Part shown: positions 1-64,000 of the stretch, piece by piece | Position numbering within the stretch: the first letter of the stretch is position 1 | Layout: every line of letters begins with the position of its first letter | Assembly: GCA_010093705.1 (NCBI GenBank) | Contig: MU006104.1 | Span: 556,992 to 620,991 of the forward strand | Direction: 5' to 3' | Length of the DNA stretch: 64,000 nt | DNA from: Patellaria atrata CBS 101060 | Lineage: Eukaryota | Program-made: the position numbers and the translations under genes | The notes under the pieces: generated by a model | Databases searched by the model: none | Seen by the model: only the letters and a program-made list of their open reading frames with translations | What the model was told of the DNA's origin: nothing

Positions 1-213
1 TTTCCACGATTATCTATACTTGCAATTGAGATCCTCTCAATTCCAGCAATGAGCGATGAACCAGAACGAGTGTTTTCAGCAGCTCGTCGTACGGTATCAT
101 GGGAAAGATCACGCTTAAGTTCAAGAGAGTTAGAACATACTGAATGTCTTAAACATTGGGCAAAACAAAAAAATTTATTGAAAGGTTCGTACGATTTGTT
201 TAGTTTCACCTAA
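1..213 (+). CDS. hAT transposase, C-terminal dimerisation domain (5'-partial)
   Basis: Open frame 1-213: FPRLSILAIEILSIPAMSDEPERVFSAARRTVSWERSRLSSRELEHTECLKHW. A possible intron at 185-229 would move the stop to 258. Confidence 0.85.
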   Translation, partial: FPRLSILAIEILSIPAMSDEPERVFSAARRTVSWERSRLSSRELEHTECLKHWAKQKNLLKGSYDLFSFT

Positions 214-350
214 TGGCTACTGATCTCAGACACACGTAAAGGTACAGATCACGTCTGAGTGCTACCAACAGCCCTGGATAGCTAGGCAAAGCAGAACACC
301 GAAACGCCAGAACGCTTAAACGCCAAAGAATACTTCGTACGAAGCTCTGC

Positions 351-882
351 TCAACCAATGATTATAGCATTTTGGGGAGTAGCCCCTCATCGTCATCCAG
401 CACAATAGCATTCCCAGGGGCGGTGCCGTCAGCTCCGTCAACCCCTGAACCAGGTCCAAGCACCCTGGCTCCTTGAGCAGGCTTATCTGGACCACCAGCT
501 CGTACGGAACAGCGTGCTGTATGGTCGCGCCATTTGCAGTTGGCGCATGTTCCGCCAAAGTGTCCCTCAGCGCGGTGACAACTAAGGAAGGGACGGAAAT
601 CTCTCGTACGACAAGCCGCACAAGGATCAACGTCACCTCCACGAGACTGGATAAGAATCCCATTGACATATGACTGCCTATGAGATCCAATCTGCTCGGT
701 GTGATAGAGTCACGTACGAACTCAACATCAACACCTCCACCGACGGCCAGAAGTGCTCTATTCTGTGGGCTGTGACACCACGGAGCCAATTGCTGCTGTG
801 TTACGAGTAGCACCGGGTTGCGGTTCGCGTGAGCGGCAGCCGTGATCGCTGGGTTATAGAGAACTACTTGCGTATTGGCCAT
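351..882 (-). pseudogene. DUF3716-like Cys-rich protein carried in the transposon, apparently with two 1-nt frameshifts
   Basis: The N-terminus MANTQVVLYNP...VDVEFVRDSITP continues after a shift near 698 as EQIGSHRQSYVNGILIQSRGGDVDPCAACRTRDFRPFLSCHRAEGHFGGTCANCKWRDHTARCSVR. A second shift near 385 restores TPQNAIIIG*, which mirrors GTAPGNAIVL. A canonical 5'UTR intron lies at 931-884. Confidence 0.75.
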
Positions 883-959
883 ACTATAGTCTTATTAGCC
901 TTCGTACGATAGGTTTAAGCTGAGTACTTACACTTTGAGTTACTAAAATCAAAGATTGA

Positions 960-1012
960 GAAGGAGAGAAGAAGAGAAGAAGAGAAATTCAAAAAAAAGA
1001 TGTATTTTATAC
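960..1012 (-). promoter_or_regulatory. Putative core promoter of the cargo gene (TATAAAA followed by a CT-rich tract)
   Basis: The minus strand reads TTTGTATAAAATA near 1016-1004, then a TTCTCTTCTC tract, upstream of the intron donor GTAAGT at 931. Confidence 0.5.
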
Positions 1013-1244
1013 AAATTGGCAGGTAGGCAGGTGGGCCAGTAGACAGGTGGACAGGCAGGCACGTAGGCACGCCCTCGTGCCTTCTATCTTAGAACAGCTA
1101 TAGATGTTATTCATAGCTATATAATCCCTTCGTACGAAGAGTATCTTTATTTTAATTAAATTTCTAAGAAAACGATAATATTTTAGTTGAATTCTAAAGA
1201 ATATTAAAAAATCTTAAAATGCCAAGAGTATTGTTAAGGTATTA

Positions 1245-1317
1245 TGATATTCGATACAATACCGATGAAATACCGAGAATACTAATACCTTATCGATACG
1301 GATCGTTGGCCACACTG
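1245..1317. repeat. Transposon subterminal repeats and terminal inverted repeat
   Basis: Clustered AATACC(G), AATACT and GATAC units at about 1250-1300, then the TIR-like GATCGTTGGCCACACTG at 1301-1317. The predicted 8-bp TSD is TCCACATC (1318-1325). Confidence 0.6.
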
Positions 1318-1397
1318 TCCACATCCGATGGCTTGTACCCGACACTTTAACAATACAGTACGGCGATTTTATACTCAAATAATTTGAAGCTTCTGTG

Positions 1398-2886
1398 ATG
1401 TTTTCTCAATTCGCTTCTTTTCGATTCCCTACCTTCAACTTCCGTAGCTCGAATGCTCCTAAGATCGACATTCCCTCCGTCCCAATTTACGATGTCGAAA
1501 CATCTGTGGAACGACGTGCTCGAACGCTAAAGCACTTGATCAAGGCAAATCATGTCAATTACTCCATAATCTATCACAACCTGAGGTTTCATAACCACAC
1601 CAACCACGTATGTCAGAACACCAGATAAAGGAATCAATGAGGTGGAAAATAGCACAACCAGCTGAGTAGCAATGGGTAGATTCTAGGATCTGCTTACATC
1701 CTTGGAGCAACACCGGAACACCTAAACCAAGTCTATGAGAAGGAGTCAGGATATCATGAACCTTGGAGAGATTCCCCAGGGGAGATATCCAAAGAGGATT
1801 GGAGGGACTTTCTTGGGAAACGAGAGTGAGTTCTCAATACGCTAGAGGGTAGGAAATAATCTAATGGATCATAGATACCAAAGAGCATTCGTCGACTTTT
1901 TTGAAGATGAGCTCGTTCAAGAGGGATATGACTACGATAGACTACTAGAAGACTACCTGCTTAAGGGGGATGAGCCCCTCATTAATGGGTTAATAGGTAG
2001 ATGTGAGTTGGTCAGAATCTGGTTATTGGATGGAAGCTAAAGTCTGCGCGTAGTGGGACATCCGCTCATACACTTAGGATATGCGTACGAATTGAGGTCA
2101 CAAACGATAGGCATTGAGGCGCTTGCCCTAGGAGCTTGCTTCTACAATTCATTACACAAATACCTTGATGATCCTTCTTATACCAAACCATCCTCATACT
2201 CTTCTAAGGACCTTCTCGAAATACTTCAGAAAATTCAGGATGATTTACGATTCGATAAATTATTCAACGAACCAACTGCTGGTAATATAGACGAACTTCT
2301 TGAAAAGCGAGAAGCTGCCGTACTAGACCATTGGAATGCCTGGGATATATCAGACCCGAAGAAGCAGTTTGAGGACTCACAGAAGGTAGCTGTGTCTCTT
2401 CTTGTGGGTACGCAAACGGAAGATTCAAAATACGACTTCTTTCTAGTACATCTCTTGACGACTTCACATGCTGTTCGCATATTGTTGCCTCTTCTTCCAC
2501 CCAAGTTCCACATTCCATTGGTACGCCAATGGTGGTTTTTCACTGTGCTCGTATACATTACGCAGCTCAGACCTACTATAAAACTAGACAGGATCGAAAA
2601 GTATGACCTGAAAGGAAGGGATTGGAAATTTGTCGAGCATAAAGCTCTATCATCGAAATGGGCATTTGACGCACACTATGTTAAAGGTACGATCTATCAG
2701 ACATATCAGCCCCAATTCCACTAACCCGAATCTTTAGCGCTTCGGTCGATGAAAGAAGCCGCTATTACTTGGGGTGATGATGGCCAGTTTTACCTCAAAG
2801 CATCGGTTAAGTTCGCAGACACTTTCACCAATTGGGCCGGATTTGGTCTTATGGGTAATGATGAGGCCTATGGTCATTCAGTTTAG
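1398..2886 (+). CDS. Questin oxidase / HypA-like (DUF4243-type) oxidoreductase, 5 exons
   Basis: Motifs FHNHTNHILGSAYILGA, GHPLIHLGYAYE, DFFLVHLLTTSHAVR and DAHYVKALRSM. GT-AG introns at about 1608-1679, 1826-1875, 2003-2053 and 2687-2737. Confidence 0.8.
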
Positions 2887-4571
2887 GGAAAATGGTACAG
2901 TATCTTCAACCAAGACATTCCCTTTGGGATATCGAGTTGGAAGCTTTGACATCTGACGTTGAGGGATTTAGTGCACGTGGATCATAGCGCCGGATCGACA
3001 AGCACGCCTAAACCTCGTGCCAGCTTAGGATATTGATGCACGGAACTTGCAGGAGCCTGGCAGCTCTTCCTGCTTTTCTTTGATACTCTCTGGGAGATGT
3101 CTTGGTACCTGTGTTAGATATATTGCAGGATCCTTCTCTTCATCGTCGTGTGCTTCCTGTGCCTCCTGTGCCTCAATAATGTACGGGTTCACCGTGTTGG
3201 GTCCGGTAAATCGGCCCAATTGCATCGGGCGAAAGAGGTGAAGTTTCCGATCCGTGCCACTTTGGACGAGATCGGGTACAGGTAACTTCATGCTCAACAA
3301 CAACAACTTCTTGCCCAGATGATAGGAATATTACATATTCAGGTCGGAATGCAACGGATGGCTTTCCAAGTGTTTCCGAACATCCTTTCATGAAATAACC
3401 AGCTGATGAAGGTGCTGATTCGAGCGCTTATGGTTGTATCCGTGACAAAGAGTCTGATGTAAGCAGGTTGCAGTAAATACTAGCTCCAAACTCCGCCGAG
3501 TTATAAAGGAAGAATTACCGTACCTTTATGATACCTTAGTTGATATAATAAGAAAGCTACGATTGCCTCAGGATCGACCTTCTGTCACACCTCGGTCTTC
3601 TATCCCTTTGGAATTTCTCTGGTTCCTACGGCCAGGGCCTTGTGTGAAGTTAGGTTATTTGACGTTAACAGGACTATAAATAAACGAATTCGGTCCCGCA
3701 TCCGGTTTTTTTGAGGTTTATAGGATCGGAGGAGTGCCAGCAACCTAATACGTTGAACCCAAATCCTTACCGAGTTATGACGGCAGTCGGATGTGAACTT
3801 GGTTCTCATTCAATACTGTAACCATAAACTGTCTACAGCAACACTTGGAAGCTTAGAAGATATTCCTATCCAGCAAAGCATTTAAGCCAAGCAGAAAGAA
3901 TATTCTCCTGCAGCATCGGCACATTTCACTAGCATTAGTTCTGCTGCATATTAAGGATCACTGGCTCACTGCAGATCCCTAACTCACTCTGCTGCCTGCA
4001 AATACGTACGCTATTATTCCTCCCTCCCTCCCTCCCTCCCTCCATCCCTCCCTCCTCTCACTTCCAGTACTTTCCTGTACCTCCATTCACGTCCGCCGTG
4101 GGTCTCCGTCATCTGTTCCCGTTTTAGCAAACCTAATACCCTAAGCATACACAACAATCCAAACCCTTCAAAAAGTTGATCCGCCCGCTGCGGCTTGTCC
4201 CTTCTCTTCTCCGACATCTACCTAAAGCCCCTCCTTGGCCCTCCACGCTTTATCCTCCTCCCTCTTGTTTATTATTTCTGATGTCACGGCTATAACTTGC
4301 TTACTTGCCTCCTCCGATAAGTTCCTCTCAAATCTCATTCTCGCCTCGAAACCAGACTCATTATACTCTTGACTTTCAATTGAGACCATCTCTCGGAGGT
4401 TTATCTCTCGATCCCTTCACTAAGGCGGAAATCCGGCACCGCTCGGTTGGCGTAGAAGAGATAAACTATTTTTTTTTTGAGTCAACCGTGGTCTGCGGCG
4501 CTCAATCCATAGTTTGGTCATCTTCTCTACCCATTTCGAACTTACCTCAGGTTCATTGTTCATAGCCCACC

Positions 4572-7500
4572 ATGTCTTCCCTCAAGAAAGCACTCCACAA
4601 ACTCAAACCCCACCACAACAGCAACCCTGCCAGTGACGACGAGTCCGGGACGACTACGCTAGCATCACCCGCAACAGGATCTACCCCCACACTAGATTCT
4701 CCTCAAAGAGCCTCTTCTCCAAAACCTTCCCCTCGCAACAGTCACCAGTATTCGCGCAATAGTGGGACTTTCCCGCGACCAAATGGATCGGATTCACCTC
4801 GTGGTGGTCGCACCAGCAAGGACATCATCCGTAGCAGCGGCACTTTCGGACACCGCAGTCGCAATAGCCTTGGTTCTCGCAGCCCTATCCGTGGCCTTCG
4901 GGAGAAACTACATATTGGAGGAGATGATTCATCTGGATCCGAGGACCTCCCTCTCAACAGAGATGGGGAGCCCATGAGCAAGAATCAACAAAGGAAACAT
5001 GAGAGACAAGCTTCACGGGAAGCTAGAAGGAAGGAAGTTGAGGAGAAAGAGGCGGAATTTCTGAAATTTCGCCAGGAAGAAGAAGAGCGTGCTGCTCGGG
5101 AGGAACCGCCAGAAGCCAAAGCTTGCTATGGAATGTTACCCGTCAACCATTATGCTGGCGAGTGGACACATGCAGAGCGTACGATTCTACAGGGAATATC
5201 CGCGAAGGATGTTGGCAAAGAGCTGTTTTTCCGAGCTCGTATCCATCATCTCAGGAAACTTAGTTCTCACTTGGTCTTCTTTGTTTTTCGACAGCAAACT
5301 GTCACCATTCAGGGTGTCCTGCACGAACATGACAATATTTCACGCTGGATGATGTATTGGGCAGAACATCGAAATGTCGAGGATGTCGTCCTAGTCAAGG
5401 GTGTAGTTCAGGAGGCAAAATCCAAACAAGGCGAGGTCACTGGTGCCACAATCCACGACGTTGAGATTTCAGTTCATGAAATGCATGTCGAAGCATCAGT
5501 CACAGAACCGCTACCTTTTACGGTTGCAGAAGCTGAAATTACCCAACAGGAAGTAGATCGTGAGCAAGATACCCGTGTCAAAGTTTCCGATAGGACTAGA
5601 TGGCAAAACCGAGTTTTGGATCTCCGGACATCGGCTGCACAAGGGATATTCAGGGTCCAATCTGGTATTGGACACCTATTCCGGGAATACTTGGATACTC
5701 AAGGTTTTATTGAAATTCATACCCCGAAGCTTCAGGGAGGTGCCACCGAATCTGGCGCCAGCGTCTTCAAGATTGATTACTTTGGAAGAGGAGCATTCTT
5801 AGCTCAGAGTCCTCAATTAGCCAAACAAATGAGCATTGCTGCAGATTTTAAGAAGGTTTATGAGATCGGCGCTGTTTTCCGAGCAGAGAATAGCAACACT
5901 CATCGTCATTTGACCGAGTATACGGGCCTCGATCTGGAAATGGCCATAGACGAGCATTATCACGAAGTCTTGCGTACCCTAGACAACACATTCAAGTACA
6001 TCTTCGCTGGGATTTATAAGAAGTATAGAAATGAAATAGATGCTGTCAAGAAGCAGTTTCCCCATGAGGATTTAGTCTGGCTAGATGAGACGCCAAGAAT
6101 TCCATTCAAGGAAGCAGTTCAGATGCTGAACGAGACTGGCTGGACGGATGAGCATGGCAAACCACTACCGTTGAATGAGGATCTTGGCACAAGGGATGAG
6201 ATTCAACTTGGTAGAGTTATCAAAGAAAAGTACGGAACGGATTACTACATCCTAGACAAATTTCCAACCTCTGCTCGACCTTTCTACACTATGCCTGATC
6301 CGAACGATCCGGAATACACAAACTCCTTCGATATCTTTCTACGAGGTCAGGAAATTCTGAGCGGTGGCCAGCGTATTCATGACACCAAGACGCTGCTTTG
6401 TAAGATGGAAAGGATGAAGGTTGACCCTATGTCCATGGAAGAATACATCAACGGCTTCCAGTGGGGTGCACCGCCTCATGGAGGTGGTGGTATTGGTTTA
6501 GAGCGTATGCTCATGCTTCTCCTACAACTGGGTGATATCAGACATGGTTCCATGTACCCGAGAGATCCCAAGAGCTTACCCGCCCGACCAAAAGTCACAC
6601 AACTACGGCACCCAGAAGCTAGCACAATGCATCCGCCATGGGAGAACCAGGACCGTGCCGCAGCAGGGATCGACTTCCAACCTATTGAGAAGCTTATTGC
6701 CAACTATGGTGATGCCTCTAACACCTCCTGGCTCGAGCCGCGTACTCAGATCTGGCGTGATGAGTACACTGGCGCTGCCATTGGTTACGTACCTCAAGAT
6801 GGCTTCGCTATTACTGTCGGTGACCCTCTCTGCCATAAGAGCCAGTATCTGAAGACCATCACTGGTTACCTCCGATACGTCAAGAAGGAGCGTAATCTTA
6901 AACCCCTCTGGCTCCTCGTCGGAGCAGACGTTGAGGAAGTTCTAGCAACCAAGTTCAACTGGCGCACGTTCTCCGTCGTGGCAGAGCAGCGCCTAAACCC
7001 AGCCAACAACCCGGCACTTTCGGATCAGGATATCCAGCGCAAGATCCGCCATGCAGAGCGTGAAGGCGTTAAGCTCCACGATATCCCGCTCGGCACTCCA
7101 GTTCCCAAAGAAGTGCGAGACAAAGTCGACGCGCGGCTCAAGGACTGGCTCGCAAACCGTAAGGGCAAGCAAGTCCATCTCACAGACCTGCATCCGTGGC
7201 AAGATATGGAGCACCGTCAGTACCACTACGCCATCGACTCCTCTGGTACCGTCGCGTCCCTGGTTGTCATGGCGCAGCTCTCTCCCGAGCACGGCTGGCA
7301 AGTCAAGTACAGTCTCGACTTCCCCGGTGCTCCAAGCGGTACCATCGAGATGATTGTTACTCACGCCCTGAAGGTTGTCGCCCAAGGCGGCGCTACCAAT
7401 GTCACGTTCGGTGGTGGTGCGAGCAACAAGTTCACCGTAGGGCATAACTTGAAGGGCGCCAAGGTCAAGGTGCTCAGCAAGGCATATCACGCTATTGCCA

Positions 7501-7640
7501 CAGAGTTGAAGTTGACAGCGAAGACGGAGTTTAGAGAAAAACTGGGCGCGCAGGATGATCCGGTCTATTTGTGCTATCCACCGCATGGGCTAGGACCAAT
7601 GGGTGTGAAGGCAATTTTGACCTTCTTTGAAGACGATTAG
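4572..7640 (+). CDS. erdS: Aspartyl-tRNA synthetase-DUF2156 fusion: ergosteryl-3-O-aspartate synthase
   Basis: 1022-aa intronless ORF with an OB fold and class II AspRS motifs (FRAENSNTHRHLTE, EILSGGQR, PPHGGGGIGLER). A C-terminal DUF2156/MprF-like aminoacyl transferase domain follows (VGDPLC, GTIEMIV, EFREKLG). Confidence 0.9.
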   Translation: MSSLKKALHKLKPHHNSNPASDDESGTTTLASPATGSTPTLDSPQRASSPKPSPRNSHQYSRNSGTFPRPNGSDSPRGGRTSKDIIRSSGTFGHRSRNSLGSRSPIRGLREKLHIGGDDSSGSEDLPLNRDGEPMSKNQQRKHERQASREARRKEVEEKEAEFLKFRQEEEERAAREEPPEAKACYGMLPVNHYAGEWTHAERTILQGISAKDVGKELFFRARIHHLRKLSSHLVFFVFRQQTVTIQGVLHEHDNISRWMMYWAEHRNVEDVVLVKGVVQEAKSKQGEVTGATIHDVEISVHEMHVEASVTEPLPFTVAEAEITQQEVDREQDTRVKVSDRTRWQNRVLDLRTSAAQGIFRVQSGIGHLFREYLDTQGFIEIHTPKLQGGATESGASVFKIDYFGRGAFLAQSPQLAKQMSIAADFKKVYEIGAVFRAENSNTHRHLTEYTGLDLEMAIDEHYHEVLRTLDNTFKYIFAGIYKKYRNEIDAVKKQFPHEDLVWLDETPRIPFKEAVQMLNETGWTDEHGKPLPLNEDLGTRDEIQLGRVIKEKYGTDYYILDKFPTSARPFYTMPDPNDPEYTNSFDIFLRGQEILSGGQRIHDTKTLLCKMERMKVDPMSMEEYINGFQWGAPPHGGGGIGLERMLMLLLQLGDIRHGSMYPRDPKSLPARPKVTQLRHPEASTMHPPWENQDRAAAGIDFQPIEKLIANYGDASNTSWLEPRTQIWRDEYTGAAIGYVPQDGFAITVGDPLCHKSQYLKTITGYLRYVKKERNLKPLWLLVGADVEEVLATKFNWRTFSVVAEQRLNPANNPALSDQDIQRKIRHAEREGVKLHDIPLGTPVPKEVRDKVDARLKDWLANRKGKQVHLTDLHPWQDMEHRQYHYAIDSSGTVASLVVMAQLSPEHGWQVKYSLDFPGAPSGTIEMIVTHALKVVAQGGATNVTFGGGASNKFTVGHNLKGAKVKVLSKAYHAIATELKLTAKTEFREKLGAQDDPVYLCYPPHGLGPMGVKAILTFFEDD

Positions 7641-7942
7641 ATGGATAAACCTCGATGGTGCGCAGGAATGGGGACAATGGGGTTGATGGATGAAGGGTCT
7701 ACACATGATAATGTTACGATAGGATGATCTGTGATGAGGAAAGGGGGTAGATGGGCGACGAGACAGGAGATGAACTGATATCCCCTCGTAATGAGCTAAG
7801 GTATAGATAGTCAGCCTATTTTCTTTTGTTACTATTTTTTTCCTTGCTTAATCTATATAGTTGAAACGAATGATATACCGAAGAAGCATTTTCTCCTCTT
7901 TATCTCTCTCCCACTAAGTATGGTGTGATGGTTGTGGTTGCT

Positions 7943-7999
7943 CCTACCCAGTTCACTCCTGCCCAATTCTCCCCTACCCAATTCACCATTGCCCCCAAT
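7943..7999 (+). repeat. Short imperfect ~15-nt tandem repeat (CCTACCCAATTCACT-like, 3-4 copies)
   Basis: cctacccagttcact cctgcccaattctcc cctacccaattcacc ... cccaattc. Confidence 0.5.
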
Positions 8000-8599
8000 T
8001 CATCCTACACTCTCTGTCTTCCCCGATCCAACCTCATCCACGACTTCGAACCCGAATTTCCTCGATCCAATTTCAGCTCGAATCCCAGAAGATCCGAGCC
8101 CAGGTATCGGGGATTTCACCCTCCCTTTACCGTACCCTACCTAAGAAATACGGCACTGTTCCAATCCGCTTGATAAGATATTACCTCCAGGCCTTTCAAA
8201 CTAAGCTAAACTAAGGGAGTGAAAAATGGCACTGCCCTGCAAGGTACTGTACCTACCTACCTCGTGTCTTTACCATATAGGGGTCCCCGGTATATACGTC
8301 CCTGTTCCTACCCTGTGCTTTTGAATGAGGTAGGGTGGATTTGTGCTCTCTCCCTCTTCCCTCTTCCCTCCTTCCAACCCGGAATGCAAAGGGAGAAGGT
8401 AAGAAGGGGGGAAGAGCGCCTCATGGATGGACTGGACTGTCACCTTCTTCTTTACTCGTCGGAGAGGATATGCTGGTAGAGACACTGATATACGAGGCAC
8501 GCGCCCGATTCTAATTTGAGATACCTTATATGGTGGAGAGATCTATAGTGGACTTGAAGTAGTTATGTGATCTCGGACCACCATCTCTACCTTAAGGGC

Positions 8600-8607
8600 T
8601 TTTTTTT

Positions 8608-8650
<43 letters not shown>
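8600..8650. repeat. Adjacent homopolymers T18-G33
   Basis: Directly visible: T at 8600-8617, G at 8618-8650. Confidence 0.9.
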
Positions 8651-8651
<1 letters not shown>

Positions 8652-9235
8652 AGAGGGGGAAAGTTCAAGGCCTTACTAGATCAATCAAAGTAATATAGAT
8701 TGCAATGAGATAGAATAAGGTTGTCAAACCTTAGTGGGAGGGGGTGGGATACAAAACCTCATCCAAGAGAGCTCTAAGGCGGTACCGGATTAGGTAATTT
8801 CGTCTATGAGATTTCTGGGGCATACCGCGATTAGGTAACTTTGTCGTTTTGGGTCGAACGTCTGATATTTGCATAGGCGAAGCATATACTTGAGTAGCAG
8901 GGTCAGAACCACTTCGAGAGAGAGAGGATACGGGATAACAGCACCGTTGACTACGATTGGACAATCAGGCAATGATCAAAATGCTTCAACACTGTAGAGA
9001 CTTGTTCATTGATAAAATTAGGGTTCCTACAGGGTATATCGAAGGCTGAGAGAAGAAGAGGGGGCATCATCCGTATCCTCGAACAACAGTCAACCAAGAA
9101 AGAAGAGCGCTGGACCAGGAACCATCATAAACAAGAATAAGAGGATCGTCATAACCCCGACTTGAAAAAGTGCACCGGTCCAACTTTTGAAAAGAAGCTT
9201 CGCGCAATCTAGACTTCATCCCCAGTATCGAAAAC

Positions 9236-10766
<1,531 letters not shown>

Positions 10767-12017
10767 CTTGCAGGCTCGCAATTGTGGTAGTCTAAGTCCT
10801 TAAAGAGTCTAACAATTTGATGGTTGAGCTGAAGACTTGAACGAGTTGCCTAAAGCGGGGTGTTTGACAGGATGGTGAGAAGGATTCAATAGGAGATAGT
10901 AATGGAAAATAGAAAAAGAAATTGCGAGGATAGAGGTAGAACTTGGAGTGTAAGTACAGGTTCACCAAGATATTCTAGTTGCTCAGCTATCGAAGGCAGC
11001 CTCTATTTACAACGAACTGAAAGAAGAGTTGATGGTGGGGTAGCAGGTAGGGTATGTGGTGCTTCTGGGGCGAGAACGCACCGCTCCGATTAGGCATGCA
11101 TGCCCGTGTATGGGCCACCCTTAACGTTGTTGGTTGTTCTTACCTGTTAGGCTGGCGGCAAGGCATACTTCAACTCTTCAGACCTCTTTTCAGCTGAAGA
11201 CAAGGCTGAAGGGTTACCAGTCAAATTGCCGCGTTATGATACGAAACACGTCCATAACACAACCCATCAAAGTCGAACTGTTGTACTACCATCTCGATAT
11301 GATCGTTGTTTGTTATACTGTACCGTCAAATTGTTGTTGTTACTGCAAAGTTACATGTCAGTGTCTGCCCCTGAGGTGAGGTGGCTGTTGTTCCCGATGA
11401 AGGCTCAAAAGATGCTCTCATGATCGGCACAAGGCTGGTATGTATCCTCCAACTTCAACGACACGCTATAGATGAGGCTCGGGGTGTCGCGTGTGTATGC
11501 ACATAACCGAATGGAGCAAACATTCCGAGTGGCATAGATAATGCTAGTACTTTGATCGTAGACGTCGTGGTATGCTTCATGATACTTGCAAGGTAGTTTT
11601 AAAACTAGGTATGACCGGTGAGAGCACACCTCAGGCATCTTCGAAGCATCACTAAGCGTGAGAGAAGAATCGGATCCAATACTTCATCTATAGGAAGAGA
11701 CGCATTAGGAAAGAATAAGGTAAGTAAAGAGACGGGAAGGTACCTTCGTCATCAGACCAAGCTTGCCATCTTATTATCCAAGCATGTGAAAAAGCAGACA
11801 CCCCTTGCATCATACTACATCATTCTCTTTAGAAGCTTGATTTTGGCAATTGCTCCATACCGTGTGTTACTGCCTTTATATATCCTCCCATTCAGCTCTA
11901 TACTTTTAATTATCTCTTTATTCATATTTCGCAAGGTACCAAACAACTGTTCTCAGAATCCAATCTATTCACCTAACAGAACAAATCCAACATCCACTCA
12001 ACCCTTGATATCTCACA

Positions 12018-12386
12018 ATGACATTCACATCCGTTGCTCTCTACACAATGGCCGTCCTAGGCCTCATCGGCATCGCCATCTCCGTCTTCGGTCTCCCCCC
12101 CGGATTCAAGCGCTACCTACAAGAGCAAGCGCTCAAGCAAATGGGCGAGAACAAAGCTAGCTACATGATGAAAGGTCAGTCTCCCCTATCCTCGCTCTAA
12201 TATCCCCCACATTCAATTAGCTGACCGCAAATAGACACGCTCGACAAGGTGCCCGATTCGGACATGCAGAATGTCAAAGACCTGAAAAGAGGCGTTGGCA
12301 ATATTGCCGGTGGCAGCTTGAACAACCCTCTCGGATCAGCTGTTGGCGATGCTGGAGACGATGCCACAGCGAGATTCCGCGGTTGA
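12018..12386 (+). CDS. Small hypothetical protein with an N-terminal TM helix (2 exons)
   Basis: Intron 12175-12234 (GTCAGT..GCTGAC..TAG) joins ...KASYMMK to DTLDKVPDSD...NNPLGSAVGDAGDDATARFRG*. Confidence 0.7.
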
Positions 12387-12854
12387 GCCGAATAATCGGT
12401 CGTGGTTCCTAAGACTTAGCAATTGATGGTAACCTTCGAGACAAAACCCTAGGGTGGGGAATTTGGGTGTGATTTCCCTTACCCGTGATGACAGTACTGC
12501 GCCATTTGGGGGTGTTGAGGAAAAAAGAAGGAAAGGGGGTTGAAGGATAAATATATGGATACGAAATTATGAGAGCACGACTTCGTGAATTTGAATTAAA
12601 TAGTTAACTGTAATAACAACGCCGGATTGGCTTTTCTTCGCACCTTCCAAATCGTAAACCCGCTTAAAGTAAATACAACATAAGAAGTTGAGGTGAAAGC
12701 TAGCATACCAGTGCTTTCGTGTAGAGCGAACCCTTTCGCAGGACTCACTAACATAACTCCGACGCCAATTTCAAACCCGTAAAATCAGTCTCACAGATAA
12801 GGAAGAGAAGACAGATAGTTAAATGAACTGACACATACTCAATGCTTTATCCCA

Positions 12855-14275
12855 TCACGAGTAAAACTGCCCCTTTTGAAAGCTCTCAACGCCCATATCC
12901 CCCGCTTTCCCACTCACAACCGGTGGCTTTCCTTCCTTCAACCCCACCGTCGACGTCTCACTCGTCATTGTCTGCGTCCTGCTTCCCGGTTGACTCCCCG
13001 CCTGACTCCCCGGTGGCATAATCGCCTGCTGCTGTTTTCTCTGTACGGGTTCCAGGTACGGTTTCGGCAGGTACCCGACCCTACCATCTCTCGCCCTACA
13101 CCTCCACCACTCTGACTGATGGCCTAGAGGATCCGTCTTACTGAGTACAGCGACCAAATCACCCTTTTTGACTGCCAGATCGACACCTTGCACGTTTGAC
13201 GCGTTCGTGTCGGGCGTAAAGTCATACATGACGCGACAAAAGTCTAATTTACTCGGGTCCAACGGTTGCTGTGCCGCCATCGGGTCCGCAAGGTGCGGAT
13301 TCGCCCCCATGAGCCTTCTCTGCTCTTCTTCCTGCGACTTAGCGAGGGCCTTGATGAGTTTGCCCATCAGGTAGGGTAGGCCGAAAACGGCCAGAATAAA
13401 CATGATGAAAGGTTTCTTGGATGGACGAGGGGCTGCAGGAGAGCCGTCGGGCATCCGGCCGGTGAAGGTGGCGAAGTTGGAGGGGGTCAGCTCTTTGCTG
13501 CTGGCGGGTGGAGGGCGACCGGTGATTTTTGCAATTAGGGTACGCATCCAGCGCATTAAGGTGTAGATGCCGAGGACGGAGCCAAGAGTCTGGCGAAGAT
13601 TTCCGAATTGTTCGGCTACGGAGACCATTGCTATTGTATGTTAGAGAATATATCTCGGTTGAAAGAACTCAGGTCAGACGTACCGAAGAACGACGAATGT
13701 GTCGCCATATATGTGCTCTCCAACATCTGCGCAAAGCCCCCAAAAGCGCCTACTATGCTCTCGATAAGCTGGAAAGTTGCCTGTGTGCTTTGGCTGAAAC
13801 TCTGCGTCAAGCTAGGATTGTTTGGATCTCCAGGCATGCCCATCCCGCCGCCGTACATGCCACCCATACCGTATCCACCCATGCCGCCCATTCCGCCATA
13901 CATGCCTCCATATCCTCCGCCATACATGGAGCCATAACCACCCCCGAGGCGGGAATAAGGGGAAGAGTAGCTGTTCATGCTGCCGTAGCCATATGGTGAT
14001 GATCCGAAACGATTCGCCGTTGAGTAATTCGATGCGGTGGTGTTAACAACAGAGTTCAACGAGCTAGGTCTACTCGGTAGTGCAGGTGGATTCGCTCCTG
14101 TAGTGGTCGCTGTTGTTGTAGAAGAGGGGTTAGAGACTGGGTTGCTTGACGAGACGCCTGTACGTGTACCTCATTAGTGATCATTCTGCATGACAAAGAC
14201 AATTAACATACCGCTCGATGTAGGGGTTGCGTCACCGGCTCTTTCCCATGGTTTGGGAGGTGATGGTGAGGGCAT
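12855..14275 (-). CDS. PEX13: Peroxin-13
   Basis: MPSPSPPKPWE start, YG-rich segment, QSTQATFQLIESIVGAFGGFAQMLESTYMATHSSFF, TM segment and C-terminal SH3 domain (WWRCRARDGRVGYLP). Two introns. Confidence 0.95.
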
Positions 14276-15158
14276 CCTCTGTGTGATTACGACGTTATGA
14301 AGACCTCATCGAAGCAAAGAGTGATGGGCCAGGTGCGCTCAAGTCTGCGCGGATGTCCGTGAAAGTTCGATGTTCAGGAAAACGAGGCGATGATGACGAG
14401 CGGGGATTGGCGGTAAAGTCGTTACCTTAGCGGTACGGGTCTTGTGGCTCGATTTATGAGCTATAACAGTGCGCTTTAAAAAGGATAAAGGATCCCTTGA
14501 AATTAGTGGTATTGCTGGTGGCATATGAAAGATAAGAGTAATGTTCAAAGAAAAATTGAGAGTTTGAATAGCGATGTGGTTGAACGCTTCCAGACTCGGA
14601 ATCTGGGGTGGGTGTCGGCTTTGCCGAGGTGCATCACATTTACAACAAGGACTGGAATTCGCGACCGAACTCCAGCCAACGGTACACTGTTCTTTTCTAA
14701 ATAATTCTACCTATCTTATCTATCTATTCAACTTGATCAAGTCTCATGATGTCGTTTAGATCAGATTACAACTAATATAATGTTAAGACGTTAAAAGTGT
14801 CGAAGATTGCAAACAGCGCAATAGATGGGAAGGAAGATATGAAATTTGATCGAAGTATTTTACTTCCTTAATCATTTGCGACTATCTAGGTACCAGTAAA
14901 TGTTACTGTAGCCGATGAAAACAGGAGCCTGCCCAATCTAGCATCGCCTCATCACATCGTAAATCGTCGGATCCTGAGATGTATCCGGATCAGCCTCCTT
15001 ATCAAGATAATACATACTGAACCCGTAACGCCCTTCTGTCTGTGCAGACATAACGCCGTTGTGTAGTCGCCAGGGCTGACACTCAGATCTCAATGTAAAG
15101 TATAAACAAGAATCGAAGAATTGTACTTTCGACAACGCCGTGGACAAGGAAATCAGTG

Positions 15159-16677
15159 TCATGCAAGGTCGAAGATGGAAGTCAAGATATTCTGGCGCGC
15201 ATCATCAGCTATCCCCATTATCGAGGATGTTGACTTGCTTGCTCCGAATGTAGTATCGTCATCCAGAATCTCGATATGAATTGAACCTTCATGCATAACC
15301 ATAGCGGCCTTAATAGTCTTCGATGTTGGACGAACAAAGTAGTTGGAATCGCCGCCTTGGTTGTGGACGGGTCCATGATAAGTCGATTTACAGCGCGTAT
15401 TGCCCGAATCAAGAACTTCGAAAAGGTCGAATTCACCACATCCGGATGTCCAGCAAGAGCATGATGCGTCGCCATATTGCAATGTTCGTGGAATTTGTGC
15501 GTTGAGCGTCCAGATAGCGGGCATATTCTCATTCCATCCGACTCTGCCGTCGTCTGGCATAGAGAACTCCATGAAAAACGCCTTTGACGGACCTCCAAAA
15601 CCCTCTGTCGAAATGTTGGCGAGATTCAAGTACAAGAGATTACAGACTTACCATAAGCAACAGTACCAGGACGAACGAAGCCACAGTTATCGCCATCACA
15701 GGGCTTATCAGAAAAGATTGCGAACTCTTTGTTAGACGGTATTCCGACGTCTCTGAGGACCTCAGGTGACGCGCAACCAGAAACTCCATCTGATCCGAGA
15801 TAGGAAAGCGAATTCCCAAAGGCACTATAAAAGGGTCAGCTGTTGATCATTCGAAATACTGTTCGATTACTTACTAGTCAAATACTCCGGAACCTTGACC
15901 GCCATAATGACCCAAGAAAACGAGTCCGTCCGCAATCGCTTGCTCAGCATTGTAGTACGCAATCTGGGTCCAGTCACCTGTTCCAGCTGGTTGCGGGGCA
16001 CTTTGACTCGGAGATGGTTTCGGGCGGGATTGCTCTTGCGCTGGCCGGCCAACCGAGGGTGATCCAAATGAGGGTGACACAACTGAAGGTGAACCGACTG
16101 TAGGCTGCGTAGCTTGTGCTGCTGATGGATTTTGCGCCGGGACTGCTACAGCAGGGGTGGGCTCGCCAGAGTACTCGTTGATCCAGGAGACTACTTGACC
16201 GTTGATTGTTGCGATAACTAGGTCACCAACCGCTCGCTTTTCTGCTTGAACGATGTCATTGTTTGGGACTACCGTATCCTTGCGCTTATGGAATGCAGAA
16301 TGGCCATGTCCACCGAGTCTACGCTCATGAATAGTGCGTTTTGCTGAGCGCGCTTTCTGCTGAGTTGATGCGCCAGGCACATAGACGGCGAATTGTTTGA
16401 GCTGGACTGGACCGCGAAAGTGGAAGGATATGTCTTCATCCATGGGTGCTAAACTTCCTTCAAAATCGAAATCGACGGAAGAGCATGTACGAGTGTTCTC
16501 GTTGAAACCGGTGACTTTCTTATAAGTTCCCCTACCACCGACGCCATGGTAACTAATACGCTGGACGGCTTGACAGTACCAATTCCCGTTGATCTGCTTA
16601 CTCGTGCCGGTGCAGAGGTCAGCCTGGACGCCTGCAGTCAAGGCTGTTAATGCTGCTGCCAGAGCGACACTGCGCAT
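15159..16677 (-). CDS. TOS1: TOS1/YJL171C-like secreted cell-wall glucanase-like protein (3 exons)
   Basis: Signal peptide MRSVALAAAL, INGNWYC, SFHFRGPVQLKQFAVY, MPAIWTLNAQIPRTLQYG and CSCWTSGCGEFDLFEVL. Confidence 0.85.
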
Positions 16678-19103
16678 CGTGAAAGAATGGAAGTGTTCAA
16701 ACAGTTTGTTTAGAGTTATGACTGTTGAAGTTGAATGGCACGACAATAAAAGAAACTGAATGTGGAAGATTGAAATTAAGGATCGACTTGGTAAGTTTTC
16801 TCTTTCCTGGGTTCTTGGCGTAAATTTGTTGTTTCAGTAGAAGAAAAGAGTGTGTGATGTTTTGAGCAAGTTGGAGAAAAAAGGAGTGAATAGGGCTTTG
16901 CCTGCACGTGGTTTTTAAGGTCACAGACCTGTGATGAAGGAGCGGTATGCTCTTTCAAACGATGAGCTTTACTGAGGTGACGAAAGAAAAGAATGACTGA
17001 TCATGCAAAGCAAGTCATTTAGGTCGATAGTTCTAAGAGAGCGTGAAGCGAAGAGTCAAGAATCCGTGTAACAAAACAGGACAGAATTTCACAAGTGAAC
17101 AAAGCTGGAGCTTCGCGCCGCTATATGTGTATGTTGAGTTTCATACGATGTGGTAGTACGGTACGGGATGAATGAACACCCAATGAGGCTTAGCGTCAGG
17201 TACAGACAATAAGCTTTGTTTCCCTTGTAGAACTACGAATTCTGCGCCAATCTTCATCCGTTGTCACCCTTTCTCGTTTGTTCTCACACCTCCCACCTGA
17301 AGCGCGGCGCAATCATAAAATCATGGGGAGCCGCTGAACGGCTGAAAGTTGTATCAGATCGAATGCGCCATACCGCTCTATGATATCTCATAGGCTATTA
17401 GACAAACTTGTCACCTTCATCAAACGCTGTACACAGGAGAACACTGTCCAACGATATCACATTTTTTACATGTCGTGGCTCTTGTATTTGCGAGCTCTTA
17501 TAAGAAAATAAAAACCTCGACTCTAAACTTAACCTTAACTCGACCAGAATCTTTTAATATACCAAAGCTACAGTATAATCAAAAGTTGAAAAGTCGACAA
17601 AGGAACCTGGAATTGCTTTCTTCCCCCCTCTTGGCGCGACGTTTCAAACCCACAAGGACCTCCTGTTTGGCGTTTCCATTTAAGGAGTCAAGGAGGAGCA
17701 AGTTCTTGGTTCATCTGAGTTTCATTTTACTTTATACGAAATCAAAGGTCATAATTAAAAAAATATAGCCACGTAGGGCCGAAGCATAGAAAACTTCTAG
17801 TCTATGATCGAATGTATCACAATGTGCGACGTGCGGAAAGTGACCAAGCCCCTGGCCAGCGCACACTGATTCCATGTAACCTAGTCAAGAGGATCTCTAT
17901 GTTACGACAACAGAGCAACAGCCGGTATTTCCATTGTTATCCAAATTCTAAGACTCTAGGCGCAAGCCAAGCTATACACCCAATTCTCGTCCATTTACTT
18001 CGTCCCTTAATAGTGTCTTTAGCCAAATCCATTCTGCGTGTTGGGACAATCGTCTACAGTAATTCGTAAAGAAGAGCCAAAGCTAGATTGATTTATGAAA
18101 AGAAGATCGGACGAATAGTTACCGTAGAAACGTAGAATTTTAATCATAAATACCAACATATAGAAAGACATGTGTACGAATGACCCATGCTTGCTAGAAG
18201 CGATTCCGATGTTGATCCCAACATATGGAATACACTGACTACGCCAGGGCATAGATGCCATGCAATAGCAGTCTTGCTATCATGAGAACAACATACCATA
18301 CTGTACAACACCTATAGAATGCACTAGTGGGATGATGATTTTCTATGGGATCAATCTAATCTGAAGTAAAGTCAGTCTACTAACCAAGGACATTGATACA
18401 AATTAAAGAGGGCGAATTTGGGTGCATATCAGAAGTCCATTTAGATCATCGGGGTTTTTATGCCCCTGACATAAGAGGTACCAGAAAATAAGTATACGGT
18501 AGTATCATCACTGGCAAAGGAAATTGGAATATAAGCAACAAATGACTTACTGGGTGCAATTATGTTCTCCATTAAAATCATTATCATCCCTTTCCCTGCC
18601 GTGGTATTCTTCGTCCCTGTACGCTCCCTTTCAGGCTGTCTCTACACCTACTATGTACAGTCTCTTCAAATCACATTATAATTGGGACTGAACCGTACGA
18701 CTATATCGTAAGCTTTGAGTAAGTGTACAGAGCACGGGGATCGATCATGATGACAGAAAAGATCAGTGAAGATATCTGTCGAGATGAATCGCTAGGGTTG
18801 GAAAGAAGTCCTCGTGCATGGAGAACTACCCTCCATGTTAGAGACAGTAAGCTGGGCCGATTACATGCAATGATGAAAGAAGTGTGATAGACATGACTGG
18901 AATATTAACAGATGGGTTAGATATTTTCCAGACGTTGAAGAACTGATGGAACATTTATATAAGGGCAGAAAATTTAGCGAAAGAATTCACGACCGAAGTT
19001 TTTCCGCCCACAAACCGCCTACCTCAAACAATTCCTCACCATTCTCAAATTCGCCAAATAGCAACATCTTTCGAAACCCCAGGAGTTTATACCAGCATCC
19101 AAA

Positions 19104-19837
19104 ATGGGTCGTCTTCATAGCAACGGAAAGGGTATATCCTCCTCGGCGATTCCATACAGCCGTACACCTCCCGCATGGCTCAAGACCACCCCCGATCAGG
19201 TCGTTGACCAGATCTGCAAGCTCGCCAGAAAGGGTGCCACTCCATCTCAGATCGGTGTTGTTCTCCGTGACTCTCACGGCATTGCTCAAGTCAAGGTTGT
19301 CACTGGTATGCCATTGGATTCGATGCTGCCCATGTCGGGAACGACCATAACTAACAAAGAGCTTAGGTAACAAGATCCTCAGAATCCTGAAGTCCAACGG
19401 TATGATACAACCCATATAAATGTGGAATCTTTCGCAACCTCCATCAAAACCTTTTGGGCATATAGTCTTTTGGTTCTATTAGATTCCACATACAACCGAC
19501 AATGCGTCGCATTATGCCTCTGCTTGGTCAATATGACTGACGGAGTGATTTTTCGTAGGCTTAGCACCCGAGATCCCAGAGGATCTTTACATGCTTATTA
19601 AAAAGGTCTGTTAATTCACCGGGTTCTTCTGCAAAAATTGCGATATTGATACTCTCGATATAGGCTGTTGCTGTTCGCAAGCATCTTGAGCGCAACCGAA
19701 AGGACAAGGACTCCAAGTTCCGATTGATTCTCATTGAATCCCGTATCCACCGTCTATCACGTTACTACAAGACAGTTGGCGCGCTTCCTCCCACCTGGAA
19801 ATATGAGAGTGCCACCGCCAGTACTCTAGTCGCATAG
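19104..19837 (+). CDS. RPS13: 40S ribosomal protein S13 (uS15), 4 exons
   Basis: [20 protein letters not shown]...[16 protein letters not shown]...[19 protein letters not shown]. Introns at 19306-19366, 19400-19558 and 19606-19663. Confidence 0.97.
19420..19497 (+). ncRNA. Candidate structured intronic RNA (hairpin followed by ACA) in RPS13 intron 2
   Basis: Perfect 11-bp inverted repeat ATGTGGAATCT (19420-30) / AGATTCCACAT (19481-91), an inner AACC/GGTT pairing, and ACA at 19492. Confidence 0.4.
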
Positions 19838-20166
19838 TTTGGGCGAGCGGGTAGCTTAGGTCGGGGAGTGATGGTCATTTATGCATAACTCATTCAGGTT
19901 CCTATCGACCTCGAGTGGCGCAAGAGGTGTTGAGCAACAAAAATGTAATGATTGCGAAATTAACTGGATTGATCAATGCTCGTGCAATGAATTGCTGTGT
20001 CTTTACTACATATATTTATACAAGTTGAGCGCTGAAGCTCACCAACGCAACGAACCACTATTAGAGTTCTACTGCTTCACTTCACACATCTTATAGATGA
20101 TGTTAGTGAACCTAACGCCGTCGCTATGCATATTCAGAAAAACATCTTTTGTCCATCCATAGAACC

Positions 20167-20844
20167 CTAAGAACCTTCGACCTCTCTGCTTCTTTCCGCC
20201 AGGAACTCAGAAAGCCACTGTAAGGGCTTAGCAGGTCTAACAAGAACACGGACGAGTTAGCTGGTGGCTATTGGGTTTCTCTCAACCCCGAAATTTCTAT
20301 TTTCGGTCTTTGCCTGAGGTCCACTCACTCATTCACAGCTAACAGCTTCATTCCTTCCAACAAATGCGGCGTAACCTTCTGATTGAGATAAACACGTGTG
20401 GGTGAACCGTGAGGATTTGCCGTCTTCGGAACCGGTACGGAAGCTTGGGTATGAGGGTGCGGCGAACTACGCGCTTGCGATGCCTGCGCTGGTGCTGTTA
20501 TCGAAGGAGGTGTAGAGACCACCGGTGTCACTGGTGCTGTAGCCGTAGGTGGACCCGCAGGGAGGGAAATAGTAGAAGGATCTACCACTGATATTTCCTG
20601 GCATAGAGTTAGAAAAGTTTGAATATACAGAGAGCATGTGCGCGAGAGGATGATAATTTACAGGTACGGTAGCTTGATCCGCCATCAATACATCTTCGGG
20701 GGCAGTGATGCCATTGGGTTGGAGAGTCTCAGTATCTTGAGATAATGCTGTGAGAGCGGGATCAATTGCTCCTGTGAGGGCAGGGTCAATTGCTTCTGTG
20801 AGAGCAGGATCAATTAGGCCCATCACTGGTATTTCTGAAGACAT
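20167..20844 (-). CDS. SDC1: COMPASS subunit Sdc1/Dpy-30 (3 exons)
   Basis: HGSPTRVYLNQKVTPHLLEGMKLLAVNE then PAKPLQWLSEFLAERS (Dpy-30 motif). The N-terminus has IDPALT three times. Confidence 0.85.
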
Positions 20845-21101
20845 TTTGATGTTTGCAGATTGTATTCCAGCTTGGGAGGTGCCTGTTGTCTCTACTCTAA
20901 TCGTAACCGTCTGAATATAAAGTTCCTGAATAAGCAAGCGCCAAGCCTTATGAATCGACTACATTGAGGCAACTCCCCTCAAGTTTCCATCACCTATTCA
21001 CTTTCCGATACAAGTCGATCTCATCCCTTATGCGATCCATTAATTTAACATTCTCTTAAAATTTCATCTCGTAATCGCGCGACCTCATCGCAGACGTTAC
21101 G

Positions 21102-24100
21102 ATGTCGGACGGTATGGATAATCTCACCCCAATCCCGCAAAAACTAACCGCGACATCCACAGCCGACTTTGAACGAATAAAGCGCCTACAGCAAGAGCGT
21201 AACGCCCAGAAAGGTCTCAAAAGCTTTGATACGGCTGCCAAAGCAACTAACTCAGCAAAGGCTTCCCTCACCGAAAACTTCGATACCGCTGTCTACGGTC
21301 GCGATGGCGATGATAAATTTGCTGGATATAATAAATCCATCGCAGTCAATGGTGGTCCAGATGACGACGACGACCATGAGATGGGGGATTTTGACGATAC
21401 TAGACGGTTAGTTGGGCAATATACCGCCTCCCGAGCGCAAATAGATGAGTTTGCCAACACTGGTCGGGATGATGATATGATTACGAGTCGGGAAAAGCAA
21501 GCTCAGATCGCCTCCCGGGAGTCGGATTACCAAAAACGACGATTTGACCGGGGACCACTCACACCTACCCGAGCCGATCCTTTTGCCGAAAACGTTCAGA
21601 ATGGCACGCGTTACCGTGACACGATGGCTAGTCGTGAGCTGGAAAGAGAAGAGGCACGTGTGCAAAAGCTTATCGCAGATAAACAGACCAACGGCGAGTT
21701 AACACACAAGGAGCATAAACCTACGCTGAAAGAAGATACGAGTGATAAGGAAAACGCTCAAGCCGGCTCTACCGTGGATGCAGCGAGTGGAGCAGGTAGA
21801 AAACGAAAGCAGCGTTGGGATATTCCAGCGGCGGATAGTACTCCAACTGAGGATACAACGAAGAAGCGTTCTCGCTGGGATGTTACGGCTGCCCCTGACG
21901 AGGAGGCTGCCCCATCACGGCGGTCACGCTGGGATATGGCACCTGCGGTAGGTGGAGAGACTCCACGAGTCGCTCAAGGTCTAGCTACTCCAGCGCATCC
22001 ATCTCAAGCAGGAGTGGTTTCCTTCGGGACGGACGTATCAGCTCGTAACGCGCCACTATCTGACGAGGATTTAGACTTCCTTCTTCCTGGTGAAAAGGAG
22101 GGATACAAGATTCTCGAACCTCCACCCGGTTACGAACCTTTGCGAGTTAGTGTTCGTAGAACGGTACCCACACCCTCAGCGGCAGCAGGAGCTAGTGGAT
22201 ATGGAGGCTTCATGATGCAAGAGCCTGAAACCATACAGGCATTGGGAAAACAACTTCCTACTAATATCCCCGGTGTAGGAGAATTGCCATTTTTCAAACC
22301 GGAGGATATGACGTATTTTGGCAAACTTTTTGATGGTGCAGACGAAAATGATCTCAGCGTTGAAGAGCTCAAGGAACGAAAGATAGCTAGATTATTGCTG
22401 AAAGTCAAGAATGGTACCCCCTCTCAGAGGAAGAGCTCCCTCAGATCTCTTACAGATAGTGCGAAAGCTTTTGGCGCTGGCCCCCTCTTCAATCAAATTT
22501 TACCCCTACTCATGGAGAAGTCCCTAGAAGATCAAGAACGTCATTTGCTAGTCAAGGTCATCGATCGTATCTTGTGGAAGCTCTCCGAGGATGTTAGGCC
22601 TTATGTGCATCGTATCCTTGTTGTTATCGAGCCGCTTCTCATTGATCAGGATTATTATGCTCGCGTTGAAGGTCGAGAAATTATCTCGAATCTCGCCAAA
22701 GCTGCCGGTCTAGCAACTATGATTAGTACAATGAGGCCCGAGATAGATCACGCCGATGAATACGTCAGGAACACAACTGCTAGAGCTTTTGCAGTCGTTG
22801 CTTCAGCCCTAGGCATTTCCTCCCTACTTCCTTTCTTGCGAGCTGTTTGCCGAAGCAAAAAGTCATGGCATGCTCGTCACACCGGTGTCAAGATCGTTCA
22901 GCAGATTGCAATTCTGGTAGGAGCTGCATGCTTGCCTAATCTACCAGCTCTAATCGACTGTATCGCCGCTAACCTCTCAGATGAACAAGCAAAAGTTCGA
23001 ACAGTGACGAGTTTAGCGATAGCCGCCCTCGCGGAAGCTTGTAGTCCATATGGCATTGAAAGTTTCGATCCTATTCTCAATCCGCTGTGGACTGGCGCTA
23101 GAAAGCAGAGAGGTAAAGGTCTGGCTGGCTATCTCAAAGCAATCGGCTATATCATTCCTTTGATGGACGAAGAGTATGCGAATTACTACACAAGTCAGAT
23201 TATGGAGATTGTTATCCGAGAGTATGCTTCAGCGGATGAGGAAATGAAGCGAATATGCTGTCAGGTCACCATAAGTATCAACAGAGCAAACGGCATTACT
23301 CCGATGTACCTGAGAGAACACGTCGTGGATGAGTTTTTCAAGGCTTTCTGGGTGAAAAGAACTGCCCTTGATCGACGAATCCTTCGGTCTGTTGTAGACA
23401 CGACTATCGATCTTGCACAAAAGGTTGGTGGAGCGGAGATTGTGGAGCGCCTCTGGCCTCACCTCAAGGAGGAGAACGAGCCTTATCGAAAGATGACCGT
23501 CGAGACCATCGAAAAAATTATCGCTAGTCTTGGGACTGCGGACTTCGGTGAGCGTCTTGAAGAACATCTTATCGATGGTATGCTTTTCGCGTTCCAGGAA
23601 CAAACTGTTGAAGATCCCGTCCTTCTTAACGGATTCGGCACCTTAGTCAATGCGCTAGGGGAACGCATGAAGCCCTACTTCCCCCAAGTCGTGTCTACTA
23701 TGTTGTTCAGACTGGGTCACCGAACACCTGTTTGCCGTCAACAGAGTGCTGACCTTATAAGCCGCACGGTGAAGACTCTAGCAAGGTGTGGAGAGGACGA
23801 TCTTGTGATCAAACTCGGCCAGGTCCTCTATGAGTATCTTGGAGAAGAGTATCCTGAGGTTCTAGGCTCCATTCTTGGTGCACTACGATCCATTGTTGCT
23901 TGCGTCAGGATTGACCAGATGCAACCACCCATTAAAGATCTCCTACTCCGAGTTGCTCCAATTCTCCGCAATCGGCATGAGAAGGTACAAGAAAATGCTA
24001 TTGATCTTGTCGGCCGTATTGCTGAGTTTGCTCCCACCGCTGTAGGCAGTAAGGAAATGGTACGGATAGGTTGGGAGATGACGGAGATGTTGAAGGCACA

Positions 24101-24856
24101 TAAAAAGGGTATTCGGCGCGCAGCCAATAACACCTTCGGCTACATCGCTAAAGCGATCGGTCCATCGGACGTGCTTGCTGTTTTGCTATCACAGTTACGT
24201 GTATCAGAACGTCAGAGCCGTGTATGTGCTGCTGTGGCTATTGCTATCGTTGCAGAGGCTTGCGGACCTTTCTCAACTCTACCTGTTCTAATGAACGAGT
24301 ATAGAACACCGGAATTGAACGTCAGGTTTGTACACCCCCAAGGACCATAGACTAAGAAAGTAATGCTAACTCTGTTATCAGGACTGGAACTCTCAAAGCG
24401 CTCTCGTTCTTAACAGAGTACATCGGGGAGCTGTCAAAGGATTATGTCTACGCCCTGATTCCACTTCTTGAAGACGCTCTCACCGACCGAGACCAAGTGC
24501 ATCGTCAATCCAGCGCCAATATTATATCCCATCTAGGCACTACATTAGCCGGTTTAGGTTGCGAAGATGCTATGGTACATTTACTTTCCCTATTATGGCC
24601 TAACATCTTCGAAACCAGCCCTCACGTCATTGACCGCGTCATTGATGCAATTAACGGTATTAGACAGAGTGTCGGGACAGGTATCATCATGAACTACACG
24701 TTGGCAGGCCTTTTCTCTCCTGCTCGAAAGGTTAGGCAACCGTATCACCGCATCTACAACCTAATGTATGTGCAAAGTGCAGATTCTATGATTCCTTATT
24801 ATCCAGAGCTTGGGGAGGAATTCTACGCAAGGCCGGAATTGGATGTTGTTATATAA
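21102..24856 (+). CDS. SF3B1: U2 snRNP splicing factor SF3B1/Hsh155 (divergent), 2 exons
   Basis: RWD ULM motifs, [30 protein letters not shown] and [10 protein letters not shown]. Intron 24326-24381. Confidence 0.95.
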
Positions 24857-25621
24857 GTCTTGACTCCATCTTAAGAGGTGCTAGTCGTAGATTCAAGCAA
24901 CTATTATACTCCCTAATTGGAGTGGGAAGTAAACAGCATTTAGCTGGCGTTTAGGTGCAAGCGGTCTCTACATTTAGAGTTGGTGCAAGGGAAGGAGGCG
25001 ATTTCAATAAGACCTTATCGATCAGAAGATTAGAGGAAAGCTCCTGCTAGAGGAAGGGAGTTGCTTTGTTGGAGAGCTTCAATGCTCGGTGCTAGGTAGA
25101 GTAATATCAAAGGTATTATTAGAAGTATTCTTGTGAGAGTCTTGTTATGCTCCAGGTAGAAATGTGGAAAATGAGGTACTTCGCTTAGACTAGTTGTTGT
25201 TATGGCAATTTAGACGGCAAAGTTCAATTTCTGTCACAGCTCCTTTCCAGAATAGCGGCATAAGCTCACAGCTGTCACTTGGCCTTTATTCCGTGTCTAC
25301 TTCAACCCATCTTATCCCAGCAATAATCTCCTACATAGTACATGCTACTTAGAAATTATAATCATATCACAGTATTTATATCAGCTCTTGATCTATCATT
25401 TCTTCCTTCTAGATACTTTCGATGTCCTTCCCTGTAGCTCGTACCAGCTCCCTCGTCATCAGTGGGCAATTGTCTGAATACAGCTCAGCAGGATCTTCCT
25501 ATTCCAAATACGTCGAAATCTAATAGCGTCATGATAGGCGGTGAACTTCGAGTTTTCAATTTATAGTAGAAGATCAAAACGACTATTCTTACTCCACACT
25601 CCAACACTCCCTATAGATAAA

Positions 25622-26422
25622 ATGGACAGTCGTTACTTCGGTAGACAAGATTTACCAGCTCCAGAAGTTAGTGGCATAATCTAATTCATTATAGTACAGT
25701 CACGATGCTAATCCCTTCAGCATTGCGAGTCTTCTCGGCCATCCCACTTGGATAGCGGACCGAGTCACATCACCACTCCACGACCCAATCTTCCTCCAGG
25801 CCATCTCTCCGGAAGACCCACGATAAGCTTTCTCGATCTCCCGGCCGAACTCCGTATCCAAATATACCAGCTCGTTTTCCATCAACCCGGTCACGTGATC
25901 GCGCAGAAAATACTTCCTTTAAATCCCCCCTCGGTCAAGTTCTTCCATCAAAATGGGCACCGGACCTTGATCTCGCTACTTCTCACCTGCCATCAAGTAT
26001 ACATCGAGAGTATTCCCTACCTGTACCTGGAGAAATCGTTCCACTTCTTCTCGCCTGATTTTCGCCTTTTCTGTACCTTTCTTCAAATCATCGGCCCACT
26101 TGGCCGAGCCAATCTAGAGTCTCTGACTCTCTTGTGGCAAGTTGGTGCTTACACATACACTGAAGACGATCTAGTCCGGCAAGCCTTTACGCTTCTCGCT
26201 GAATGTGCCAATCTTGACTTTCTAAAGGTCATGGTAAATAGGAGGTACTTGGCACGGTTTGCGGACTGGAGGGATGTTCCGGGATTGCGTGAGTTGAGGA
26301 CTGTGAAGGTGGGGACGTTGGTTGTGGAATGGCTACCCAGGCATGAGGATTTAGGAGTGGACGAGGAGGATTGCGAAAGGTGGTTGAGGCGGGGGATGTT
26401 GAAAGACGAGACTGCAATTTAG
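25622..26422 (+). CDS. Hypothetical protein with an F-box-like FLDLPAELRIQIY motif (2 exons)
   Basis: Exon 1 MDSRYFGRQDLPAPE and intron 25667-25720 (GTTAGT..GCTAAT..CAG) join in frame to the 224-aa ORF; LLLTCHQVYIE motif. Confidence 0.7.
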
Positions 26423-28445
26423 TATACGAAGAAGAAAAGCTGGGTCTTAAGAGTTGGGAGATGGATTTTTGTGGAAATTTAGTTTGGATGAGGAATGAGG
26501 TTACAAAGGGTTTCACTCCATGTTGGTTTTGTCTTTACGTTTGAATTTACTTACTTTTCCGTATTTATCCATACTTACTCAGTAGAATTTCTAATATTCT
26601 CCGTAGAATGTGCAGTCGAAGGAACAGTTGAATGTCTTTATGTTCTAATCTAAATAATCTATACATATAAAGTGCAACTCTCTCCAGAGGATGTATTTCT
26701 ATCGGGGTGGAATATATATCAATATCTACGTTTGAAACTCTCTACGAATGCATACTAAAGTAATGCTATGATATAAGGGAATTAGGATAGATTGAATATT
26801 GTTTTACGAGAAAGAAGTCCAAAAGAAAATTCTCAATATAATTGAATTGGAAGAAAACTGTTCGGTACATATGGACTACGGACCAGATGTTATAAGAAAG
26901 AGTCCTTGGAGGACTATAGTTGAAGTATCCCCACTTAAATCCTCTACGGTGAGGTAGACAGACTATTTGTGTGACTACTCCTTATCAGTTTCGAAGGCCA
27001 TGATCAGCGCATCAACACACCTCCACTAACGCGTCCAAAAACCAACACGTACTATGTACAAACGCGGATTTCGTGAAGTGAGATCACCCGCCTCCCGATG
27101 CGTGACTGGATAGTGTACCTTATCTATACTCTTCGTGCTTCAAATCCTCGTCCGCTATAGTGTAGTCGGTTCTTTCCTTTGTCAGTTTCCTTCAGTCAAA
27201 CCAATCCCCCCCCCCAACCAACATCCCGACGGCGGACCTTTTTTTCCTTCTTCTGAAATATCATGCAATTGAAATGAGGTTGAATTTTGCTGGATTCCTG
27301 TATTTTTAATTGTTTGGAGAGTTCCTAGTAGGATATAATGACGTGAGTGTAGTTTGAGGGCTCGTTCATATTTTTGGTTTAAAAACTCCAGGAAGCTCCT
27401 TAATTGCGTAAAGAATAGAGTTATCAGGAATAAACTCAAGTATATGGGAAGTGAATTGTTGTTTCTTATTCAGGGAATAACACAATTGTAAAAGTCATGC
27501 TTTCATATATATAAAAGACAACACTGAACTTACGCTCTTAAACCGTTATGATTGATTAAAATACGCTCGTATGAAAGAGTCTGACAGTAGGACTTCTTCT
27601 GATCTAATTGTGCTGGTTTCCAATTCCAAACGTCCACTGTACACATTTACTTTCACTTACCACATTGCTTTTCAAGAGCATTCTTCTGACTTAATAAGGT
27701 AAACAGGGACGTGGGAATTATGTAGATAGAAGAGTAGCGCCATAGCCCAAGAGGCTGCATGCACAGTATTGTAGATAATGCAATACAATGGATTAAAAAA
27801 AAAAAAAGGGGGACGTGGGAAGCCAAATACGGAGCTACGAAGCATTCGACTGCGTTGGCATTATTCACTTCTCTCACACTTCTCATATCCCTTCAACTTT
27901 TAGGTAGGGGAAGAGAGGGAACCGGTGATCTCACATATCCTAGTGATATGCGCTGGGCGAATTCCTACATTGGATTGCCTTCTCTTTTCATATCATCTTA
28001 TCTTCATCTCTATATGCTCGATACCTACTCTTCCTATACCGGTCTATTCGGTATCGAATAGAGGGATGCTGTGTTTTTCCTTACCACAGCATTTGCAAGT
28101 CACTGGCCTTCTAATGCAAACCGTATAATCCTTTCAAAACCAATTATTCAGGCTATAAGTAATGGGAGCACACAATTGCTTGCACAGTAAGTGTATAAAT
28201 AACATAAGAACTGAATGACTTATAATACACTAGTAAATGAAATAAAGCTAGATGCAAGTCTGACACGGTCTAAAACATTAATGATATTGTCTGAGAGTCT
28301 GCTCTAGATTATGAGTGAAGTTGTCGTTGACGTTCATCGTGGTAACTCCAAATATCTCCGCGCTGATTGGCCGATCGTCCGAGAACCTCAACCTCACCTC
28401 TCCAGCCCAGCTCCACCTCATACCATCAAGGATCCGTCCACCACA

Positions 28446-29266
28446 ATGCAGTCCACGCGAAGAGCAGCGGTAGCGACTGCTCGCACTGCACGCTTGTTTC
28501 TTCGAGTGCAACCTCGCCGCTACGCCCAGCACGACGCACATCACCACGCGGAACCCGTGAACGAGACCTTCGGTGTGAGTGTTTCCTCCTTTGACAAGGC
28601 CTTCAGACCCGTTATATCTCCCCTAGACAGATTATACTTCACCATCACGCACTGCCGAATAAGGGCTCCGCTAACACAATCACCAACAGTTAGGATTCTA
28701 CGTCGGCCTCGCTACTATTCCCGCTTTCGCAGTCGTATACACCCTTTCTCGACCGCTAGCGGACGGCGGAGACAGATGGTTCACAGCTTGGGTGAGATCA
28801 TATAACCACTGGGGAGAGACGTGGGCGAAGCGCAACGATCTTCACGTCCAAGCTCTAGAGCGCGCGGGCGCGGACCGGAATTTGTTTTTGAACGAAAGAC
28901 CAAGTGATCATCATGAATTAAGGTTTCCTGAGTAAGTATATATTCCATCGTAAGGAATCTATTTTATGGGAGGCGCATTGGTGTGATCTTTCGACTTATG
29001 GTTAGGAAGAAACTTGTACACTGTGATATTGGGAAGAGATGTAGGATTTATAAATGGGTGCTGATAATTTCTTCATCAGGACCTTCAACATGTCCTGTCC
29101 CTGGAACGTCCCCGCAGGACACATCCCGAATATCGATAAGGTGATCGCACACTATCAGAAACGAAACTGGGAAGAGCAAGAAGAGAAGCTACGAGCGTTG
29201 AAGGAGAACAGATTACCAGCGGAGCAAGTACCCAAACGGGTGGGCAAGCTTCCACCAAATCCATAA
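28446..29266 (+). CDS. Mitochondrial complex I 17.8-kDa subunit-like protein (3 exons)
   Basis: Arg/Ala-rich presequence, HHHAEPVNETFG, TM segment, WAKRNDLH, ELRFPE and PWNVPAGH. Confidence 0.8.
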
Positions 29267-30886
29267 AGGATTATTCTTAAGGAGATTGGAATGTATATAA
29301 TATGACGCTAAGGGTATCAAGTTCTCCCGGTCGTAACATGGGTTTATGTGAGTGTATTGTGCAATTGAGTCGTCCACAGAGGTTAGCTAGATTCTATCCA
29401 CAATCGTTGGTATGAATAATATCTTTGCCTTTCAACACGCGTCAAACCTTCGGATTACCACTCCCTTGATTCCCCAGAAAGAAAGAAAAAGATCTTATAT
29501 GTTGGTGGTTTCCCTTCTGATGCAATCAACCGTGAATTTTCAAACCCTCTTATATCCGCCCCCATAAGAGTATCTTAAATTGACTGTTCTATCTAATCAC
29601 GCAACCCATAATTGAAGCTCTCTAGTAGGATTTACCCCGCCTGAAGCTTATAGACTATCCGTACGAGATCTAGTATAGCTTGCAAGAACAGAGTCGAGGT
29701 GATATGCTTCTGATTGATATATTTGTACAAGATAGATATCTCGTATGCCGTGCGAAAGACCGCTATCCAAGCAACTACTACCGTTTCAATAGACTAAATA
29801 AGGTCTTGGGTTTAGACTAAGTATCCTCTGACCGATAGCCTGAAGAAGAAGAAAACATAGCGTTATTCTGGACTCTCGTGGTCCATGTTTGAGTGCTGCT
29901 GATGCTGTTATAAACTTAATACAAAGGATGAGAGTAGGAAAGAGTCATCGAACTCTGTTGCGTGTATGAGCCGCTGGGGTTTGCCCAGTGCGGTGGCATC
30001 TTTGGCTGAGGAATATCTTGTGAGCTTGAGGGTTTTTGGATGGCACGACTTAGTATATGTGCTTCCGATATTGCCTTGACGAGAGGGGGTGTGTGAAGTG
30101 ATTGACAATGAGATGATCAATAAAGGGTTGCCTCAAGATCCATCGCACATTAAACGCATTTAGAAAATACAGTGTTATAGTTCTATGTAGAACATCTCAC
30201 TTCGCTTCCCACTGAAAATGGCCAAAAGTTTACAAAAAGTAGCCAATGATTCTATTGATATTACATCTTCAACGGTGGGGAACATCTCAGCCCTACCAAA
30301 AGCACCACCGCCCACATCGTCATCTCCGAATTCTAACCCCTCCTGACTCCTTTCCAACAACCATCCCATCATATCACTTTCGGTTTTCAAATTCCCAAAC
30401 GACGTCATAACCCGCTGGTACAGATCACTGAAATTAGATATTCAAATTCCGTCCTAACTCCTAACCATCAGCACGTGGTCATAATAACCATAATCCCTAA
30501 TCCCGGCACTTCGTCAACCCCAGACCTTCCAGTAACCGAACCGCGTTACCCCTTTTCACCCCTGCTTAAGGCCCTAGTTCGCCGTTCCCAGTTTCATGAT
30601 CCAACGGCTAAAGCGGTTGATCGCCGTTTATCGAATTCTGACATGTGGCGCGCTGTAGCGGGCATGATGATGTGGGTGGGAAGTGGTAAGTGCCGTCGCT
30701 GCCGCGAGGATTGAGCTTGTTATCCTTTGGTGAGTGCCGAAAATGAGCAGTGTATGGTTCAATCATTATTGGGTAAAATGGGATTCTGAATGTTTTTGGC
30801 ATTCAAACAATGTAGATCTTCTCAAGGTATCTAGGTATATACAATAAATCATCAAAAATTATAATTTCTCGAACTGTCTGTCCCGA

Positions 30887-31780
30887 TCATGCCAGTTCGA
30901 ATTCCCCTCCGATGGTACTGCTGCCCCCGGCAGCGCTTTCTACGAGGATTCTCGTATCGACGACGTTCCCCTCGTCGTTCATGTAGATTGCGCAGAGCTT
31001 CTCCACGCCAACGATGGGTTGGTAAACGTATTCGAAGACCTTGTATTCCTCGCCGCTGATTTCGACCGTGTGGTTGAACCCGTTCGGAGTCATATCGTTG
31101 AGGTACGATCCGATTGTCCTCTGGCCCGAGACGGTTCCATCATTGTCAAGGAATTGCTCGATAATACTACCGTCGGAGTCCAAGATCCTATTTGTGTGGG
31201 TTTGACCGCTATAGTCGTTGACTGAATAGAGGATGTTGTGCACCATGGCAAATGAAAGAGGGATGCCTCTACCCTCAAGATTTGCGGTGTCCTCGTTACT
31301 GCTTCCACCGTCCAAAACACCTCCGACGGCATCGGTGATGTTTTCGATTCCTTGTCCTAGGGTCACCAGGATGGGATTAAGATCGATGGAATCGAGAACA
31401 CTGTCAATCATCTTGACGAGATTCGCTAATCTGGCCTCTAGAGTGACAAAGGCAGTAACATTCTGGATAATCAACGAAACACGATCGACGTGGGCGTCCA
31501 CACCGGCGTTGAACTTCAGTAGGTTCAATACTTGCGCGTCTACGTTGATTTTGGCGCTCAGGTTTGCGACGAGAATGCTGATTTCGCCGACGTGGACTGA
31601 GGCATTGAGGTAAACGTCGGGTTCTGTGTACATCGTCTCGTTCGAATTTGTGTTCGCAGTCTCGTAGATCACCGAGTCCGGGTCCCCATCAGAGGTGAGA
31701 CGATACCCAACATATCCTTCTTGCGCATTGATGAAAACTGCCAGATATAAAAAGAAGAACGTAAATGTTTGGAAAATCAT
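30887..31780 (-). CDS. Secreted uncharacterised beta-rich protein A (paralog of 32224-33174)
   Basis: 297-aa intronless ORF with a signal peptide and the domain PDVYLNASVHVGEISILVANLSAKIN...DSIDLNPIL. Confidence 0.85.
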   Translation of the reverse strand: MIFQTFTFFFLYLAVFINAQEGYVGYRLTSDGDPDSVIYETANTNSNETMYTEPDVYLNASVHVGEISILVANLSAKINVDAQVLNLLKFNAGVDAHVDRVSLIIQNVTAFVTLEARLANLVKMIDSVLDSIDLNPILVTLGQGIENITDAVGGVLDGGSSNEDTANLEGRGIPLSFAMVHNILYSVNDYSGQTHTNRILDSDGSIIEQFLDNDGTVSGQRTIGSYLNDMTPNGFNHTVEISGEEYKVFEYVYQPIVGVEKLCAIYMNDEGNVVDTRILVESAAGGSSTIGGEFELA

Positions 31781-32223
31781 GGTGACGATGATGGACTTGA
31801 AAAAAGAGGGGACGTCTTGATCAGGGCGAGACGACGCGCAAATGAGAGAATGTCGAAGTAAAGGTGCGTCTGAAGAGTAGAAAATAAGATGAGCGTAAGT
31901 TAAGACAAGGAATTGGATCTTGATGAATGATGATGGTTAGACTGGGTGCAAGCGAGGGCAGGGCTCAACATGAAACCGAAAGCGATCATAGCATGAACGC
32001 GAACCCCTGAGAAACAGGGCCTTACGTGGTATTTGCAATCCTCGTACGGCCAGCATTTATTTTAGCCATTCCTACACTAAAATAATAAAATTGCAATCCC
32101 GACATTGACAATATTGGGATCGCGTAACTTACCACGATCATCTTTCGTGAGGGTAGCACTTTTAAGCTGTCACTCCGTCTGTCGTTCCTTTTCCCTTGTG
32201 TACTACCACTCTCTCCTGCGAAA

Positions 32224-33174
32224 ATGTTGTCGAAACAGTTTCTACACGCTCTTTTTGCCTGTATCTTTCTTTTGACGTTCATTTCACAAGTTCTCGCCCA
32301 GGAATCGACAGCTGCGGCGACAACAGAAGAAGCCCCACAAACCACAGCTGCTCCATCTTCAGCAGCTGTAACTTCGGCCGTGCCCCTTACAAGCGGTGCC
32401 AGCACTGCTGCTCTTCCCAGCAGTGATAATCCACCAACTACCACCAGAAGTTCCAATTTCGACCCTTCAGCTCCTCCAGATGTTCTGCTCGACGTTCCAG
32501 AGCTGTCCGTCGGCCGAATTGAGCTAAACGTAGACAACCTAGTAGCGGATATCAATTTGAACGCGGAGGTAGCAAATCTGGTCAAAATCAACGCCGGAGT
32601 AGCCGTATCGGTCCAGAAGGTGAACATCACCATCGCTGATGTTTCCGCTGAGCTTGAGCTCAGAGTCCGGCTCGGCCATCTTGTGGATATCGTTCAACGG
32701 GTGTTTGAATCCCTCGATCTAAACCCTCTCCTCATTAGCGCCATCGAAGGTGTGACCGATCTTGTTGGAGGAATTGTGGGAGTGGTAGATGGACTGCTGG
32801 GGTCCATCACACAGGACGGTACAACGTTGAACTTCATCATCGACAATCTCGGAAACATCGTCCAATCAGTCGTCGGTGCCGGAGGCCAGACAGTCAACAC
32901 CATCGTCGGTGATTATTTAACCAACATGACGGAGACGGGTATAGTGAAGCAGCTAGGGAATGGATTGGTTCAGAAGCAATTCTCCTACCCCCCCCTCAAC
33001 TCTCTGGTCGACATTGTTTTCAATTCGTTAGGTCAAGTCGTACAAGCAACGGTGGCCAAGCCGAGCGGAGGAGGGCCGAGTTCAGGTGGTCCTACTGCTA
33101 CTCGAACAGCGACGGGATCACCGTCTCCATCAACGGCGGCATCAACAACTCCAGCAAGCCCGATAAGGCGATAA
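32224..33174 (+). CDS. Secreted uncharacterised beta-rich protein B (paralog of 30887-31780)
   Basis: 316-aa intronless ORF with a signal peptide, an S/T/A linker and the domain PDVLLDVPELSVGRIELNVDNLVADIN...ESLDLNPLL. Confidence 0.85.
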   Translation: MLSKQFLHALFACIFLLTFISQVLAQESTAAATTEEAPQTTAAPSSAAVTSAVPLTSGASTAALPSSDNPPTTTRSSNFDPSAPPDVLLDVPELSVGRIELNVDNLVADINLNAEVANLVKINAGVAVSVQKVNITIADVSAELELRVRLGHLVDIVQRVFESLDLNPLLISAIEGVTDLVGGIVGVVDGLLGSITQDGTTLNFIIDNLGNIVQSVVGAGGQTVNTIVGDYLTNMTETGIVKQLGNGLVQKQFSYPPLNSLVDIVFNSLGQVVQATVAKPSGGGPSSGGPTATRTATGSPSPSTAASTTPASPIRR

Positions 33175-34107
33175 TTCATTTTTTGTATATAATCTGTAGA
33201 ATAACGATATCATTCGAGAATGAAGAGCTAGCAAAGGAATTTGGATTTGATGACTGTTGAGACACTGCTCGAGTAACCTCACATAGGAAAAGATACTACG
33301 CGTCAAATGATCGATATTACCGCAACGTATAGAACGTGATGGAGGGTTGGTTGCGTGTTTTTAAGACGTACGACATTTCTTGATCTAGCAAAAGAGAAAA
33401 CGTCGTGTAGGTAGTCAGCCCAGTCGATCGACATTAGGCCATACTAGAGATGTATCCGTGTGAGAATATGTGAGTAATCCAAATTTACGTGTGATGGTTT
33501 GATCCCACAATAATGGAAGGTTTGGGGGAAAACCAAGGACCAGATTTCAGAAGATAGATGAGCTCACACCTCAGAGGCAGTTGGGTTACTAATCGCGTGC
33601 CCTTCTCCGATTGGACGATCCCTGACTATCAAGGTATCAAGACTGAATATATCTACGTATGACCTTCGCCTACCGCACCTCGTTATGCCGTCTGGGGTTA
33701 TTTTAACTTAGGAATATCATAACTATGTCATACCGTACACTGAGTCTAGGGAGAGGGATGAGCCTTAGTTCTAGCATATTCAATATAATAGTCTATGGTA
33801 AGAGATAAGTGGACAAACAAATTGAAGTTTTAGAACGTTAGAATGAATTCTCGATACCTCTAAAACTCCTAGAAGATTAATGTCTCGGTATTATAGTCAC
33901 ATATGAATATCAAAACTGGATGCAAGTCTTATGCACTGCCGTGCAAGGTCATTGCGCTGCTATTCTGTCATGGTTGGCATGGATTTTGTGTAAGATGTCA
34001 AGAAACCAACTATAGGAACGCAGAAAAGCGCCTAGGGTATGTAGATTCCCAGATCGAAGTAAGAAAAATGCATCCCTAACGCCAGCAATGCAAGCTCAAC
34101 ACGTGAA

Positions 34108-37100
34108 TTACCGATTCTTTTTATGCTTCCGAGACTTCCCTTCCGTTGCCGCATTCGCTTCCTTCAGGGCTTCCTCTACAGCTTCCCCAACTTTTCGTTT
34201 TCCATGCCCTGGCTTGCTGGATTTGATACTGACGGTCATACTCTTTGCTCCAGTCTTTTGCGCTGCCCGAATCTGTCTTTCAGCTTCCTGCCAAGCCGCG
34301 CCTCCATCCGCTATCTTGTACCTACTCTCAAGTATTAGCCTACAAATATTAAGTGGGATGACATGCGCCTACCGATCGAGAGGTAATGCATCAATCATAT
34401 TCCTCATTCTCTCCCTCTCAGCTTTCTGCACCTCGTCTCCAGCCTCAGCTAGTTCCTGTCCTAGCTCCTGTGCAAGAGGTTTAAATCTTTGATCGTCTTT
34501 CATGTTCTCATTCTTTCCGTGTACTCCATTTTCGTCTCTTTCCTCGGGAGCTTGGGGTAGATCTGCCGCCGCCTCCTTCTCTAAAAGCTGACGGAAATGT
34601 GCAGTCACCTTTCGGATAACCTTAACGAACATTGCAAGCAGTTGAGATGAACCCAGACCCAGTTCTTTCTCCAGCTCTTCGAGGACTTTGCGTTGGAGAC
34701 CAATAGCCAGGAGTAGGGAAGTCTGAACTCCTGAGAGATTGATTGATGACTTTAATCGTCCGGTAAAGTACAGTCGTGCGATCTCAGGAAGCATGTCCAA
34801 AATGACATGATAGTCCAACATGTTATTTGCATAACTATCCAGCCGTTTCAAATCGAAAGGTGAAAAAAACGAGTCGAGCTCGGATTTCGTTAGTTGGATG
34901 GCTGAACCTGATGTATCTAACTTTATTCCTTGAGACGCAGACTCGTCAATGCTTAGAGCAGTGATCGAAGGAAAAGAGCGAAACTGATAAGAAAGTAAAG
35001 AAAGGAAGCGACGGTGAAAATCCTTAGCGAAGACTCCAAGCCAGCTAGGATCAGCATCGGAGACGTCTAATGTGCGAAGCATTACGCAAGTATGCTCCCC
35101 GGTAAGATCATTCGGTGTCTGGCGCAAATATACTGGAACAAATGAAGATCGCTTCCAGAATTTATGGAGAGTGGAAGTTAAACCATAACTAACGCCAACA
35201 TAATCTAGATGGGGAGCTTTTCGTTCCGAGAGTCGAGCAAATAATGGTGGCATGCTGTTGATGTCGCGAATCTTGATGTTATCTTGGAGTAGAGTAGATT
35301 TTTCAAGCTCCTGGTCTGTAACTCTAACCATCTCCTCTGCCGCCTTGGGCTCTTCTTCTGATAAACTGGCGAACTTCCCCTCGTAGAAGTCGATAAGTAA
35401 ATTGAGGGCTCGAGAACCGTAACCCATGCCAATGTAATCTGGATTGGTAGCTATTCGTACGATCCTTGCGCCAGATAGGCCAGCAAACTCCTCATCTTGG
35501 AACTGCTGGCTCACAAGCCAGGGTATTAGATCACCCCCTGCTCTCTGACCACGACTCAAGCTATTGAGAACACTTTCCTTACTGATCTGTCCTTCCATTG
35601 CAACTTGAATGACACAAAGTGGCTCTGGTAATCGGTCCTCGGATACAGGGGCGACGAGGGCGAAAAGTTGATGAGCTGGCGCATCGGACATCAACTGGAG
35701 GTCATTAGGGGAGTTTTTGTAATGGCTGGCCACATACAGAGCCATCATATGTTGTAAGAACTTTTCAGGGACTGGATGAAAGGAAAAGAGAGCATCTCTA
35801 TTGACATGTAGAAGTTCACAATCTGAAGGATGGGGACAGCCTCTAGTGCCCATTTTGGATCGTGGTAATGTAGCTTCAAGGCAGAGAAGGGTGTTCAACC
35901 ACTTTTCAACTGCGTCACCAGGTGCGTAGCGAATAGGCTCCGAGAGTGTGATTTCTCTAAGGGTACGACCACCAACGGATTTCTCTGAAGTATCTTTCGA
36001 AATCTTGCTTGAGGATCGATCGATCTCTGCTTCATCAGCACCTGGATTTTTACCGCCGCCCCGCGATTGTTGGCGTAATTGCTGGATTAGTTTCAAGGAT
36101 AATGACCTTCCGGTACCTTCGTAGCCGTTAATCGTTGATGCCATAAATACCAAATAAGGTCCCATCAATTTTTTGACTAGAGGGAGCGGTATCGCTGCAG
36201 CTTCGTCTATCACTAAGAGTTCTGCCTGACCTAGAGTATAAGCGTCCTGCGGTTGTATATATTGAATGGTTTGCCTATGTTGTCGATGAACGTTTACTCT
36301 GACAATTGCTTTATGGAACTCAGGGTTTGTAGACTGAATGATTGAGTAATCGACGTGATCCATGTAATTTAATGCGTCGAAGCCTTTGAAGATAAACTCA
36401 AACAGTGTTTTCAAATTTTCTGGGTTAGGAGATGTTATGAAGATGTTACTGTATCCATGAGCAACCGCTGCTGCGATAGCGACACCGAGTGTCGCCGACT
36501 TTCCACGTCCACGAGCAGCAGTTAGCGTAACGGTACCTTGTAGAGTTTTCTCAGCGATAGCATCGACGACAGTGAGCAAAGCTTTTGCTTGATCAACAGT
36601 TTTCGCTAATGTTATCAATGACCCAATAGGTTGTGAATCTGCAAGACTTTCTTTGATCTCTTCAAGTTCTCTAGCTTTGGGTGTTTTACCAACCAAGTCG
36701 GGATCTGGGGGAGGTAATTGTCGTACCGACTTCCCGCCCGATATGGGGAGGACATTGAGTTCATCATCCACAACTAGACAAGACTCACAACTTCCCAAGG
36801 ATAGGATAAAACGCTCGTTGAACCGTGCTGTAACATCTCCATGAGCTTCTGTCCTATACCTTGAGTGGATATCCATCGATAACGTATACAACTGCTTTAG
36901 GCTGTTCATGCCCTTCAGTAACAGCAATACCAAACCGCCACCCTCTACGGTTTCTATTGTTCTTGCCAATAAATTGGGAGTAATAGCCTCAAAGTCCTGA
37001 AGTATACACATGCCGTACGTATTTCCTAAGATCTTTTCCGTTTCCTTGTAGTAGACGTATCGAATATTTTGGGTGGAGACAAAGAGTTCGAAGGGATCTT

Positions 37101-37546
37101 CAGCGTCGACATCACGGATCCCACGCTTGATTTCTTTTTTTATTTTTGCTTCTCGCTTCTTTCGATGGCTACAAGGCAGTTAGAAATCCCTTATTGCTCA
37201 GAGCTGAAGCACAACCAACCTAGTAAACCCGAGAAGTTTATTTTTATATGCCCACAACACAGACTTGTTCAGTTTCACGTCTACGTTAAGAAGGATATGA
37301 TATAGGTTGACAATGACGTCTTTCTGTCGGTCCCCAACAATTACGAAGAAGCTCCGTTTCTTTTCCTAAGTCACCAAGATTGATCAGTCCGCTGTTGAGG
37401 CAAGGACGGAGCAACGAACTTGAGCCCCATTTCGTATTAATGCCGGAATACGGGAATCTCTACAGTGCAGTATTAGTTCGTAAATCTCATATGCGTAGAC
37501 TCAATCGAAATGCGCGCAATTGAGCATACATTGCTTTCTTGACCAT
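34108..37546 (-). CDS. KRE33: RNA cytidine acetyltransferase Kre33/NAT10 (5 exons)
   Basis: MVKKAIDSRIPALIRNG, LQDFEAITPNLLARTIETVEGGG, TAARGRGKSA, DEAAAIP, HYKNSPNDLQ and the GNAT motif RIATNPDYIGMGYG. Confidence 0.97.
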
Positions 37547-38277
37547 TCTGTGCACCACCAAACTTTCCCACCACTTCGAAAAGAGGTCCCAATCCGAGTG
37601 TACAGTCCAGAGCTTTCCGAACCGTGATCGCAGATACTAAGTCTGTTATTGGAAGTGAGGCAAGAATAAAGAGGAAGTTTTGATAGTAACAATTTCACTG
37701 GATAGCTTTCTGTATCACGCACATCCCATCCGAACTACGAACTTTTTCTGCCGAAACTGTTTCACCGTCTAAAAGCTTGAGGTTGACCGCCCAAAAGAAG
37801 TTGGTCCGTGCATTTTCTCCTCGAGCGCTCGTAATTCAGATTGGAGCTCAGAAATACAAACTACAACTTCATGGATAGCGATACTAGATTAGATCAAGCA
37901 GTTCTTTATATCTAATAGATTTAAAACTTCACGGGTAGAGACCCGATTTTGAAAATTTACAGATTTGCAGCTCTTCGCCAGCTTATTAGTTCGACATGGT
38001 GGAATTGAGCTGCATCGAGCACGTGGGTCGACGGTGTGGCTATGAGAGCTTCAACGGACGATAAGTTACGAATAAGGTAAGCTACTTTCCTTCATTCTTT
38101 GAAGTAAATGTAGGTAATGTTACCCGTTCACGATACGGAAAAGCTGTTCGCTCCCGTGCACGTGAACTTCCTTTTTTCTAGTTCCACTGTTCACTCCGGT
38201 GAAATGGAACTCTTTCCATTACCCACTTTCTACCTTAATCTCCGCGTCGCGGGCGTGTTGTAAAACTATGCAACGTC

Positions 38278-41200
38278 ATGGAGCGTTCAAAGTTACTCTC
38301 ATTGAGGTATTGTACTACATATGATTTTTTGCGCTGGCACCATTCCCTTACTGAAACTGTTTTAGTGGCCTAATTCTAGGCATTTGGTACGTCTCGACGA
38401 CTTATGAGACCTCTGCTACCTTTGAATACCCTTTACATTCTTTCGGCGTCATTCTATTATTTTGTGGCCTTGCAATACTGCTTACAGATAAACTGATACC
38501 CGTGGCCAAATCTGAGCTTTCTAGAGAATCTTATCTTTCTATAACACAAGAAGATCTAGATGGCTCAGTCGATCGTGCACACCTTCCAACTGATGGAATT
38601 CAAGGAAATACTGGGGCTTCAGAACAACAACTCCCTCTGCGGCGTCTAAGAGGTCGCATGATTTTGGTTCTACTGGCGGTTCTCTTGGCAGTATTAGGTA
38701 TTCGACTAGAATTGCTTCGTAGAATCATTGAGAATGTGCAGTGCTCTGATTTCAGTCCAGAGGTACGTATGTCACCTATACTAACATGTAGGATCGTATA
38801 CTAACAGAGCAAGCCATTTCTTCCCCTTTATGTTGCAGTCCATAACTACTGGCGTATTCAGAAGTATGCCTCGAACGACGCAGGAAATAAAGAAGATTCC
38901 TCCAAGGCGACCCACGATGGTGTATACACTCCGCTCCATCACAGAAGATTCAGCTCCGTTCTCATAACCTTTCTTCTCGGATGTAGTTGTGTTGTATCCT
39001 CTGCCCATGCGTCCGCGCCCACATCTACATACATTTGTGCACATTCATTACCTTATTCTCATATGATACCACTTTTTCAGTTACTTGGATTCCTATTCGA
39101 TTGCGTTATGCTCAGCATCCTTATTCGGTTTCTTGAACATACATCAGAAACGGGATCTCGAGGGTTCGAAAAGTTTTTTACACTTATAGGTTGGTTTTTG
39201 CTGGTATGTCCTGTCTGTCCCGCTTGAAACATAGACTTATCTGACTCTACGATCAGCTTGCTTCACTCATTCATATTATTATAGGCGTCACCGTATCTAT
39301 GTTAGCTTCGGTTGATCATATGTGGATATCCACTTTTCCGACTCCGTATCTCTTTCATCTGATCAAAATTTCTCTTGGCATTTCTGTTACCGTCGTATGT
39401 GCTCTGCGCTCGGTAAGTTGTTGCTCTTTAGGTCGCTTTCCGATGCGAATGTTCTACTAACTGATTAGTTGCAACACGTAAGTCTTATGACAACCTCAGT
39501 CATCATTATCTTTGTCGTTGCCTACTGTAGAGATGTAGTAATCGCATGGAGAAATTCTTTACCATATCCACCCGCTCCGGACACCGCTGCATTACTGGCT
39601 ATTCTCTTCATGGTGTTAATATTTGGAATGTACTTTCTTGCCGATACTGTAGCAGATCCGCGACACTACCCCTTTTCACGACCAACATTCCGTGCGATCC
39701 CGCGCTGGTTCATCCTCTCGCTTATACTACTATGTCTAAGTCGTGCGGGGCTTTGGCTCCTACGCCATGATGAAGTAAGGTCACATCCAATTGACATCTT
39801 GATTCACGAAGGCTTGGAACAGCATCAAACATGGTCGAAACAAGCTACGGCCTCGCAATCCTTAGGGGAGGCCGTTATGGCGTATGAAAAACGTTATGGC
39901 CGAAGTCCGCCGCCGAACTTCGATCACTGGTATGATTTTGCAAAAGCGCGGAGTTCTATAGTCATAGATGACTTTGATAATATCGAGAACGATCTTTTAC
40001 CCTTCTGGGCGTTAACTCCGGCTGTAGTTCGCCAAAGAACTTGGAATGTCATAGCTAATCCCGCACACTTTGTAGGAGGTATCTTGATTCGCGATGGTAA
40101 AGCGCAGATCAGTACAAACGTTGTACCTACACACAGATGGATGTTGGAAGGGGTGATACGGATGATCGATCAATTCTCCACCTGGCTTCCTGACATGGAT
40201 CTTGGCTTCAATCTCAACGATGAGTGCCGAGTAGCAGTACCATTTGAGGTCATTGAACCTCTGAAAGCTGAAGCTCAACGGCAGAAAACGGCGATTAGAG
40301 ATATTAAAGCTAAGACTTTCAGTCCAAACAGAGCGGATGTATGGTCAACCCTTCCTACTCAAGCTCCTCACGAGAAATTCTTCGAAGACGCCTCCGGACG
40401 CAAATCTTTCGCTAGCTGGGGTTCCATTGGGTGTGCTCCTAAATCACGCGCACGAACTGAAAGTTGGTGGAATAAGAAACATATCTGTACCGAATGCACG
40501 AAACCCCATTCTCTGGGCCAATTCGTCTCGAATTGGACTCTCGCGGCGGATATTTGTCACCAGCCGGATATTGCAGATCTCCATGGTTTCTATATCTCCC
40601 CAGCTTCTTTTAAAACCACGCGACATCTTCTACCTGTCTTCAGTCAGAGTAGAGTTTCGACCTACAATGACATTCGCTACCCTTCAGCCTGGAATTACAT
40701 GGACAAAGTCGCATATGCGCCAAGCGACGAATACCCTGATGTCCCCTATGAAAATAAAACGAACACCCTCTTTTGGCGCGGAGTTACTTCTGAGGGAGTG
40801 TCCTCAGGCAGGGGAGCTTGGAGAGGCATGGCACGGCAACGCTTCGTCCATGAAGCAACTAATTTAACATCACCACGGACTATGCTATTCTCATATACAA
40901 CTTCAATCAACCGGACCTTCATTTATAGACAGGTTGAGCCCTCAGATGTGGGTAATATTCTAAGCACAGATGTTCGCTTGACGGAAATAGCACGGTGTGG
41001 TCAACAAGATTGCTTTGATCAAAAGCGTGAATTTGGACTTGGGAACAAAACAGACTTTCAAGAGCACTGGAATTATCGTTATTTGTACGACGGCGATGGT
41101 GCTGGATTTAGCGGTCGTTTCCTACCATTTCTTCAGTCAGGGAGTCTACCCTTCAAGACAGCACTATTTCGTGAGTGGTATGAAGGAAGGTTAACGGCGT

Positions 41201-41466
41201 GGGTACATTTTGTACCCCTAGACTTGAGACTACATGGGCTGTGGAGCACACTTGCTTACTTTTCTGGAGTTGGTGATCGACTCGGCAATTCCCAGGTTTC
41301 CACAGAGGGAAAGGAAAAGGAAGGCCAGCTCATCGCAAACGCAGGAAGAGAATGGGCAGCAAAAGTTCTTCGGAAAGAAGACATGGAGATCTACTTCTTC
41401 CGACTCCTTCTAGAGTGGGGACGGTTAACTGACGATCGTAGGGATGAGATTGGATATAAGTTGTAA
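38278..41466 (+). CDS. GT90 (CAP10/Cxt1-like) glycosyltransferase with a multi-TM N-terminus
   Basis: HPIDILI, YGRSPPPNFDHWY, LFWRG, DGDGAGFSGRFLPFL and LRKEDMEIYFFRLLLEW. Upstream exons are joined by GT-AG introns (the first is 38307-38365); the exact start is inferred. Confidence 0.85.
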
Positions 41467-41933
41467 TCGATTCATATGTATTTAGTTTGGGGTTAAATAC
41501 TGTCCCCCTTCTGTAGATTTTGGATAGAGCTGGAGCTTTCATGGATATACCCGTAATATAGACTCTTTTTCAGAGGCATGTATTTTCCATTAAAGCTGAA
41601 AATCTTCCCTAGTCCAAAGGTATTTCTATCCATCTTCCCCGCCAGATTTCTCGTCGGCCTCAGTTCGGTTCGAAGATCTAAACATAAGATATCGGATATG
41701 TGCACGGGTCTCTAATTGGGCAGCACGTGTGCGAACTGTGACAGGGAACGCTAGCGGGAAAATCGCGGGCGAAGCTCAATTTTCGCCCACTTCTAACCTC
41801 GAGCCCACGCTATCACTTATTTCTTTAGACATCTTCTTTTCCACCTTGTTGAGATTTTGCTCCAATAATACAGCAAACTAAGCTGTACCTACAATTAGTG
41901 ATTTGCTTTGAACCCTCATGTTTGATACTTCAA

Positions 41934-44075
41934 ATGGTTTCCATCGCTGCTGCGCCAGGCGCGTTTTCTAGCGATATTCCGAACCATCATCTTGCCTCAA
42001 AGCGCAAGTTCGCTGGTGAAGACGTTCACGATGACTTTCTACCCTCAAGTCTAGCCAAACGCCACAAAGTCGCTTTTGCCCCGGATGTTCAGATCCGTAT
42101 CATGGACGACTATAACAATAAACCGGAGATTCTGATACGAGAAGAGGTTCGTCGTGGCATAGATAACCATATTCTCGGCGATAGTGCAGGATATGATCAG
42201 CTCAAGCACTTATTCACCGCGGAACCTGGCACCGAAGAAGCTCCAAGCACGCCTCTGCTTCAAAAATATGTTTCAGCACTCATCAATCATATCAGCATGC
42301 TCAAAAAGAATTGTTCAAGTCTTGTCCACGCCATCTTAGACTGTGACTGGTTAGGAAGAGACGAACGATTTGTGGCCTTATATACCCGGTTGTTAGAAAG
42401 TCTCTTGTCTGCTCACGGAGGTTATGCTACCTCTGTTCTCGAAATGGTTGTTACCAACTTTGTTGATTGTAGGTCGCGTCACTCGCGCAGATACATTTCT
42501 CGTGCTTACACCTTGGCAGTACCGCCGTCTACTGGACAGTTACCGGGCAATGTACCGGTTAATAAATCGGAACTACAAGCTAGAGCTCATAGGGTCCTCA
42601 AATCCCTACTCACTCGAATTCCGTCTGCTAGTTCATCGCTTGCTCCTATTCTCTCCGCTACATTTCCGTTTTCTACCGATTCTACTCGCGCCCACATCGA
42701 ATATACTCAAAACCTACTTTTCCTTACTACCTACACCCCTGAATTGAAAGGCCAAATACTAGCTCTGATCATCGAAAAGCTGGTTAAGATTGACGTACAG
42801 ATCCAGGTTGATATGGAGGATCTCGAGGACGAATTGGAAGAGAATTTGGTTGGAGATATAGTTGAAGGGCATGGGCGCTTTCACGAAGAAGATGAGGAAG
42901 GTGATCTTAGCGAAGTTGAATCTGACACGCCAAGTAGAGGGAGTGTTGCGGACGAGGAAGAGCGATTAAACCATCTTAAACAATCGATCGTCAAGCTAGA
43001 CACCATCATGGATCTACTTTTCAATTACTACCACCCCATCTTCTCCAAGGGCACGCAATCAGAGAGTATCGAGGCTTTCGAACACCTTCAGCTCCAATTC
43101 TCTTCGACCATTCTTCCGACTTACCGTTCTCGGCATACACAATTTCTACTTTTCCACTTCGGACAGTCCTCACCAGTTCTTATCGAGAGATTTGTTGGCT
43201 CATGTGCGAAATTGTCCTTCGATAAAAACCAGCCTCATTTCCTTCGGCTCTCGGCTGCTGCATACTTAGCCAGCTTTATCGCACGTGGCGCGCACGTATC
43301 CCGCACCGTTGTAAACGACGTTTTTGACGTACTCGGAAATCACCTCGATAACCTTCGCCGTACTCATGAACCCTCATGTGTTGGTCCAGACCTCCAACGA
43401 TACGGGGCGTACTATGCTCTGGCACAGGCCTTACTTTACATTTTCTGTTTTCGATGGCGCGACCTCGTCATCAGTGAAGAATACGACGATGAAGATGATG
43501 AAGACATCCTTTTGGAAGGCAGAGATTTAAGTTGGGCCCGCGGAATCAAGGACCTACTTACGCGCAACATCTACTCTAGACTCAATCCGCTCAAAATCTG
43601 CTCACCTGCCATTGTCACGCAGTTCGCTCGTTTTGCCCATCACCTTCGGTTTATGTATGTCTTTCCACTCATAGAGACGAACAAAAGAATTCGATTTTCG
43701 CGTTCAGTGATGTCGTCAGCTCGAATTAGTGGTATGGGGGAACGAGAGACATCCTTATCAACTAAGCGCGGTGACGATGCATTTCAGCTGGATGCCTACT
43801 TCCCTTTCGATCCTTACAGTTTACCTCGAAGCAGAAGGTGGCTTTCTAGCGATTATATTGAGTGGAAGAGCATACCTGGGCTTGACGATAGCAAGAATAA
43901 CGAAGATATAGATGAGGACGACGACGACGACGACGACGATGAGGACGATGATGATGATAGCGATTCCCCGACTAGTGTAGATGACAGCGAGTCTGACGAT
44001 GATGATAACGCCGAAGATGGAATGCTGTTGGCGCACTTCGACAGGACAAGCACCGACACCGAGGGTAGTCCATGA
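41934..44075 (+). CDS. RRN3: RNA polymerase I initiation factor Rrn3
   Basis: EKLVKIDVQIQ, ILPTYRSRHTQFLLF, AAAYLASFIARG, LNPLKICSP and LDAYFPFDPY, plus an acidic tail. Probable in-frame intron at 42469-42519. Confidence 0.93.
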   Translation: MVSIAAAPGAFSSDIPNHHLASKRKFAGEDVHDDFLPSSLAKRHKVAFAPDVQIRIMDDYNNKPEILIREEVRRGIDNHILGDSAGYDQLKHLFTAEPGTEEAPSTPLLQKYVSALINHISMLKKNCSSLVHAILDCDWLGRDERFVALYTRLLESLLSAHGGYATSVLEMVVTNFVDCRSRHSRRYISRAYTLAVPPSTGQLPGNVPVNKSELQARAHRVLKSLLTRIPSASSSLAPILSATFPFSTDSTRAHIEYTQNLLFLTTYTPELKGQILALIIEKLVKIDVQIQVDMEDLEDELEENLVGDIVEGHGRFHEEDEEGDLSEVESDTPSRGSVADEEERLNHLKQSIVKLDTIMDLLFNYYHPIFSKGTQSESIEAFEHLQLQFSSTILPTYRSRHTQFLLFHFGQSSPVLIERFVGSCAKLSFDKNQPHFLRLSAAAYLASFIARGAHVSRTVVNDVFDVLGNHLDNLRRTHEPSCVGPDLQRYGAYYALAQALLYIFCFRWRDLVISEEYDDEDDEDILLEGRDLSWARGIKDLLTRNIYSRLNPLKICSPAIVTQFARFAHHLRFMYVFPLIETNKRIRFSRSVMSSARISGMGERETSLSTKRGDDAFQLDAYFPFDPYSLPRSRRWLSSDYIEWKSIPGLDDSKNNEDIDEDDDDDDDDEDDDDDSDSPTSVDDSESDDDDNAEDGMLLAHFDRTSTDTEGSP

Positions 44076-44412
44076 GATGATGGTGGCCGATAGATTCATT
44101 GAGCGTAGGATTTAGTATATTTTTCTCAGCATTGGTCTCGAATTTTGGACGGATTAATGGGCATTTAGCGTGGCGTTCGGATACGATGATACGACCACTA
44201 AAAGAGTGCATGGGCATACGGATTTGATACTTAAGGATGAGCCTTTTATTAGTTTATCGAGTAGAAAGAACTAACAAGATGTGATTCGTGGTCTCGTATC
44301 AGTATAAGCCTTTCTTCCTTCAAATATTTCACCAAATTATTCCATGATAATGATGTCCCATATGTTCCCATCGTGTTCAAAAATGCAATTGAGCAAGTGC
44401 TAACTCTCCACA

Positions 44413-44843
44413 TTAGGAGAGACCTAGCGGGTTCCTTGCATTCCCCTTCGTCTGATAACCTGAGGTACTCGAGCCCGGATTCGCCTTAGCCTGTCTCTCG
44501 ATTTTGACACTTTCCTTGCTCCTCGCTAGGGCGAGAGGGTTTGAAGCGGTAGAACTCCTCGAGCCTGTTGCGCCTGTCGAGTTCTTGATATTGTTCCCGT
44601 ATTCTTTAACGGTATCACCCCAATTACGTGTGGCGTCTGTTACGCTGCGAAATACGAGTAATTAGCGGATCTATAATTACAAAGGAAGTACATGGAGGGA
44701 TAAGTATCATACCTATTGCCAGCATTTCTTCCCGCTCCTGAAACGCCGTTTCCGAGACCGTTGATAACGGTGCCGGTGAAGTTGCCAGCGGCCGAGACCC
44801 CAGAATTGTATGTTCGTGTGATCCAGCTGTCATTAGGTGCCAT
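44413..44843 (-). CDS. Small Gly/Ser/Thr-rich hypothetical protein (2 exons)
   Basis: MAPNDSWITRTYNSGV...GRNAGNS then VTDATRNWGDTVKEYGNNIKNSTGA...RNPLGLS*. Intron at about 44712-44646 with a GTATGA donor and GCTAAT branch site. Confidence 0.7.
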
Positions 44844-45782
44844 GTTGATATCAGATTGTTATTATTTTGTGTCTTGTGGCCTTCAGTTTAATATGATTCA
44901 CATTGTTTGAATATTTCGGATTCGATATTGACAACAGGCTTGATATTTCACTTAAGAGGGCGAATAACGTCATCAAAAGGGCTGCTGCAGGTTAACTAGC
45001 AAACGGGTGTGGCGGGGCAGGATGATTCGCCTAGGCCCGATAGCCTGGCGCCCTTCAGTTTGGGCATATTTCGTAGTGGGGATGGTGTAGAATGCCGGCT
45101 GGGAAAAGGGACCGGGATGTCGCAGCCGACGGTCTCGGCCAAGATCCTCAAACGACGACATCTTTTCCTTTCTGCCCCTTTTAGTCGAACCTCATATGCT
45201 CTTTCATAGAGAATAATTCTGAATAATATTCCGCCACATTGGAAACCTGCGCTTAAGGCATCTTTTTGCTATGAACTGGGTCGTTCTGTATGAGGAGGAA
45301 TGAAGAATCGTATTGTGATACAGCTCTAACATCGACTTCACAGACCTGAAGAAAACAGTGGTTGACAGGTCTCACAAACTGTCCGGCATATTTGATACCG
45401 TTTAGAATCCCATTATTCACCATCATTCACCTGTCCTCGACCTACCATATATTCACATTGAATACGTTCACGCACGTCAGGCTTTTCCCCCCGCTTTATC
45501 ATGTCGTACCTACCGAATCCATGTCTATGAAGAATTGGAAGGAGCGTCTTCACCTTCACCTTCCGCCGTCCCGGGCAACCAAGTCAAGATATCTCGTGAT
45601 CAGCAAACGCGCCTACTTACACGCGTTTGTTGATATCTCTCAACCACATAACTTTGTAAGTTCATGTTCTACCGCAACTTCTCCATCTTCTACTTTCCTT
45701 CTCTCTCAATCTCCGCCTTTCACCTTCCACCTTCCACATTCGTGGCTTCGGCCGCGCTTTCTACATCTGTTCTTTCTTCATA

Positions 45783-48700
45783 ATGGTCAATTCTCCATCA
45801 AATCTCCGCTCCCCCAACTCCTCTGCGGACACGAAATCTGCGCGTCCTTCACACGATCAAGGGCACAAAAAGAGTGGGGACGAAACACCCTCATTGAGAA
45901 CCTCTACCAACTCGAAAGAGGAGAAGCCAAGCGGATTAAGGCGATTCAAGCGCTCACTAACAAGTGATTCAGAAGGGTTTATTCCTCGAATCGTGAGAGC
46001 ATTTTCGAACACTTCATCCGCTGCAAGGTCAACATCTATTGAAGCAGGTGAACGGTATGTTAGTCACGAAAACTCACCAAATCGCTTTTCGGTTATCGAG
46101 GACGAAGATTTCTTCGCTCCAGAAATCGATTCTCCCCTATCATGTAATGGCTTTAGCCGGTACCCTTCTTTCCCCGCTTCTCGTCGTATCTCACATTCCA
46201 CATCAATTCCTGCCACTCCTTTAGTCTTGCACAAGCACCTAACACCTACTTCTAGTTCTCCATCTGGAAGAAGGTTTTTGATTGAAAAGCTTGAAAATCA
46301 TCGTGAAGAAACGCAATCGAAAGTCACTGATGCCGAGTCTGGAGCACTTCCTGTCCAACTCACCGATTCTTTTCCGCCCGCGAGTTCATCAACCCCCAGT
46401 GTGGTGACAATCAGATCTTCAAAACCCGAACGACCAAGATCTTCTGCCTCTGGCATCATGAATTCACTGAGCGTTCCTTCGACGACTACAGGGCATCGTG
46501 TACGGCAAGTGCAGGCTGCAAAGGAGTGGCAGGATTTCGTTGAGGAAAAGGCGACCCGTACTGGCAGCGACCCTCCGCCTTACGAATTTCTAGAACTTAT
46601 CGGGAAGGGTTCCTTTGGACGTGTCTATAAAGCGTACGCTAAGTTGCCCCCCGACCTATTAGTATTCTCTACTATTTGCGGCAAGCTTCTTACTAATCAC
46701 TCTCGTCATTAGCAAGGACCGTAACACCCAAAATATTGTTGCTGTCAAAGTTGTCGAGATTGATGATCAAGATTACAGAGAACGGCCTCATACGAAAGAT
46801 GAAAATATCAAGTCCTTCTTCAAAGAGATTAACGTCCTTCAACAACTCAAGGAGAGCAAAGCCAAAAATATCAACATCATATACGATGCATTTTCCGTCC
46901 ACTCGTATCTCTGGCTTGTTAGCGAATATTGCCCTGGTGGGAGTGTCCACACTCTCATGAAGCCGTGTACAAAGGGCATTGGTCTGGAAGAACGATTCAT
47001 AATTCCGATCGCAAGAGAACTTGCGATTGCACTAAAGACTGTTCATGAAGCGGGTGTTCTACATCGTGATGTCAAATGTAAGGATTTTCTTCCCTGTGAT
47101 TATCACCGTAACTTCAACGAAGAAACACTCCGTTAACTTTTTGCCATAGGTGCCAACATTTTGGTGACAGAAGATGGAAGGGTCCAACTTTGTGACTTTG
47201 GTGTTGCTGCGGTGCTCGAGAGTAATGCAGCAAAGAGGACAACGGTCCTTGGAACGCCGCACTGGTCTCCTCCGGAGATGGTCAGCGCGATGAAGAACCA
47301 AGGCGAGAAAGCCCTCCCGTATGGTGCTGAGTTCGATTGTTGGGCTTTTGGTTGTACTGTCTACGAACTTGCGACAGGACTGCCGCCAAACTCGAACCTT
47401 GATATATTCAGGCTCCCGATCACTTTACGCAGAGCTCCCCCGAGATTGCAAGGAGATCAATATTCCCCAGGCCTCCGCGACTTCGTGGCATTTTGTCTTG
47501 AATTGAGACCAGAAGATAGACCAACCGCGGCAGAAATTTTAGCGCATCCGTATATTACAAATACGTCTGAGCACTATCCAACCGACTCATTAACCGAACT
47601 AATCGAGCGCTACGCAAAATGGGAGCAAGAAGGAGGACATAGAGCGTCTCTCTTCAACCCATTTGGTGCGCAAGCACCCGTCACTGGTCAAGATGCGCAA
47701 TTGCCTTGGACCGAAGATGACGAGTGGAACTTTAGTTACACTGAACAATTTGCGCGAGAACATCGCATGCCCACCGAGTTGAATACTCAGCAAATAACTG
47801 AGAACAACGTATTGGTAGAGGCACAGATTGAGAGAGGAGCGAAGTTCATGGGCAATCTATTTGACCCGACAGCGAAGCCGTACTCCTACAATGGAGTTGA
47901 AGGAGGAAGGCGAACATCTTTCTTACCTCTCGCCAACGACGCACCGATAAGATCAACTTCACTGAATGTCAACGAGGGACTGGACGAATCACACATTGAA
48001 ATTCCAAATCTCGACGATGCAGCGACGATAAAGCCACGCCGGAGCCACTATTGGTATTCTAACGATGATTATTCACAACAAGATGATGATTATCAGTATC
48101 GGCTCAACGAGACACGACGTGCGACCAGAGATTGGACAATGGCCCGCGCCATTGCTACTGCTCCTTTGCAGGATAAGCCAGATCGCAAGACAAAAGATTC
48201 TGACAGTCAAAAGCATAAAAAGCGAGGTACCTTGGGCTGGACCTTCGCAACAGCTATTCCTGAGGGTCAAACCTCTAGCATGTCAGATCAAGGGCCGAGT
48301 TTCGGCTACACCCAAGAGACTTCTTTCCGTCCGCCCCTTCGACATGCTGCGACTATGCAAGTAGTTAGCGATCTTCACCACACCGCATCAGCACCGGACT
48401 CTCCTGTCAGAACTTCCATGATTGATCTTGATCTTGCGTTACCTGCGGACTACGGCCGTCCTTCGACATCAGGGTCGACAACTGACTCGCAATACGCGGA
48501 TCTGGGCACTGGTGATCCATTCGATCTTGAAGATCAAGTTCACCTCACAGAACGTAGTAATCGAATGTCTATTCACATGAAGTCTGCTTCGGAGCCTACA
48601 CAGCAGCTCCATAACCGCCAAGAGCGGCCGAGCCGCATATACAAAGATGAAGATGGTGGTCCTCACCAGCGTAATGAGAGTACTTCCACGGCTAGTACGA

Positions 48701-49188
48701 CAGACGTAGACTTCGCGTTTCATGACGAGCCAGTATCCTGGAATCAGCGAGATGCATACGGACAGTATCAAACGAGCAACAAAACCGGCGCATCGAACTT
48801 AACGGGATCATCAAGCCAGATGCCATCTTATGGAATTAATACAGACGATGAGGATGAATCAGATGCAGATGGAAGAACGGGTACTTACCGTGGTCGCTCT
48901 ACCTATGCTGTTTTGCAACCAGCAACGCTGAATCACCCTCAAGTGAGTGTCGAAGCATCAGGACGTAGGATCTGCGATGCTCCGTTACCCGATCCTCCAC
49001 ATCCATCGGCGTTGATACATGATGCTGATGCTGATATACTGGCATCTGAGTTAGCTCGAACTGCACGAGACCTGGAAGAGGCTATGTCACTGTTCGCCGA
49101 TAACCTAGACATGGTGGGAATGGGAACGTACGGCGACGCCGCCGAATATGGCCATGAGAATGGTAACGAGAGTGCTGGAGGACGTTGA
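45783..49188 (+). CDS. Ste20/GCK-family kinase (Kic1/Nak1-like), 3 exons; start may be 45783 or 46458
   Basis: YEFLELIGKGSFGRVYK, VAVKVV, HRDVKCANIL, CDFGVA and GTPHWSPPE, followed by a long disordered tail. Confidence 0.85.
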
Positions 49189-50419
49189 TGCCTCTTTTAT
49201 GCTCGATTCTTTAGGTGCTTTGTTTTTTGGAGTCGTTTGGAAAAATTTGGGGTTGCACAAAGATACCACCATCAGCAAGGCAATCTTTTGATTTACTGGT
49301 GTTCATTGGATGGGACTTTACGGGATTCTTGAGCATGGGATTGGCGCTTATCAAGGATGAACGTTTATGAAGATCCCTCTGGAATTTATTGTAATCGGGT
49401 GGAAGATGGAGTGGTAGAGAGATGGTTTCACTTATTAGGCAGTTCATACCAGAGTCCAAGCGGCATTCAGACTCACTGCTCGTCGCAGCCAGGCTCAGGA
49501 TATTGTCGACTGAGTAATTACAGATGGTCAAAGGTTAGGTTGATAGCCGCATATTAGCATTTGGGAATGCATAGGAAACCTTCTATTTAATTGAATCTTG
49601 AATTGACTACACGATACCTTTGCTAGTTCATATGTTGGACGGGACCTGACTTTACTAAGCTTTAGACCTTCACATCACCTTCCACTTTCGCTTTAGCTTA
49701 CTCCCCGCAATAGATAAGGCAAAGAAAAAAAAGAACAGCCACGGCATCACATCTCACTATAGAGGAGTAGAGTTAAGGTATATACTGTAGTTCCATTTGC
49801 GAACTCAAGGAACGAACACACAAGGCTACCACGCCCTTTGATAAGCCACGTTGTAAGCGGATATCTGCCCCACAATACCACTATGTATACCTGCAATCCA
49901 AGATATCCAAGATATCCCACAGATCCCACCTTTTTATTCGGGTTATTCGGGACATCACTACACCCTATTACCAATTTACCGGCTACGCCCTACTAAGAGG
50001 CATTTCTATCATAGATTCGCAGTTCCTGTACCTTAAGCGAACCCATTAACATGATCCATAGCACAACGACTAATGCTGCATTCCAGTATCTGGGTATAGC
50101 TTCACTCTTAATTCCGAGCACATTCAAGCCTCCCATTACTGATATCAGCCTCTAACCCCACTCCATGCAACGGAGATCACTGACTTAGGATCCTGGATTC
50201 GTGTTATCTCGCATTTCGACGTATCGGTTGTGAGTCAACTGAACGGTGTGAGGCTGTATGTTCAAAGTTGCCGGTAAGCGATGGATGCGGCCTGATAACT
50301 TGCTCGAAGAATATTTCCTACAGGATGAAGATGTATAAATCGGTCAGTCCGTTATGCAATATAAGGTTTGTTTCTGTGTGGCACTTTCATATCTCTTGTT
50401 CTGCTTTTGAGCGTGCAAA

Positions 50420-52554
50420 ATGTTGTCCTCGTTCAATTCACGTTCTATATTGACTCTACTCTTTCTTTCCCCAGCTCAGTTAACAGCTGGAAGATCATTT
50501 CGTCAAACTTCTACGGTCAATTTCAAAGGTCCATTTTCCGTTGAAGCTAATAGCGCTCATAATGTGCACATTGAGTATACTGGACCTTTGGACGGCGAGC
50601 TCTCAATTCATTATGGACCATGCGAGATGGACCGTGTAGAAGCAACACACCACTGTTTGGGACGAACACATGTCGGGGGACATCCATTGGCGCGACGTCA
50701 CGCAGATTACGCTGAGAACAGGCCTACCAGATTCGTCTGGCTGACACCTGAATCGATGCCAGATGCCTATTGTCTACATGCCTTCTCGGAAGACGTACCA
50801 GTAGGCGTATCCGAGCCTATTATGGTAACAAAGAGACAAAACAGGCGCGGTGCTGCATTTGCTGACATTGCGGATGCAATGGGCCCTTGGTTTGATGGCG
50901 TTGAGTACTTACGTCAGAAAGAGCCAGATGATGTGTTTGTGGCACAGGTAAAGTCGAAGAAATTTGGCATCATAGGTGGTGGAATGAGCGGTCTGATGAC
51001 ATCTGTAAGAGTTACTCAAAGATCTATTGGGGACGTTACACTAACAAGCCACTTTAGCACCTGTTAGAATCTGTTGGCATACATGATTGGACAATCCTAG
51101 AATCATCAGGCAGAGTTGGGGGCCGAGTACATACCTCCTACCTCAATGGCACAGCCCCTGAAGACTATCAGTATCAGGAAATGGGACCGATGAGATTTCC
51201 CGTGAGTATTGAGTACGCCGGCACGAACGAGAGCCTGGAAATCCAAGATCACAAAATGGTATTCCAATTGGCAGATACTCTCAACGCAATCCATGGAATT
51301 GGCTCAGATCTTGCCGTGAAATTCATCCCTTGGATACAGTCGAACCCTAACGTCCCAGGTGCTACATCCAAACGAAGACCGGACGGCACTGTTCCCAGCA
51401 GAGGAGAAATCGCAGACGACCCGCAGCTGCAGGATGACCCAACCCTATCATACTCCAATGCCACAGAGGTCGCAGCAGCCTCTGAAATAGTTGAAGACTT
51501 CATCGACCTCTCCGAAGAGAAGATCCGCCTAACTGCAACGAACATCTTCCAAGCGCACAAGCAAGCCATTGAAGACGGTCTCTTCGACTTCTCCGAATCC
51601 GAATACCTCCGCTTCATAATGCACCGAACGCTCAACATCAGCGACCAGGCCGCCTCCCTCGCCGACGTCGGGCCCATGTGGTTCTACGACTCCGTCTACT
51701 TTTCCGCCACGACCTGGCGCACCATCGACAAAGGCCTCTCCTCCCTCCCACGGGCCTTCGAGCCCCTCGTCCTCCCCAGAACCAAACTCCACACCCGCGT
51801 AGACGGCCTCCGCTGGGACAACACCACGCGCCAAATAACCATCACCCACCGCCCGACCTCGGACCCCTTCGCCCCAGCCTCAACCTCAACCTTCGACCAC
51901 GCCATCATCGCCGTCCCCTTTACCCGCGCCCGCCTCTGGCGTCTTCCCCCCTACTCCTCCCTCCTCACCCGCGCAATCCAAACCCTAAACTACCAGCCCT
52001 CCTGCAAACTGGCCCTCCACTTCTCCACCCGCTTCTGGGAGCACCTCCCCTCGCCCATCCTCGGCGGCTGCGGCGCAACAGACATCCCAGGTCTTGGTAG
52101 CATATGCTACCCGTCCTACACCCTCAACGCCACCGGCCCCGGGGTGTTGCTGGCGAGCTACAGCTCCGGCACCCCGGCCCGCTCCCTCTCCTCTATGACC
52201 GAGGCCGAACACCTCGCCTGGGCCCTCCGCGCCGTCGCCGAGATCCACGGTCCCGTCGCTATGGACTCGTACACGGGTAACTACGACCGCGTGTGCTGGG
52301 AGCTCGATCCGCACGAGGGAGGGGCGTGGGCCGCCCCCTTAGCGGGACAACAGCATTTGTTTCTTCCTGCGTATTGGCAAACGGAGTTCGGGACTGTGTT
52401 TGTGGGTGAGCATACCAGTTTCACGCATGCGTGGATTTTTTCCGCGCTGGAGAGTGCGGTTAGGGGGACGGCGCAGCTGTTGTTGGATTTGGGGCTTGTG
52501 GATGAGGCGAGGGGGGTTACGAGAGAGTGGATGGCGAGGTGGGTGAGCGTTTGA
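50420..52554 (+). CDS. Secreted flavin-containing amine / L-amino-acid oxidase (2 exons)
   Basis: Signal peptide, GIIGGGMSGL, GRVGGRVHT, EMGPMRFP and FVGEHTSFTHAWIFSALESAVR. Intron at about 51005-51057. Confidence 0.9.
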
Positions 52555-53954
52555 GCGGGCGGTGGGAGTGGATGGCCAGTTTGAGATGGTGAGGTTGAAT
52601 TGGATGGGGTTAATGATGGGTGGATGCGGTAATATCGATTACGGGTGAAAGATATATGTACATAGTTTTGAAATGGACGCACGTATCGATTGCAAAACCA
52701 GTGAGCTATAAATGAAGTGTGAACACGAGAAGCACAGAAAGTATCATTGGAAAGAATTGTCTGCTATTCAATATCGCTCATGGAGTAACTGCTCCATTGC
52801 TAGTCCCTAAAATCTCCAACTTACCTTCTCTTTTCCCGGCTTCGGTGAACCAGAGCTGGAGACTTCGCCGTGCTGTAGCTCTTCCTCGCGCAGAGAAGAT
52901 CATTCTCATTCCCACCTCCCCAGAGGAAGTTCTTAGACCCTATATTTTGGCACGAGTATTCAGCTTTTTTCCTCCAACGGCGGGCCCTTTGCGAAATGCT
53001 TCCAATGCTCTGATTCCACGTTGAATTCCCTACCCATTCTTCCAGAATTTGGGTAGGTAGCTACAGAGTTGACCCGGCCTTTTGACCGCAAAAGTCAACT
53101 TCACGACCTTCCCTTCCCGTCTAGAGAGCCTTCTAATTGCTCCTGATGCTGAATCTGATACCGAATGTGATGCCGTATCTGAAGCCGTATCTGAGTCCGT
53201 AACTAATACTCCACGGATTCTCAAACTTTGAGTGGCATTGAATGCTTTAGCTTTTAGTTGGCCTCCACTAAGGGTATAGCTGTAGCCGTACGGATCGCTT
53301 AGTTGAGGCTGGATATAAAGCGGTACGGAACGCTTAGTCGAGGCCGTTGATGAGGGACGGCAGGCGAGCTATTCCGGCTGAAAGGGATTAGAACCTATAT
53401 CATCTCTTGAGACTAAGCGAAAGGAATCATCCAACTTAGAGCTTAGTCAGTCAGATATGTTGGTGATGATGGCTTGTTTTAGGGTGGATGTGGCTGACTA
53501 GGTTCGGAATAGTCATTCGAGCACGTTGAATCTAATCCCTAAACACCGATGGCCCTAGAAGAGAGCTCTTCTAAGCTACTACGAAATGACTTTTAGGCTC
53601 ACTGCAGAACTAACCTAGAGTTCAATTAGCATAGCTTCTCTTAACTGCTCAAATATAAAATACATATCATAGCCCCAGGGGAAAGGTCAGAGAGAAGATT
53701 AATATTTCGCCACATCACGCGCGAGCCTGACACTCTCTTAACAGCGACGCAAGGATCTCAGGAACGACAGTCCAGCCTGAGGGGTCCCGGCAGACAGCGT
53801 TCTTTTAGAATCACGTGCGACTCGCTCCGGGAGAGCGGGTTCCGGTGGGTATCCGTCTAAGGATGATGTATTCATCACGAGGGGGCTGTTAAAGAAAAAA
53901 AGGAATAGAGTTGGGACTTACTTATCAGGAAATAACGCAATCTAGGGGCGCAAG

Positions 53955-55000
53955 TTATTTGTCCTCCATCTGCTTCTCGATGCTCTCGTATGAGATGATG
54001 GCGCGATCTTTGGTTTCATCGACCATGATGGGAAGATAAGGATCTGTAAGCGGCCACGGATCTTTTAGAGTGGGACATCAGTGGATCCCTAGATTGAGGC
54101 CGTACATATCGCTCTTCTGTGTGGAACTTAAATCGATGGGAAGGTAGGGGTCGACGCGCTTAAGGATGGGCCAAGAACCTTCTTTCTTTCTCCTGGAAGC
54201 CAGGCTGATCGTTCCACTCGTCCACCATGCATGTGAATCTGTTCCCTCAAGCTGTCTTACAAACCTAGCAAAGAAATGATTCCATAGTGGTCGAGCCCAG
54301 ATCTCCCGCAACGTCCAATATAGGGAGACGCTAGCCCTCCTTTGCTCAAGGGATTCATCCAACGATGGAGTGCGATGACCAGCAGACTTCCATGCCCATC
54401 GTTTTCAATCCCTCCTAGAACAGCTCAGACGAACCCCTCCAGTGCTAGGTACTATTGGCTTTGCGGAATTTCCCTACATCCAGCTATGTTTCTCTTCCGA
54501 GATTCTACGCCGCGTCGGTGCAACGCCATTCCTGTCCTCGCACATCACCTGGAGAGAGAAGTGGAACCATTTTTAAGCCAGGGCATTTTCACGGTCTTGC
54601 AGATTTGATCTCTTAGGAACAACACTGACTTCATTCTACCAAAGCCAGGGTTGAAGCTGAGCCGTATGATTCGCTCAGTTAAAACCGTATCTAAGCCGGA
54701 CAGATCGCTCCGTTGAGGCCGTATCTGAGCCGTACGTATCACTAATCTGTGACACTAGCTCCTTCAGAACTCCTCTCTAGATTTTTGCTCACTGTTCAGT
54801 CCTTCTGGCCTTGGTGACCGCTTTCTGATCATAGACGTAGACTTTGGGAAAGGTGCCAGGTTTCTGTCTGTCTATCTTGAACGGACCAGTCTCCCTAGTG
54901 GAATCGCTAATGAGCTGGATAGTGGCATGGATTTTATCCCTACGCCTTATTCATCAGTCTACTGCACGTGATAGTAGAAGACCAGGTCATCAACAATGCA
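53955..55000 (-). pseudogene. Possible decayed gene remnant
   Basis: ORF 54362-54078 continues past one TGA as CPTLKDPWPLTDPYLPIMVDETKDRAIISYESIEKQMEDK*, repeating its own WP..DPYLPI motif. No family recognised. Confidence 0.25.
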
Positions 55001-55786
55001 TGAGAGAACATCGTCATGTCCTGCAATACCAAGAACCCCTTGACCATACCCGTAGTCGTTCAGCACAATCACCGCTGTAGAAGTGCAAGATTGCTGCATT
55101 GTCTCTGCTACTGGCGTGGAGAGGCCGGTAGGAGAGAGCTATGTACTAGAGATATTGTTCGTGGAGACACGTGCTCTGGAGAAGCTGTATCAGCACAGAT
55201 CTTGGCATACTGATGGATCTGAGCGGTTCAGTTTGAATTTAATGCGTTAGAGGCTGGCCGGCCGAGGAGCTGTTCGTCCGTAGAGACCTCTGCAGAATAC
55301 CTGACTTGGGTGTTCCCCATCCAAGCCCTCTCCTTGCTCTTGTTGCCTTCCGGTTGGACAATCCGATGATAGGCGAGGTGAAATATCAAGAGTATCACTC
55401 CTGATATCTTCTCAAAGTAGCCTCCGACTGGCTAAAACCTGCCTGGATGTTGAATGTCAAATTTCAAACACGACAATCGAGGCTCGATGGCTATACCGAG
55501 ATCTCGAAAAGTTTCGAGTGATGATGGCTCAACTGAGGTCTTAACAGATGGCTCGACCGAGACTCAACTGAGGGCTCAAACAATGCTGTAACTAGCGGCA
55601 CAACTGACCGTTCTACTAAGGTATTAATCGCACTGCTGTGGTTCTGAAGACATCCTCGCCGAGGGCCACAAAAGAGTTTCTAGTGGTTTAGGGATATCTC
55701 TGAGTGGCGCTCAGGTCATCCGTCATCGCAATGAGGAAGACAAGCCACTTCACCGTAAGACATAGCCGTAAAGTGGCGCGATACGT

Positions 55787-55944
55787 GGTTGATGAACAAC
55801 GGCTGTTGCTACCTTGTGCTTCGTTCCACGGCATTTCTTCGCAGCAGCATCCAGAATTGACCATATCCGTAGTTATTCATCTCGATCTCTGGTTGTTGAA
55901 TTGCAGCAGTTGCTACCTTGTGCTTTGTCCCACAGCGTTTCTTC
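55787..55944. repeat. Imperfect direct repeat with a 104-bp period
   Basis: GTTGCTACCTTGTGCTTCGTTCCACGGCATTTCTTC (55805-40) versus GTTGCTACCTTGTGCTTTGTCCCACAGCGTTTCTTC (55909-44). Confidence 0.7.
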
Positions 55945-56356
55945 TCAATATGAAATAAAACATACATAGAGAAATCCAAGCAACATCTCATAGTGAAGTT
56001 GCCAGTGTCGAAGTGGTTGAAGTCGGCACCGAGAGTATTATCGAACTGTAGAAAGGTGTTCTCATCGCCCGGTTGGAACTGGTCATTGTACGGATATTTT
56101 GACCCACGGATGGCGAGAAAGACTGCTTGTAATCGGATGGGGAGCAAGACTATATGTAATCGGATGACTGTTCTTCGACTGCAGCTTGGGGATGTAGAGG
56201 CTCTTCCTCTGGGGGATTGTCATTATCAAAGATAACATTGGAGACTCCACTGGCTTCGATCGAGGCATCAACGTTATTCTCCGTAGCACACATTACTAAC
56301 ATCATCATAGAATATCCTCGGTTATGCTTCGCAAGGTGGGTGCTGCCTTCGCAACC

Positions 56357-56970
56357 TCAGTAGTCTAGCTCAACGACAACATTCTTTTGATCATCCGCTT
56401 CTCTGGCTTCCCGTCGATGAGTTGTGTCTTCAGTTTCGACAGGTTCTAGACTTCGTTTCCGCTTCTTGTTCTTTTTCTTTTTCTTCTTAGTCTGTTGGGA
56501 AGACTGCTGCACGCGACCTATAGTCGGCACCTCATTTGGTCGTTTGACTATGCTTGCAGATGCTCTCAATGTGTTGTGCAGTGTAGATGGCCCGTCGTCA
56601 TCATCTGACTTGATCGACTCAGATACTTCTTGCTCTCGTTCGAGACGGCGTTCGTGGAGAAGCTGTTGGATCTCCGAGTGACGAAAGATCTTAATTTGCT
56701 CGTCAGTGAGGGTACGCTTGACGCCGTCAGGATAGTACCCTAAATCATCGTCTTCCTCTGCGTCGCTAGACTGCTCTGCCGTCCAGACAAAAGACGATGG
56801 AGCTGGTGCTTCAGGAAAGTGCTTTTGGTGGAAGGCTCTGAGGTCATCCTAGTTTTGATGATTAGCTTTAAGTAGAGCTGCAAGTTGGGACGAGAAGGTA
56901 CCTCAGTAACAGTTGGGATATTCAGCATTGATGCAGGGCTCTGATTAAGCGTATGGGTATGGATATCCAT
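56357..56970 (-). CDS. DUF3807-like protein (2 exons)
   Basis: IPTVTE then DDLRAFHQKHF...DDDLGYYPDGVKRTLTDEQIKIFRHSEIQQLL...VELDY*, with a poly-Lys NLS-like stretch. Confidence 0.8.
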
Positions 56971-57239
56971 AGCTGCAAAGTTATCGTCAATTGAGGTATT
57001 TAAGGCATGATGTTTTGTGAGGTTGAGAGGGAAAGTAAGAACAGATCTGATGCTCGTAAAATAGTTGAAGGCCTATAGCGCTTGGACCAAGCGTCACAAG
57101 CCAGCCCACTGACGTTTGGACGACTTCCATTCCATCCGCATGTGCCACCGCCTGATGCGGTAGGAGCTACAAGTGCGATAAGGTAAACCTACAAACGAAT
57201 TCTCACTTCCGCACTACAACACTTTTCAGTCACAACGAG

Positions 57240-57963
57240 ATGAGGCCTGCTCAAGTAATTTATTCATTGCTAAGTAGTTGTCTAGTTGTTTCCGTATCAG
57301 CTAGACCTGACTTTATTTCTCCGATCTGGAATCGCGCGGCGAGAGCCATCCAAAAACCGATAGACATGCAGGAGAATCAAGCCCCAATTATGGACGACAG
57401 ACCTATGGAAAGGCCTTGCGGGAAACCGGCCATGCCAGATGCTTCCTCCGATGCCACGATATCTGATGTCATTGGCAAGAACCAAAACATCGGAATCTTC
57501 AGCGGCTTCACGAGAGATATCGATTCAATATCTAGCCGGCTTGAAGATGCATCTCAAAATGCGACTGTCCTCGCGCCCGAGAACTCTGCGATCATGGCTC
57601 TACCTCGAAAACCTTGGGAGGATCCTAGAGACTATGAGACACTAGGCGCAAATGCATATCATGGACAAGATGGTGAAGATCGGGCACATAAAAACCTGCG
57701 AAGATTCGTAGAGGCTCATATCGTACCGGAGAGCCCATGGAACTCTGGTCACAAGTTACAGACTCTCGTTGGTAGTACAGTCTGGTTTCTGGAGAAAGAC
57801 GGAAAGAAATATGTAAGTATTTAACTACCTCCTTATCGTTTTCGGGATTTTGACAACCGCGTCCCAACAGATACAACCAGGAGAAATCGAAGTGATATCA
57901 GTCAAGAATAAAGTTTCCAATGGAGAAGTATGGGTAATAAAGAGCGCTTTGAACTACGCGTGA
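57240..57963 (+). CDS. Secreted FAS1-domain protein (2 exons)
   Basis: TVLAPENSAIMALPRKPWED and NLRRFVEAHIVP. Intron 57813-57870; last exon IQPGEIEV...NGEVWVIKSALNYA*. Confidence 0.85.
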
Positions 57964-58369
57964 AGGGATCATACAGTTTAGGATGGAATAACGACTACAT
58001 GATGGCGTTGGGTTTCAGGATCATTTTCGGATTGTTCATACTGAAGATAACAAGCTGATGGCCTACCTATTCGTAGATATATGTTTCGTACATACACGAC
58101 ACGGAAGATGACTAATGTACCCTCGTTATTTTACTGTTCAATATGATTTTCATCTTCCATCTGGTTCTGTCACTGATCGAATCGGAATGACGATGATCAT
58201 GCAGGGGTAGCGGAGATACTTCGGTGTCCCCGCGTTTTGAGGACAGCTTGTTCAAAGCTCAATAGCTCCACCGTCGTCTTATTATATTATTGACAGAAAT
58301 CTGGCAAGTTTCTGCAGTACTTCTCTCTTTTAAATTTATTTCGTATGATCTTTGCTTCTGTTGTTCACA

Positions 58370-60061
58370 ATGGTTCAACTCACTCCTCTAGCTGCCGCTG
58401 CAGCAGCTCTTCTTCTCTCCACATCGTCACAAGCTATGTACACCAAGAGCTCTCCCGTTCTTCAAGTAGACGCAAAGAGCTATGATCGCCTAATTGCAAA
58501 GTCCAATCACACTTCGGTAAGTACCCTGCATGCGATTCTCCGATTAGTATACTGAGATTTTCTCAGATTGTCGAGTAAGCAACTACTACACCCCCAGAGC
58601 GCACTTTAACCGTAACTCCACCTAACCCCCTCCAGGTTCTTTGCCCCTTGGTGTGGACATTGCAAGAATCTTAAACCTGCATATGAGAAAGCGGCGAAAA
58701 ATCTAAAAGGCCTCGCCAAGGTTGCCGCTGTGGATTGCGATGATGAGTCAAACAAGGCATTCTGTGGCGGTATGGGTGTACAGGGATTTCCTACTCTCAA
58801 GATTGTGAAACCGGGGAAGAAGCCAGGAAGACCGGTAGTGGAAGACTACCAGGGTGCTCGAAGCGCAAAGGCGATTGTCGACGCAGTAATTGAGAAGATT
58901 CCAAATCATGTGAAGAGAATACAAGATAAGGATCTCGATGATTGGTTATCGGAGAACAACAGTACGGGGAAGGTGGTTCTGTTCACAGAAAAAGGAACCA
59001 CAGGCCCGTTATTCAAAGCCCTTGCAATAGATTATCTGGGAAGCGTCAATTTCGGTCAGATCCGGAATAATCAGAAGAAGGCCATTGAAACTTTCGGTAT
59101 TACCTCCTTCCCTACACTTGTTCTCCTTCCGGGTGGAGAACAGTCAGGCATCGTCTACGATGGAGATATGAAGAAAGAATCTCTGAGCACATTCATCTCG
59201 CAAGTCGCAGAACCAAACCCAGATCCAGCCTCCCAAAAGGCCAAATCCAAGTCCACAAAATCCTCGTCGAAGAAGGACGAGGCAAAAGCAACCAAAGTTT
59301 CCTCCGCCTTCTCAAAAGCCTCCGCCTCGCATGAATCATCCGAAGCTTCCTCCGCCAAAGCATCCGCAACCTCCATAACCGTCGAGGAACCCGAACTCCC
59401 CACCGAATCCCCGGACCCCCAAATCCCCACCGACGACTCCCAAAAGCCCATCGTGATCCCCGAAGCCGAAGCCATCCCCACCCTCGCTCAACAAGACGAG
59501 GTCATACTCAACTGCCTGACGGAAAAATCTCAAATCTGCGTCCTCGCCTTACTCCCCATACCCACCGACCTCGCCGCCCCGCTCCCCGAACACGTATCCA
59601 CGGCCCTCGCCTCCCTCGCAGAGGTCGCCCACCACCATAAACAGCGCGGCGCGAAGATCTTCCCCTTCTTCGCCGTGCCCGCCGAGAACGAGGCCGGCGC
59701 CTTGCTGCGAGAAGCCCTGTCCCTCCGGCCCGGCGACGCTCTCGAGATCGTAGCTACGAACGCGAAAAGAGGATGGTGGCGTCTCTTTGAGGGCGAGAAT
59801 TACGGTGTCGTAAGGTTGGAGGATTGGATCGATAGCATCAAGATGGGAGACGCGACTAAGTTGCGCCTGCCGGATAGCATTGTCTTGTCTGCGGAGGAGG
59901 TTGCGCAGAAGGAGGCTGCGACACAGCAGGCGAAGGAGCGCGTGAAGGAGGGGAAGCCGTTGAAGATTGTAGAGGGCGAGGATGGTGAGTTGATGATTGA
60001 GATTGAATCGCCGGAGGATGAGGAAGGGCAGGTGCAGGAGCAGGAGCATGATGAGTTGTAG
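58370..60061 (+). CDS. MPD1: Protein disulfide isomerase, Mpd1/PrpA-like (3 exons including an 8-nt micro-exon)
   Basis: Signal peptide, IVEFFAPWCGHCK, GVQGFPTLK and C-terminal HDEL. Confidence 0.9.
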
Positions 60062-61103
60062 ATAGTGGGATCGGAAGTAGATTTTTAGTAGTGGGGATAT
60101 ATTGTATACTGTTAGCGAAATATCGACTATTGACTATACCATCGGGCATCGTGACTGGTCTTGCGTGATACTGTCCAACTACTCGATTCCCGTCGCTACA
60201 GAGTGGTCTCTATTCGCCCAGTGAGAGATATCAAAATTAGAGACCTACATCCTCACCATCCCGGTAGCCGTACGCGTCCTACACAACAGATTACCGAGAA
60301 ATCTGTCTCCGTAAAGTCCAGCTTTGCACCGTTTCGTACGTCTAGAAGAGGTACCGTGGCTGTTCAATACAGTACGAGTCAGATACAGTGCCAAGGAAGC
60401 AGCATTAGTGGGGGGGATGTGGTCTTCAATAAACATAGAATCAAAGTCAAAGGTTTGATTCCGTTGTTGATGTATGTTGGTTCCCCTATGGGACTGTTAA
60501 TACGTTCCAGTTGGTGTACGTTTGCTGTACTTCACTGGTATGTTGGGGGTTGTGCGGTGCTGGCAGGTTTTGATCGGATATACCCTGATCGAGCTTTCAC
60601 AGTTGAATTAAGGTGGTCAGATATATTGTACGGAGGGAAGGGGTGCCGTTGTATGAGAGCTATCTAGATCAGACATCTCTCATGTGTGGCAACACGTTAA
60701 AGAGCAAGTCTGTTAAATATACAATTTTGACCGATATATTCTCGTGCATTCGCTTCTGAGTACATGTACAGAATCAGTCGTCTATCTACGATACAAGTGA
60801 TGCTCACCCAAAATAAGAGGGTAAACCGATATGTTGACGTGGGTATCGAGCAAAAAAGACAGTAAGCAACCCCTGAGACGACGGGGGAAGGGAACAGAAT
60901 ATGAAAGGATAAAAACCCAAGGTACCGCACGCGGATAGCGAAATATCATACAGCCAATCCACTTCCACTGTTCCCAATCTCAGAACATGCAAATGAGATT
61001 CGTGTATACATTGCGCTGTTTGCGAGCTAGACATTACAGATTAAGCGAGTGGACCGTACTACCTATTGGCGGTAGTACTATCGTAAAAGTATAAGTATTA
61101 TCG

Positions 61104-63122
61104 TTATATGGACGTAACTCTTGCGTTGGGTGTTCGACCGGGGACTTTCGGCCGGAGGTTTATAACACTTTCAAGCTCCCGTAACATGTTTGTACTGGCC
61201 TCTCTCTGCTCGCGAATAGTGGCCTGTCGCACATTCTCCTGTTGGATCTTAGCCATGCGCTCTTCACGGGAAAGTGTGGCCCGCTTCCGTGGTATTGCGA
61301 TAGCTTCGAAAACCTCCTCTTCCGATGCCTCGGCGCCGGATATGCTAGAGGGATTAGAAGGGGGTTTGTTTTCACCGTTCAGCGCTCTCAGGGCATCAGA
61401 TGGGCTTCCTTCTTCCACAACTGTCAGACCACCCAGACTAGAAACCGGAGATCTTAGACCACTAGATGCCTGAGAGACACGCCGTTCATGGCGATCAATG
61501 TTTAGGGCAAGGGATGCTCGGCCAGATTCCCAGGCTTGGATAAGATTCTTCAGGTCTGAGCCTATGGAGTCGTACTGCGCCATTAAGCTGGAACCGAACT
61601 CTGTCACATCTTCGGATTCCTCGATACTTTTCGTGGACTCCTCTCGAAGGATCTGCATCTTTGCTTGCAAGCCTCTGATACCCTGGGACAGTGAACTTAG
61701 TTTGCGGACCTGGTTACGTAGACGCTCCCTTCCAGGGGTCAAGGGAGCCTTGTGATAAGGGGATGGGAGTGAAAATTGCTCTTCCTCGCGCAATATGTGG
61801 TTAATCTGTTTGGCGCAATTTCCTGCAACCTCAGTCACACCGCTCATGATATCCACAGCAGTCCGCCATCTAGCGAAGTCAGGTTTACCGCCGTCAGCGT
61901 CAAGGGCAAGTAGTGAACATAGGAACAGCCTTCTTAGGGTGCTTAGCCGGTAATGATACACCCGTAGTGCTTTCAAGGACTCTTGGTCCTCAAATTCCGA
62001 GTCAGTGAACCCCAAAGAAGCCTCTTGCAGGTCTTGATGGTTTATGTCATAAACATCCATGTATTTCTCAAGTGAATTTTCCATGACTAAGGATCTTAAC
62101 GCCACTGATGACTCGTCCAGAATCGGTATGGCCGATGCATATGTGTTCTTGAGGCTTTTACGCAGCCTAACGCAACGTCTTGACTGGCTCTTCTCCTCGA
62201 TCCTGCTGACTGGTGGTAAGGGGCTGCTAATTCTATAACCTCGAGATACTAGCTCAACCTCTTGAACCAATGTTATCCCCGATGTAGTTGAAGCATCTAG
62301 AGCTTTGAGGTTTGTGATCATCAGCGAGATATTATGGATAGCCTGTTGGCGTAAATATTGTAGCCACTGTCGTCTCGCGTATGCATATAACAGAGTCGCT
62401 GATATGGATAACCATGCGAGAACTATTGCTAAGCGATTCTTGCAAAACCCATGCTGTCTGTTTCCCCTGGCCCAATGTATCAGCCAGACGAGAACAAAAG
62501 CGCACATGCCGGTTGCAACGGCCCCTCCCAGGCCAATAGTCGCATTGTGGTATTGTGATGGGCTCTCAGTATTCTCGTTATCGGTGTTCGAGCCAGTAAG
62601 GGGCTTTACGGAGTTAAGACCGATCTGTTCGTTCAAGAGTTGGGAGGCGACGATCAAGTAACGAAATTGTTCCAGAAAGCGAAAGTTGTCTGCCCTACCT
62701 ATCCTTGAGTTAACTGCGCGCTGTTGATACATTTGTCAGTGCTTGCTCCATCTAGGTGCCAGAGAGAGCCCTACAAAACAAGCGTGGTGGATTTTCGCCA
62801 CTGGGCCTTGTTGAGGCACAGTTATTCGTAGCGGCTGAGGAAGCTTCCGTCGTATTCTAGCTTGCAGCGTAGAAGGCCCTCGAGGAGCGAACGATGTTTG
62901 TAGTTCGGGAAGGGTGTGTTCTGAATCATCATTCGAGGCAACCCAATCCGAGTGACGTTCACCTTCGCCTATATAACACGTCAGTTTTGTTCCAAGCAAT
63001 GTTTGATTCGACATAGTTCTTCCGTAGCCGCAAATTACAATGTAACCGACTTATTTGATGTGGAATACCATACCTTCTAGATAGGCTGCCAAGGGTGAGT
63101 CGTCGTAGACAACACTCTCCAT
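61104..63122 (-). CDS. vezA: Vezatin-like protein (3 exons)
   Basis: MESVVYDDSPLAAYLEG start, FLEQFRYLIVASQLL, two TM segments, VQEVELVSRGYRIS and MLRELESVI. Confidence 0.8.
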
Positions 63123-64000
63123 CATGCTCCGTCACGACCTCATGATCGTCGTTAATTACCGTTTGTCCAAACCTCCGAATCGGCCGAATCAAAGCCGCTT
63201 ATTCCGAGAAATGATCCAGACCGCGCGGTGTAGAGTTACTTTTCACTTCGGAGAGAGTGAAATGGTGGATAATATATGTATAGAGCAGCAGGTTTCAAAC
63301 AGGCGCAGGAAACTTGGGATTGGAAGTTAAGGAGATGTTTTGTTTGCACGTTTCCACGGTTGTTTGTTGAAAGCATGGTCTAGAAAGGTAGCGTACTCCG
63401 TAAATTATGTTTATTACTGTACTACCTAGGTATGGGTAATCGAGCGGTAATACAGCCGAAAATACACCTCCCGGCCGACCTGCAATTTGCCCGTTCGCAC
63501 CGTTATTCTGGGAATCTGGGAACTTTGAGCACGGGATGATCGACCGCCTGCGCTTGACGGAGCCATTCAAATCCCGGCTAGGCACCCACGGCTCCCATAT
63601 CTCCACCTTAGCCGCCCCTGACAGTTATCCGTACGTCCTTAAGGCTGGTGGCTTTGATTCCACGACACCCTTCTCCTCCATGGCCACGATTCTTCACATG
63701 CAGGTACAAATCCGCTGCGTCGGTGTATCAGGACCTTTCTACGGACGTATCTCCACATGCTCTAGAGAATTGCTTTCTCTATTGTCGACCAACCCATTTT
63801 GTCGGTACGAATAAGGCCTCCGGATCCTTTCAAATGTCCTACCATTCAAAAGCTCAGAAGCAGCTTCAACATAACGAGGCATCCTAATGATCGATGATCA
63901 CAAGATCTTTCGGGGCTGTGAAAACAACACCGCGTATTGCGATGGAGAATCGAAGTGACATCCATCCTGAAAATCCCGAGCTGAAATAGTCAATCTGGCA

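Follow-up and report, generated by a model that had tools for sequence, protein, structure and literature searches.

Dense arrays of the palindromic word CGTACG fill the interior of fungal transposons that also encode a small DUF3716 protein, and the word is under selection in these elements. The window, that is, the whole 64-kb stretch of DNA analysed here, begins inside one such element, and its positions 1–1317 belong to a fungal hAT transposon, of which they form the 3′ part. We propose that YCGTACGR sites are bound by the DUF3716 protein encoded on the same element, which would thereby be kept active, in a manner resembling VANC of plant transposons although the two proteins are unrelated, a reading to which we assign a probability of roughly one half.

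A hAT transposon with a CGTACG array

The sequence-only reading had recognised the C-terminal dimerisation domain of a hAT transposase and, on the opposite strand, a Cys-cluster gene of the DUF3716 type, and this anatomy is right (Table 1). The transposase frame is open from base 1 and ends with a stop codon at 211–213; the earlier part of the gene, like the element's 5′ end, precedes the window start. The 3′ limit of the element was placed at about 1317, as a public contig from run X1 breaks off at 1318, with depth dropping at this point from about 5–6 to about 2.4. Of two further runs, X2 yielded just one piece of 155 nt and X3 none, and neither bears on habitat. The terminus (1308–1317) reads ...GGCCACACTG, or CAGTGTGGCC on the minus strand, and is similar to CAGCGTGGTTTTCAATA, a 17-bp inverted repeat found in the related L002 family; the matching 5′ repeat of the window element is located outside the window. 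Within the L002 family, perfect 8-bp target duplications flank the 17-bp repeat in L005, L014, and L022. None were found for L002 itself, and none for L055 or L034. A blastn comparison of positions 1–1400 with the remainder of the window revealed no further copies of the element within the 64 kb.

Table 1. Features of the hAT element at the start of the window (coordinates in the window; a dot marks features without strand)
Feature	Position	Strand	Details
hAT transposase 3′ end, C-terminal dimerisation domain	1..213	+	PF05699 Dimer_Tnp_hAT, E 3.1e-12, 46.5 bits vs cut-off 21.4
Array of eight CGTACG	88..1136	.	7.6 per kb; spacing 100–228 bp
CGTACG sites	88–93, 188–193, 336–341, 501–506, 605–610, 713–718, 903–908, 1131–1136		palindromic
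DUF3716 gene	367..882	-	ATG 882–880, stop 369–367; PF12511, E 1.8e-12, 47.4 bits vs cut-off 22 (match 367–700)
Subterminal region and hAT 3′ terminus	1137..1317	.	zero CGTACG; short ATAC-core repeats 1238–1299
Presumed 8-bp target-site copy TCCACATC	1318..1325	.	inferred from the hAT 8-bp duplication rule; partner outside the window

All eight CGTACG coordinates in the sequence-only reading proved correct. Two sites fall within the 3′ coding end of the transposase (88, 188), one in the intergenic spacer (336), three in the DUF3716 coding sequence (501, 605, 713), and two upstream of DUF3716 (903, 1131). The same reading had distributed them over coding, intronic, and intergenic parts; the coding and intergenic locations stand, and the intronic one does not, as site 713 is coding and covers Phe-Val-Arg codons of DUF3716. 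Its statement that the array is confined to the transposon holds for the part of the element visible here, from the window start inside the element to the element end at about 1317.

The whole window contains 24 CGTACG, compared to a mean of 8.11 (sd 2.85, maximum 15) in 100 dinucleotide-preserving shuffles, and region 1–1317 contains eight vs. 0.35 expected from the remainder of the window (16 in 62.7 kb; Poisson P 3.8e-9). The most enriched 5- to 8-mers of this region are CGTACG and its sub-words; five of the eight sites (188, 336, 605, 903, 1131) have the extended form TCGTACGA and two (336, 1131) the form TTCGTACGAA. The density of the array matches the norm of the family, which is 7.27 per kb across 30 non-redundant clusters.

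The DUF3716 gene and its product

The DUF3716 copy in the window has a 1-base frameshift near 695–700, and its Cys-cluster domain (500–655) is intact in its own frame. The two frames of this copy each match a part of P0001, an intact 174-aa homologue with 96% identity. A 71-nt intron at 646–716 with a GTACGT donor was considered as an alternative and rejected, since homologues translate through this stretch (‘VEFVRDSITPEQIGSHRQSYVNGILIQSRGG’), indicating that the window copy is frameshifted and contains no intron. PF12511 is present in all 64 homologues listed, and in public data this DUF3716 subfamily alone forms 1257 clusters at the 50% identity level. The gene is under purifying selection, with dN/dS values of 0.06–0.32 in the eight of 11 pairs for which they were computable. 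Fused DUF3716 forms were not found in a word-index search for longer proteins; a few long models from an exhaustive search, in which DUF3716 is joined to DDE_1 or NDC10_II/GCR1_C, were taken as read-through models of adjoining transposon genes. In the DUF3716 tree, six of 33 inner branches are starred, a resolution too poor to count captures by element class.

Six conserved Cys lie in the compact domain of the protein, after which comes an acidic, disordered tail with a conserved NPIVL-like motif at its end. The Cys spacing is C-x2-C-x10-C-x10-C-x2-C-x8-C, and the rule for Gal4-type Zn2Cys6 clusters is C-x2-C-x6-C-x5-12-C-x2-C-x6-8-C. No Pfam match to Zn_clus was obtained at E ≤ 0.1, and the only match besides DUF3716 at this threshold is a sub-threshold hit to Agouti. 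The AlphaFold model reaches pLDDT values above 90 for residues 30–125. When the full model was compared to the PDB using Foldseek, eight of the nine rows at E ≤ 10 were Gal4/Hap1 zinc-cluster chains (E 3.9–9.6), with nothing at E ≤ 0.001, and the domain-only model yielded nothing at E ≤ 10. A wide VIA-align search retrieved no structure at Z ≥ 2, the best E in a PDB sequence search was only 0.55, and the ESM Atlas returned one row (0.80), which is within noise.

Co-occurrence of DUF3716 and CGTACG in unrelated transposons

Co-occurrence of motif and DUF3716 across transposons, proposed earlier as a check on their pairing, was assessed in 80 metagenome loci encoding relatives of the window protein. 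The outcome was favourable, with 43 of the 80 loci being CGTACG-dense at about 7 sites per kb; all loci were retrieved via DUF3716, so that this association was established solely from the side of the gene. The dense packing fills the interior of the elements and halts sharply near their ends. Inside clusters, which were delimited by the word itself, there are 903 CGTACG in 125,087 bp (7.22 per kb), compared to 100 in 566,887 bp (0.176 per kb) outside. At single loci, 17 CGTACG lie within the 3,336-bp element of L002 vs. two in 13,603 bp outside, and 25 lie in the element of L055 vs. one in 16,529 bp outside.

The CGTACG-dense DUF3716 carriers represent at least six unrelated transposon classes, and the gene and the motif are the only parts common to them. 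They include hAT elements (the window, L002, L008, L032–L034, L038, and L041), Ty1/copia (L017, L018, L028, and L035) and Ty3/gypsy (L013 and L058) retrotransposons, Crypton-like elements with NDC10_II (L055 and L066), an element with an rve-type integrase (L025), and a helicase/OrsD element (L027). In tblastn comparisons, a hAT domain adjoins DUF3716 in 18 of the 80 loci, and this is supported by Pfam in the seven hAT loci named above. L001 is an exception, as its DUF3716 gene and local CGTACG cluster lie beside a DDE_1 transposase ORF with only one site.

Since carriers of unrelated classes have only DUF3716 and CGTACG in common, CGTACG is not a transposase site. This bears on the reading that the sites are hAT subterminal repeats bound by the transposase, like the AAACGG repeats of maize Ac, which draws on the fact that hAT elements bear short repeated transposase sites near their ends. 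We consider it highly improbable: the same word is found in copia, gypsy, Crypton-like, and further elements whose enzymes are unrelated, and it extends through the entire interior, ORFs included, whereas there is no site in the last 181 bp of the window element and none in the outer 150–500 bp of L002, where other short repeats are found instead.

The palindromes could also be sites of a conserved host transcription factor that the elements exploit as dispersed enhancers, with DUF3716 acting otherwise, for example as a cofactor, adaptor, or antagonist. An element bearing TCGTACGA in a host promoter of Pseudocercospora fijiensis raises expression when multiplied (PMC6637983), which shows a trans-acting activity in a host promoter context, and this result is equally compatible with a host activator. 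The background also has a mild excess, as 16 sites are found in the non-transposon part of the window vs. about 8 expected for the whole window, and the structural and sequence searches tie DUF3716 to no such word. However, a host factor leaves unexplained the presence of one small gene under purifying selection in at least six unrelated classes that bear CGTACG. Moreover, transposase ORFs on the same contigs that lie outside DUF3716 elements, namely the Tc1-like ORF in L055 and the DDE_1 ORF in L001, hold zero and one CGTACG, respectively, and 7 sites per kb within coding sequence is far above the usual use of enhancers. On balance, we regard a host factor as rather unlikely, although worth serious consideration.

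Selection, symmetry, and spacing of the word

Selection on CGTACG is evident within the reading frames. The word exceeds its counts in 500 synonymous-codon shuffles in 18 of 19 transposon ORFs (z 4.7–18) and in all three frames; for example, a copia pol contains 41 CGTACG vs. 6.2 in synonymous shuffles. As a control, nine flanking ORFs hold 0–2 sites each (z at most 2.0). The positions are conserved as well: pairs of copia pol with 57–59% protein identity have 13–16 CGTACG at exactly homologous positions, and in hAT genes with 41–47% protein identity four to seven of seven to ten sites are found in aligned columns. The L008 and L002 elements diverge by 13.8% through ordinary substitutions, yet 15 of 17 sites are kept vs. 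about 7 expected (P 8e-5).

That the enrichment arose by chance, from base composition, or as a mutational by-product is next to impossible. The clusters are defined by the word itself, and nothing further favours this explanation. In addition to the Poisson probability in the window and the counts above synonymous shuffles, CGTACG occurs 555 times in 75.9 kb, compared to about 15 expected from dinucleotide content, and seven other CpG-containing palindromes occur only 2–23 times. The sites are positionally conserved across protein identities of 41–59%, and both RIP and CpG decay destroy the word and do not create it.

The flanks of the core are symmetric. Among the 273 sites in 15 ORFs, read on the sense strand, 178 have a T before the core and 205 an A after it. 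Sites follow one another quasi-regularly and at nucleosome scale: their intervals average 145 bp, and the CV is 0.565. Randomly placed sites have a CV of 0.879 ± 0.023, and every one of 2000 simulations gave 0.807 or more. In the distribution of pair distances, weak maxima occur close to multiples of about 145 bp.

These features also bear on a possible function at the RNA level, in which the self-complementary UCGUACGA in transcripts would serve RNA–RNA pairing, recognition by an RNA-binding protein, or evasion of RNA silencing. The word is self-complementary and mostly located in transcribed parts, and the outermost 150–500 bp of hAT elements are free of sites. However, the symmetric flanks on the sense strand are those predicted by two-fold DNA recognition, the word is also found in spacers of convergent genes and upstream of DUF3716, and the CpG-directed decay described below shows that the CpGs matter as DNA, making an RNA-level function very unlikely.

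Decay of the sites by RIP and CpG loss

A further 29 of the 80 loci hold decayed copies, their sites having been mutated through RIP or through the loss of CpGs. Fourteen of the 80 loci show heavy RIP mutation with destroyed sites, and in 15 of the 80 every CpG is gone, including those of the motif. The latter loci indicate that CpG-directed mutation is not reliably averted by the module, and since elements bearing the module are still RIP-mutated or CpG-decayed, any protection is incomplete. For the fungal VANC-like analogue suggested in the sequence-only reading, the pairing of protein and motif is supported by their co-occurrence, whereas protection from RIP in its simple form is contradicted by the heavily RIP-mutated copies.

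A proposed protein-plus-site module

The module would consist of a small gene for the DUF3716 protein and of the palindrome YCGTACGR (mostly TCGTACGA), present about once per 145 bp throughout the element interior in coding and non-coding sequence. The DUF3716 protein would bind the palindromes on every copy bearing them, probably as a dimer, which is proposed because of the two-fold symmetry of the site. Once bound, it may keep the element transcribed and accessible, either as an activator or as an anti-silencer. We infer DUF3716 as the binder, the dimeric binding, and the activating or anti-silencing effect from sequence. As its own DUF3716 gene is frameshifted, the window copy would rely on an intact copy elsewhere, for example the one encoding P0001. 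The same gene and word are found in DNA transposons and retrotransposons with unrelated transposition enzymes, for which reason we describe the module as portable, and this suggests a portable kit of protein and landing sites by which mobile DNA controls its own chromatin.

Alternatively, binding of the palindromes by the DUF3716 protein could restrain the element or mark it, for instance in copy-number control, self-directed heterochromatin formation, or the exclusion of competitors. The near-nucleosomal, quasi-regular spacing would fit an activator and a chromatin-coating repressor equally well, and element-encoded repressors exist in other transposons. Nevertheless, we consider restraint improbable. 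The DUF3716 protein has an acidic disordered tail, a feature more typical of activators, and the spread of a self-silencing kit over six element classes would be hard. In addition, the sole functional datum on the word is one of activation (PMC6637983).

Extending the reading of DUF3716 as an activator or anti-silencer, we tentatively envisage a class-independent ‘self-marking’ kit, a scenario that goes well beyond binding and that we regard as less likely than not. In this scenario, a small zinc-cluster protein would coat palindrome-bearing elements at about one site per nucleosome-sized stretch, shielding them from heterochromatin or cytosine methylation or activating them directly. Across the Pezizomycotina, the kit might repeatedly have been exchanged among DNA transposons and retrotransposons, with each new carrier evolving dozens of intragenic sites, and stray sites could be co-opted as host enhancers, an example being the promoter of the azole target in the banana pathogen.

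Significance

Transposon counter-defence against host silencing is little known outside plants, and no sequence-specific system of this kind was found for fungi in the literature searched. The module offers a testable system with one 8-bp word, one small protein (about 170 aa), and copies that are naturally ‘on’ (motif-dense) or ‘off’ (RIP-mutated or CpG-decayed). The same kit is found in DNA transposons and retrotransposons, with dozens of selected sites in reading frames at nucleosome-scale spacing, and we know of no described transposon-encoded regulator with such cross-class service or with selected intragenic sites at this spacing. If the proposal is true, it would provide a role for DUF3716, a domain without assigned function, a simple sequence signature to find such elements in fungal genomes, and a compact protein–site pair usable to target chromatin in fungi. 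It is also a candidate explanation for a known promoter variant affecting fungicide sensitivity.

Comparison with known systems

A literature search on DUF3716, CGTACG motifs, and fungal anti-silencing found no description of such an array among the leading matches. Several known systems share single aspects with it. The AAACGG-type subterminal repeats of Ac, a hAT element, are short words read by an element-encoded DNA-binding protein, and PIF/Harbinger transposons need a second, non-catalytic Myb-like protein. As in these cases, words are repeated in the element, and DUF3716 is the predicted element-encoded reader. In contrast, the sites in Ac and Harbinger cluster at the ends and serve one enzyme family, whereas in the elements studied here the ends are free of the word and the enzymes are unrelated.

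TET/JBP dioxygenase genes are likewise accessory genes of fungal transposons and are thought to counter DNA methylation (PMC12730594). Unlike the DUF3716 protein, they encode an enzyme, and the accessible part of this source describes them on DNA transposons only and without a cognate motif array (PMC12730594). REP9 of Zymoseptoria tritici, an IS3EU-type class II transposon, carries two DUF3716 genes, and altered expression of REP9-1 leads to a phenotype in pycnidia formation (PMC8232023). It resembles the elements studied here in being a fungal transposon with DUF3716 beside an integrase-like transposase, L025 being a similar rve-type element; the accessible part of the REP9 report gives neither a function for DUF3716 nor a motif (PMC8232023).

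The functional evidence on the word comes from the Pfcyp51 promoter of the Dothideomycete P. fijiensis, where a 19-bp element containing TCGTACGA is present in one copy in the wild type (PMC6637983). Expression rose by a factor of three or more when the copy number went from one to six, a result confirmed with a promoter swap, and the authors themselves raise the involvement of transposons (PMC6637983). This repeat, with a unit of 16–20 bp, has the same 8-bp palindrome at its core, and more copies entail more transcription. It differs in being a tandem host promoter element and not a transposon-wide array, and it has neither a described binding factor nor a reported connection to DUF3716. DNA binding within the wider family may be indicated by Neurospora NCU05718, a putative member, of which a DUF3716 protein was named an orthologue (PMC10776026). 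Recombinant NCU05718 binds double-stranded DNA directly without an annotated DNA-binding domain, although its target is TTAGGG repeats and not CGTACG (PMC4650311).

A further parallel is VANC of the Arabidopsis VANDAL (Mutator-like) transposons, which binds its motifs and causes element-wide loss of methylation (Hosaka et al. 2017, PMC5735166; PMC10398659). As in VANDAL elements, a non-transposase accessory protein is encoded by the element, a short motif is enriched in the same element, and gene and motif are just as tightly paired. Binding and hypomethylation have been demonstrated for VANC, whereas for DUF3716 and CGTACG binding is proposed and an effect on methylation would be a possibility. 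The protein families are unrelated, with Pfam assigning DUF3716 only, so that the fungal protein is an analogue at most. VANC targets non-coding, often tandem repeats, in contrast to a word that is dispersed at about 145 bp and embedded in coding sequence. Finally, VANC is found in sub-families of one superfamily and its motifs diverge, whereas here one invariant word is maintained in at least six classes, including retrotransposons.

The CGTACG array of the window element

The window opens inside the transposon, of which the last 1.3 kb are visible, and includes the end of a hAT transposase gene and a DUF3716 gene. CGTACG occurs 24 times in the whole window, compared to 8.1 ± 2.9 (largest value 15) in 100 dinucleotide-preserving shuffles. 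The eight element sites listed by the sequence-only reading (88, 188, 336, 501, 605, 713, 903, and 1131) were recovered, and region 1-1317 contains 8 sites versus 0.35 expected from the rate in the other 62.7 kb of the window (16 sites; Poisson P = 3.8e-9). CGTACG and its sub-words are also the top-enriched 5- to 8-mers of this region, and five of the eight sites have the form TCGTACGA. Positions 1318-64000 show a mild background excess, their 16 sites being roughly double the 8.1 that shuffling predicts for the entire window.

The closest database relative of the window DUF3716 protein is P0001, an intact 174-aa homologue with 96% identity that one database entry assigns to Patellaria atrata CBS 101060; a paralogue from the same fungus is 72% identical. 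Some of the sites had been read as intronic, but comparison with these two proteins rules out an intron and reveals a 1-base frameshift near 695-700 instead. The element ends at ~1317, where the minus-strand sequence is CAGTGTGGCC and word depth falls from ~5-6 to ~2.4. CGTACG is absent from the final 181 bp, which carry short ATAC-core repeats. The adjoining genes are ordinary (questin-oxidase-like and class II aminoacyl-tRNA synthetase), and a microsatellite lies ~520 bp upstream of the latter.

Two short contigs from public sequencing runs match the element end. Run X2, which belongs to another study and carries the label of another organism (B), contains a 155-nt contig identical to a subterminal stretch, with the rest of the window uncovered in X2; this may mean that another host carries the transposon, or it may stem from cross-contamination. 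In run X1, the match of a 156-nt contig is limited to the last ~50 bp of the element and follows 102 unrelated bases; this contig probably represents another element with the same terminus in the genome, e.g. a deletion derivative or MITE.

Coordinates of features in the window and in individual metagenome loci
Sequence	Feature	Position	Strand	Evidence
Window	hAT transposase C-terminal dimerisation domain	1-213	+	PF05699, E 3e-12
Window	DUF3716 gene	882-367	-	PF12511, E 2e-12
Window	Element 3' end	~1317		X1 contig stops at 1318; depth drop
Window	X2 contig match	1133-1287		Identical
Window	X1 156-nt contig match	1260-1309		3 mismatches
Window	(CCCT)n-like microsatellite	about 4019-4050		
L001	DUF3716 gene and CGTACG cluster	29-755		
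L001	DDE_1 ORF	786-2858		
L027	Helicase element	377-832 and 2971-7359		
L042	DUF3716, first copy	3176-3598	+	
L042	DUF3716, second copy	3893-3648	-	

DUF3716 loci in metagenomes and their carrier elements

Scanning JGI metagenome contigs with an alignment of 36 DUF3716 homologues (A1) yielded 605 candidate stretches, 390 of which encode relatives, and the best 80 of these 390 were taken as loci (L001-L080) and classified from 1 kb on either side of the DUF3716 gene. In line with the proposed co-occurrence of word and gene in transposons, 43 of the 80 are CGTACG-dense (at least 3 sites per kb), a co-occurrence seen from the gene side since all loci were ascertained through DUF3716. A further 14 loci are RIP-like, 15 are CpG-decayed, and eight lie outside the class thresholds (L004, L021, L025, L044, L045, L050, L051, and L068). 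Some contigs, among which collapsed repeats are possible, are nearly saturated with sites (L013, 41 in 4,992 bp; L035, 57 in 7,379 bp; L028, 45 in 6,447 bp). Array edges are abrupt in long contigs, with 17 sites in the 3,336-bp element of L002 versus 2 in 13,603 bp outside, and 25 versus 1 (in 16,529 bp) for L055. Over all loci and the window, clusters hold 903 sites in 125,087 bp (7.22 per kb), compared to 100 in the 566,887 bp that lie beyond them (0.176 per kb). After redundant assemblies were dropped by spacing signature, 30 clusters with 552 sites in 75.9 kb remained (7.27 per kb, range 5.1-13.2), for which the window cluster with 7.6 per kb is typical. As clusters were defined by CGTACG itself, a contrast with other words is needed: CGTACG occurs 555 times versus ~15 expected from dinucleotide content, whereas the counts for seven other palindromes with CpG are 2-23, so that chance enrichment can practically be discounted. 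L042 has two DUF3716 copies in tail-to-tail arrangement within 300 bp, inside a 12-site cluster.

Carrier element classes assigned by Pfam domains on large reading frames
Class	Domains	Loci
hAT	zf-BED, Dimer_Tnp_hAT	L002, L008, L032-34, L038, L041
Ty1/copia	RVT_2, gag_pre-integrs, rve	L017, L018, L028, L035
Ty3/gypsy	RVT_1, RNase H, integrase, chromodomain	L013, L058
Crypton-like	NDC10_II	L055, L066
rve-type integrase element	rva_4, Clr5	L025
Unclassified helicase element	DEAD/Helicase_C/OrsD ORF (1,463 aa), GCR1_C ORF	L027
OrsD element	OrsD	L053

A hAT C-terminus lies within ~1.5 kb of the DUF3716 gene in 18 of the 80 loci (tblastn with the 70-aa fragment of the window). The L002 family is a true hAT, as shown by its terminal inverted repeat of 17 bp and by the perfect target duplications of 8 bp that flank L005, L014, and L022, although no duplication is present at L002 itself. 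Each of the two copia contigs L017 and L035 overlaps itself at the ends (by 127 and 99 nt; units of 7,139 and 7,257 bp), making the DUF3716 gene part of the repeating unit, and the Crypton-like site pattern of L055 is common to five more loci. The CGTACG-dense L027 element, which encodes DUF3716 besides its helicase and GCR1_C proteins, did not fit a known transposon superfamily. An IS3EU element described earlier carries two DUF3716 genes (PMC8232023). In some long gene models the DUF3716 family is joined to DDE_1 transposase or Crypton domains, such as P0107, which joins DDE_1 to DUF3716. Only L001 is discordant: its DUF3716 gene and six-site cluster lie directly upstream of a DDE_1/Tc5-type ORF with a single site, representing an insertion nested in the element or else a capture so recent that sites had yet to spread. 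That the word is a transposase site is highly improbable, since the transposition enzymes differ among carriers and the word avoids hAT termini.

Form, spacing, and maintenance of the sites

Flanks extend the core to YCGTACGR, with T before the core at 66% and C at 20% of sites (symmetrised). On the sense strand of 15 ORFs, T precedes the core at 178 and A follows it at 205 of 273 sites, with the full TCGTACGA at 139. These mirrored flanks point to recognition of the site as double-stranded DNA with two-fold symmetry; we consider an RNA-level role of the word very improbable. Spacing is quasi-regular (mean 145 bp, median 135 bp, CV 0.565, compared to 0.879 ± 0.023 for random placement, with 0 of 2000 simulations below 0.807), and pair distances peak weakly near 150, 300, 420, 555, and 700 bp. 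This corresponds to about one site per nucleosome-sized stretch, and such spacing may reflect a link to nucleosomes.

When synonymous codons were shuffled 500 times per ORF, CGTACG exceeded expectation in 18 of 19 transposon ORFs (z 4.7-18), e.g. with 41 versus 6.2 sites in a copia pol, 27 versus 3.5 in a gypsy pol, and 12 versus 0.6 in the hAT ORF of L008, and sites fall in all three reading frames. In nine flanking ORFs that served as controls, the count is 0-2 (z at most 2.0). Individual sites are old. Of the 26-40 sites per element, copia pol pairs with 57-59% protein identity have 13-16 in common at precisely homologous nucleotides; hAT gene pairs (41-47%) have 4-7 of 7-10 sites in common, and a gypsy pair (34%) has two.

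L008, at 13.8% divergence from L002 and with substitutions of balanced spectrum, retains 15 of 17 L002 sites versus ~7 expected (P = 8e-5). L014, L022, L029, and L060 are about 11-13% diverged from L002 and have a GC content of 0.35; >80% of their changes are C-to-T and G-to-A in CpA and CpG contexts. Of the 17 sites, they retain 2, 3, 7, and 0, respectively. The CpG-decayed group (15-16 loci, all from a single assembly set: L040, L043, L046, L048, L052, L054, L062, L064, L067, L071, L073, and L077-L080) has a CpG observed/expected ratio of 0.02-0.3 within elements versus 0.67-0.76 in contigs including host genes, the mark of a strong, transposon-targeted, CpG-specific mutation process in their host. 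TGTACA has a similar density in these elements and marks the ghosts of former sites, all of which read TGTACA. Retention in L008 and loss in RIP-like and CpG-decayed copies indicate that live lineages keep the word and dead copies lose it.

The DUF3716 protein family

DUF3716 is a compact, well-conserved family, with an N-terminal region, six conserved cysteines (C-x2-C-x10-C-x10-C-x2-C-x8-C), and an acidic low-complexity tail terminating in an NPIVL-like motif. Eight of 11 pairs have a dN/dS of 0.06-0.32; of the other three, two are saturated and one has a stop codon. AlphaFold predicts residues 30-125 with pLDDT >90 and a disordered tail. No solved structure was matched, and the top Foldseek rows, Gal4/Hap1 zinc clusters, are non-significant and taken as no more than a lead. 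With an exhaustive profile search, 1257 clusters (50% identity) were recovered at E ≤ 0.001 and 123 at E ≤ 1e-30, almost all of 100-270 aa; the named members belong to Dothideomycetes, Eurotiomycetes, and Sordariomycetes. Element classes are interleaved in the DUF3716 tree, which is too coarse to count moves of the gene between classes.

Proposed role and comparison with known systems

As one gene and one word are common to at least six unrelated element classes, the simplest account is a gene product that recognises this word. The DUF3716 protein would recognise the CGTACG array of its own element; since this dense, quasi-regular array runs through the whole element, beyond promoter or ends, recognition may act at the chromatin level, with the element being activated or shielded from silencing. 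We give this reading a probability of about 0.5. A host factor reading the word, with DUF3716 in another role, is possible, if unlikely. With 29 of the loci decayed, protection against RIP or CpG-directed mutation can be no more than partial, which weakens this part of the anti-silencing role initially proposed.

A Fusarium DUF3716 protein is called orthologous to Neurospora NCU05718 (PMC10776026), and recombinant NCU05718 directly binds double-stranded telomeric DNA without an annotated DNA-binding domain (PMC4650311). Pfcyp51 of the Dothideomycete Pseudocercospora fijiensis has in its promoter a 19-bp element with the core TCGTACGA; six copies raise expression at least three-fold, as confirmed by promoter swap (PMC6637983). 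The word thus acts as an activator in a member of the class to which the closest named relative belongs and, together with the acidic tail, this favours activation or anti-silencing; self-restraint of the element seems improbable. We found no description of such an array in the literature searched on DUF3716, CGTACG, and transposon anti-silencing, and the nearest known concept to DUF3716 with its CGTACG array is the VANC system (PMC5735166).

Follow-up and report, generated by a model that had tools for sequence, protein, structure and literature searches.

A DUF3716 gene in a Patellaria atrata hAT transposon belongs to a family that travels in many kinds of mobile element packed with a CGTACG palindrome

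Introduction

hAT elements are usually regarded as single-gene transposons. One end of such an element in Patellaria atrata CBS 101060, located at the beginning of a 64,000-nt stretch of contig MU006104.1 (the whole stretch is called the window), carries next to the transposase a second gene with a DUF3716 domain, a widespread fungal domain to which, to our knowledge, no function has been assigned. This locus raises the question of what a DUF3716 gene does inside a transposon. New here is the packing of DUF3716-bearing elements, and of window 1-1317, with the eight-base palindrome TCGTACGA, and the data offer DUF3716 a concrete, testable role.

Results

A frameshifted DUF3716 gene convergent with the transposase

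The gene lies on the minus strand at 362..882 (ATG at 882-880, stop at 364-362) and is frameshifted, with about 175 codons. Its listed ORF of 188 aa (882..316, minus strand), which had been described in an earlier note on this DNA as a frameshift chimera, begins with MANTQVVLYNPAI, leaves the frame after ...DSITP and gave no match to Pfam. The adjacent minus-strand frame is open from 709 to 365, ends at the stop codon 364-362 and encodes ...QIGSHRQSYVNGILIQSRGGDVDPCAACRTRDFRPFLSCHRAEGHFGGTCANCKWRDHTARCSV. In HMMER, this 115-aa frame matched DUF3716 (PF12511) with residues 18-70 (500..658, minus strand; E 1.9e-12, 47.3 bits against a gathering cut-off of 22 bits, profile positions 2-59 of 59), and it contains the six-cysteine cluster C-x2-C-x10-C-x10-C-x2-C-x8-C at 509-622 (minus strand). 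The second half of the gene is thus the DUF3716 part, and the N-terminal region is conserved too. Five homologues are uninterrupted across the break (...VEFVRDSITPEQIGSHRQSYVNG...), which indicates a true 1-nt frameshift at plus-strand positions 698-699 and not an intron; a 44-nt intron joining the two frames (GTACGT...CAG, 717-674) was rejected because all five homologues translate through the interval. Taken together, the minus-strand translations and the read-through homologues bore out the chimera, and the predicted change of frame near 698, the restored cluster and the DUF3716 identity were all recovered.

The G run at 698-699 is one base shorter in the window copy than in the intact paralogues, of which P. 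atrata CBS 101060 has one of 174 aa (96% identity) and one of 178 aa (72%). Other copies of the element include variants in which a G is added at 696/697, and these account for 434.7 of a depth of 2570 in sequencing run X1 and 1459.8 of 9996 in run X2. Most of the copies that arose by recent amplification seem to share the frameshift, and therefore the protein is not needed in cis for spread.

Upstream of the gene, sequence signals point to a candidate 48-nt intron in the 5' UTR (884..931, minus strand), which stops 1 nt before the ATG and whose letters were confirmed as GTAAGT at 931-926, CTAAT at 898-894 and TAG at 886-884, and to a candidate TATA box, TATAAAA, at 1005..1011 (minus strand). 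On the opposite strand, the C-terminus of the hAT transposase occupies 1..213. Since its PF05699 match is on the plus strand and the DUF3716 gene on the minus strand, the two genes are convergent, as had been stated earlier.

The gene lies inside a multi-copy hAT element

The 3' part of a fungal hAT transposon that exists in multiple copies occupies window 1-1317. Positions 1-213 (plus strand) encode the last 70 codons of the transposase and its stop, including the hAT C-terminal dimerisation domain (PF05699 at 1-210, E 3.1e-12, profile positions 31-83 of 84), and the remaining element is upstream of the window. Full-length transposase relatives found with this C-terminus contain PF27041, PF27039 and PF05699. 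The hAT superfamily is recognised by an RNase-H-like DDE catalytic core, by short inverted repeats at the termini and by duplication of 8 bp of the target. The terminus of the element, CAGTGTGGCCAACGATCC reading inwards, was placed at 1300..1317 (minus strand) by the loose ends of contigs, and this string is unique in the window. In both X1 and X2 the loose ends of two contigs fall exactly behind 1317, and contigs of other copies turn unlike the window precisely past this position, so the DUF3716 gene, whose ATG is 435 bp before the boundary, is inside the element. By the hAT rule, 1318..1325 is a candidate 8-bp target-site duplication, the partner end being beyond the window. The sequence CCAACGAT is common to the window terminus (1300-1317) and to the inverted repeats of a related metagenomic locus, L032, where a single inverted-repeat pair of 25 nt (84% complementary) surrounds both genes; comparison of the L032 flanks gave no clear match for a target-site duplication. 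A search for a second copy of the element within the window found none, and GTATCGA was set aside as a subterminal transposase site, its two copies near the end being weak evidence.

Both runs behave as DNA runs, with no joints at the introns of a neighbouring gene. In X1 the depth was 2684 for exact contigs at 178-630 and 3017 at 713-995, against 329 in the flank, and in X2 it was 4379 and 5189, respectively, against 473. The accessory-gene region is thus present at about 8-11 times the flank depth, equal to the transposase end. Diverged contigs cover 136-387, 360-594 and 589-871, the first bridging the ends of both genes, which means that diverged copies also carry the accessory gene. The location of the gene within the element, claimed earlier, is upheld by the contig break at 1317, the depth and the diverged copies, and the further copies that the note had proposed to look for were found in the X1 and X2 contigs, with the gene included.

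A conserved cysteine cluster without a match among solved folds

The homologue search returned 301 representatives at E<=1e-3, 113 of them at E<=1e-10. Among 50 relatives, the six cysteines are either invariant (C85, C99, C110) or nearly so (C88, C113, C122, each at least 90%), and the pattern C-x2-C-x10-C-x10-C-x2-C-x8-C is found in 113 of 155 family proteins. A C-terminal [AP][IVL]x[LVIF] motif is present in 41 of 113 family proteins, with the conserved tail ..NPIVL. Three further proteins, P0001, P0002 and P0003, also scored above the PF12511 cut-off. The six-cysteine cluster is presumably zinc-binding.

The AF2 model has pLDDT >90 across residues 20-125, and short helices are predicted in it, one beginning at each CX2C. 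Foldseek against the PDB gave no match at E<=0.001, its top rows being Hap1 chains at E 3.2; VIA-align found none at Z>=2, either among 48,161 chains or in a recheck of the eight Foldseek rows. A sequence-profile search of the PDB gave 0 matches, and Pfam Zn_clus did not match P0001, P0002 or P0003 at E<=10. In Foldseek and VIA-align the fold is unmatched to any solved DNA-binding domain, an observation that speaks against the DNA-binding role proposed below.

Relatives of the gene occupy many kinds of mobile element

We examined 80 metagenomic loci, all picked for encoding DUF3716 relatives and 65 of them non-redundant. A hAT transposase adjoins the DUF3716 gene in 24 of the 80, with the genes convergent in 18, as in the window, and in tandem in 6. 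Other loci contain Copia (L017, L025, L027, L033, L042, L063), Gypsy (L014, L049, L067) or Crypton-like NDC10_II elements (L046, L054, L075), a pogo-like DDE_1 with HTH_Tnp_Tc5 (L001), an IS3EU-like element in which an rva_4 integrase-core ORF is paired with the DUF3716 gene (L023), or a helicase (DEAD helicase with OrsD in L026 and L078, OrsD alone in L038 and L045). The Copia contigs L025, L033 and L017 are circularly self-closing with the DUF3716 gene within the unit. The PF12511 cut-off was passed by 18 of 19 neighbouring small ORFs. The context of the gene is host-like in L015, L039, L044, L064 and L074, and 20 of the 65 non-redundant loci are unclassified owing to short contigs or ORFs without a match, 11 of these standing without a Pfam scan. 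The tree requires 29 changes of element label, the minimum being 11. Of the 67 rows prepared for it (the 65 non-redundant loci and two named paralogues), 16 have in-frame stops in the gene.

These data show that the DUF3716 gene family travels in transposons of many classes in Ascomycota. The suggestion of a two-gene hAT holds insofar as the layout recurs in 24 of 80 loci and, in L032, the repeats enclose both genes; it needs qualifying insofar as the gene is not specific to hAT, at least six further kinds of element having it as well.

DUF3716-bearing elements are packed with a CGTACG palindrome

Among 8-mers the palindrome TCGTACGA ranks first in the 80 loci, seen 682 times against 5.5 expected (125-fold), as does its core CGTACG among 6-mers (1386 against 57.5 expected). 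In the 65 non-redundant loci, CGTACG has a density of 7.02 per kb inside clusters versus 0.33 per kb outside. The motif is evenly spaced, with a median spacing of 136 bp and only 5.3% of spacings below 40 bp, compared to 23% under random placement. The DUF3716 genes inhabit at least seven kinds of transposon together with an evenly spaced palindrome.

The window has 8 CGTACG sites in 1-1317, in comparison to 16 in the other 62.7 kb. Site 1 (88..93) is in transposase codons for RRTV, and the motif has the same codon place in 12 related hAT loci. Site 2 (188..193, TTCGTACGA) is in the final codons of the transposase ORF and site 3 (336..341, TTCGTACGAA) between the two genes. The next three are in DUF3716 codons: site 4 (501..506) in S-V-R, site 5 (605..610) in C-R-T-R and site 6 (713..718) in F-V-R, with the motif at the corresponding place in 21 of 58, 5 of 65 and 28 of 64 loci, respectively. 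Site 7 (903..908, TTCGTACGA) is within the candidate 5' UTR intron, and site 8 (1131..1136, TTCGTACGAA) upstream of the candidate promoter. CGTACG is absent from the terminal 186 bp (1132-1317).

In diverged hAT transposases the motif also stands at conserved codon places, in 9-12 of 18 mapped loci at each of six main places. Arg-Thr pairs were spelt CGTACG in 124 of 173 cases (8% expected), Val-Arg pairs GTACG in 146 of 185 (27% expected) and Ser-Tyr-Asp/Glu TCGTAC in 39 of 45 (13% expected). Synonymous codon choice, under selection, retains the motif in transposase, reverse-transcriptase and recombinase genes.

The arrays run through coding and non-coding DNA of the DUF3716-bearing elements, with fewer than 3 motifs in 7 of 65 loci. 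A k-mer scan of four of these seven found a CpG-decayed motif in three, L050, where TCGTACGA has become TTATACAA in 7 copies, and L040 and L053 (adjoining element unclassified), where the decayed form is TTGTACAA, and none in L061. The scan gave nothing clear for another palindrome in the motif-poor hAT loci L051 and L061. The absence of arrays where the DUF3716 gene is absent is based on two neighbouring ORFs only, a LINE ORF in L067 without a DUF3716 gene (2 sites in 3345 nt) and a Tc3-like ORF in L046, which is outside the motif cluster. Small motif clusters were also seen at host-like DUF3716 loci, with 8 sites in about 1 kb at L015, 7 at L074 and 12 at L039.

Discussion

A possible role for the DUF3716 module

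On balance, we lean slightly towards the reading that the DUF3716 protein binds the palindrome TCGTACGA and thereby marks its own element, a function that would be general across transposon classes. The protein would be a sequence-specific binder of double-stranded TCGTACGA, probably as a dimer; once bound, it would cover or mark its own element, with sister copies being marked in trans. Its role may be to sustain transcription of the element, or to shield it from heterochromatin, DNA methylation or RIP. The same module is found in cut-and-paste DDE, tyrosine-recombinase and LTR elements, and its role would therefore be independent of transposition chemistry. Protein and motif are linked by their co-occurrence; that the one binds the other, the action as a dimer and the effect of binding are inferred. 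In favour of this reading, besides the results above, the DUF3716 protein NCU05718 binds DNA (PMC4650311, in part) and the palindrome can act positively in a promoter (PMC6637983, in part). Against it stand the choice of all 80 loci for encoding the protein, the frameshift in most of the depth, the seven motif-poor loci and the in-frame stops in 16 rows. The association across classes suggests a portable self-marking module.

If the palindrome is bound in this way, an accessory module would be common to unrelated mobile elements, and none is described in the literature searched. It would also offer a way to study how transposons of fungi persist under strong genome defences, and TCGTACGA arrays would be a simple sequence signature for locating such elements.

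A more far-reaching version, which we regard as possible though doubtful, is that the DUF3716 gene and the TCGTACGA array form a portable self-marking cassette, repeatedly acquired by ascomycete transposons as a fungal counter-defence. Such a cassette would span hAT, pogo, IS3EU-like, Crypton, Copia, Gypsy and helicase elements. Bound at roughly nucleosome-sized intervals, the protein would preserve the activity of the element that it coats or conceal it from repeat-directed defence, be this heterochromatin, cytosine methylation or the sensing of homology by which RIP is set off in premeiotic tissue. Among host genes with this domain, PSC58 is essential in that tissue, ascogenous hyphae depending on it (PMC10776026, in part).

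Alternatively, the TCGTACGA arrays may recruit a host transcription factor, and DUF3716 may do something else, for instance act in protein-protein contacts through its ..NPIVL tail; we consider this unlikely. The motif may in truth be bound by a host factor, a possibility that speaks against the self-marking reading. Candidates are the cyp51-promoter factor of Pseudocercospora fijiensis or an FgSR-type Zn2Cys6 regulator. The palindrome can serve as a positive cis element in a host promoter: in P. fijiensis, cyp51 overexpression is accompanied by additional copies of a 19-bp promoter element that contains CTCGTACGAT (PMC6637983, in part). The element of the FgSR homodimer has two CGAA repeats (PMC6420630, in part), and TTCGTACGAA has two inverted CGAA, a likeness of resemblance only. 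The fold searches, which give no sign of DNA binding, and the [AP][IVL]x[LVIF] ending in 41 of the 113 proteins also fit this explanation. However, seven kinds of element carry the gene and the array jointly, the host-like DUF3716 genes L015, L074 and L039 are themselves within small motif clusters, and one DUF3716 protein, NCU05718, binds double-stranded DNA directly (PMC4650311, in part).

The sign of the effect is not given by the co-occurrence data, which fit equally a self-limiting repressor that binds the arrays and damps how strongly its own family is expressed or how readily it moves. Copy-number control of this kind has analogues in Ty1 p22 and the KP repressor of the P element. We regard it as improbable, as repeated uptake of a repressor by unrelated elements, to which the tree points (29 label changes, 11 being the minimum), is hardly to be expected, and the palindrome is positive in the only promoter studied (PMC6637983, in part).

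Quite improbable, too, is a hAT-specific cofactor of transposition that would bind subterminal repeats to aid the transposase, in the manner of the Myb-like protein of PIF/Harbinger or TnpA of En/Spm. The gene is beside the transposase within the element and motif copies are present in the 3' subterminal kilobase; however, Copia, Gypsy and Crypton-like elements, which need no hAT transposase, have the family and the motif too, the motifs span the whole transposase coding sequence and not the ends alone, 1132-1317 is free of CGTACG, and most of the depth comes from frameshifted copies. Finally, host-like DUF3716 genes exist (L015, L039, L044, L064, L074), but the idea that this hAT copy captured a host gene in a single event, or inserted by chance beside one, is refuted, with very little probability left to it, by the 8-11-fold depth shared with the transposase end, the diverged copies that carry the gene, the boundary 435 bp beyond its ATG and the 24 of 80 relatives that adjoin a hAT transposase.

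Comparison with known systems

Returning to the self-marking reading, VANC of the Arabidopsis VANDAL elements (Mutator-like) may be the closest analogue for how a DUF3716 module could work. VANC is encoded by the element, is sequence-specific and has short targets that accumulate in its own family; loss of methylation was shown, and its targets are often tandem repeats (PMC5735166, in part). A later VANC paper, also seen in excerpt, places the binding in non-coding regions. The present system resembles it in that the protein gene is part of the element and a short motif is enriched in the protein's own elements. It differs in that DUF3716 is unrelated to VANC, its motif is evenly spaced and also lies at synonymous coding sites, and one DUF3716 family with one motif is common to class I and class II elements, its function being the inferred part.

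The Myb-like protein of PIF/Harbinger and TnpA of En/Spm are second element-encoded proteins that bind repeated short motifs. Each belongs to one superfamily and binds the ends, whereas DUF3716 is unrelated in sequence and not bound to one mechanism. Gal4 and Hap1 are Zn2Cys6 binuclear-cluster transcription factors, and fungal dimers of this type bind paired short half-sites. DUF3716 is like them in its six cysteines and their CX2C...C...CX2C...C order, a resemblance in pattern alone; the loops of DUF3716 are longer (10/10/8), and the Zn_clus, Hap1 (Foldseek E 3.2) and VIA-align (Z<2) comparisons set it apart.

A transposon with DUF3716 genes has been described in Zymoseptoria: REP9/Styx, a class II element of the IS3EU type, two of whose extra genes, REP9-1 and REP9-2, encode a DUF3716 domain, with REP9-1 affecting pycnidia formation (PMC8232023; PMC10853768, both in part). 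The later of these reports assigns other domains to the ORFs. REP9/Styx is like the window element in being a DNA transposon with extra genes, including DUF3716, and the rva_4 locus L023 is a similar combination. It is unlike it in belonging to another superfamily and having four genes, and the excerpts of the two reports contain no motif array or DUF3716 function.

Among host proteins, recombinant NCU05718 of N. crassa directly bound double-stranded TTAGGG repeats (PMC4650311, in part), and the available text of PMC10776026 gives it as the orthologue, with the same Pfam domain, of PSC58, which F. graminearum requires for its ascogenous hyphae. These are single-copy host genes and the bait was a telomere repeat (PMC4650311; PMC10776026, in part), in which they differ from the family in transposons. 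The sole DUF3716 protein with binding data thus bound TTAGGG repeats and not the palindrome, which is an observation against palindrome binding. As for the palindrome, its association with DUF3716 may bear on the rise in cyp51 expression that a duplicated TCGTACGA-containing promoter element brings about in a crop pathogen (PMC6637983, in part).

Two convergent genes at the end of the element

The translation of window positions 1-210 on the + strand, FPRLSILAIEILSIPAMSDEPERVFSAARRTVSWERSRL, matched the hAT C-terminal dimerisation domain (PF05699, E 3.1e-12), and the start of the window falls inside the transposase gene. Convergent with it, the minus strand carries an ATG at 882-880 that begins MANTQVVLYNPAITAAAHANRNPVLLV; similarity in that frame ends after ...DSITP, and an adjacent frame, open at 709-365 with its stop at 364-362, carries on as QIGSHRQSYVNGILIQSRGGDVDPCAACRTRDFRPFLSCHRAEGHFGGTCANCKWRDHTARCSV. 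The 188-aa ORF listed in the earlier note gave no Pfam match. Its description there as a frameshift chimera was correct, as HMMER matched Pfam DUF3716 only in the shifted 115-aa frame (E 1.9e-12; 47.3 bits, cut-off 22; positions 2-59 of the 59 in the profile). Sequence signals upstream of the ATG give a candidate TATA box (TATAAAA, 1011-1005, minus strand) and a candidate 48-nt intron (GTAAGT...CTAAT...TAG, 931-884, minus strand).

A word-based search returned five relatives, two of them named Patellaria atrata CBS 101060: P0001 (174 aa, 96% identity) and P0002 (178 aa, 72% identity). All five read uninterrupted through ...VEFVRDSITPEQIGSHRQSYVNG..., which rules out a 44-nt intron (GTACGT...CAG, 717-674) joining both frames and indicates that the window copy is one base short in the G run at 698-699 of the + strand. 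The motif ..NAIVL lies near the protein end in most family members in the alignment, and since most stop soon after it, the window tail ..NAIVLDDDEGLLPKML requires no second frameshift.

Copy number and boundary of the element

Public contigs from X1 and X2, two sequencing runs of one sample that behave as DNA, were compared with window 1-2400. The flank 1361-2400 was a single contig with a depth of 329 in X1 and 473 in X2, whereas contigs matching exactly within 1-1317 reached 3303 (1-155), 2684 (178-630) and 3017 (713-995) in X1, and 4379 (267-562) and 5189 (812-980) in X2. The element is multi-copy, with a depth about 8-11 times that of the flank, a ratio that shows the multi-copy state and not an exact copy number. 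Two contigs per run departed from the window sequence exactly behind 1317; as contigs of other copies diverge there, the element end is fixed at this position. Contigs diverged by about 11-14% covered 136-387, 360-594 and 589-871, and the first of these spans both gene ends, so that older copies have the same layout. An extra G at 696/697 accounted for 434.7 of 2570 depth in X1 and 1459.8 of 9996 in X2; being the minority, it suggests that the frameshift is common to most of the recently amplified copies.

We also noticed, in one contig each of X1 and X2, a joint of 1139 to 1218, a 78-nt deletion variant in the AT-rich subterminal region with roughly single-copy depth. The run X3, under another organism label, contained the same locus, including flank 1344-1521. 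The run X4, under a third label, contained a 155-nt contig identical to 1133-1287 but no other part of the 2400 bases; a short derivative element or carry-over might explain it.

The DUF3716 family and its predicted fold

A HMMER search over 1.84 billion representatives returned 301 proteins at E<=1e-3, of which 113 also reached E<=1e-10, with a taxonomic range of Ascomycota (Atlas) and, among the 150 matches listed, lengths mostly of 100-270 aa. In the alignment of 50 family proteins (A1), a conserved N-terminal region, ..NPVLxVGGQQLAP..HS...RA.LALPG.DV.FVRG.I...Q..SHRPSYINAILIQSRG, is followed by six cysteines, C-x2-C-x(9-15)-C-x10-C-x2-C-x8-C, a pattern that 113 of 155 examined members of the family show. 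A short C-terminal tail [AP][IVL]x[LVIF], e.g. ..GNPIVL, occurs in 41 of these 113. These 41 C-termini, of the form ..[ST]xxN[PA]I[VI]L (P0003, P0008, P0013, P0032 and others), are preceded by acidic or Ser/Gly-rich disorder and resemble a SUMO-interaction motif.

AlphaFold2 on A1 predicted a single compact domain (pLDDT >90 over residues 20-125) with a disordered tail. No similar solved structure emerged: the best Foldseek rows were Hap1 Zn2Cys6 chains at E 3.2, and in VIA-align neither any of 48,161 chains nor any of the eight Foldseek rows reached Z>=2. A profile search of PDB sequences found none, and Zn_clus did not match at E<=10. The likeness to Zn2Cys6 is limited to the cysteine pattern and short helices starting at each CX2C.

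The gene in hAT and in other element classes

Scanning metagenome contigs with A1 yielded 176 relatives, the best 80 of which were taken as loci, and hAT neighbours were sought by tblastn with eight full-length transposases found through the C-terminus in the window. Among these best 80 of 176, a hAT gene adjoins the DUF3716 gene in 24 loci: 18 have the convergent layout of the window (gaps of 217-379 bp, one of 1234 bp) and six tandem, with the DUF3716 gene downstream of the transposase (gaps of 414-645 bp). The 13 best matches comprised eight with hAT, four whose contigs end too early on the side where it would lie, and L001 with another element. In L032, inverted repeats at 660-684 and 4061-4085 (CAG...CCAACGAT), which resemble the end in the window, surround both genes; no clean target duplication was seen in its flanks. 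These loci bear out the two-gene hAT claimed earlier; the finding is real and that first reading is supported.

The large ORFs of the other loci were scanned with Pfam. They included Ty1/Copia polyproteins (L017, L025, L027, L033, L042, L063), Ty3/Gypsy (L014, L049, L067), NDC10_II proteins (L046, L054, L075), whose domain is related to Crypton tyrosine recombinases, a DDE_1 transposase with HTH_Tnp_Tc5 (pogo/Fot1-like; L001), an rva_4 integrase core (L023), large DEAD-helicase ORFs with an OrsD domain (L026, L078) and OrsD alone (L038, L045); ordinary host genes were the neighbours in L015, L039, L044, L064 and L074. Small ORFs adjoining these elements scored above the PF12511 cut-off in 18 of 19 cases, the exception being a wrongly chosen ORF. 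The ends of the Copia contigs L025, L033 and L017 overlap by 150, 99 and 127 nt, which means that the repeated unit contains the DUF3716 gene. Removal of 15 near-duplicates left 65 loci, tallied as 21 hAT, six Copia, three Gypsy, four Crypton-like, four helicase/OrsD, one pogo-like, one rva_4, five host-like and 20 unclassified, 11 of which lay outside the Pfam scan.

In-frame stops in the DUF3716 gene occurred in 16 of the 67 rows prepared for a tree (the 65 non-redundant loci and two named paralogues). The maximum-likelihood tree, with these 16 rows and 15 duplicates excluded, had 51 rows and 139 columns and was partly resolved. It required 29 element-label changes (minimum 11, shuffled mean 33.6; two of 200 shuffles as low), and well-supported pairs mixed classes, e.g. 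the rva_4 locus L023 with the OrsD locus L045 (96/82), indicating that the DUF3716 gene switched host element several times.

An evenly spaced palindrome accompanies the gene

In the window, TTCGTACGA has 7 matches against 0.42 expected, six of them within 1-1317, where CGTACG occurs eight times (starts 88, 188, 336, 501, 605, 713, 903, 1131), compared with 16 times across the other 62.7 kb. An unbiased k-mer count of the 80 loci returned the palindrome TCGTACGA as the top 8-mer (682 vs 5.5 expected) and its core CGTACG as the top 6-mer (1386 vs 57.5), with the logo yTTCGTACGAAr. In the 65 non-redundant loci, motif density was 7.02 per kb within the gene-holding clusters (1022 sites/145,672 bp) and 0.33 per kb outside (67 sites/204,922 bp), and 51 loci had at least five sites. 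The spacing is regular (median 136 bp and mode 120-160 over 992 spacings; 5.3% below 40 bp vs 23% under random placement). Two ORFs adjacent to these clusters, neither with a DUF3716 gene, lack the array: the LINE ORF of L067 has two sites in 3345 nt, and the Tc3-like ORF in L046 falls outside the cluster. Host-context genes sit in small clusters (eight sites in about 1 kb in L015, seven in L074, 12 in L039). Thus the cysteine-cluster family and the evenly spaced palindrome travel together across unrelated transposition chemistries.

The helicase ORFs of L026 and L078 (1350-1460 aa) have an N-terminal OrsD-like domain and a DEAD/Helicase_C core; like the OrsD-only ORFs of L038 (799 aa) and L045 (212 aa), they adjoin DUF3716 genes within dense CGTACG arrays. 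GTATCGA occurs twice within the last 186 bp of the window element (1251-1299), where CGTACG is absent, and the ends of L077 (1371-1399 and 4704-4732) are composed of ATCGATAC repeats; the transposase may have its own subterminal sites here, separate from the palindrome.

The palindrome is under DNA-level selection. In sixteen non-hAT ORFs (48,078 nt), coding sites occupied all three phases (124, 91 and 120 of 335). Arg-Thr pairs were spelt CGTACG in 124 of 173 cases (8% expected), Val-Arg pairs GTACG in 146 of 185 (27% expected) and Ser-Tyr-Asp/Glu TCGTAC in 39 of 45 (13% expected), a codon-choice bias showing that motif sites are kept within coding sequence. Transposases of hAT elements at about 55% identity have the motif at shared codon places: at positions 136, 186, 327, 431, 532 and 661 of P0239 it was found in 9, 11, 11, 11, 12 and 12 of 18 mapped loci, and window site 88 (RRTV) corresponds to position 661. 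The DUF3716 genes have it at codons of their own, F-V-R in 28 of 64 loci and S-V-R in 21 of 58.

Some motif-poor loci contained decayed motifs: L050 has TTATACAA seven times, and L040 and L053 have TTGTACAA, as would be expected if both CpGs had mutated. L050, L040, L053 and L071 are devoid of CGTACG and enriched in TTATACAA, TTGTACAA or CATACAA, with CpGs turned TpG, CpA or TpA. Together with the in-frame stops, this is consistent with old copies decaying through RIP-like or methylation-driven mutation. In L021, whose DUF3716 protein is long-branched in the tree, a non-palindromic variant replaces TCGTACGA (TCGGACGA four times, CGGACGAA five times).

A possible role for the DUF3716 protein

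The larger result is a cross-class module of DUF3716 and TCGTACGA, with predicted binding and function. The DUF3716 protein would bind TCGTACGA, probably as a dimer since the site is a palindrome, and mark its own element. Whatever it does has to serve hAT, Crypton and LTR elements equally, so that action on transcription, chromatin or genome defence is favoured over one in transposition itself; because frameshifted copies dominate the depth, the protein, if it matters, would act in trans.

In published reports, recombinant NCU05718 of N. crassa, a protein without an annotated DNA-binding domain, binds double-strand TTAGGG repeats directly (PMC4650311), and has been described as orthologous to PSC58, a DUF3716 protein of F. 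graminearum required for ascogenous hyphae (PMC10776026); added copies of a 19-bp promoter element with CTCGTACGAT accompany cyp51 overexpression in P. fijiensis (PMC6637983); and the transposon-encoded VANC of Arabidopsis VANDAL elements, with target motifs that have built up in its own element family, removes methylation (PMC5735166). VANC is the closest worked example for the proposed self-marking. In the literature searched, with subscription journals and Repbase reports outside its scope, DUF3716 genes were placed in a transposon only for REP9/Styx, where the available part of the report gives no function or motif (PMC8232023), and no description was found of transposon arrays of CGTACG, TCGTACGA or TTCGTACGAA.

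Neighbouring genes in the window

Just beyond the element end lies a gene (1395-2886, + strand) interrupted by short introns, whose main exon matches Questin_oxidase (E 5e-56); about 80 bp separate its first ORF piece from the hAT element, which lies upstream. Further on, a 1022-aa ORF (4572-7640, + strand) encodes a class II aminoacyl-tRNA synthetase (tRNA-synt_2, E 7.5e-72) joined to an LPG_synthase_C domain (E 8.7e-11), the domain combination of fungal ergosteryl-aspartate synthase (ErdS). Upstream of this synthetase gene, positions 4019-4050 hold a short (CCCT)n-like run, tccctccctccc.

Follow-up and report, generated by a model that had tools for sequence, protein, structure and literature searches.

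We tentatively favour the view that A and B, two divergently transcribed genes of the ascomycete Patellaria atrata CBS 101060, are an ancient paralogous pair of secreted glycoproteins from a bacterial–fungal family without a described function, and that their products work together as a hetero-oligomer. The two genes are kept adjacent across filamentous ascomycetes, the head-to-head orientation being known from the present locus. Their features are listed below; coordinates refer to the window, that is, the whole stretch of 64,000 nucleotides of contig MU006104.1 that was analysed.

30887..31780, minus strand: gene A, complete coding sequence with stop, 297 amino acids (P0001); family HMM match at E 2.3e-83
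31721..31780, minus strand: A residues 1–20, signal-peptide-like hydrophobic N-terminus, with cleavage, by eye, near the junction of ..INAQ and EGY
31631..31723, minus strand: A residues 20–50, A-specific conserved Tyr-rich segment (GYxGYxL..GDPxSVxYETAxT)
31373..31621, minus strand: A residues 54–136, domain 1 (PDV...DLNP), two tandem repeats of ~33 residues, predicted to form a long beta hairpin plus helix
30926..31243, minus strand: A residues 180–285, domain 2, predicted eight-stranded sheet of YD-like beta hairpins (pLDDT 89–97), aligning with domain 2 of B
31781..32223, no strand: divergent intergenic region of 443 bp, presumed shared promoter, delimited by the ORF coordinates
32224..33174, plus strand: gene B, complete coding sequence with stop, 316 amino acids (P0002); family HMM match at E 1.7e-74
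32224..32298, plus strand: B residues 1–25, signal-peptide-like N-terminus, with cleavage, by eye, between ..VLAQ and EST
32299..32472, plus strand: B residues 26–83, low-complexity, mucin-like linker rich in Ser/Thr/Pro/Ala
32476..32727, plus strand: B residues 85–168, domain 1 (PDVLLDVP...DLNP), from the AlphaFold2 model and the internal repeat
32791..33063, plus strand: B residues 190–280, domain 2, eight predicted beta strands in YD-like hairpins (pLDDT 93–98), aligning with domain 2 of A
33064..33171, plus strand: B residues 281–316, C-terminal tail rich in Gly/Ser/Thr/Pro, read by eye

Each gene is a single, intact ATG-to-stop reading frame. Orthologs of A measure 292–303 residues and those of B about 285–340, and they cover 88–100% of the queries, so that neither gene needs an intron. 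The original prediction of two intronless genes with signal peptides, 443 bp apart, is thus borne out by the ORF coordinates and by the hydrophobic N-termini of the orthologs. The intergenic region holds one 9-nt direct repeat (TTGCAATCC at 32033–32041 and again at 32091–32099) and weak inverted repeats, nothing else, and none of these is interpretable. The pair is surrounded by the housekeeping genes SF3B1, NAT10 and RRN3, its local GC content is similar to that of the flanking DNA, and a search with the family HMM revealed no third copy in the window.

The two domains are related between A and B. BLASTP aligns the proteins with 40% identity over 113 residues (E 8e-20), restricted to domain 1, while comparison of the two ortholog alignments by hhalign extends over 211 columns and both domains (probability 99.95%, E 5.6e-38). 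The latter alignment recovers the residue pairings from which two-domain paralogy had originally been proposed, namely ILDSDGSIIEQ with IIDNLGNIVQS, IGSYLNDMT with VGDYLTNMT, YVYQP with FSYPP and MNDEGNVV with FNSLGQVV. On these profile comparisons A and B are true two-domain paralogs, with a similarity far above chance.

Domain 1 comprises about 85 residues, in which two repeats of ~33 residues (hhalign probability 93.4%, E 2.5e-7) are predicted to fold into a helix-capped beta hairpin with about 30 residues per strand. The AlphaFold2 model of the B core places strands at residues 87–116 and 120–148 and helices at 150–166 and 169–179, with block-mean pLDDT values of 77–92 over the two strands and 47–70 over the helices. 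Mean pLDDT is 84.1 for the whole core, with a pTM of only 0.49, so that the placement of hairpin, helices and domain 2 relative to each other is uncertain. For full-length A modelled with 79 close orthologs, the pLDDT of domain 1 stayed below 50; a confident domain 1 was obtained only from a diverse 132-row alignment, and for B. The profile of these diverse relatives displays alternating stretches of positions that, over about 120–129 diverse sequences, are at least 95% V/L/I/F/M/W. Model and profile therefore both agree with the long hydrophobic beta strands followed by a helix that had been read from the letters. The hydrophobic positions undergo six register shifts, however, and domain 1 may consequently not form one flat amphipathic hairpin. 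A short linker rich in Gly and Val leads to domain 2, which is modelled as a compact eight-stranded sheet made of YD-like hairpins.

Both proteins look secretory. A signal-like N-terminus was scored as at least seven hydrophobic residues in a 10-residue window within residues 1–35 of orthologs whose sequence begins with M. By this measure, which judges signal peptides by hydrophobicity alone and leaves cleavage sites to the eye, the A orthologs qualify in 78 of 79 cases and those of B in 73 of 77, in keeping with the secretion suggested at the outset. Conserved sequons lie in domain 1 of A (N59 in 77/79 orthologs, N73 in 79/79 and N107 in 68/79) and in domain 1 (N134) and domain 2 (N234) of B, the latter two each in 78/78. 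A and B each combine the hydrophobic N-terminus and the conserved N-x-S/T sites by which secreted N-glycoproteins are predicted, and these features support secretion of the two. Cysteines are nearly absent from the mature parts (median 0; maximum 1 among A orthologs and 2 among B orthologs), and on this median count cysteine-rich small secreted proteins, such as hydrophobins, cerato-platanins and typical effectors, were ruled out.

The accessory parts are specific to each protein. Residues 26–80 have a median Ser/Thr/Pro/Ala fraction of 0.67 in 78 B orthologs as compared with 0.36 in A, and the low-complexity Pfam entry ‘New_glue’ is matched by 28 of the 78; judging from this composition, the B linker is likely an O-glycosylated stalk. 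The C-terminal tail of B lacks a hydrophobic end and hence, by eye, an obvious GPI signal. In A, the Tyr-rich segment has Y23, Y26 and T41 invariant among the 79 orthologs and Q20, G22, G25, L28, D33, Y39 and T44 conserved in at least 90% of them; the monomer model gives residues 20–50 a pLDDT of 35–44.

The family is widespread. At E ≤ 1e-3 the searches collect 985 relatives for A and no fewer than 1003 for B, and the named matches belong to Pezizomycetes, Orbiliomycetes, Dothideomycetes, Leotiomycetes, Lecanoromycetes, Sordariomycetes and Eurotiomycetes. With roughly a thousand relatives per gene in seven classes of Pezizomycotina, the patchy distribution that had been expected does not hold. 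Linkage was counted over the 13 species named among the best 120 matches of both A and B. In 12 of them the two genes lie on contigs of equal length, and in five of the 12 their locus tags are consecutive (Orbilia ellipsospora TWF694_007867/68, Diplodia seriata SLS55_008519/20, Stictis urceolatum MMC23_003439/40, Xylographa trunciseda MMC11_003101/02 and Aaosphaeria arxii 419048/49). For the thirteenth, Botryosphaeria dothidea, several assemblies are pooled and no comparison is possible. Nine more contig sizes are common to both lists; a tenth, of 1801 bp, could not accommodate the two genes. Conserved pairing, proposed as a check of the original prediction, is accordingly found, in the sense of adjacency and not of orientation. 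Since the linkage is present in the early-branching Orbiliomycetes and Pezizomycetes, duplication and linkage are older than the radiation of these classes.

Divergent pairs of this kind have a familiar precedent in the histone genes, where H2A–H2B and H3–H4 pairs encode hetero-dimer partners. Like A and B, these are related head-to-head genes with a short common intergenic region that have long been retained. For A and B, co-regulation and heterodimerisation are proposals, and their products, unlike the histones, are extracellular. As a counterpoint to A–B assembly, an old inverted duplication could also stay linked through a common regulatory region, without physical contact between the products.

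Relatives of domain 1 extend into bacteria. The actinobacterial proteins mentioned in the original prediction do exist; they are related to the distant match P0337, are annotated as hypothetical and come from Nonomuraea, Streptomyces, Saccharopolyspora, Actinomadura and Nocardiopsis. These CsmB-like or apolipoprotein-like repeat proteins have the same domain 1 (PDVYLDVP...IDRNP), which is 26–35% identical to B where the sequences align; they differ in having neither signal peptide nor domain 2, and carry instead Gly/Ala/Val repeats labelled PF01442 and PF27499. Their function is also not described. The full two-domain secreted form is present in Acidobacteriota, where the family gene, Z, encodes the same layout of signal peptide, low-complexity linker, domain 1, linker and domain 2; all the Z proteins are hypothetical or lack annotation. 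In contrast to the fungal genes, Z is single-copy, its products are not glycoproteins, and it stands in an operon with the genes of X (72 of 80 loci) and Y (74 of 80), both of them small and secreted. The fungal window contains no homologs of X and Y, the marginal match of Y (E 0.051) falling on gene B itself. When Y is compared with domain 1 by hhalign, the probability is 68% (E 4.8e-5); the domain-1-like gene neighbours of bacteria arose independently of the fungal pair. Altogether 519 bacterial loci were confirmed, and the gene is single-copy in 79 of the 80 loci kept, a tandem pair occurring at one Thermoanaerobaculia locus. As the bacterial gene is normally single-copy, the pairing is a fungal feature; as a further counterpoint to assembly, the bacterial singletons imply that the family has no inherent need of a second paralog.

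In an unrooted tree, fungal A (SH-aLRT 100), fungal B and six further representatives group together, and a branch with a support of 95 splits off all bacterial rows. This topology fits a single origin of the fungal copies followed by duplication. The family has many bacterial members, and the possible bacterial origin suggested at first is plausible for the fungal genes, the direction of transfer not being given by an unrooted tree.

Searches in databases and the literature returned little. In Pfam, A matched no family and B three, all sub-threshold and unrelated, and neither protein matched NCBIfam; for domain 1, no family was found in Pfam among A, B, their 79 and 78 orthologs and 55 distant representatives, or in NCBIfam among 13 proteins. 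A sequence search of the PDB retrieved for A only designed Kelch-like SAKe proteins (residues 169–200, best E 4.2e-6) and for B no match. Foldseek returned no match at E ≤ 1e-3, either for the A model against the PDB or for the B model against the PDB and BFVD. Matches in the protein atlas were ascomycete and bacterial clusters only, none of them named, and the label ‘Cell wall protein’ is a single UniRef name on one Diplodia ortholog. The literature yielded nothing on PF27998, PF27499 or six ortholog locus tags, and for descriptive terms nothing relevant in the titles and opening lines of abstracts; PMC6916707, in the part consulted, concerns a Tremellales-derived cluster unrelated to A and B. 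The absence of a known function, on which the original prediction depended, therefore holds for Pfam, NCBIfam and the literature on family identifiers, locus tags and descriptive terms. The family, with about a thousand sequence clusters, is without a name, a Pfam model in the copy searched, a solved structure or a match to a solved fold. Its novelty lies in its distance from described families and not in a demonstrated new mechanism.

The closest described likeness of domain 2 is to the YD or RHS repeats (PF05593, TIGR01643) of proteins such as Bacillus WapA, the Rhs proteins and teneurins, whose short beta hairpins, like those modelled for domain 2, stand in arrays and carry the motif D-x-x-G-x-[IV]-[IV]. 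Among the distant relatives, the domain 2 of three of 55 exceeds the 22-bit gathering cut-off of RHS_repeat (P0297 with 26.8, P0325 with 26.4 and P0306 with 23.5 bits), two more scoring below it, and one of 13 proteins (P0297) matches TIGR01643 with 22 bits against a cut-off of 15.8. An acidobacterial protein of the family (L005) reaches only 14.9 bits for RHS_repeat. Neither A nor B matches an RHS or YD family in Pfam or NCBIfam, and none is listed for their 79 and 78 orthologs at E ≤ 1. YD and RHS proteins moreover contain dozens of hairpins, as compared with about three to four in A and B; the fungal proteins are devoid of a shell, toxin tip or Rhs core, and Rhs proteins have no counterpart of domain 1.

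How the pair might operate can be sketched. The common 443-bp divergent promoter would drive A and B in matched amounts. Both proteins would enter the secretory pathway and become N-glycosylated, B being additionally O-glycosylated on its Ser/Thr-rich stalks. Because the hairpin model of domain 1 exposes hydrophobic stripes, a partner surface is needed, and it is through these stripes that A–B hetero-oligomers would assemble at the hyphal wall or surface. Domain 2 may bind wall polysaccharide or another extracellular ligand. The ancestor of the hetero-oligomer would be a homo-oligomer of bacteria. A complex prediction of A (residues 50–290) with B (residues 80–282), run without alignments or controls, gave two scores of 0.01, the mark being 0.34, and carries no weight in either direction.

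Alternatively, A and B may be independent, subfunctionalised wall or matrix glycoproteins that act alone or as homo-oligomers and have remained adjacent through the common regulatory DNA of an old inverted duplication, a reading that we consider possible but rather unlikely. It would accord with the single-copy state of the bacterial relatives in 79 of 80 loci, with the strong divergence of the two proteins (40% identity in domain 1), with the private conserved sequons of each and with their different accessory parts, a Tyr-rich N-terminal segment in A and Ser/Thr-rich stalks at both ends of B. However, fungal gene order erodes quickly, and adjacency in all 12 comparable species from distant classes is more than the usual inertia; the similar numbers of relatives of A and B also speak against this reading.

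Two further readings assign the hydrophobic surfaces another task. It is improbable, in our judgement, that A and B use the domain 1 stripes or a domain 2 half-barrel to carry, bind or coat what is hydrophobic, be it molecules or surfaces (lipids, waxes, a rodlet layer, the air–water interface); this corresponds to the lipid-binding beta groove of the original prediction. One A ortholog, P0166, has the UniRef name ‘Lipid-binding serum glycoprot...’, and the domain 1 of actinobacteria is fused to Gly/Ala/Val 11-mer-like repeats that score as Apolipoprotein (sub-threshold; PF01442 in precomputed annotation) and as PF27499, the CsmB chlorosome envelope protein, both of which coat lipid surfaces; the fungal proteins, however, are without such an array. 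LolA lipoprotein carriers are the highest-probability Foldseek matches (0.99, E 0.04–0.09), but their TM score is only 0.25 and no match in the PDB or BFVD is significant at the threshold given above. DUF2140 is weakly matched by four of 78 B orthologs (best E 0.076). The BPI/LBP/CETP (TULIP) family was rejected, its Pfam model being matched by 0/79 A and 0/78 B orthologs at E ≤ 1 and no TULIP protein occurring among the Foldseek PDB matches listed. Less credible still is that A and B are the two components of a toxin, antimicrobial or forming beta-barrel pores, whose amphipathic hairpins would co-assemble into a membrane barrel as in bi-component leukocidins. Leukocidin-type toxins and lysenin do resemble A and B in the long hairpins with alternating hydrophobic residues, the former as two secreted paralogs, and the lysenin pore 5ec5_F appears among the Foldseek matches, although insignificantly (E 0.14, probability 0.09, TM 0.13). 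Neither the sequence search of the PDB nor Foldseek gives a significant match to these toxins, and the domain make-up of A and B is different. In addition, the hydrophobic pattern shifts register and extends along the whole of each ~30-residue strand, beyond a membrane-length stretch; invariant sequons lie within the hairpin (N73 and N107 of A, N134 of B); and the pair resides in a housekeeping region of the core genome, conserved alike in saprotrophs, lichen fungi and pathogens, which is unlike typical toxin genes.

Returning to the hetero-oligomer, it is tempting to speculate, as a long shot, that A and B co-polymerise, their domain 1 hairpins stacking in alternation into a glycoprotein fibre or sheet outside the cell, comparable to a functional amyloid or an S-layer, that would serve as a universal hyphal-surface scaffold of filamentous ascomycetes. 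The source of such a scaffold would be a module that soil bacteria secrete and that was acquired before Pezizomycotina radiated, the X–Y–Z operon building the ancestral version.

If A and B work together, they would belong to the core extracellular equipment of the largest group of filamentous fungi, to which pathogens of plants and animals, lichen fungi and industrial moulds all belong. The pair would also be a clean case in which a single-copy gene of bacteria became, in a eukaryote, a fixed unit of two genes. Domain 1 occurs in fungal secreted glycoproteins, in acidobacterial secreted proteins and in cytoplasmic-looking actinobacterial proteins with lipid-coat-like repeats; its partner surface, once worked out, would supply an annotation for well over a thousand proteins now labelled hypothetical.

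The ORF listing (standard code) reproduces exactly the coordinates, divergent layout and 443-bp spacer of the original prediction for the two genes, whose positions in the window are given here with those of their neighbours and of two segments discussed below.

Genes A and B, their segments and neighbouring genes
21075-24350, plus strand: SF3B1
30887..31780, minus strand: gene A, ORF of 297 aa (protein P0001)
31631-31723, within gene A: A-specific Tyr-rich segment, residues 20-50, directly after the signal peptide
31781..32223: intergenic stretch of 443 bp between the start codons of A and B, which point apart
32224..33174, plus strand: gene B, ORF of 316 aa (protein P0002)
32476-32727, within gene B: domain 1, with a repeat unit of ~33 residues (B 93-122 versus 127-156)
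34369-37179, minus strand: NAT10/Kre33
39469-41466, plus strand: GT90 glycosyltransferase
41853-44075, plus strand: RRN3

Neither gene needs an intron, since orthologs of similar length cover 88-100% of each query, as expected of the intronless genes originally proposed. The pair sits in a housekeeping region of the ordinary core genome of a filamentous ascomycete, as indicated by a GC content like that of the surroundings (0.465-0.469 around the pair, window range 0.411-0.516) and by the eukaryotic housekeeping neighbours. When the six-frame translation of the window was searched with a family HMM, only A and B were recovered and no third copy. The intergenic region contains the 9-mer TTGCAATCC twice (32033-32041 and 32091-32099, 58 bp apart); this is the sole direct repeat found there and may be due to chance.

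BLASTP aligned A and B with 40% identity over 113 residues of domain 1 (E 8e-20), and a profile–profile comparison of 79 A with 78 B orthologs extended the alignment through domain 1, the linker and domain 2 (probability 99.95%, E 5.6e-38, 211 columns), recovering every motif pairing on which the proposed two-domain paralogy had been based. At the sequence level, a similarity far beyond chance is thereby confirmed. The family is also widespread: at E<=1e-3, 985 relatives were found for A and at least 1003 for B, the latter being a lower bound because scoring was limited to the 8000 best candidates. Named matches came from Pezizomycetes, Orbiliomycetes, Lecanoromycetes, Eurotiomycetes, Sordariomycetes, Leotiomycetes and Dothideomycetes, one species per class having been looked up in the taxonomy. 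With about 1000 relatives each and seven Pezizomycotina classes among the named matches, the patchy distribution suggested earlier does not hold. The closest named relatives of both proteins are those of Ascobolus immersus (75% identity for B, 57% for A), and the atlas clusters nearest B are 100% eukaryotic, mostly Ascomycota. A separate case is P0123, an A-type protein of 449 aa annotated in the mucoromycote Bifiguratus adelaidae, which shares 56% identity with gene A and is encoded on a 21038-bp contig; its gene model is fused to a proline-racemase-like part (precomputed label PF05544), and it may represent ascomycete contamination, a mis-joined gene model or a transfer.

The pairing itself is conserved. 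Among the 13 species named in both lists of the top 120 matches, adjacency being read from the tables of matches, 12 carried A and B on contigs of identical length. Five of these have consecutive locus tags or protein numbers for the two genes: Orbilia ellipsospora (TWF694_007867/007868), Diplodia seriata (SLS55_008519/008520), Stictis urceolatum (MMC23_003439/003440), Xylographa trunciseda (MMC11_003101/003102) and Aaosphaeria arxii (419049/419048); the other seven bear JGI identifiers, which are non-positional. The thirteenth species, Botryosphaeria dothidea, is not comparable, 39 and 66 contigs being pooled from several assemblies. Besides the named species, ten further contig sizes were common to both lists, one of which (1801 bp) is too short for both genes and must reflect a coincidental or partial match. 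Since Orbiliomycetes and Pezizomycetes are among the linked cases, both the duplication and the adjacency are older than the divergence of the seven classes. Of the earlier interpretation, paralogy, secretion, conserved pairing and bacterial kinship are retained and patchiness is given up.

Judged from the searches made, the A/B family is far from any described family. Pfam gave nothing for A and sub-threshold noise for B, and no Pfam family recurred meaningfully at E<=1 among the 79 A and 78 B orthologs, the commonest match, 'New_glue' (28 of 78 B orthologs), reflecting the Ser/Thr-rich linker. NCBIfam matched neither A nor B, nor domain 1 in 11 bacterial relatives, and a sequence search of the PDB returned designed Kelch-like proteins alone for A (169-200) and none for B. 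Foldseek at E<=1e-3 found nothing in the PDB for either model and nothing in BFVD for that of B, whose best E-value was 2.6e-2; LolA carriers reached a Foldseek probability of 0.99 against the B model, but a TM of just 0.25. The sole link found to a described family is the likeness of domain 2 to RHS/YD repeats: it passes the RHS_repeat cut-off in 3 of 55 distant representatives, and one distant representative passes TIGR01643 (YD_repeat). A and B themselves pass neither cut-off, so that membership of the Rhs or YD families was set aside and domain 2 is termed YD-like. Named relatives are all labelled 'hypothetical' or 'uncharacterized' with two exceptions in UniRef, 'Cell wall protein' (Diplodia) and 'Lipid-binding serum glycoprot...' (Echria), and the precomputed label PF27998 appears on one of the 120 top B matches listed (P0078). 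No publication was found for PF27998, PF27499 or six ortholog locus tags, and none of the papers listed dealt with the family, as judged by title and opening lines of the abstract; PMC6916707 proved unrelated.

An AlphaFold2 model of full-length A based on 79 close orthologs is confident in the eight-stranded domain 2 (residues ~180-285, pLDDT 89-97) but not in domain 1 (pLDDT <50). Domain 1 was better defined in a core model of B (residues 81-282) built on a 132-row alignment that included bacterial relatives (mean pLDDT 84.1, pTM 0.49). It comprises very long strands at 87-116 and 120-148 (means of 77-92 over 10-residue blocks) and helices at 150-166 and 169-179, followed by a poorly defined linker and an eight-stranded domain 2 (pLDDT 93-98). 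Domain 1 contains an internal tandem duplication, ELSVGRIELNVDNLVADINLNAEVANLVKI aligning to AVSVQKVNITIADVSAELELRVRLGHLVDI (hhalign probability 93.4%, E 2.5e-7), and in the model each repeat forms one strand of the long hairpin. In about 120-129 diverse sequences, V, L, I, F, M or W make up at least 95% at B positions 87, 89, 94, 96, 99, 101, 103, 106, 110, 112 and 116, and likewise at 119, 120, 122, 130, 133, 135, 137, 140, 146 and 150. Alanine is conserved at 108, 114 and 142, and the hydrophobic alternation undergoes six register shifts.

The first residues of both proteins form a hydrophobic stretch that ends in ..AQ, and the signal peptides originally proposed are matched by signal-like N-termini in 78 of 79 A and 73 of 77 B orthologs. 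Orthologs of both have a median of 0 cysteines, and B has a linker rich in Ser/Thr/Pro/Ala (median fraction 0.67 versus 0.36 in A). Sequons are strongly kept, in A at N47 (66/79 orthologs), N59 (77/79), N73 (79/79) and N107 (68/79), and in B at N134 and N234 (78/78 each). Several of them fall within the hairpin and occur in one paralog only, which suggests that each hairpin has a solvent-exposed, glycosylated face. The Tyr-rich segment of A, GYxGYxL..GDPxSVxYETAxT, is almost invariant in the 79 orthologs (Y23, Y26 and T41 invariant) and takes no defined structure in the monomer model (pLDDT 35-44); it could serve as a docking strand or as a site of cross-linking or processing.

A phmmer search with A against 1.84 billion cluster representatives yielded 805 matches at E<=1e-3, 167 at E<=1e-10 and 32 at E<=1e-30. 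The distant representatives comprise two bacterial-looking types. In the secreted two-domain type, a signal peptide and a low-complexity linker precede domain 1, which a further linker joins to domain 2. The other type, rich in Gly/Ala/Arg/Pro, lacks a signal peptide and has Gly/Ala/Val repeats after domain 1; it counts 693 relatives, hypothetical proteins from Nonomuraea, Streptomyces, Saccharopolyspora, Actinomadura and Nocardiopsis, which confirms the similar actinobacterial domains mentioned in the original prediction. In P0324, P0336, P0337, P0342, P0373, P0381, P0389 and further actinobacterial relatives, domain 2 is replaced by GxGAGxAVxDVG arrays. The actinobacterial repeats bear the precomputed labels PF01442 (Apolipoprotein) and PF27499 (atlas name: CsmB chlorosome envelope protein), which suggests that domain 1 works with lipid-surface-coating repeats in these organisms.

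When bacterial and archaeal genomes, one per species, were scanned with an alignment of 10 bacterial representatives, 519 of 579 pattern matches were confirmed. The best 80 of these loci are nearly all from Acidobacteriota (Pyrinomonadaceae, Blastocatellia), with one Armatimonadota and one Thermoanaerobaculia, and 79 of them contain a single family gene within +/-6 kb. The only two-copy locus, on a Thermoanaerobaculia MAG contig (L023), holds a tandem same-strand pair at 55-783 (+) and 796-1605 (+). In Acidobacteriota the family gene, Z, closes a compact unit of three genes; ahead of it on the same strand lie X (~200 aa, secreted-looking, 72/80 loci) and Y (about 125-140 aa, secreted-looking, 74/80 loci), with tight or overlapping spacing, as in two examples.

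Acidobacterial three-gene units
Locus L012: X 4819-5355, Y 5352-5711, Z 5713-6654
Locus L005: X 4531-5151, Y 5148-5576, Z 5794-6744

No Pfam family was recognised in X or Y. The X domain is fused C-terminally in two actinobacterial domain-1 proteins (P0381 239-318, P0373 199-281, E about 1e-14), and Y shows a weak, in-register likeness to domain 1 (hhalign probability 68%, E 4.8e-5, 83 columns). The 64-kb window contains no X homolog, and Y gave a marginal match on gene B alone. The A/B pair is thus not seen in bacteria, yet adjoining genes with domain-1-like parts have arisen there more than once. In a quick, unrooted maximum likelihood tree (75 rows, 259 columns, SH-aLRT support only), fungal A (support 100), fungal B and six further representatives lie together behind a branch of support 95, with all acidobacterial, actinobacterial (support 99) and other bacterial-looking rows on its other side. 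This topology fits a single eukaryotic origin followed by duplication. A bacterial source of the fungal family is plausible, since the family is broad in bacteria but confined, among the named matches, to one fungal subphylum.

What the data establish is a pair of secreted paralogs, ancient and linked, whose hairpin domain needs a partner. A hairpin this long, striped with hydrophobic residues, is probably unstable on its own. Herein lies the chief structural reason to expect assembly with a partner surface, be it another hairpin, a helix or a hydrophobic substrate. We tentatively prefer an A–B hetero-assembly, at somewhat less than an even chance. A and B would be co-expressed from the shared promoter, exported and glycosylated; they would then assemble through domain 1, in a manner descended from an ancestral homo-oligomer, and domain 2 would touch a ligand or the wall.

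Somewhat less probably, A and B are independent, subfunctionalised paralogs kept together by shared regulatory DNA. Binding of a hydrophobe or lipid we regard as improbable. A two-component pore former is the least probable reading, the paralog-private sequons within the hairpin arguing against a membrane-inserted barrel. The A/B family is a good candidate for experimental work.
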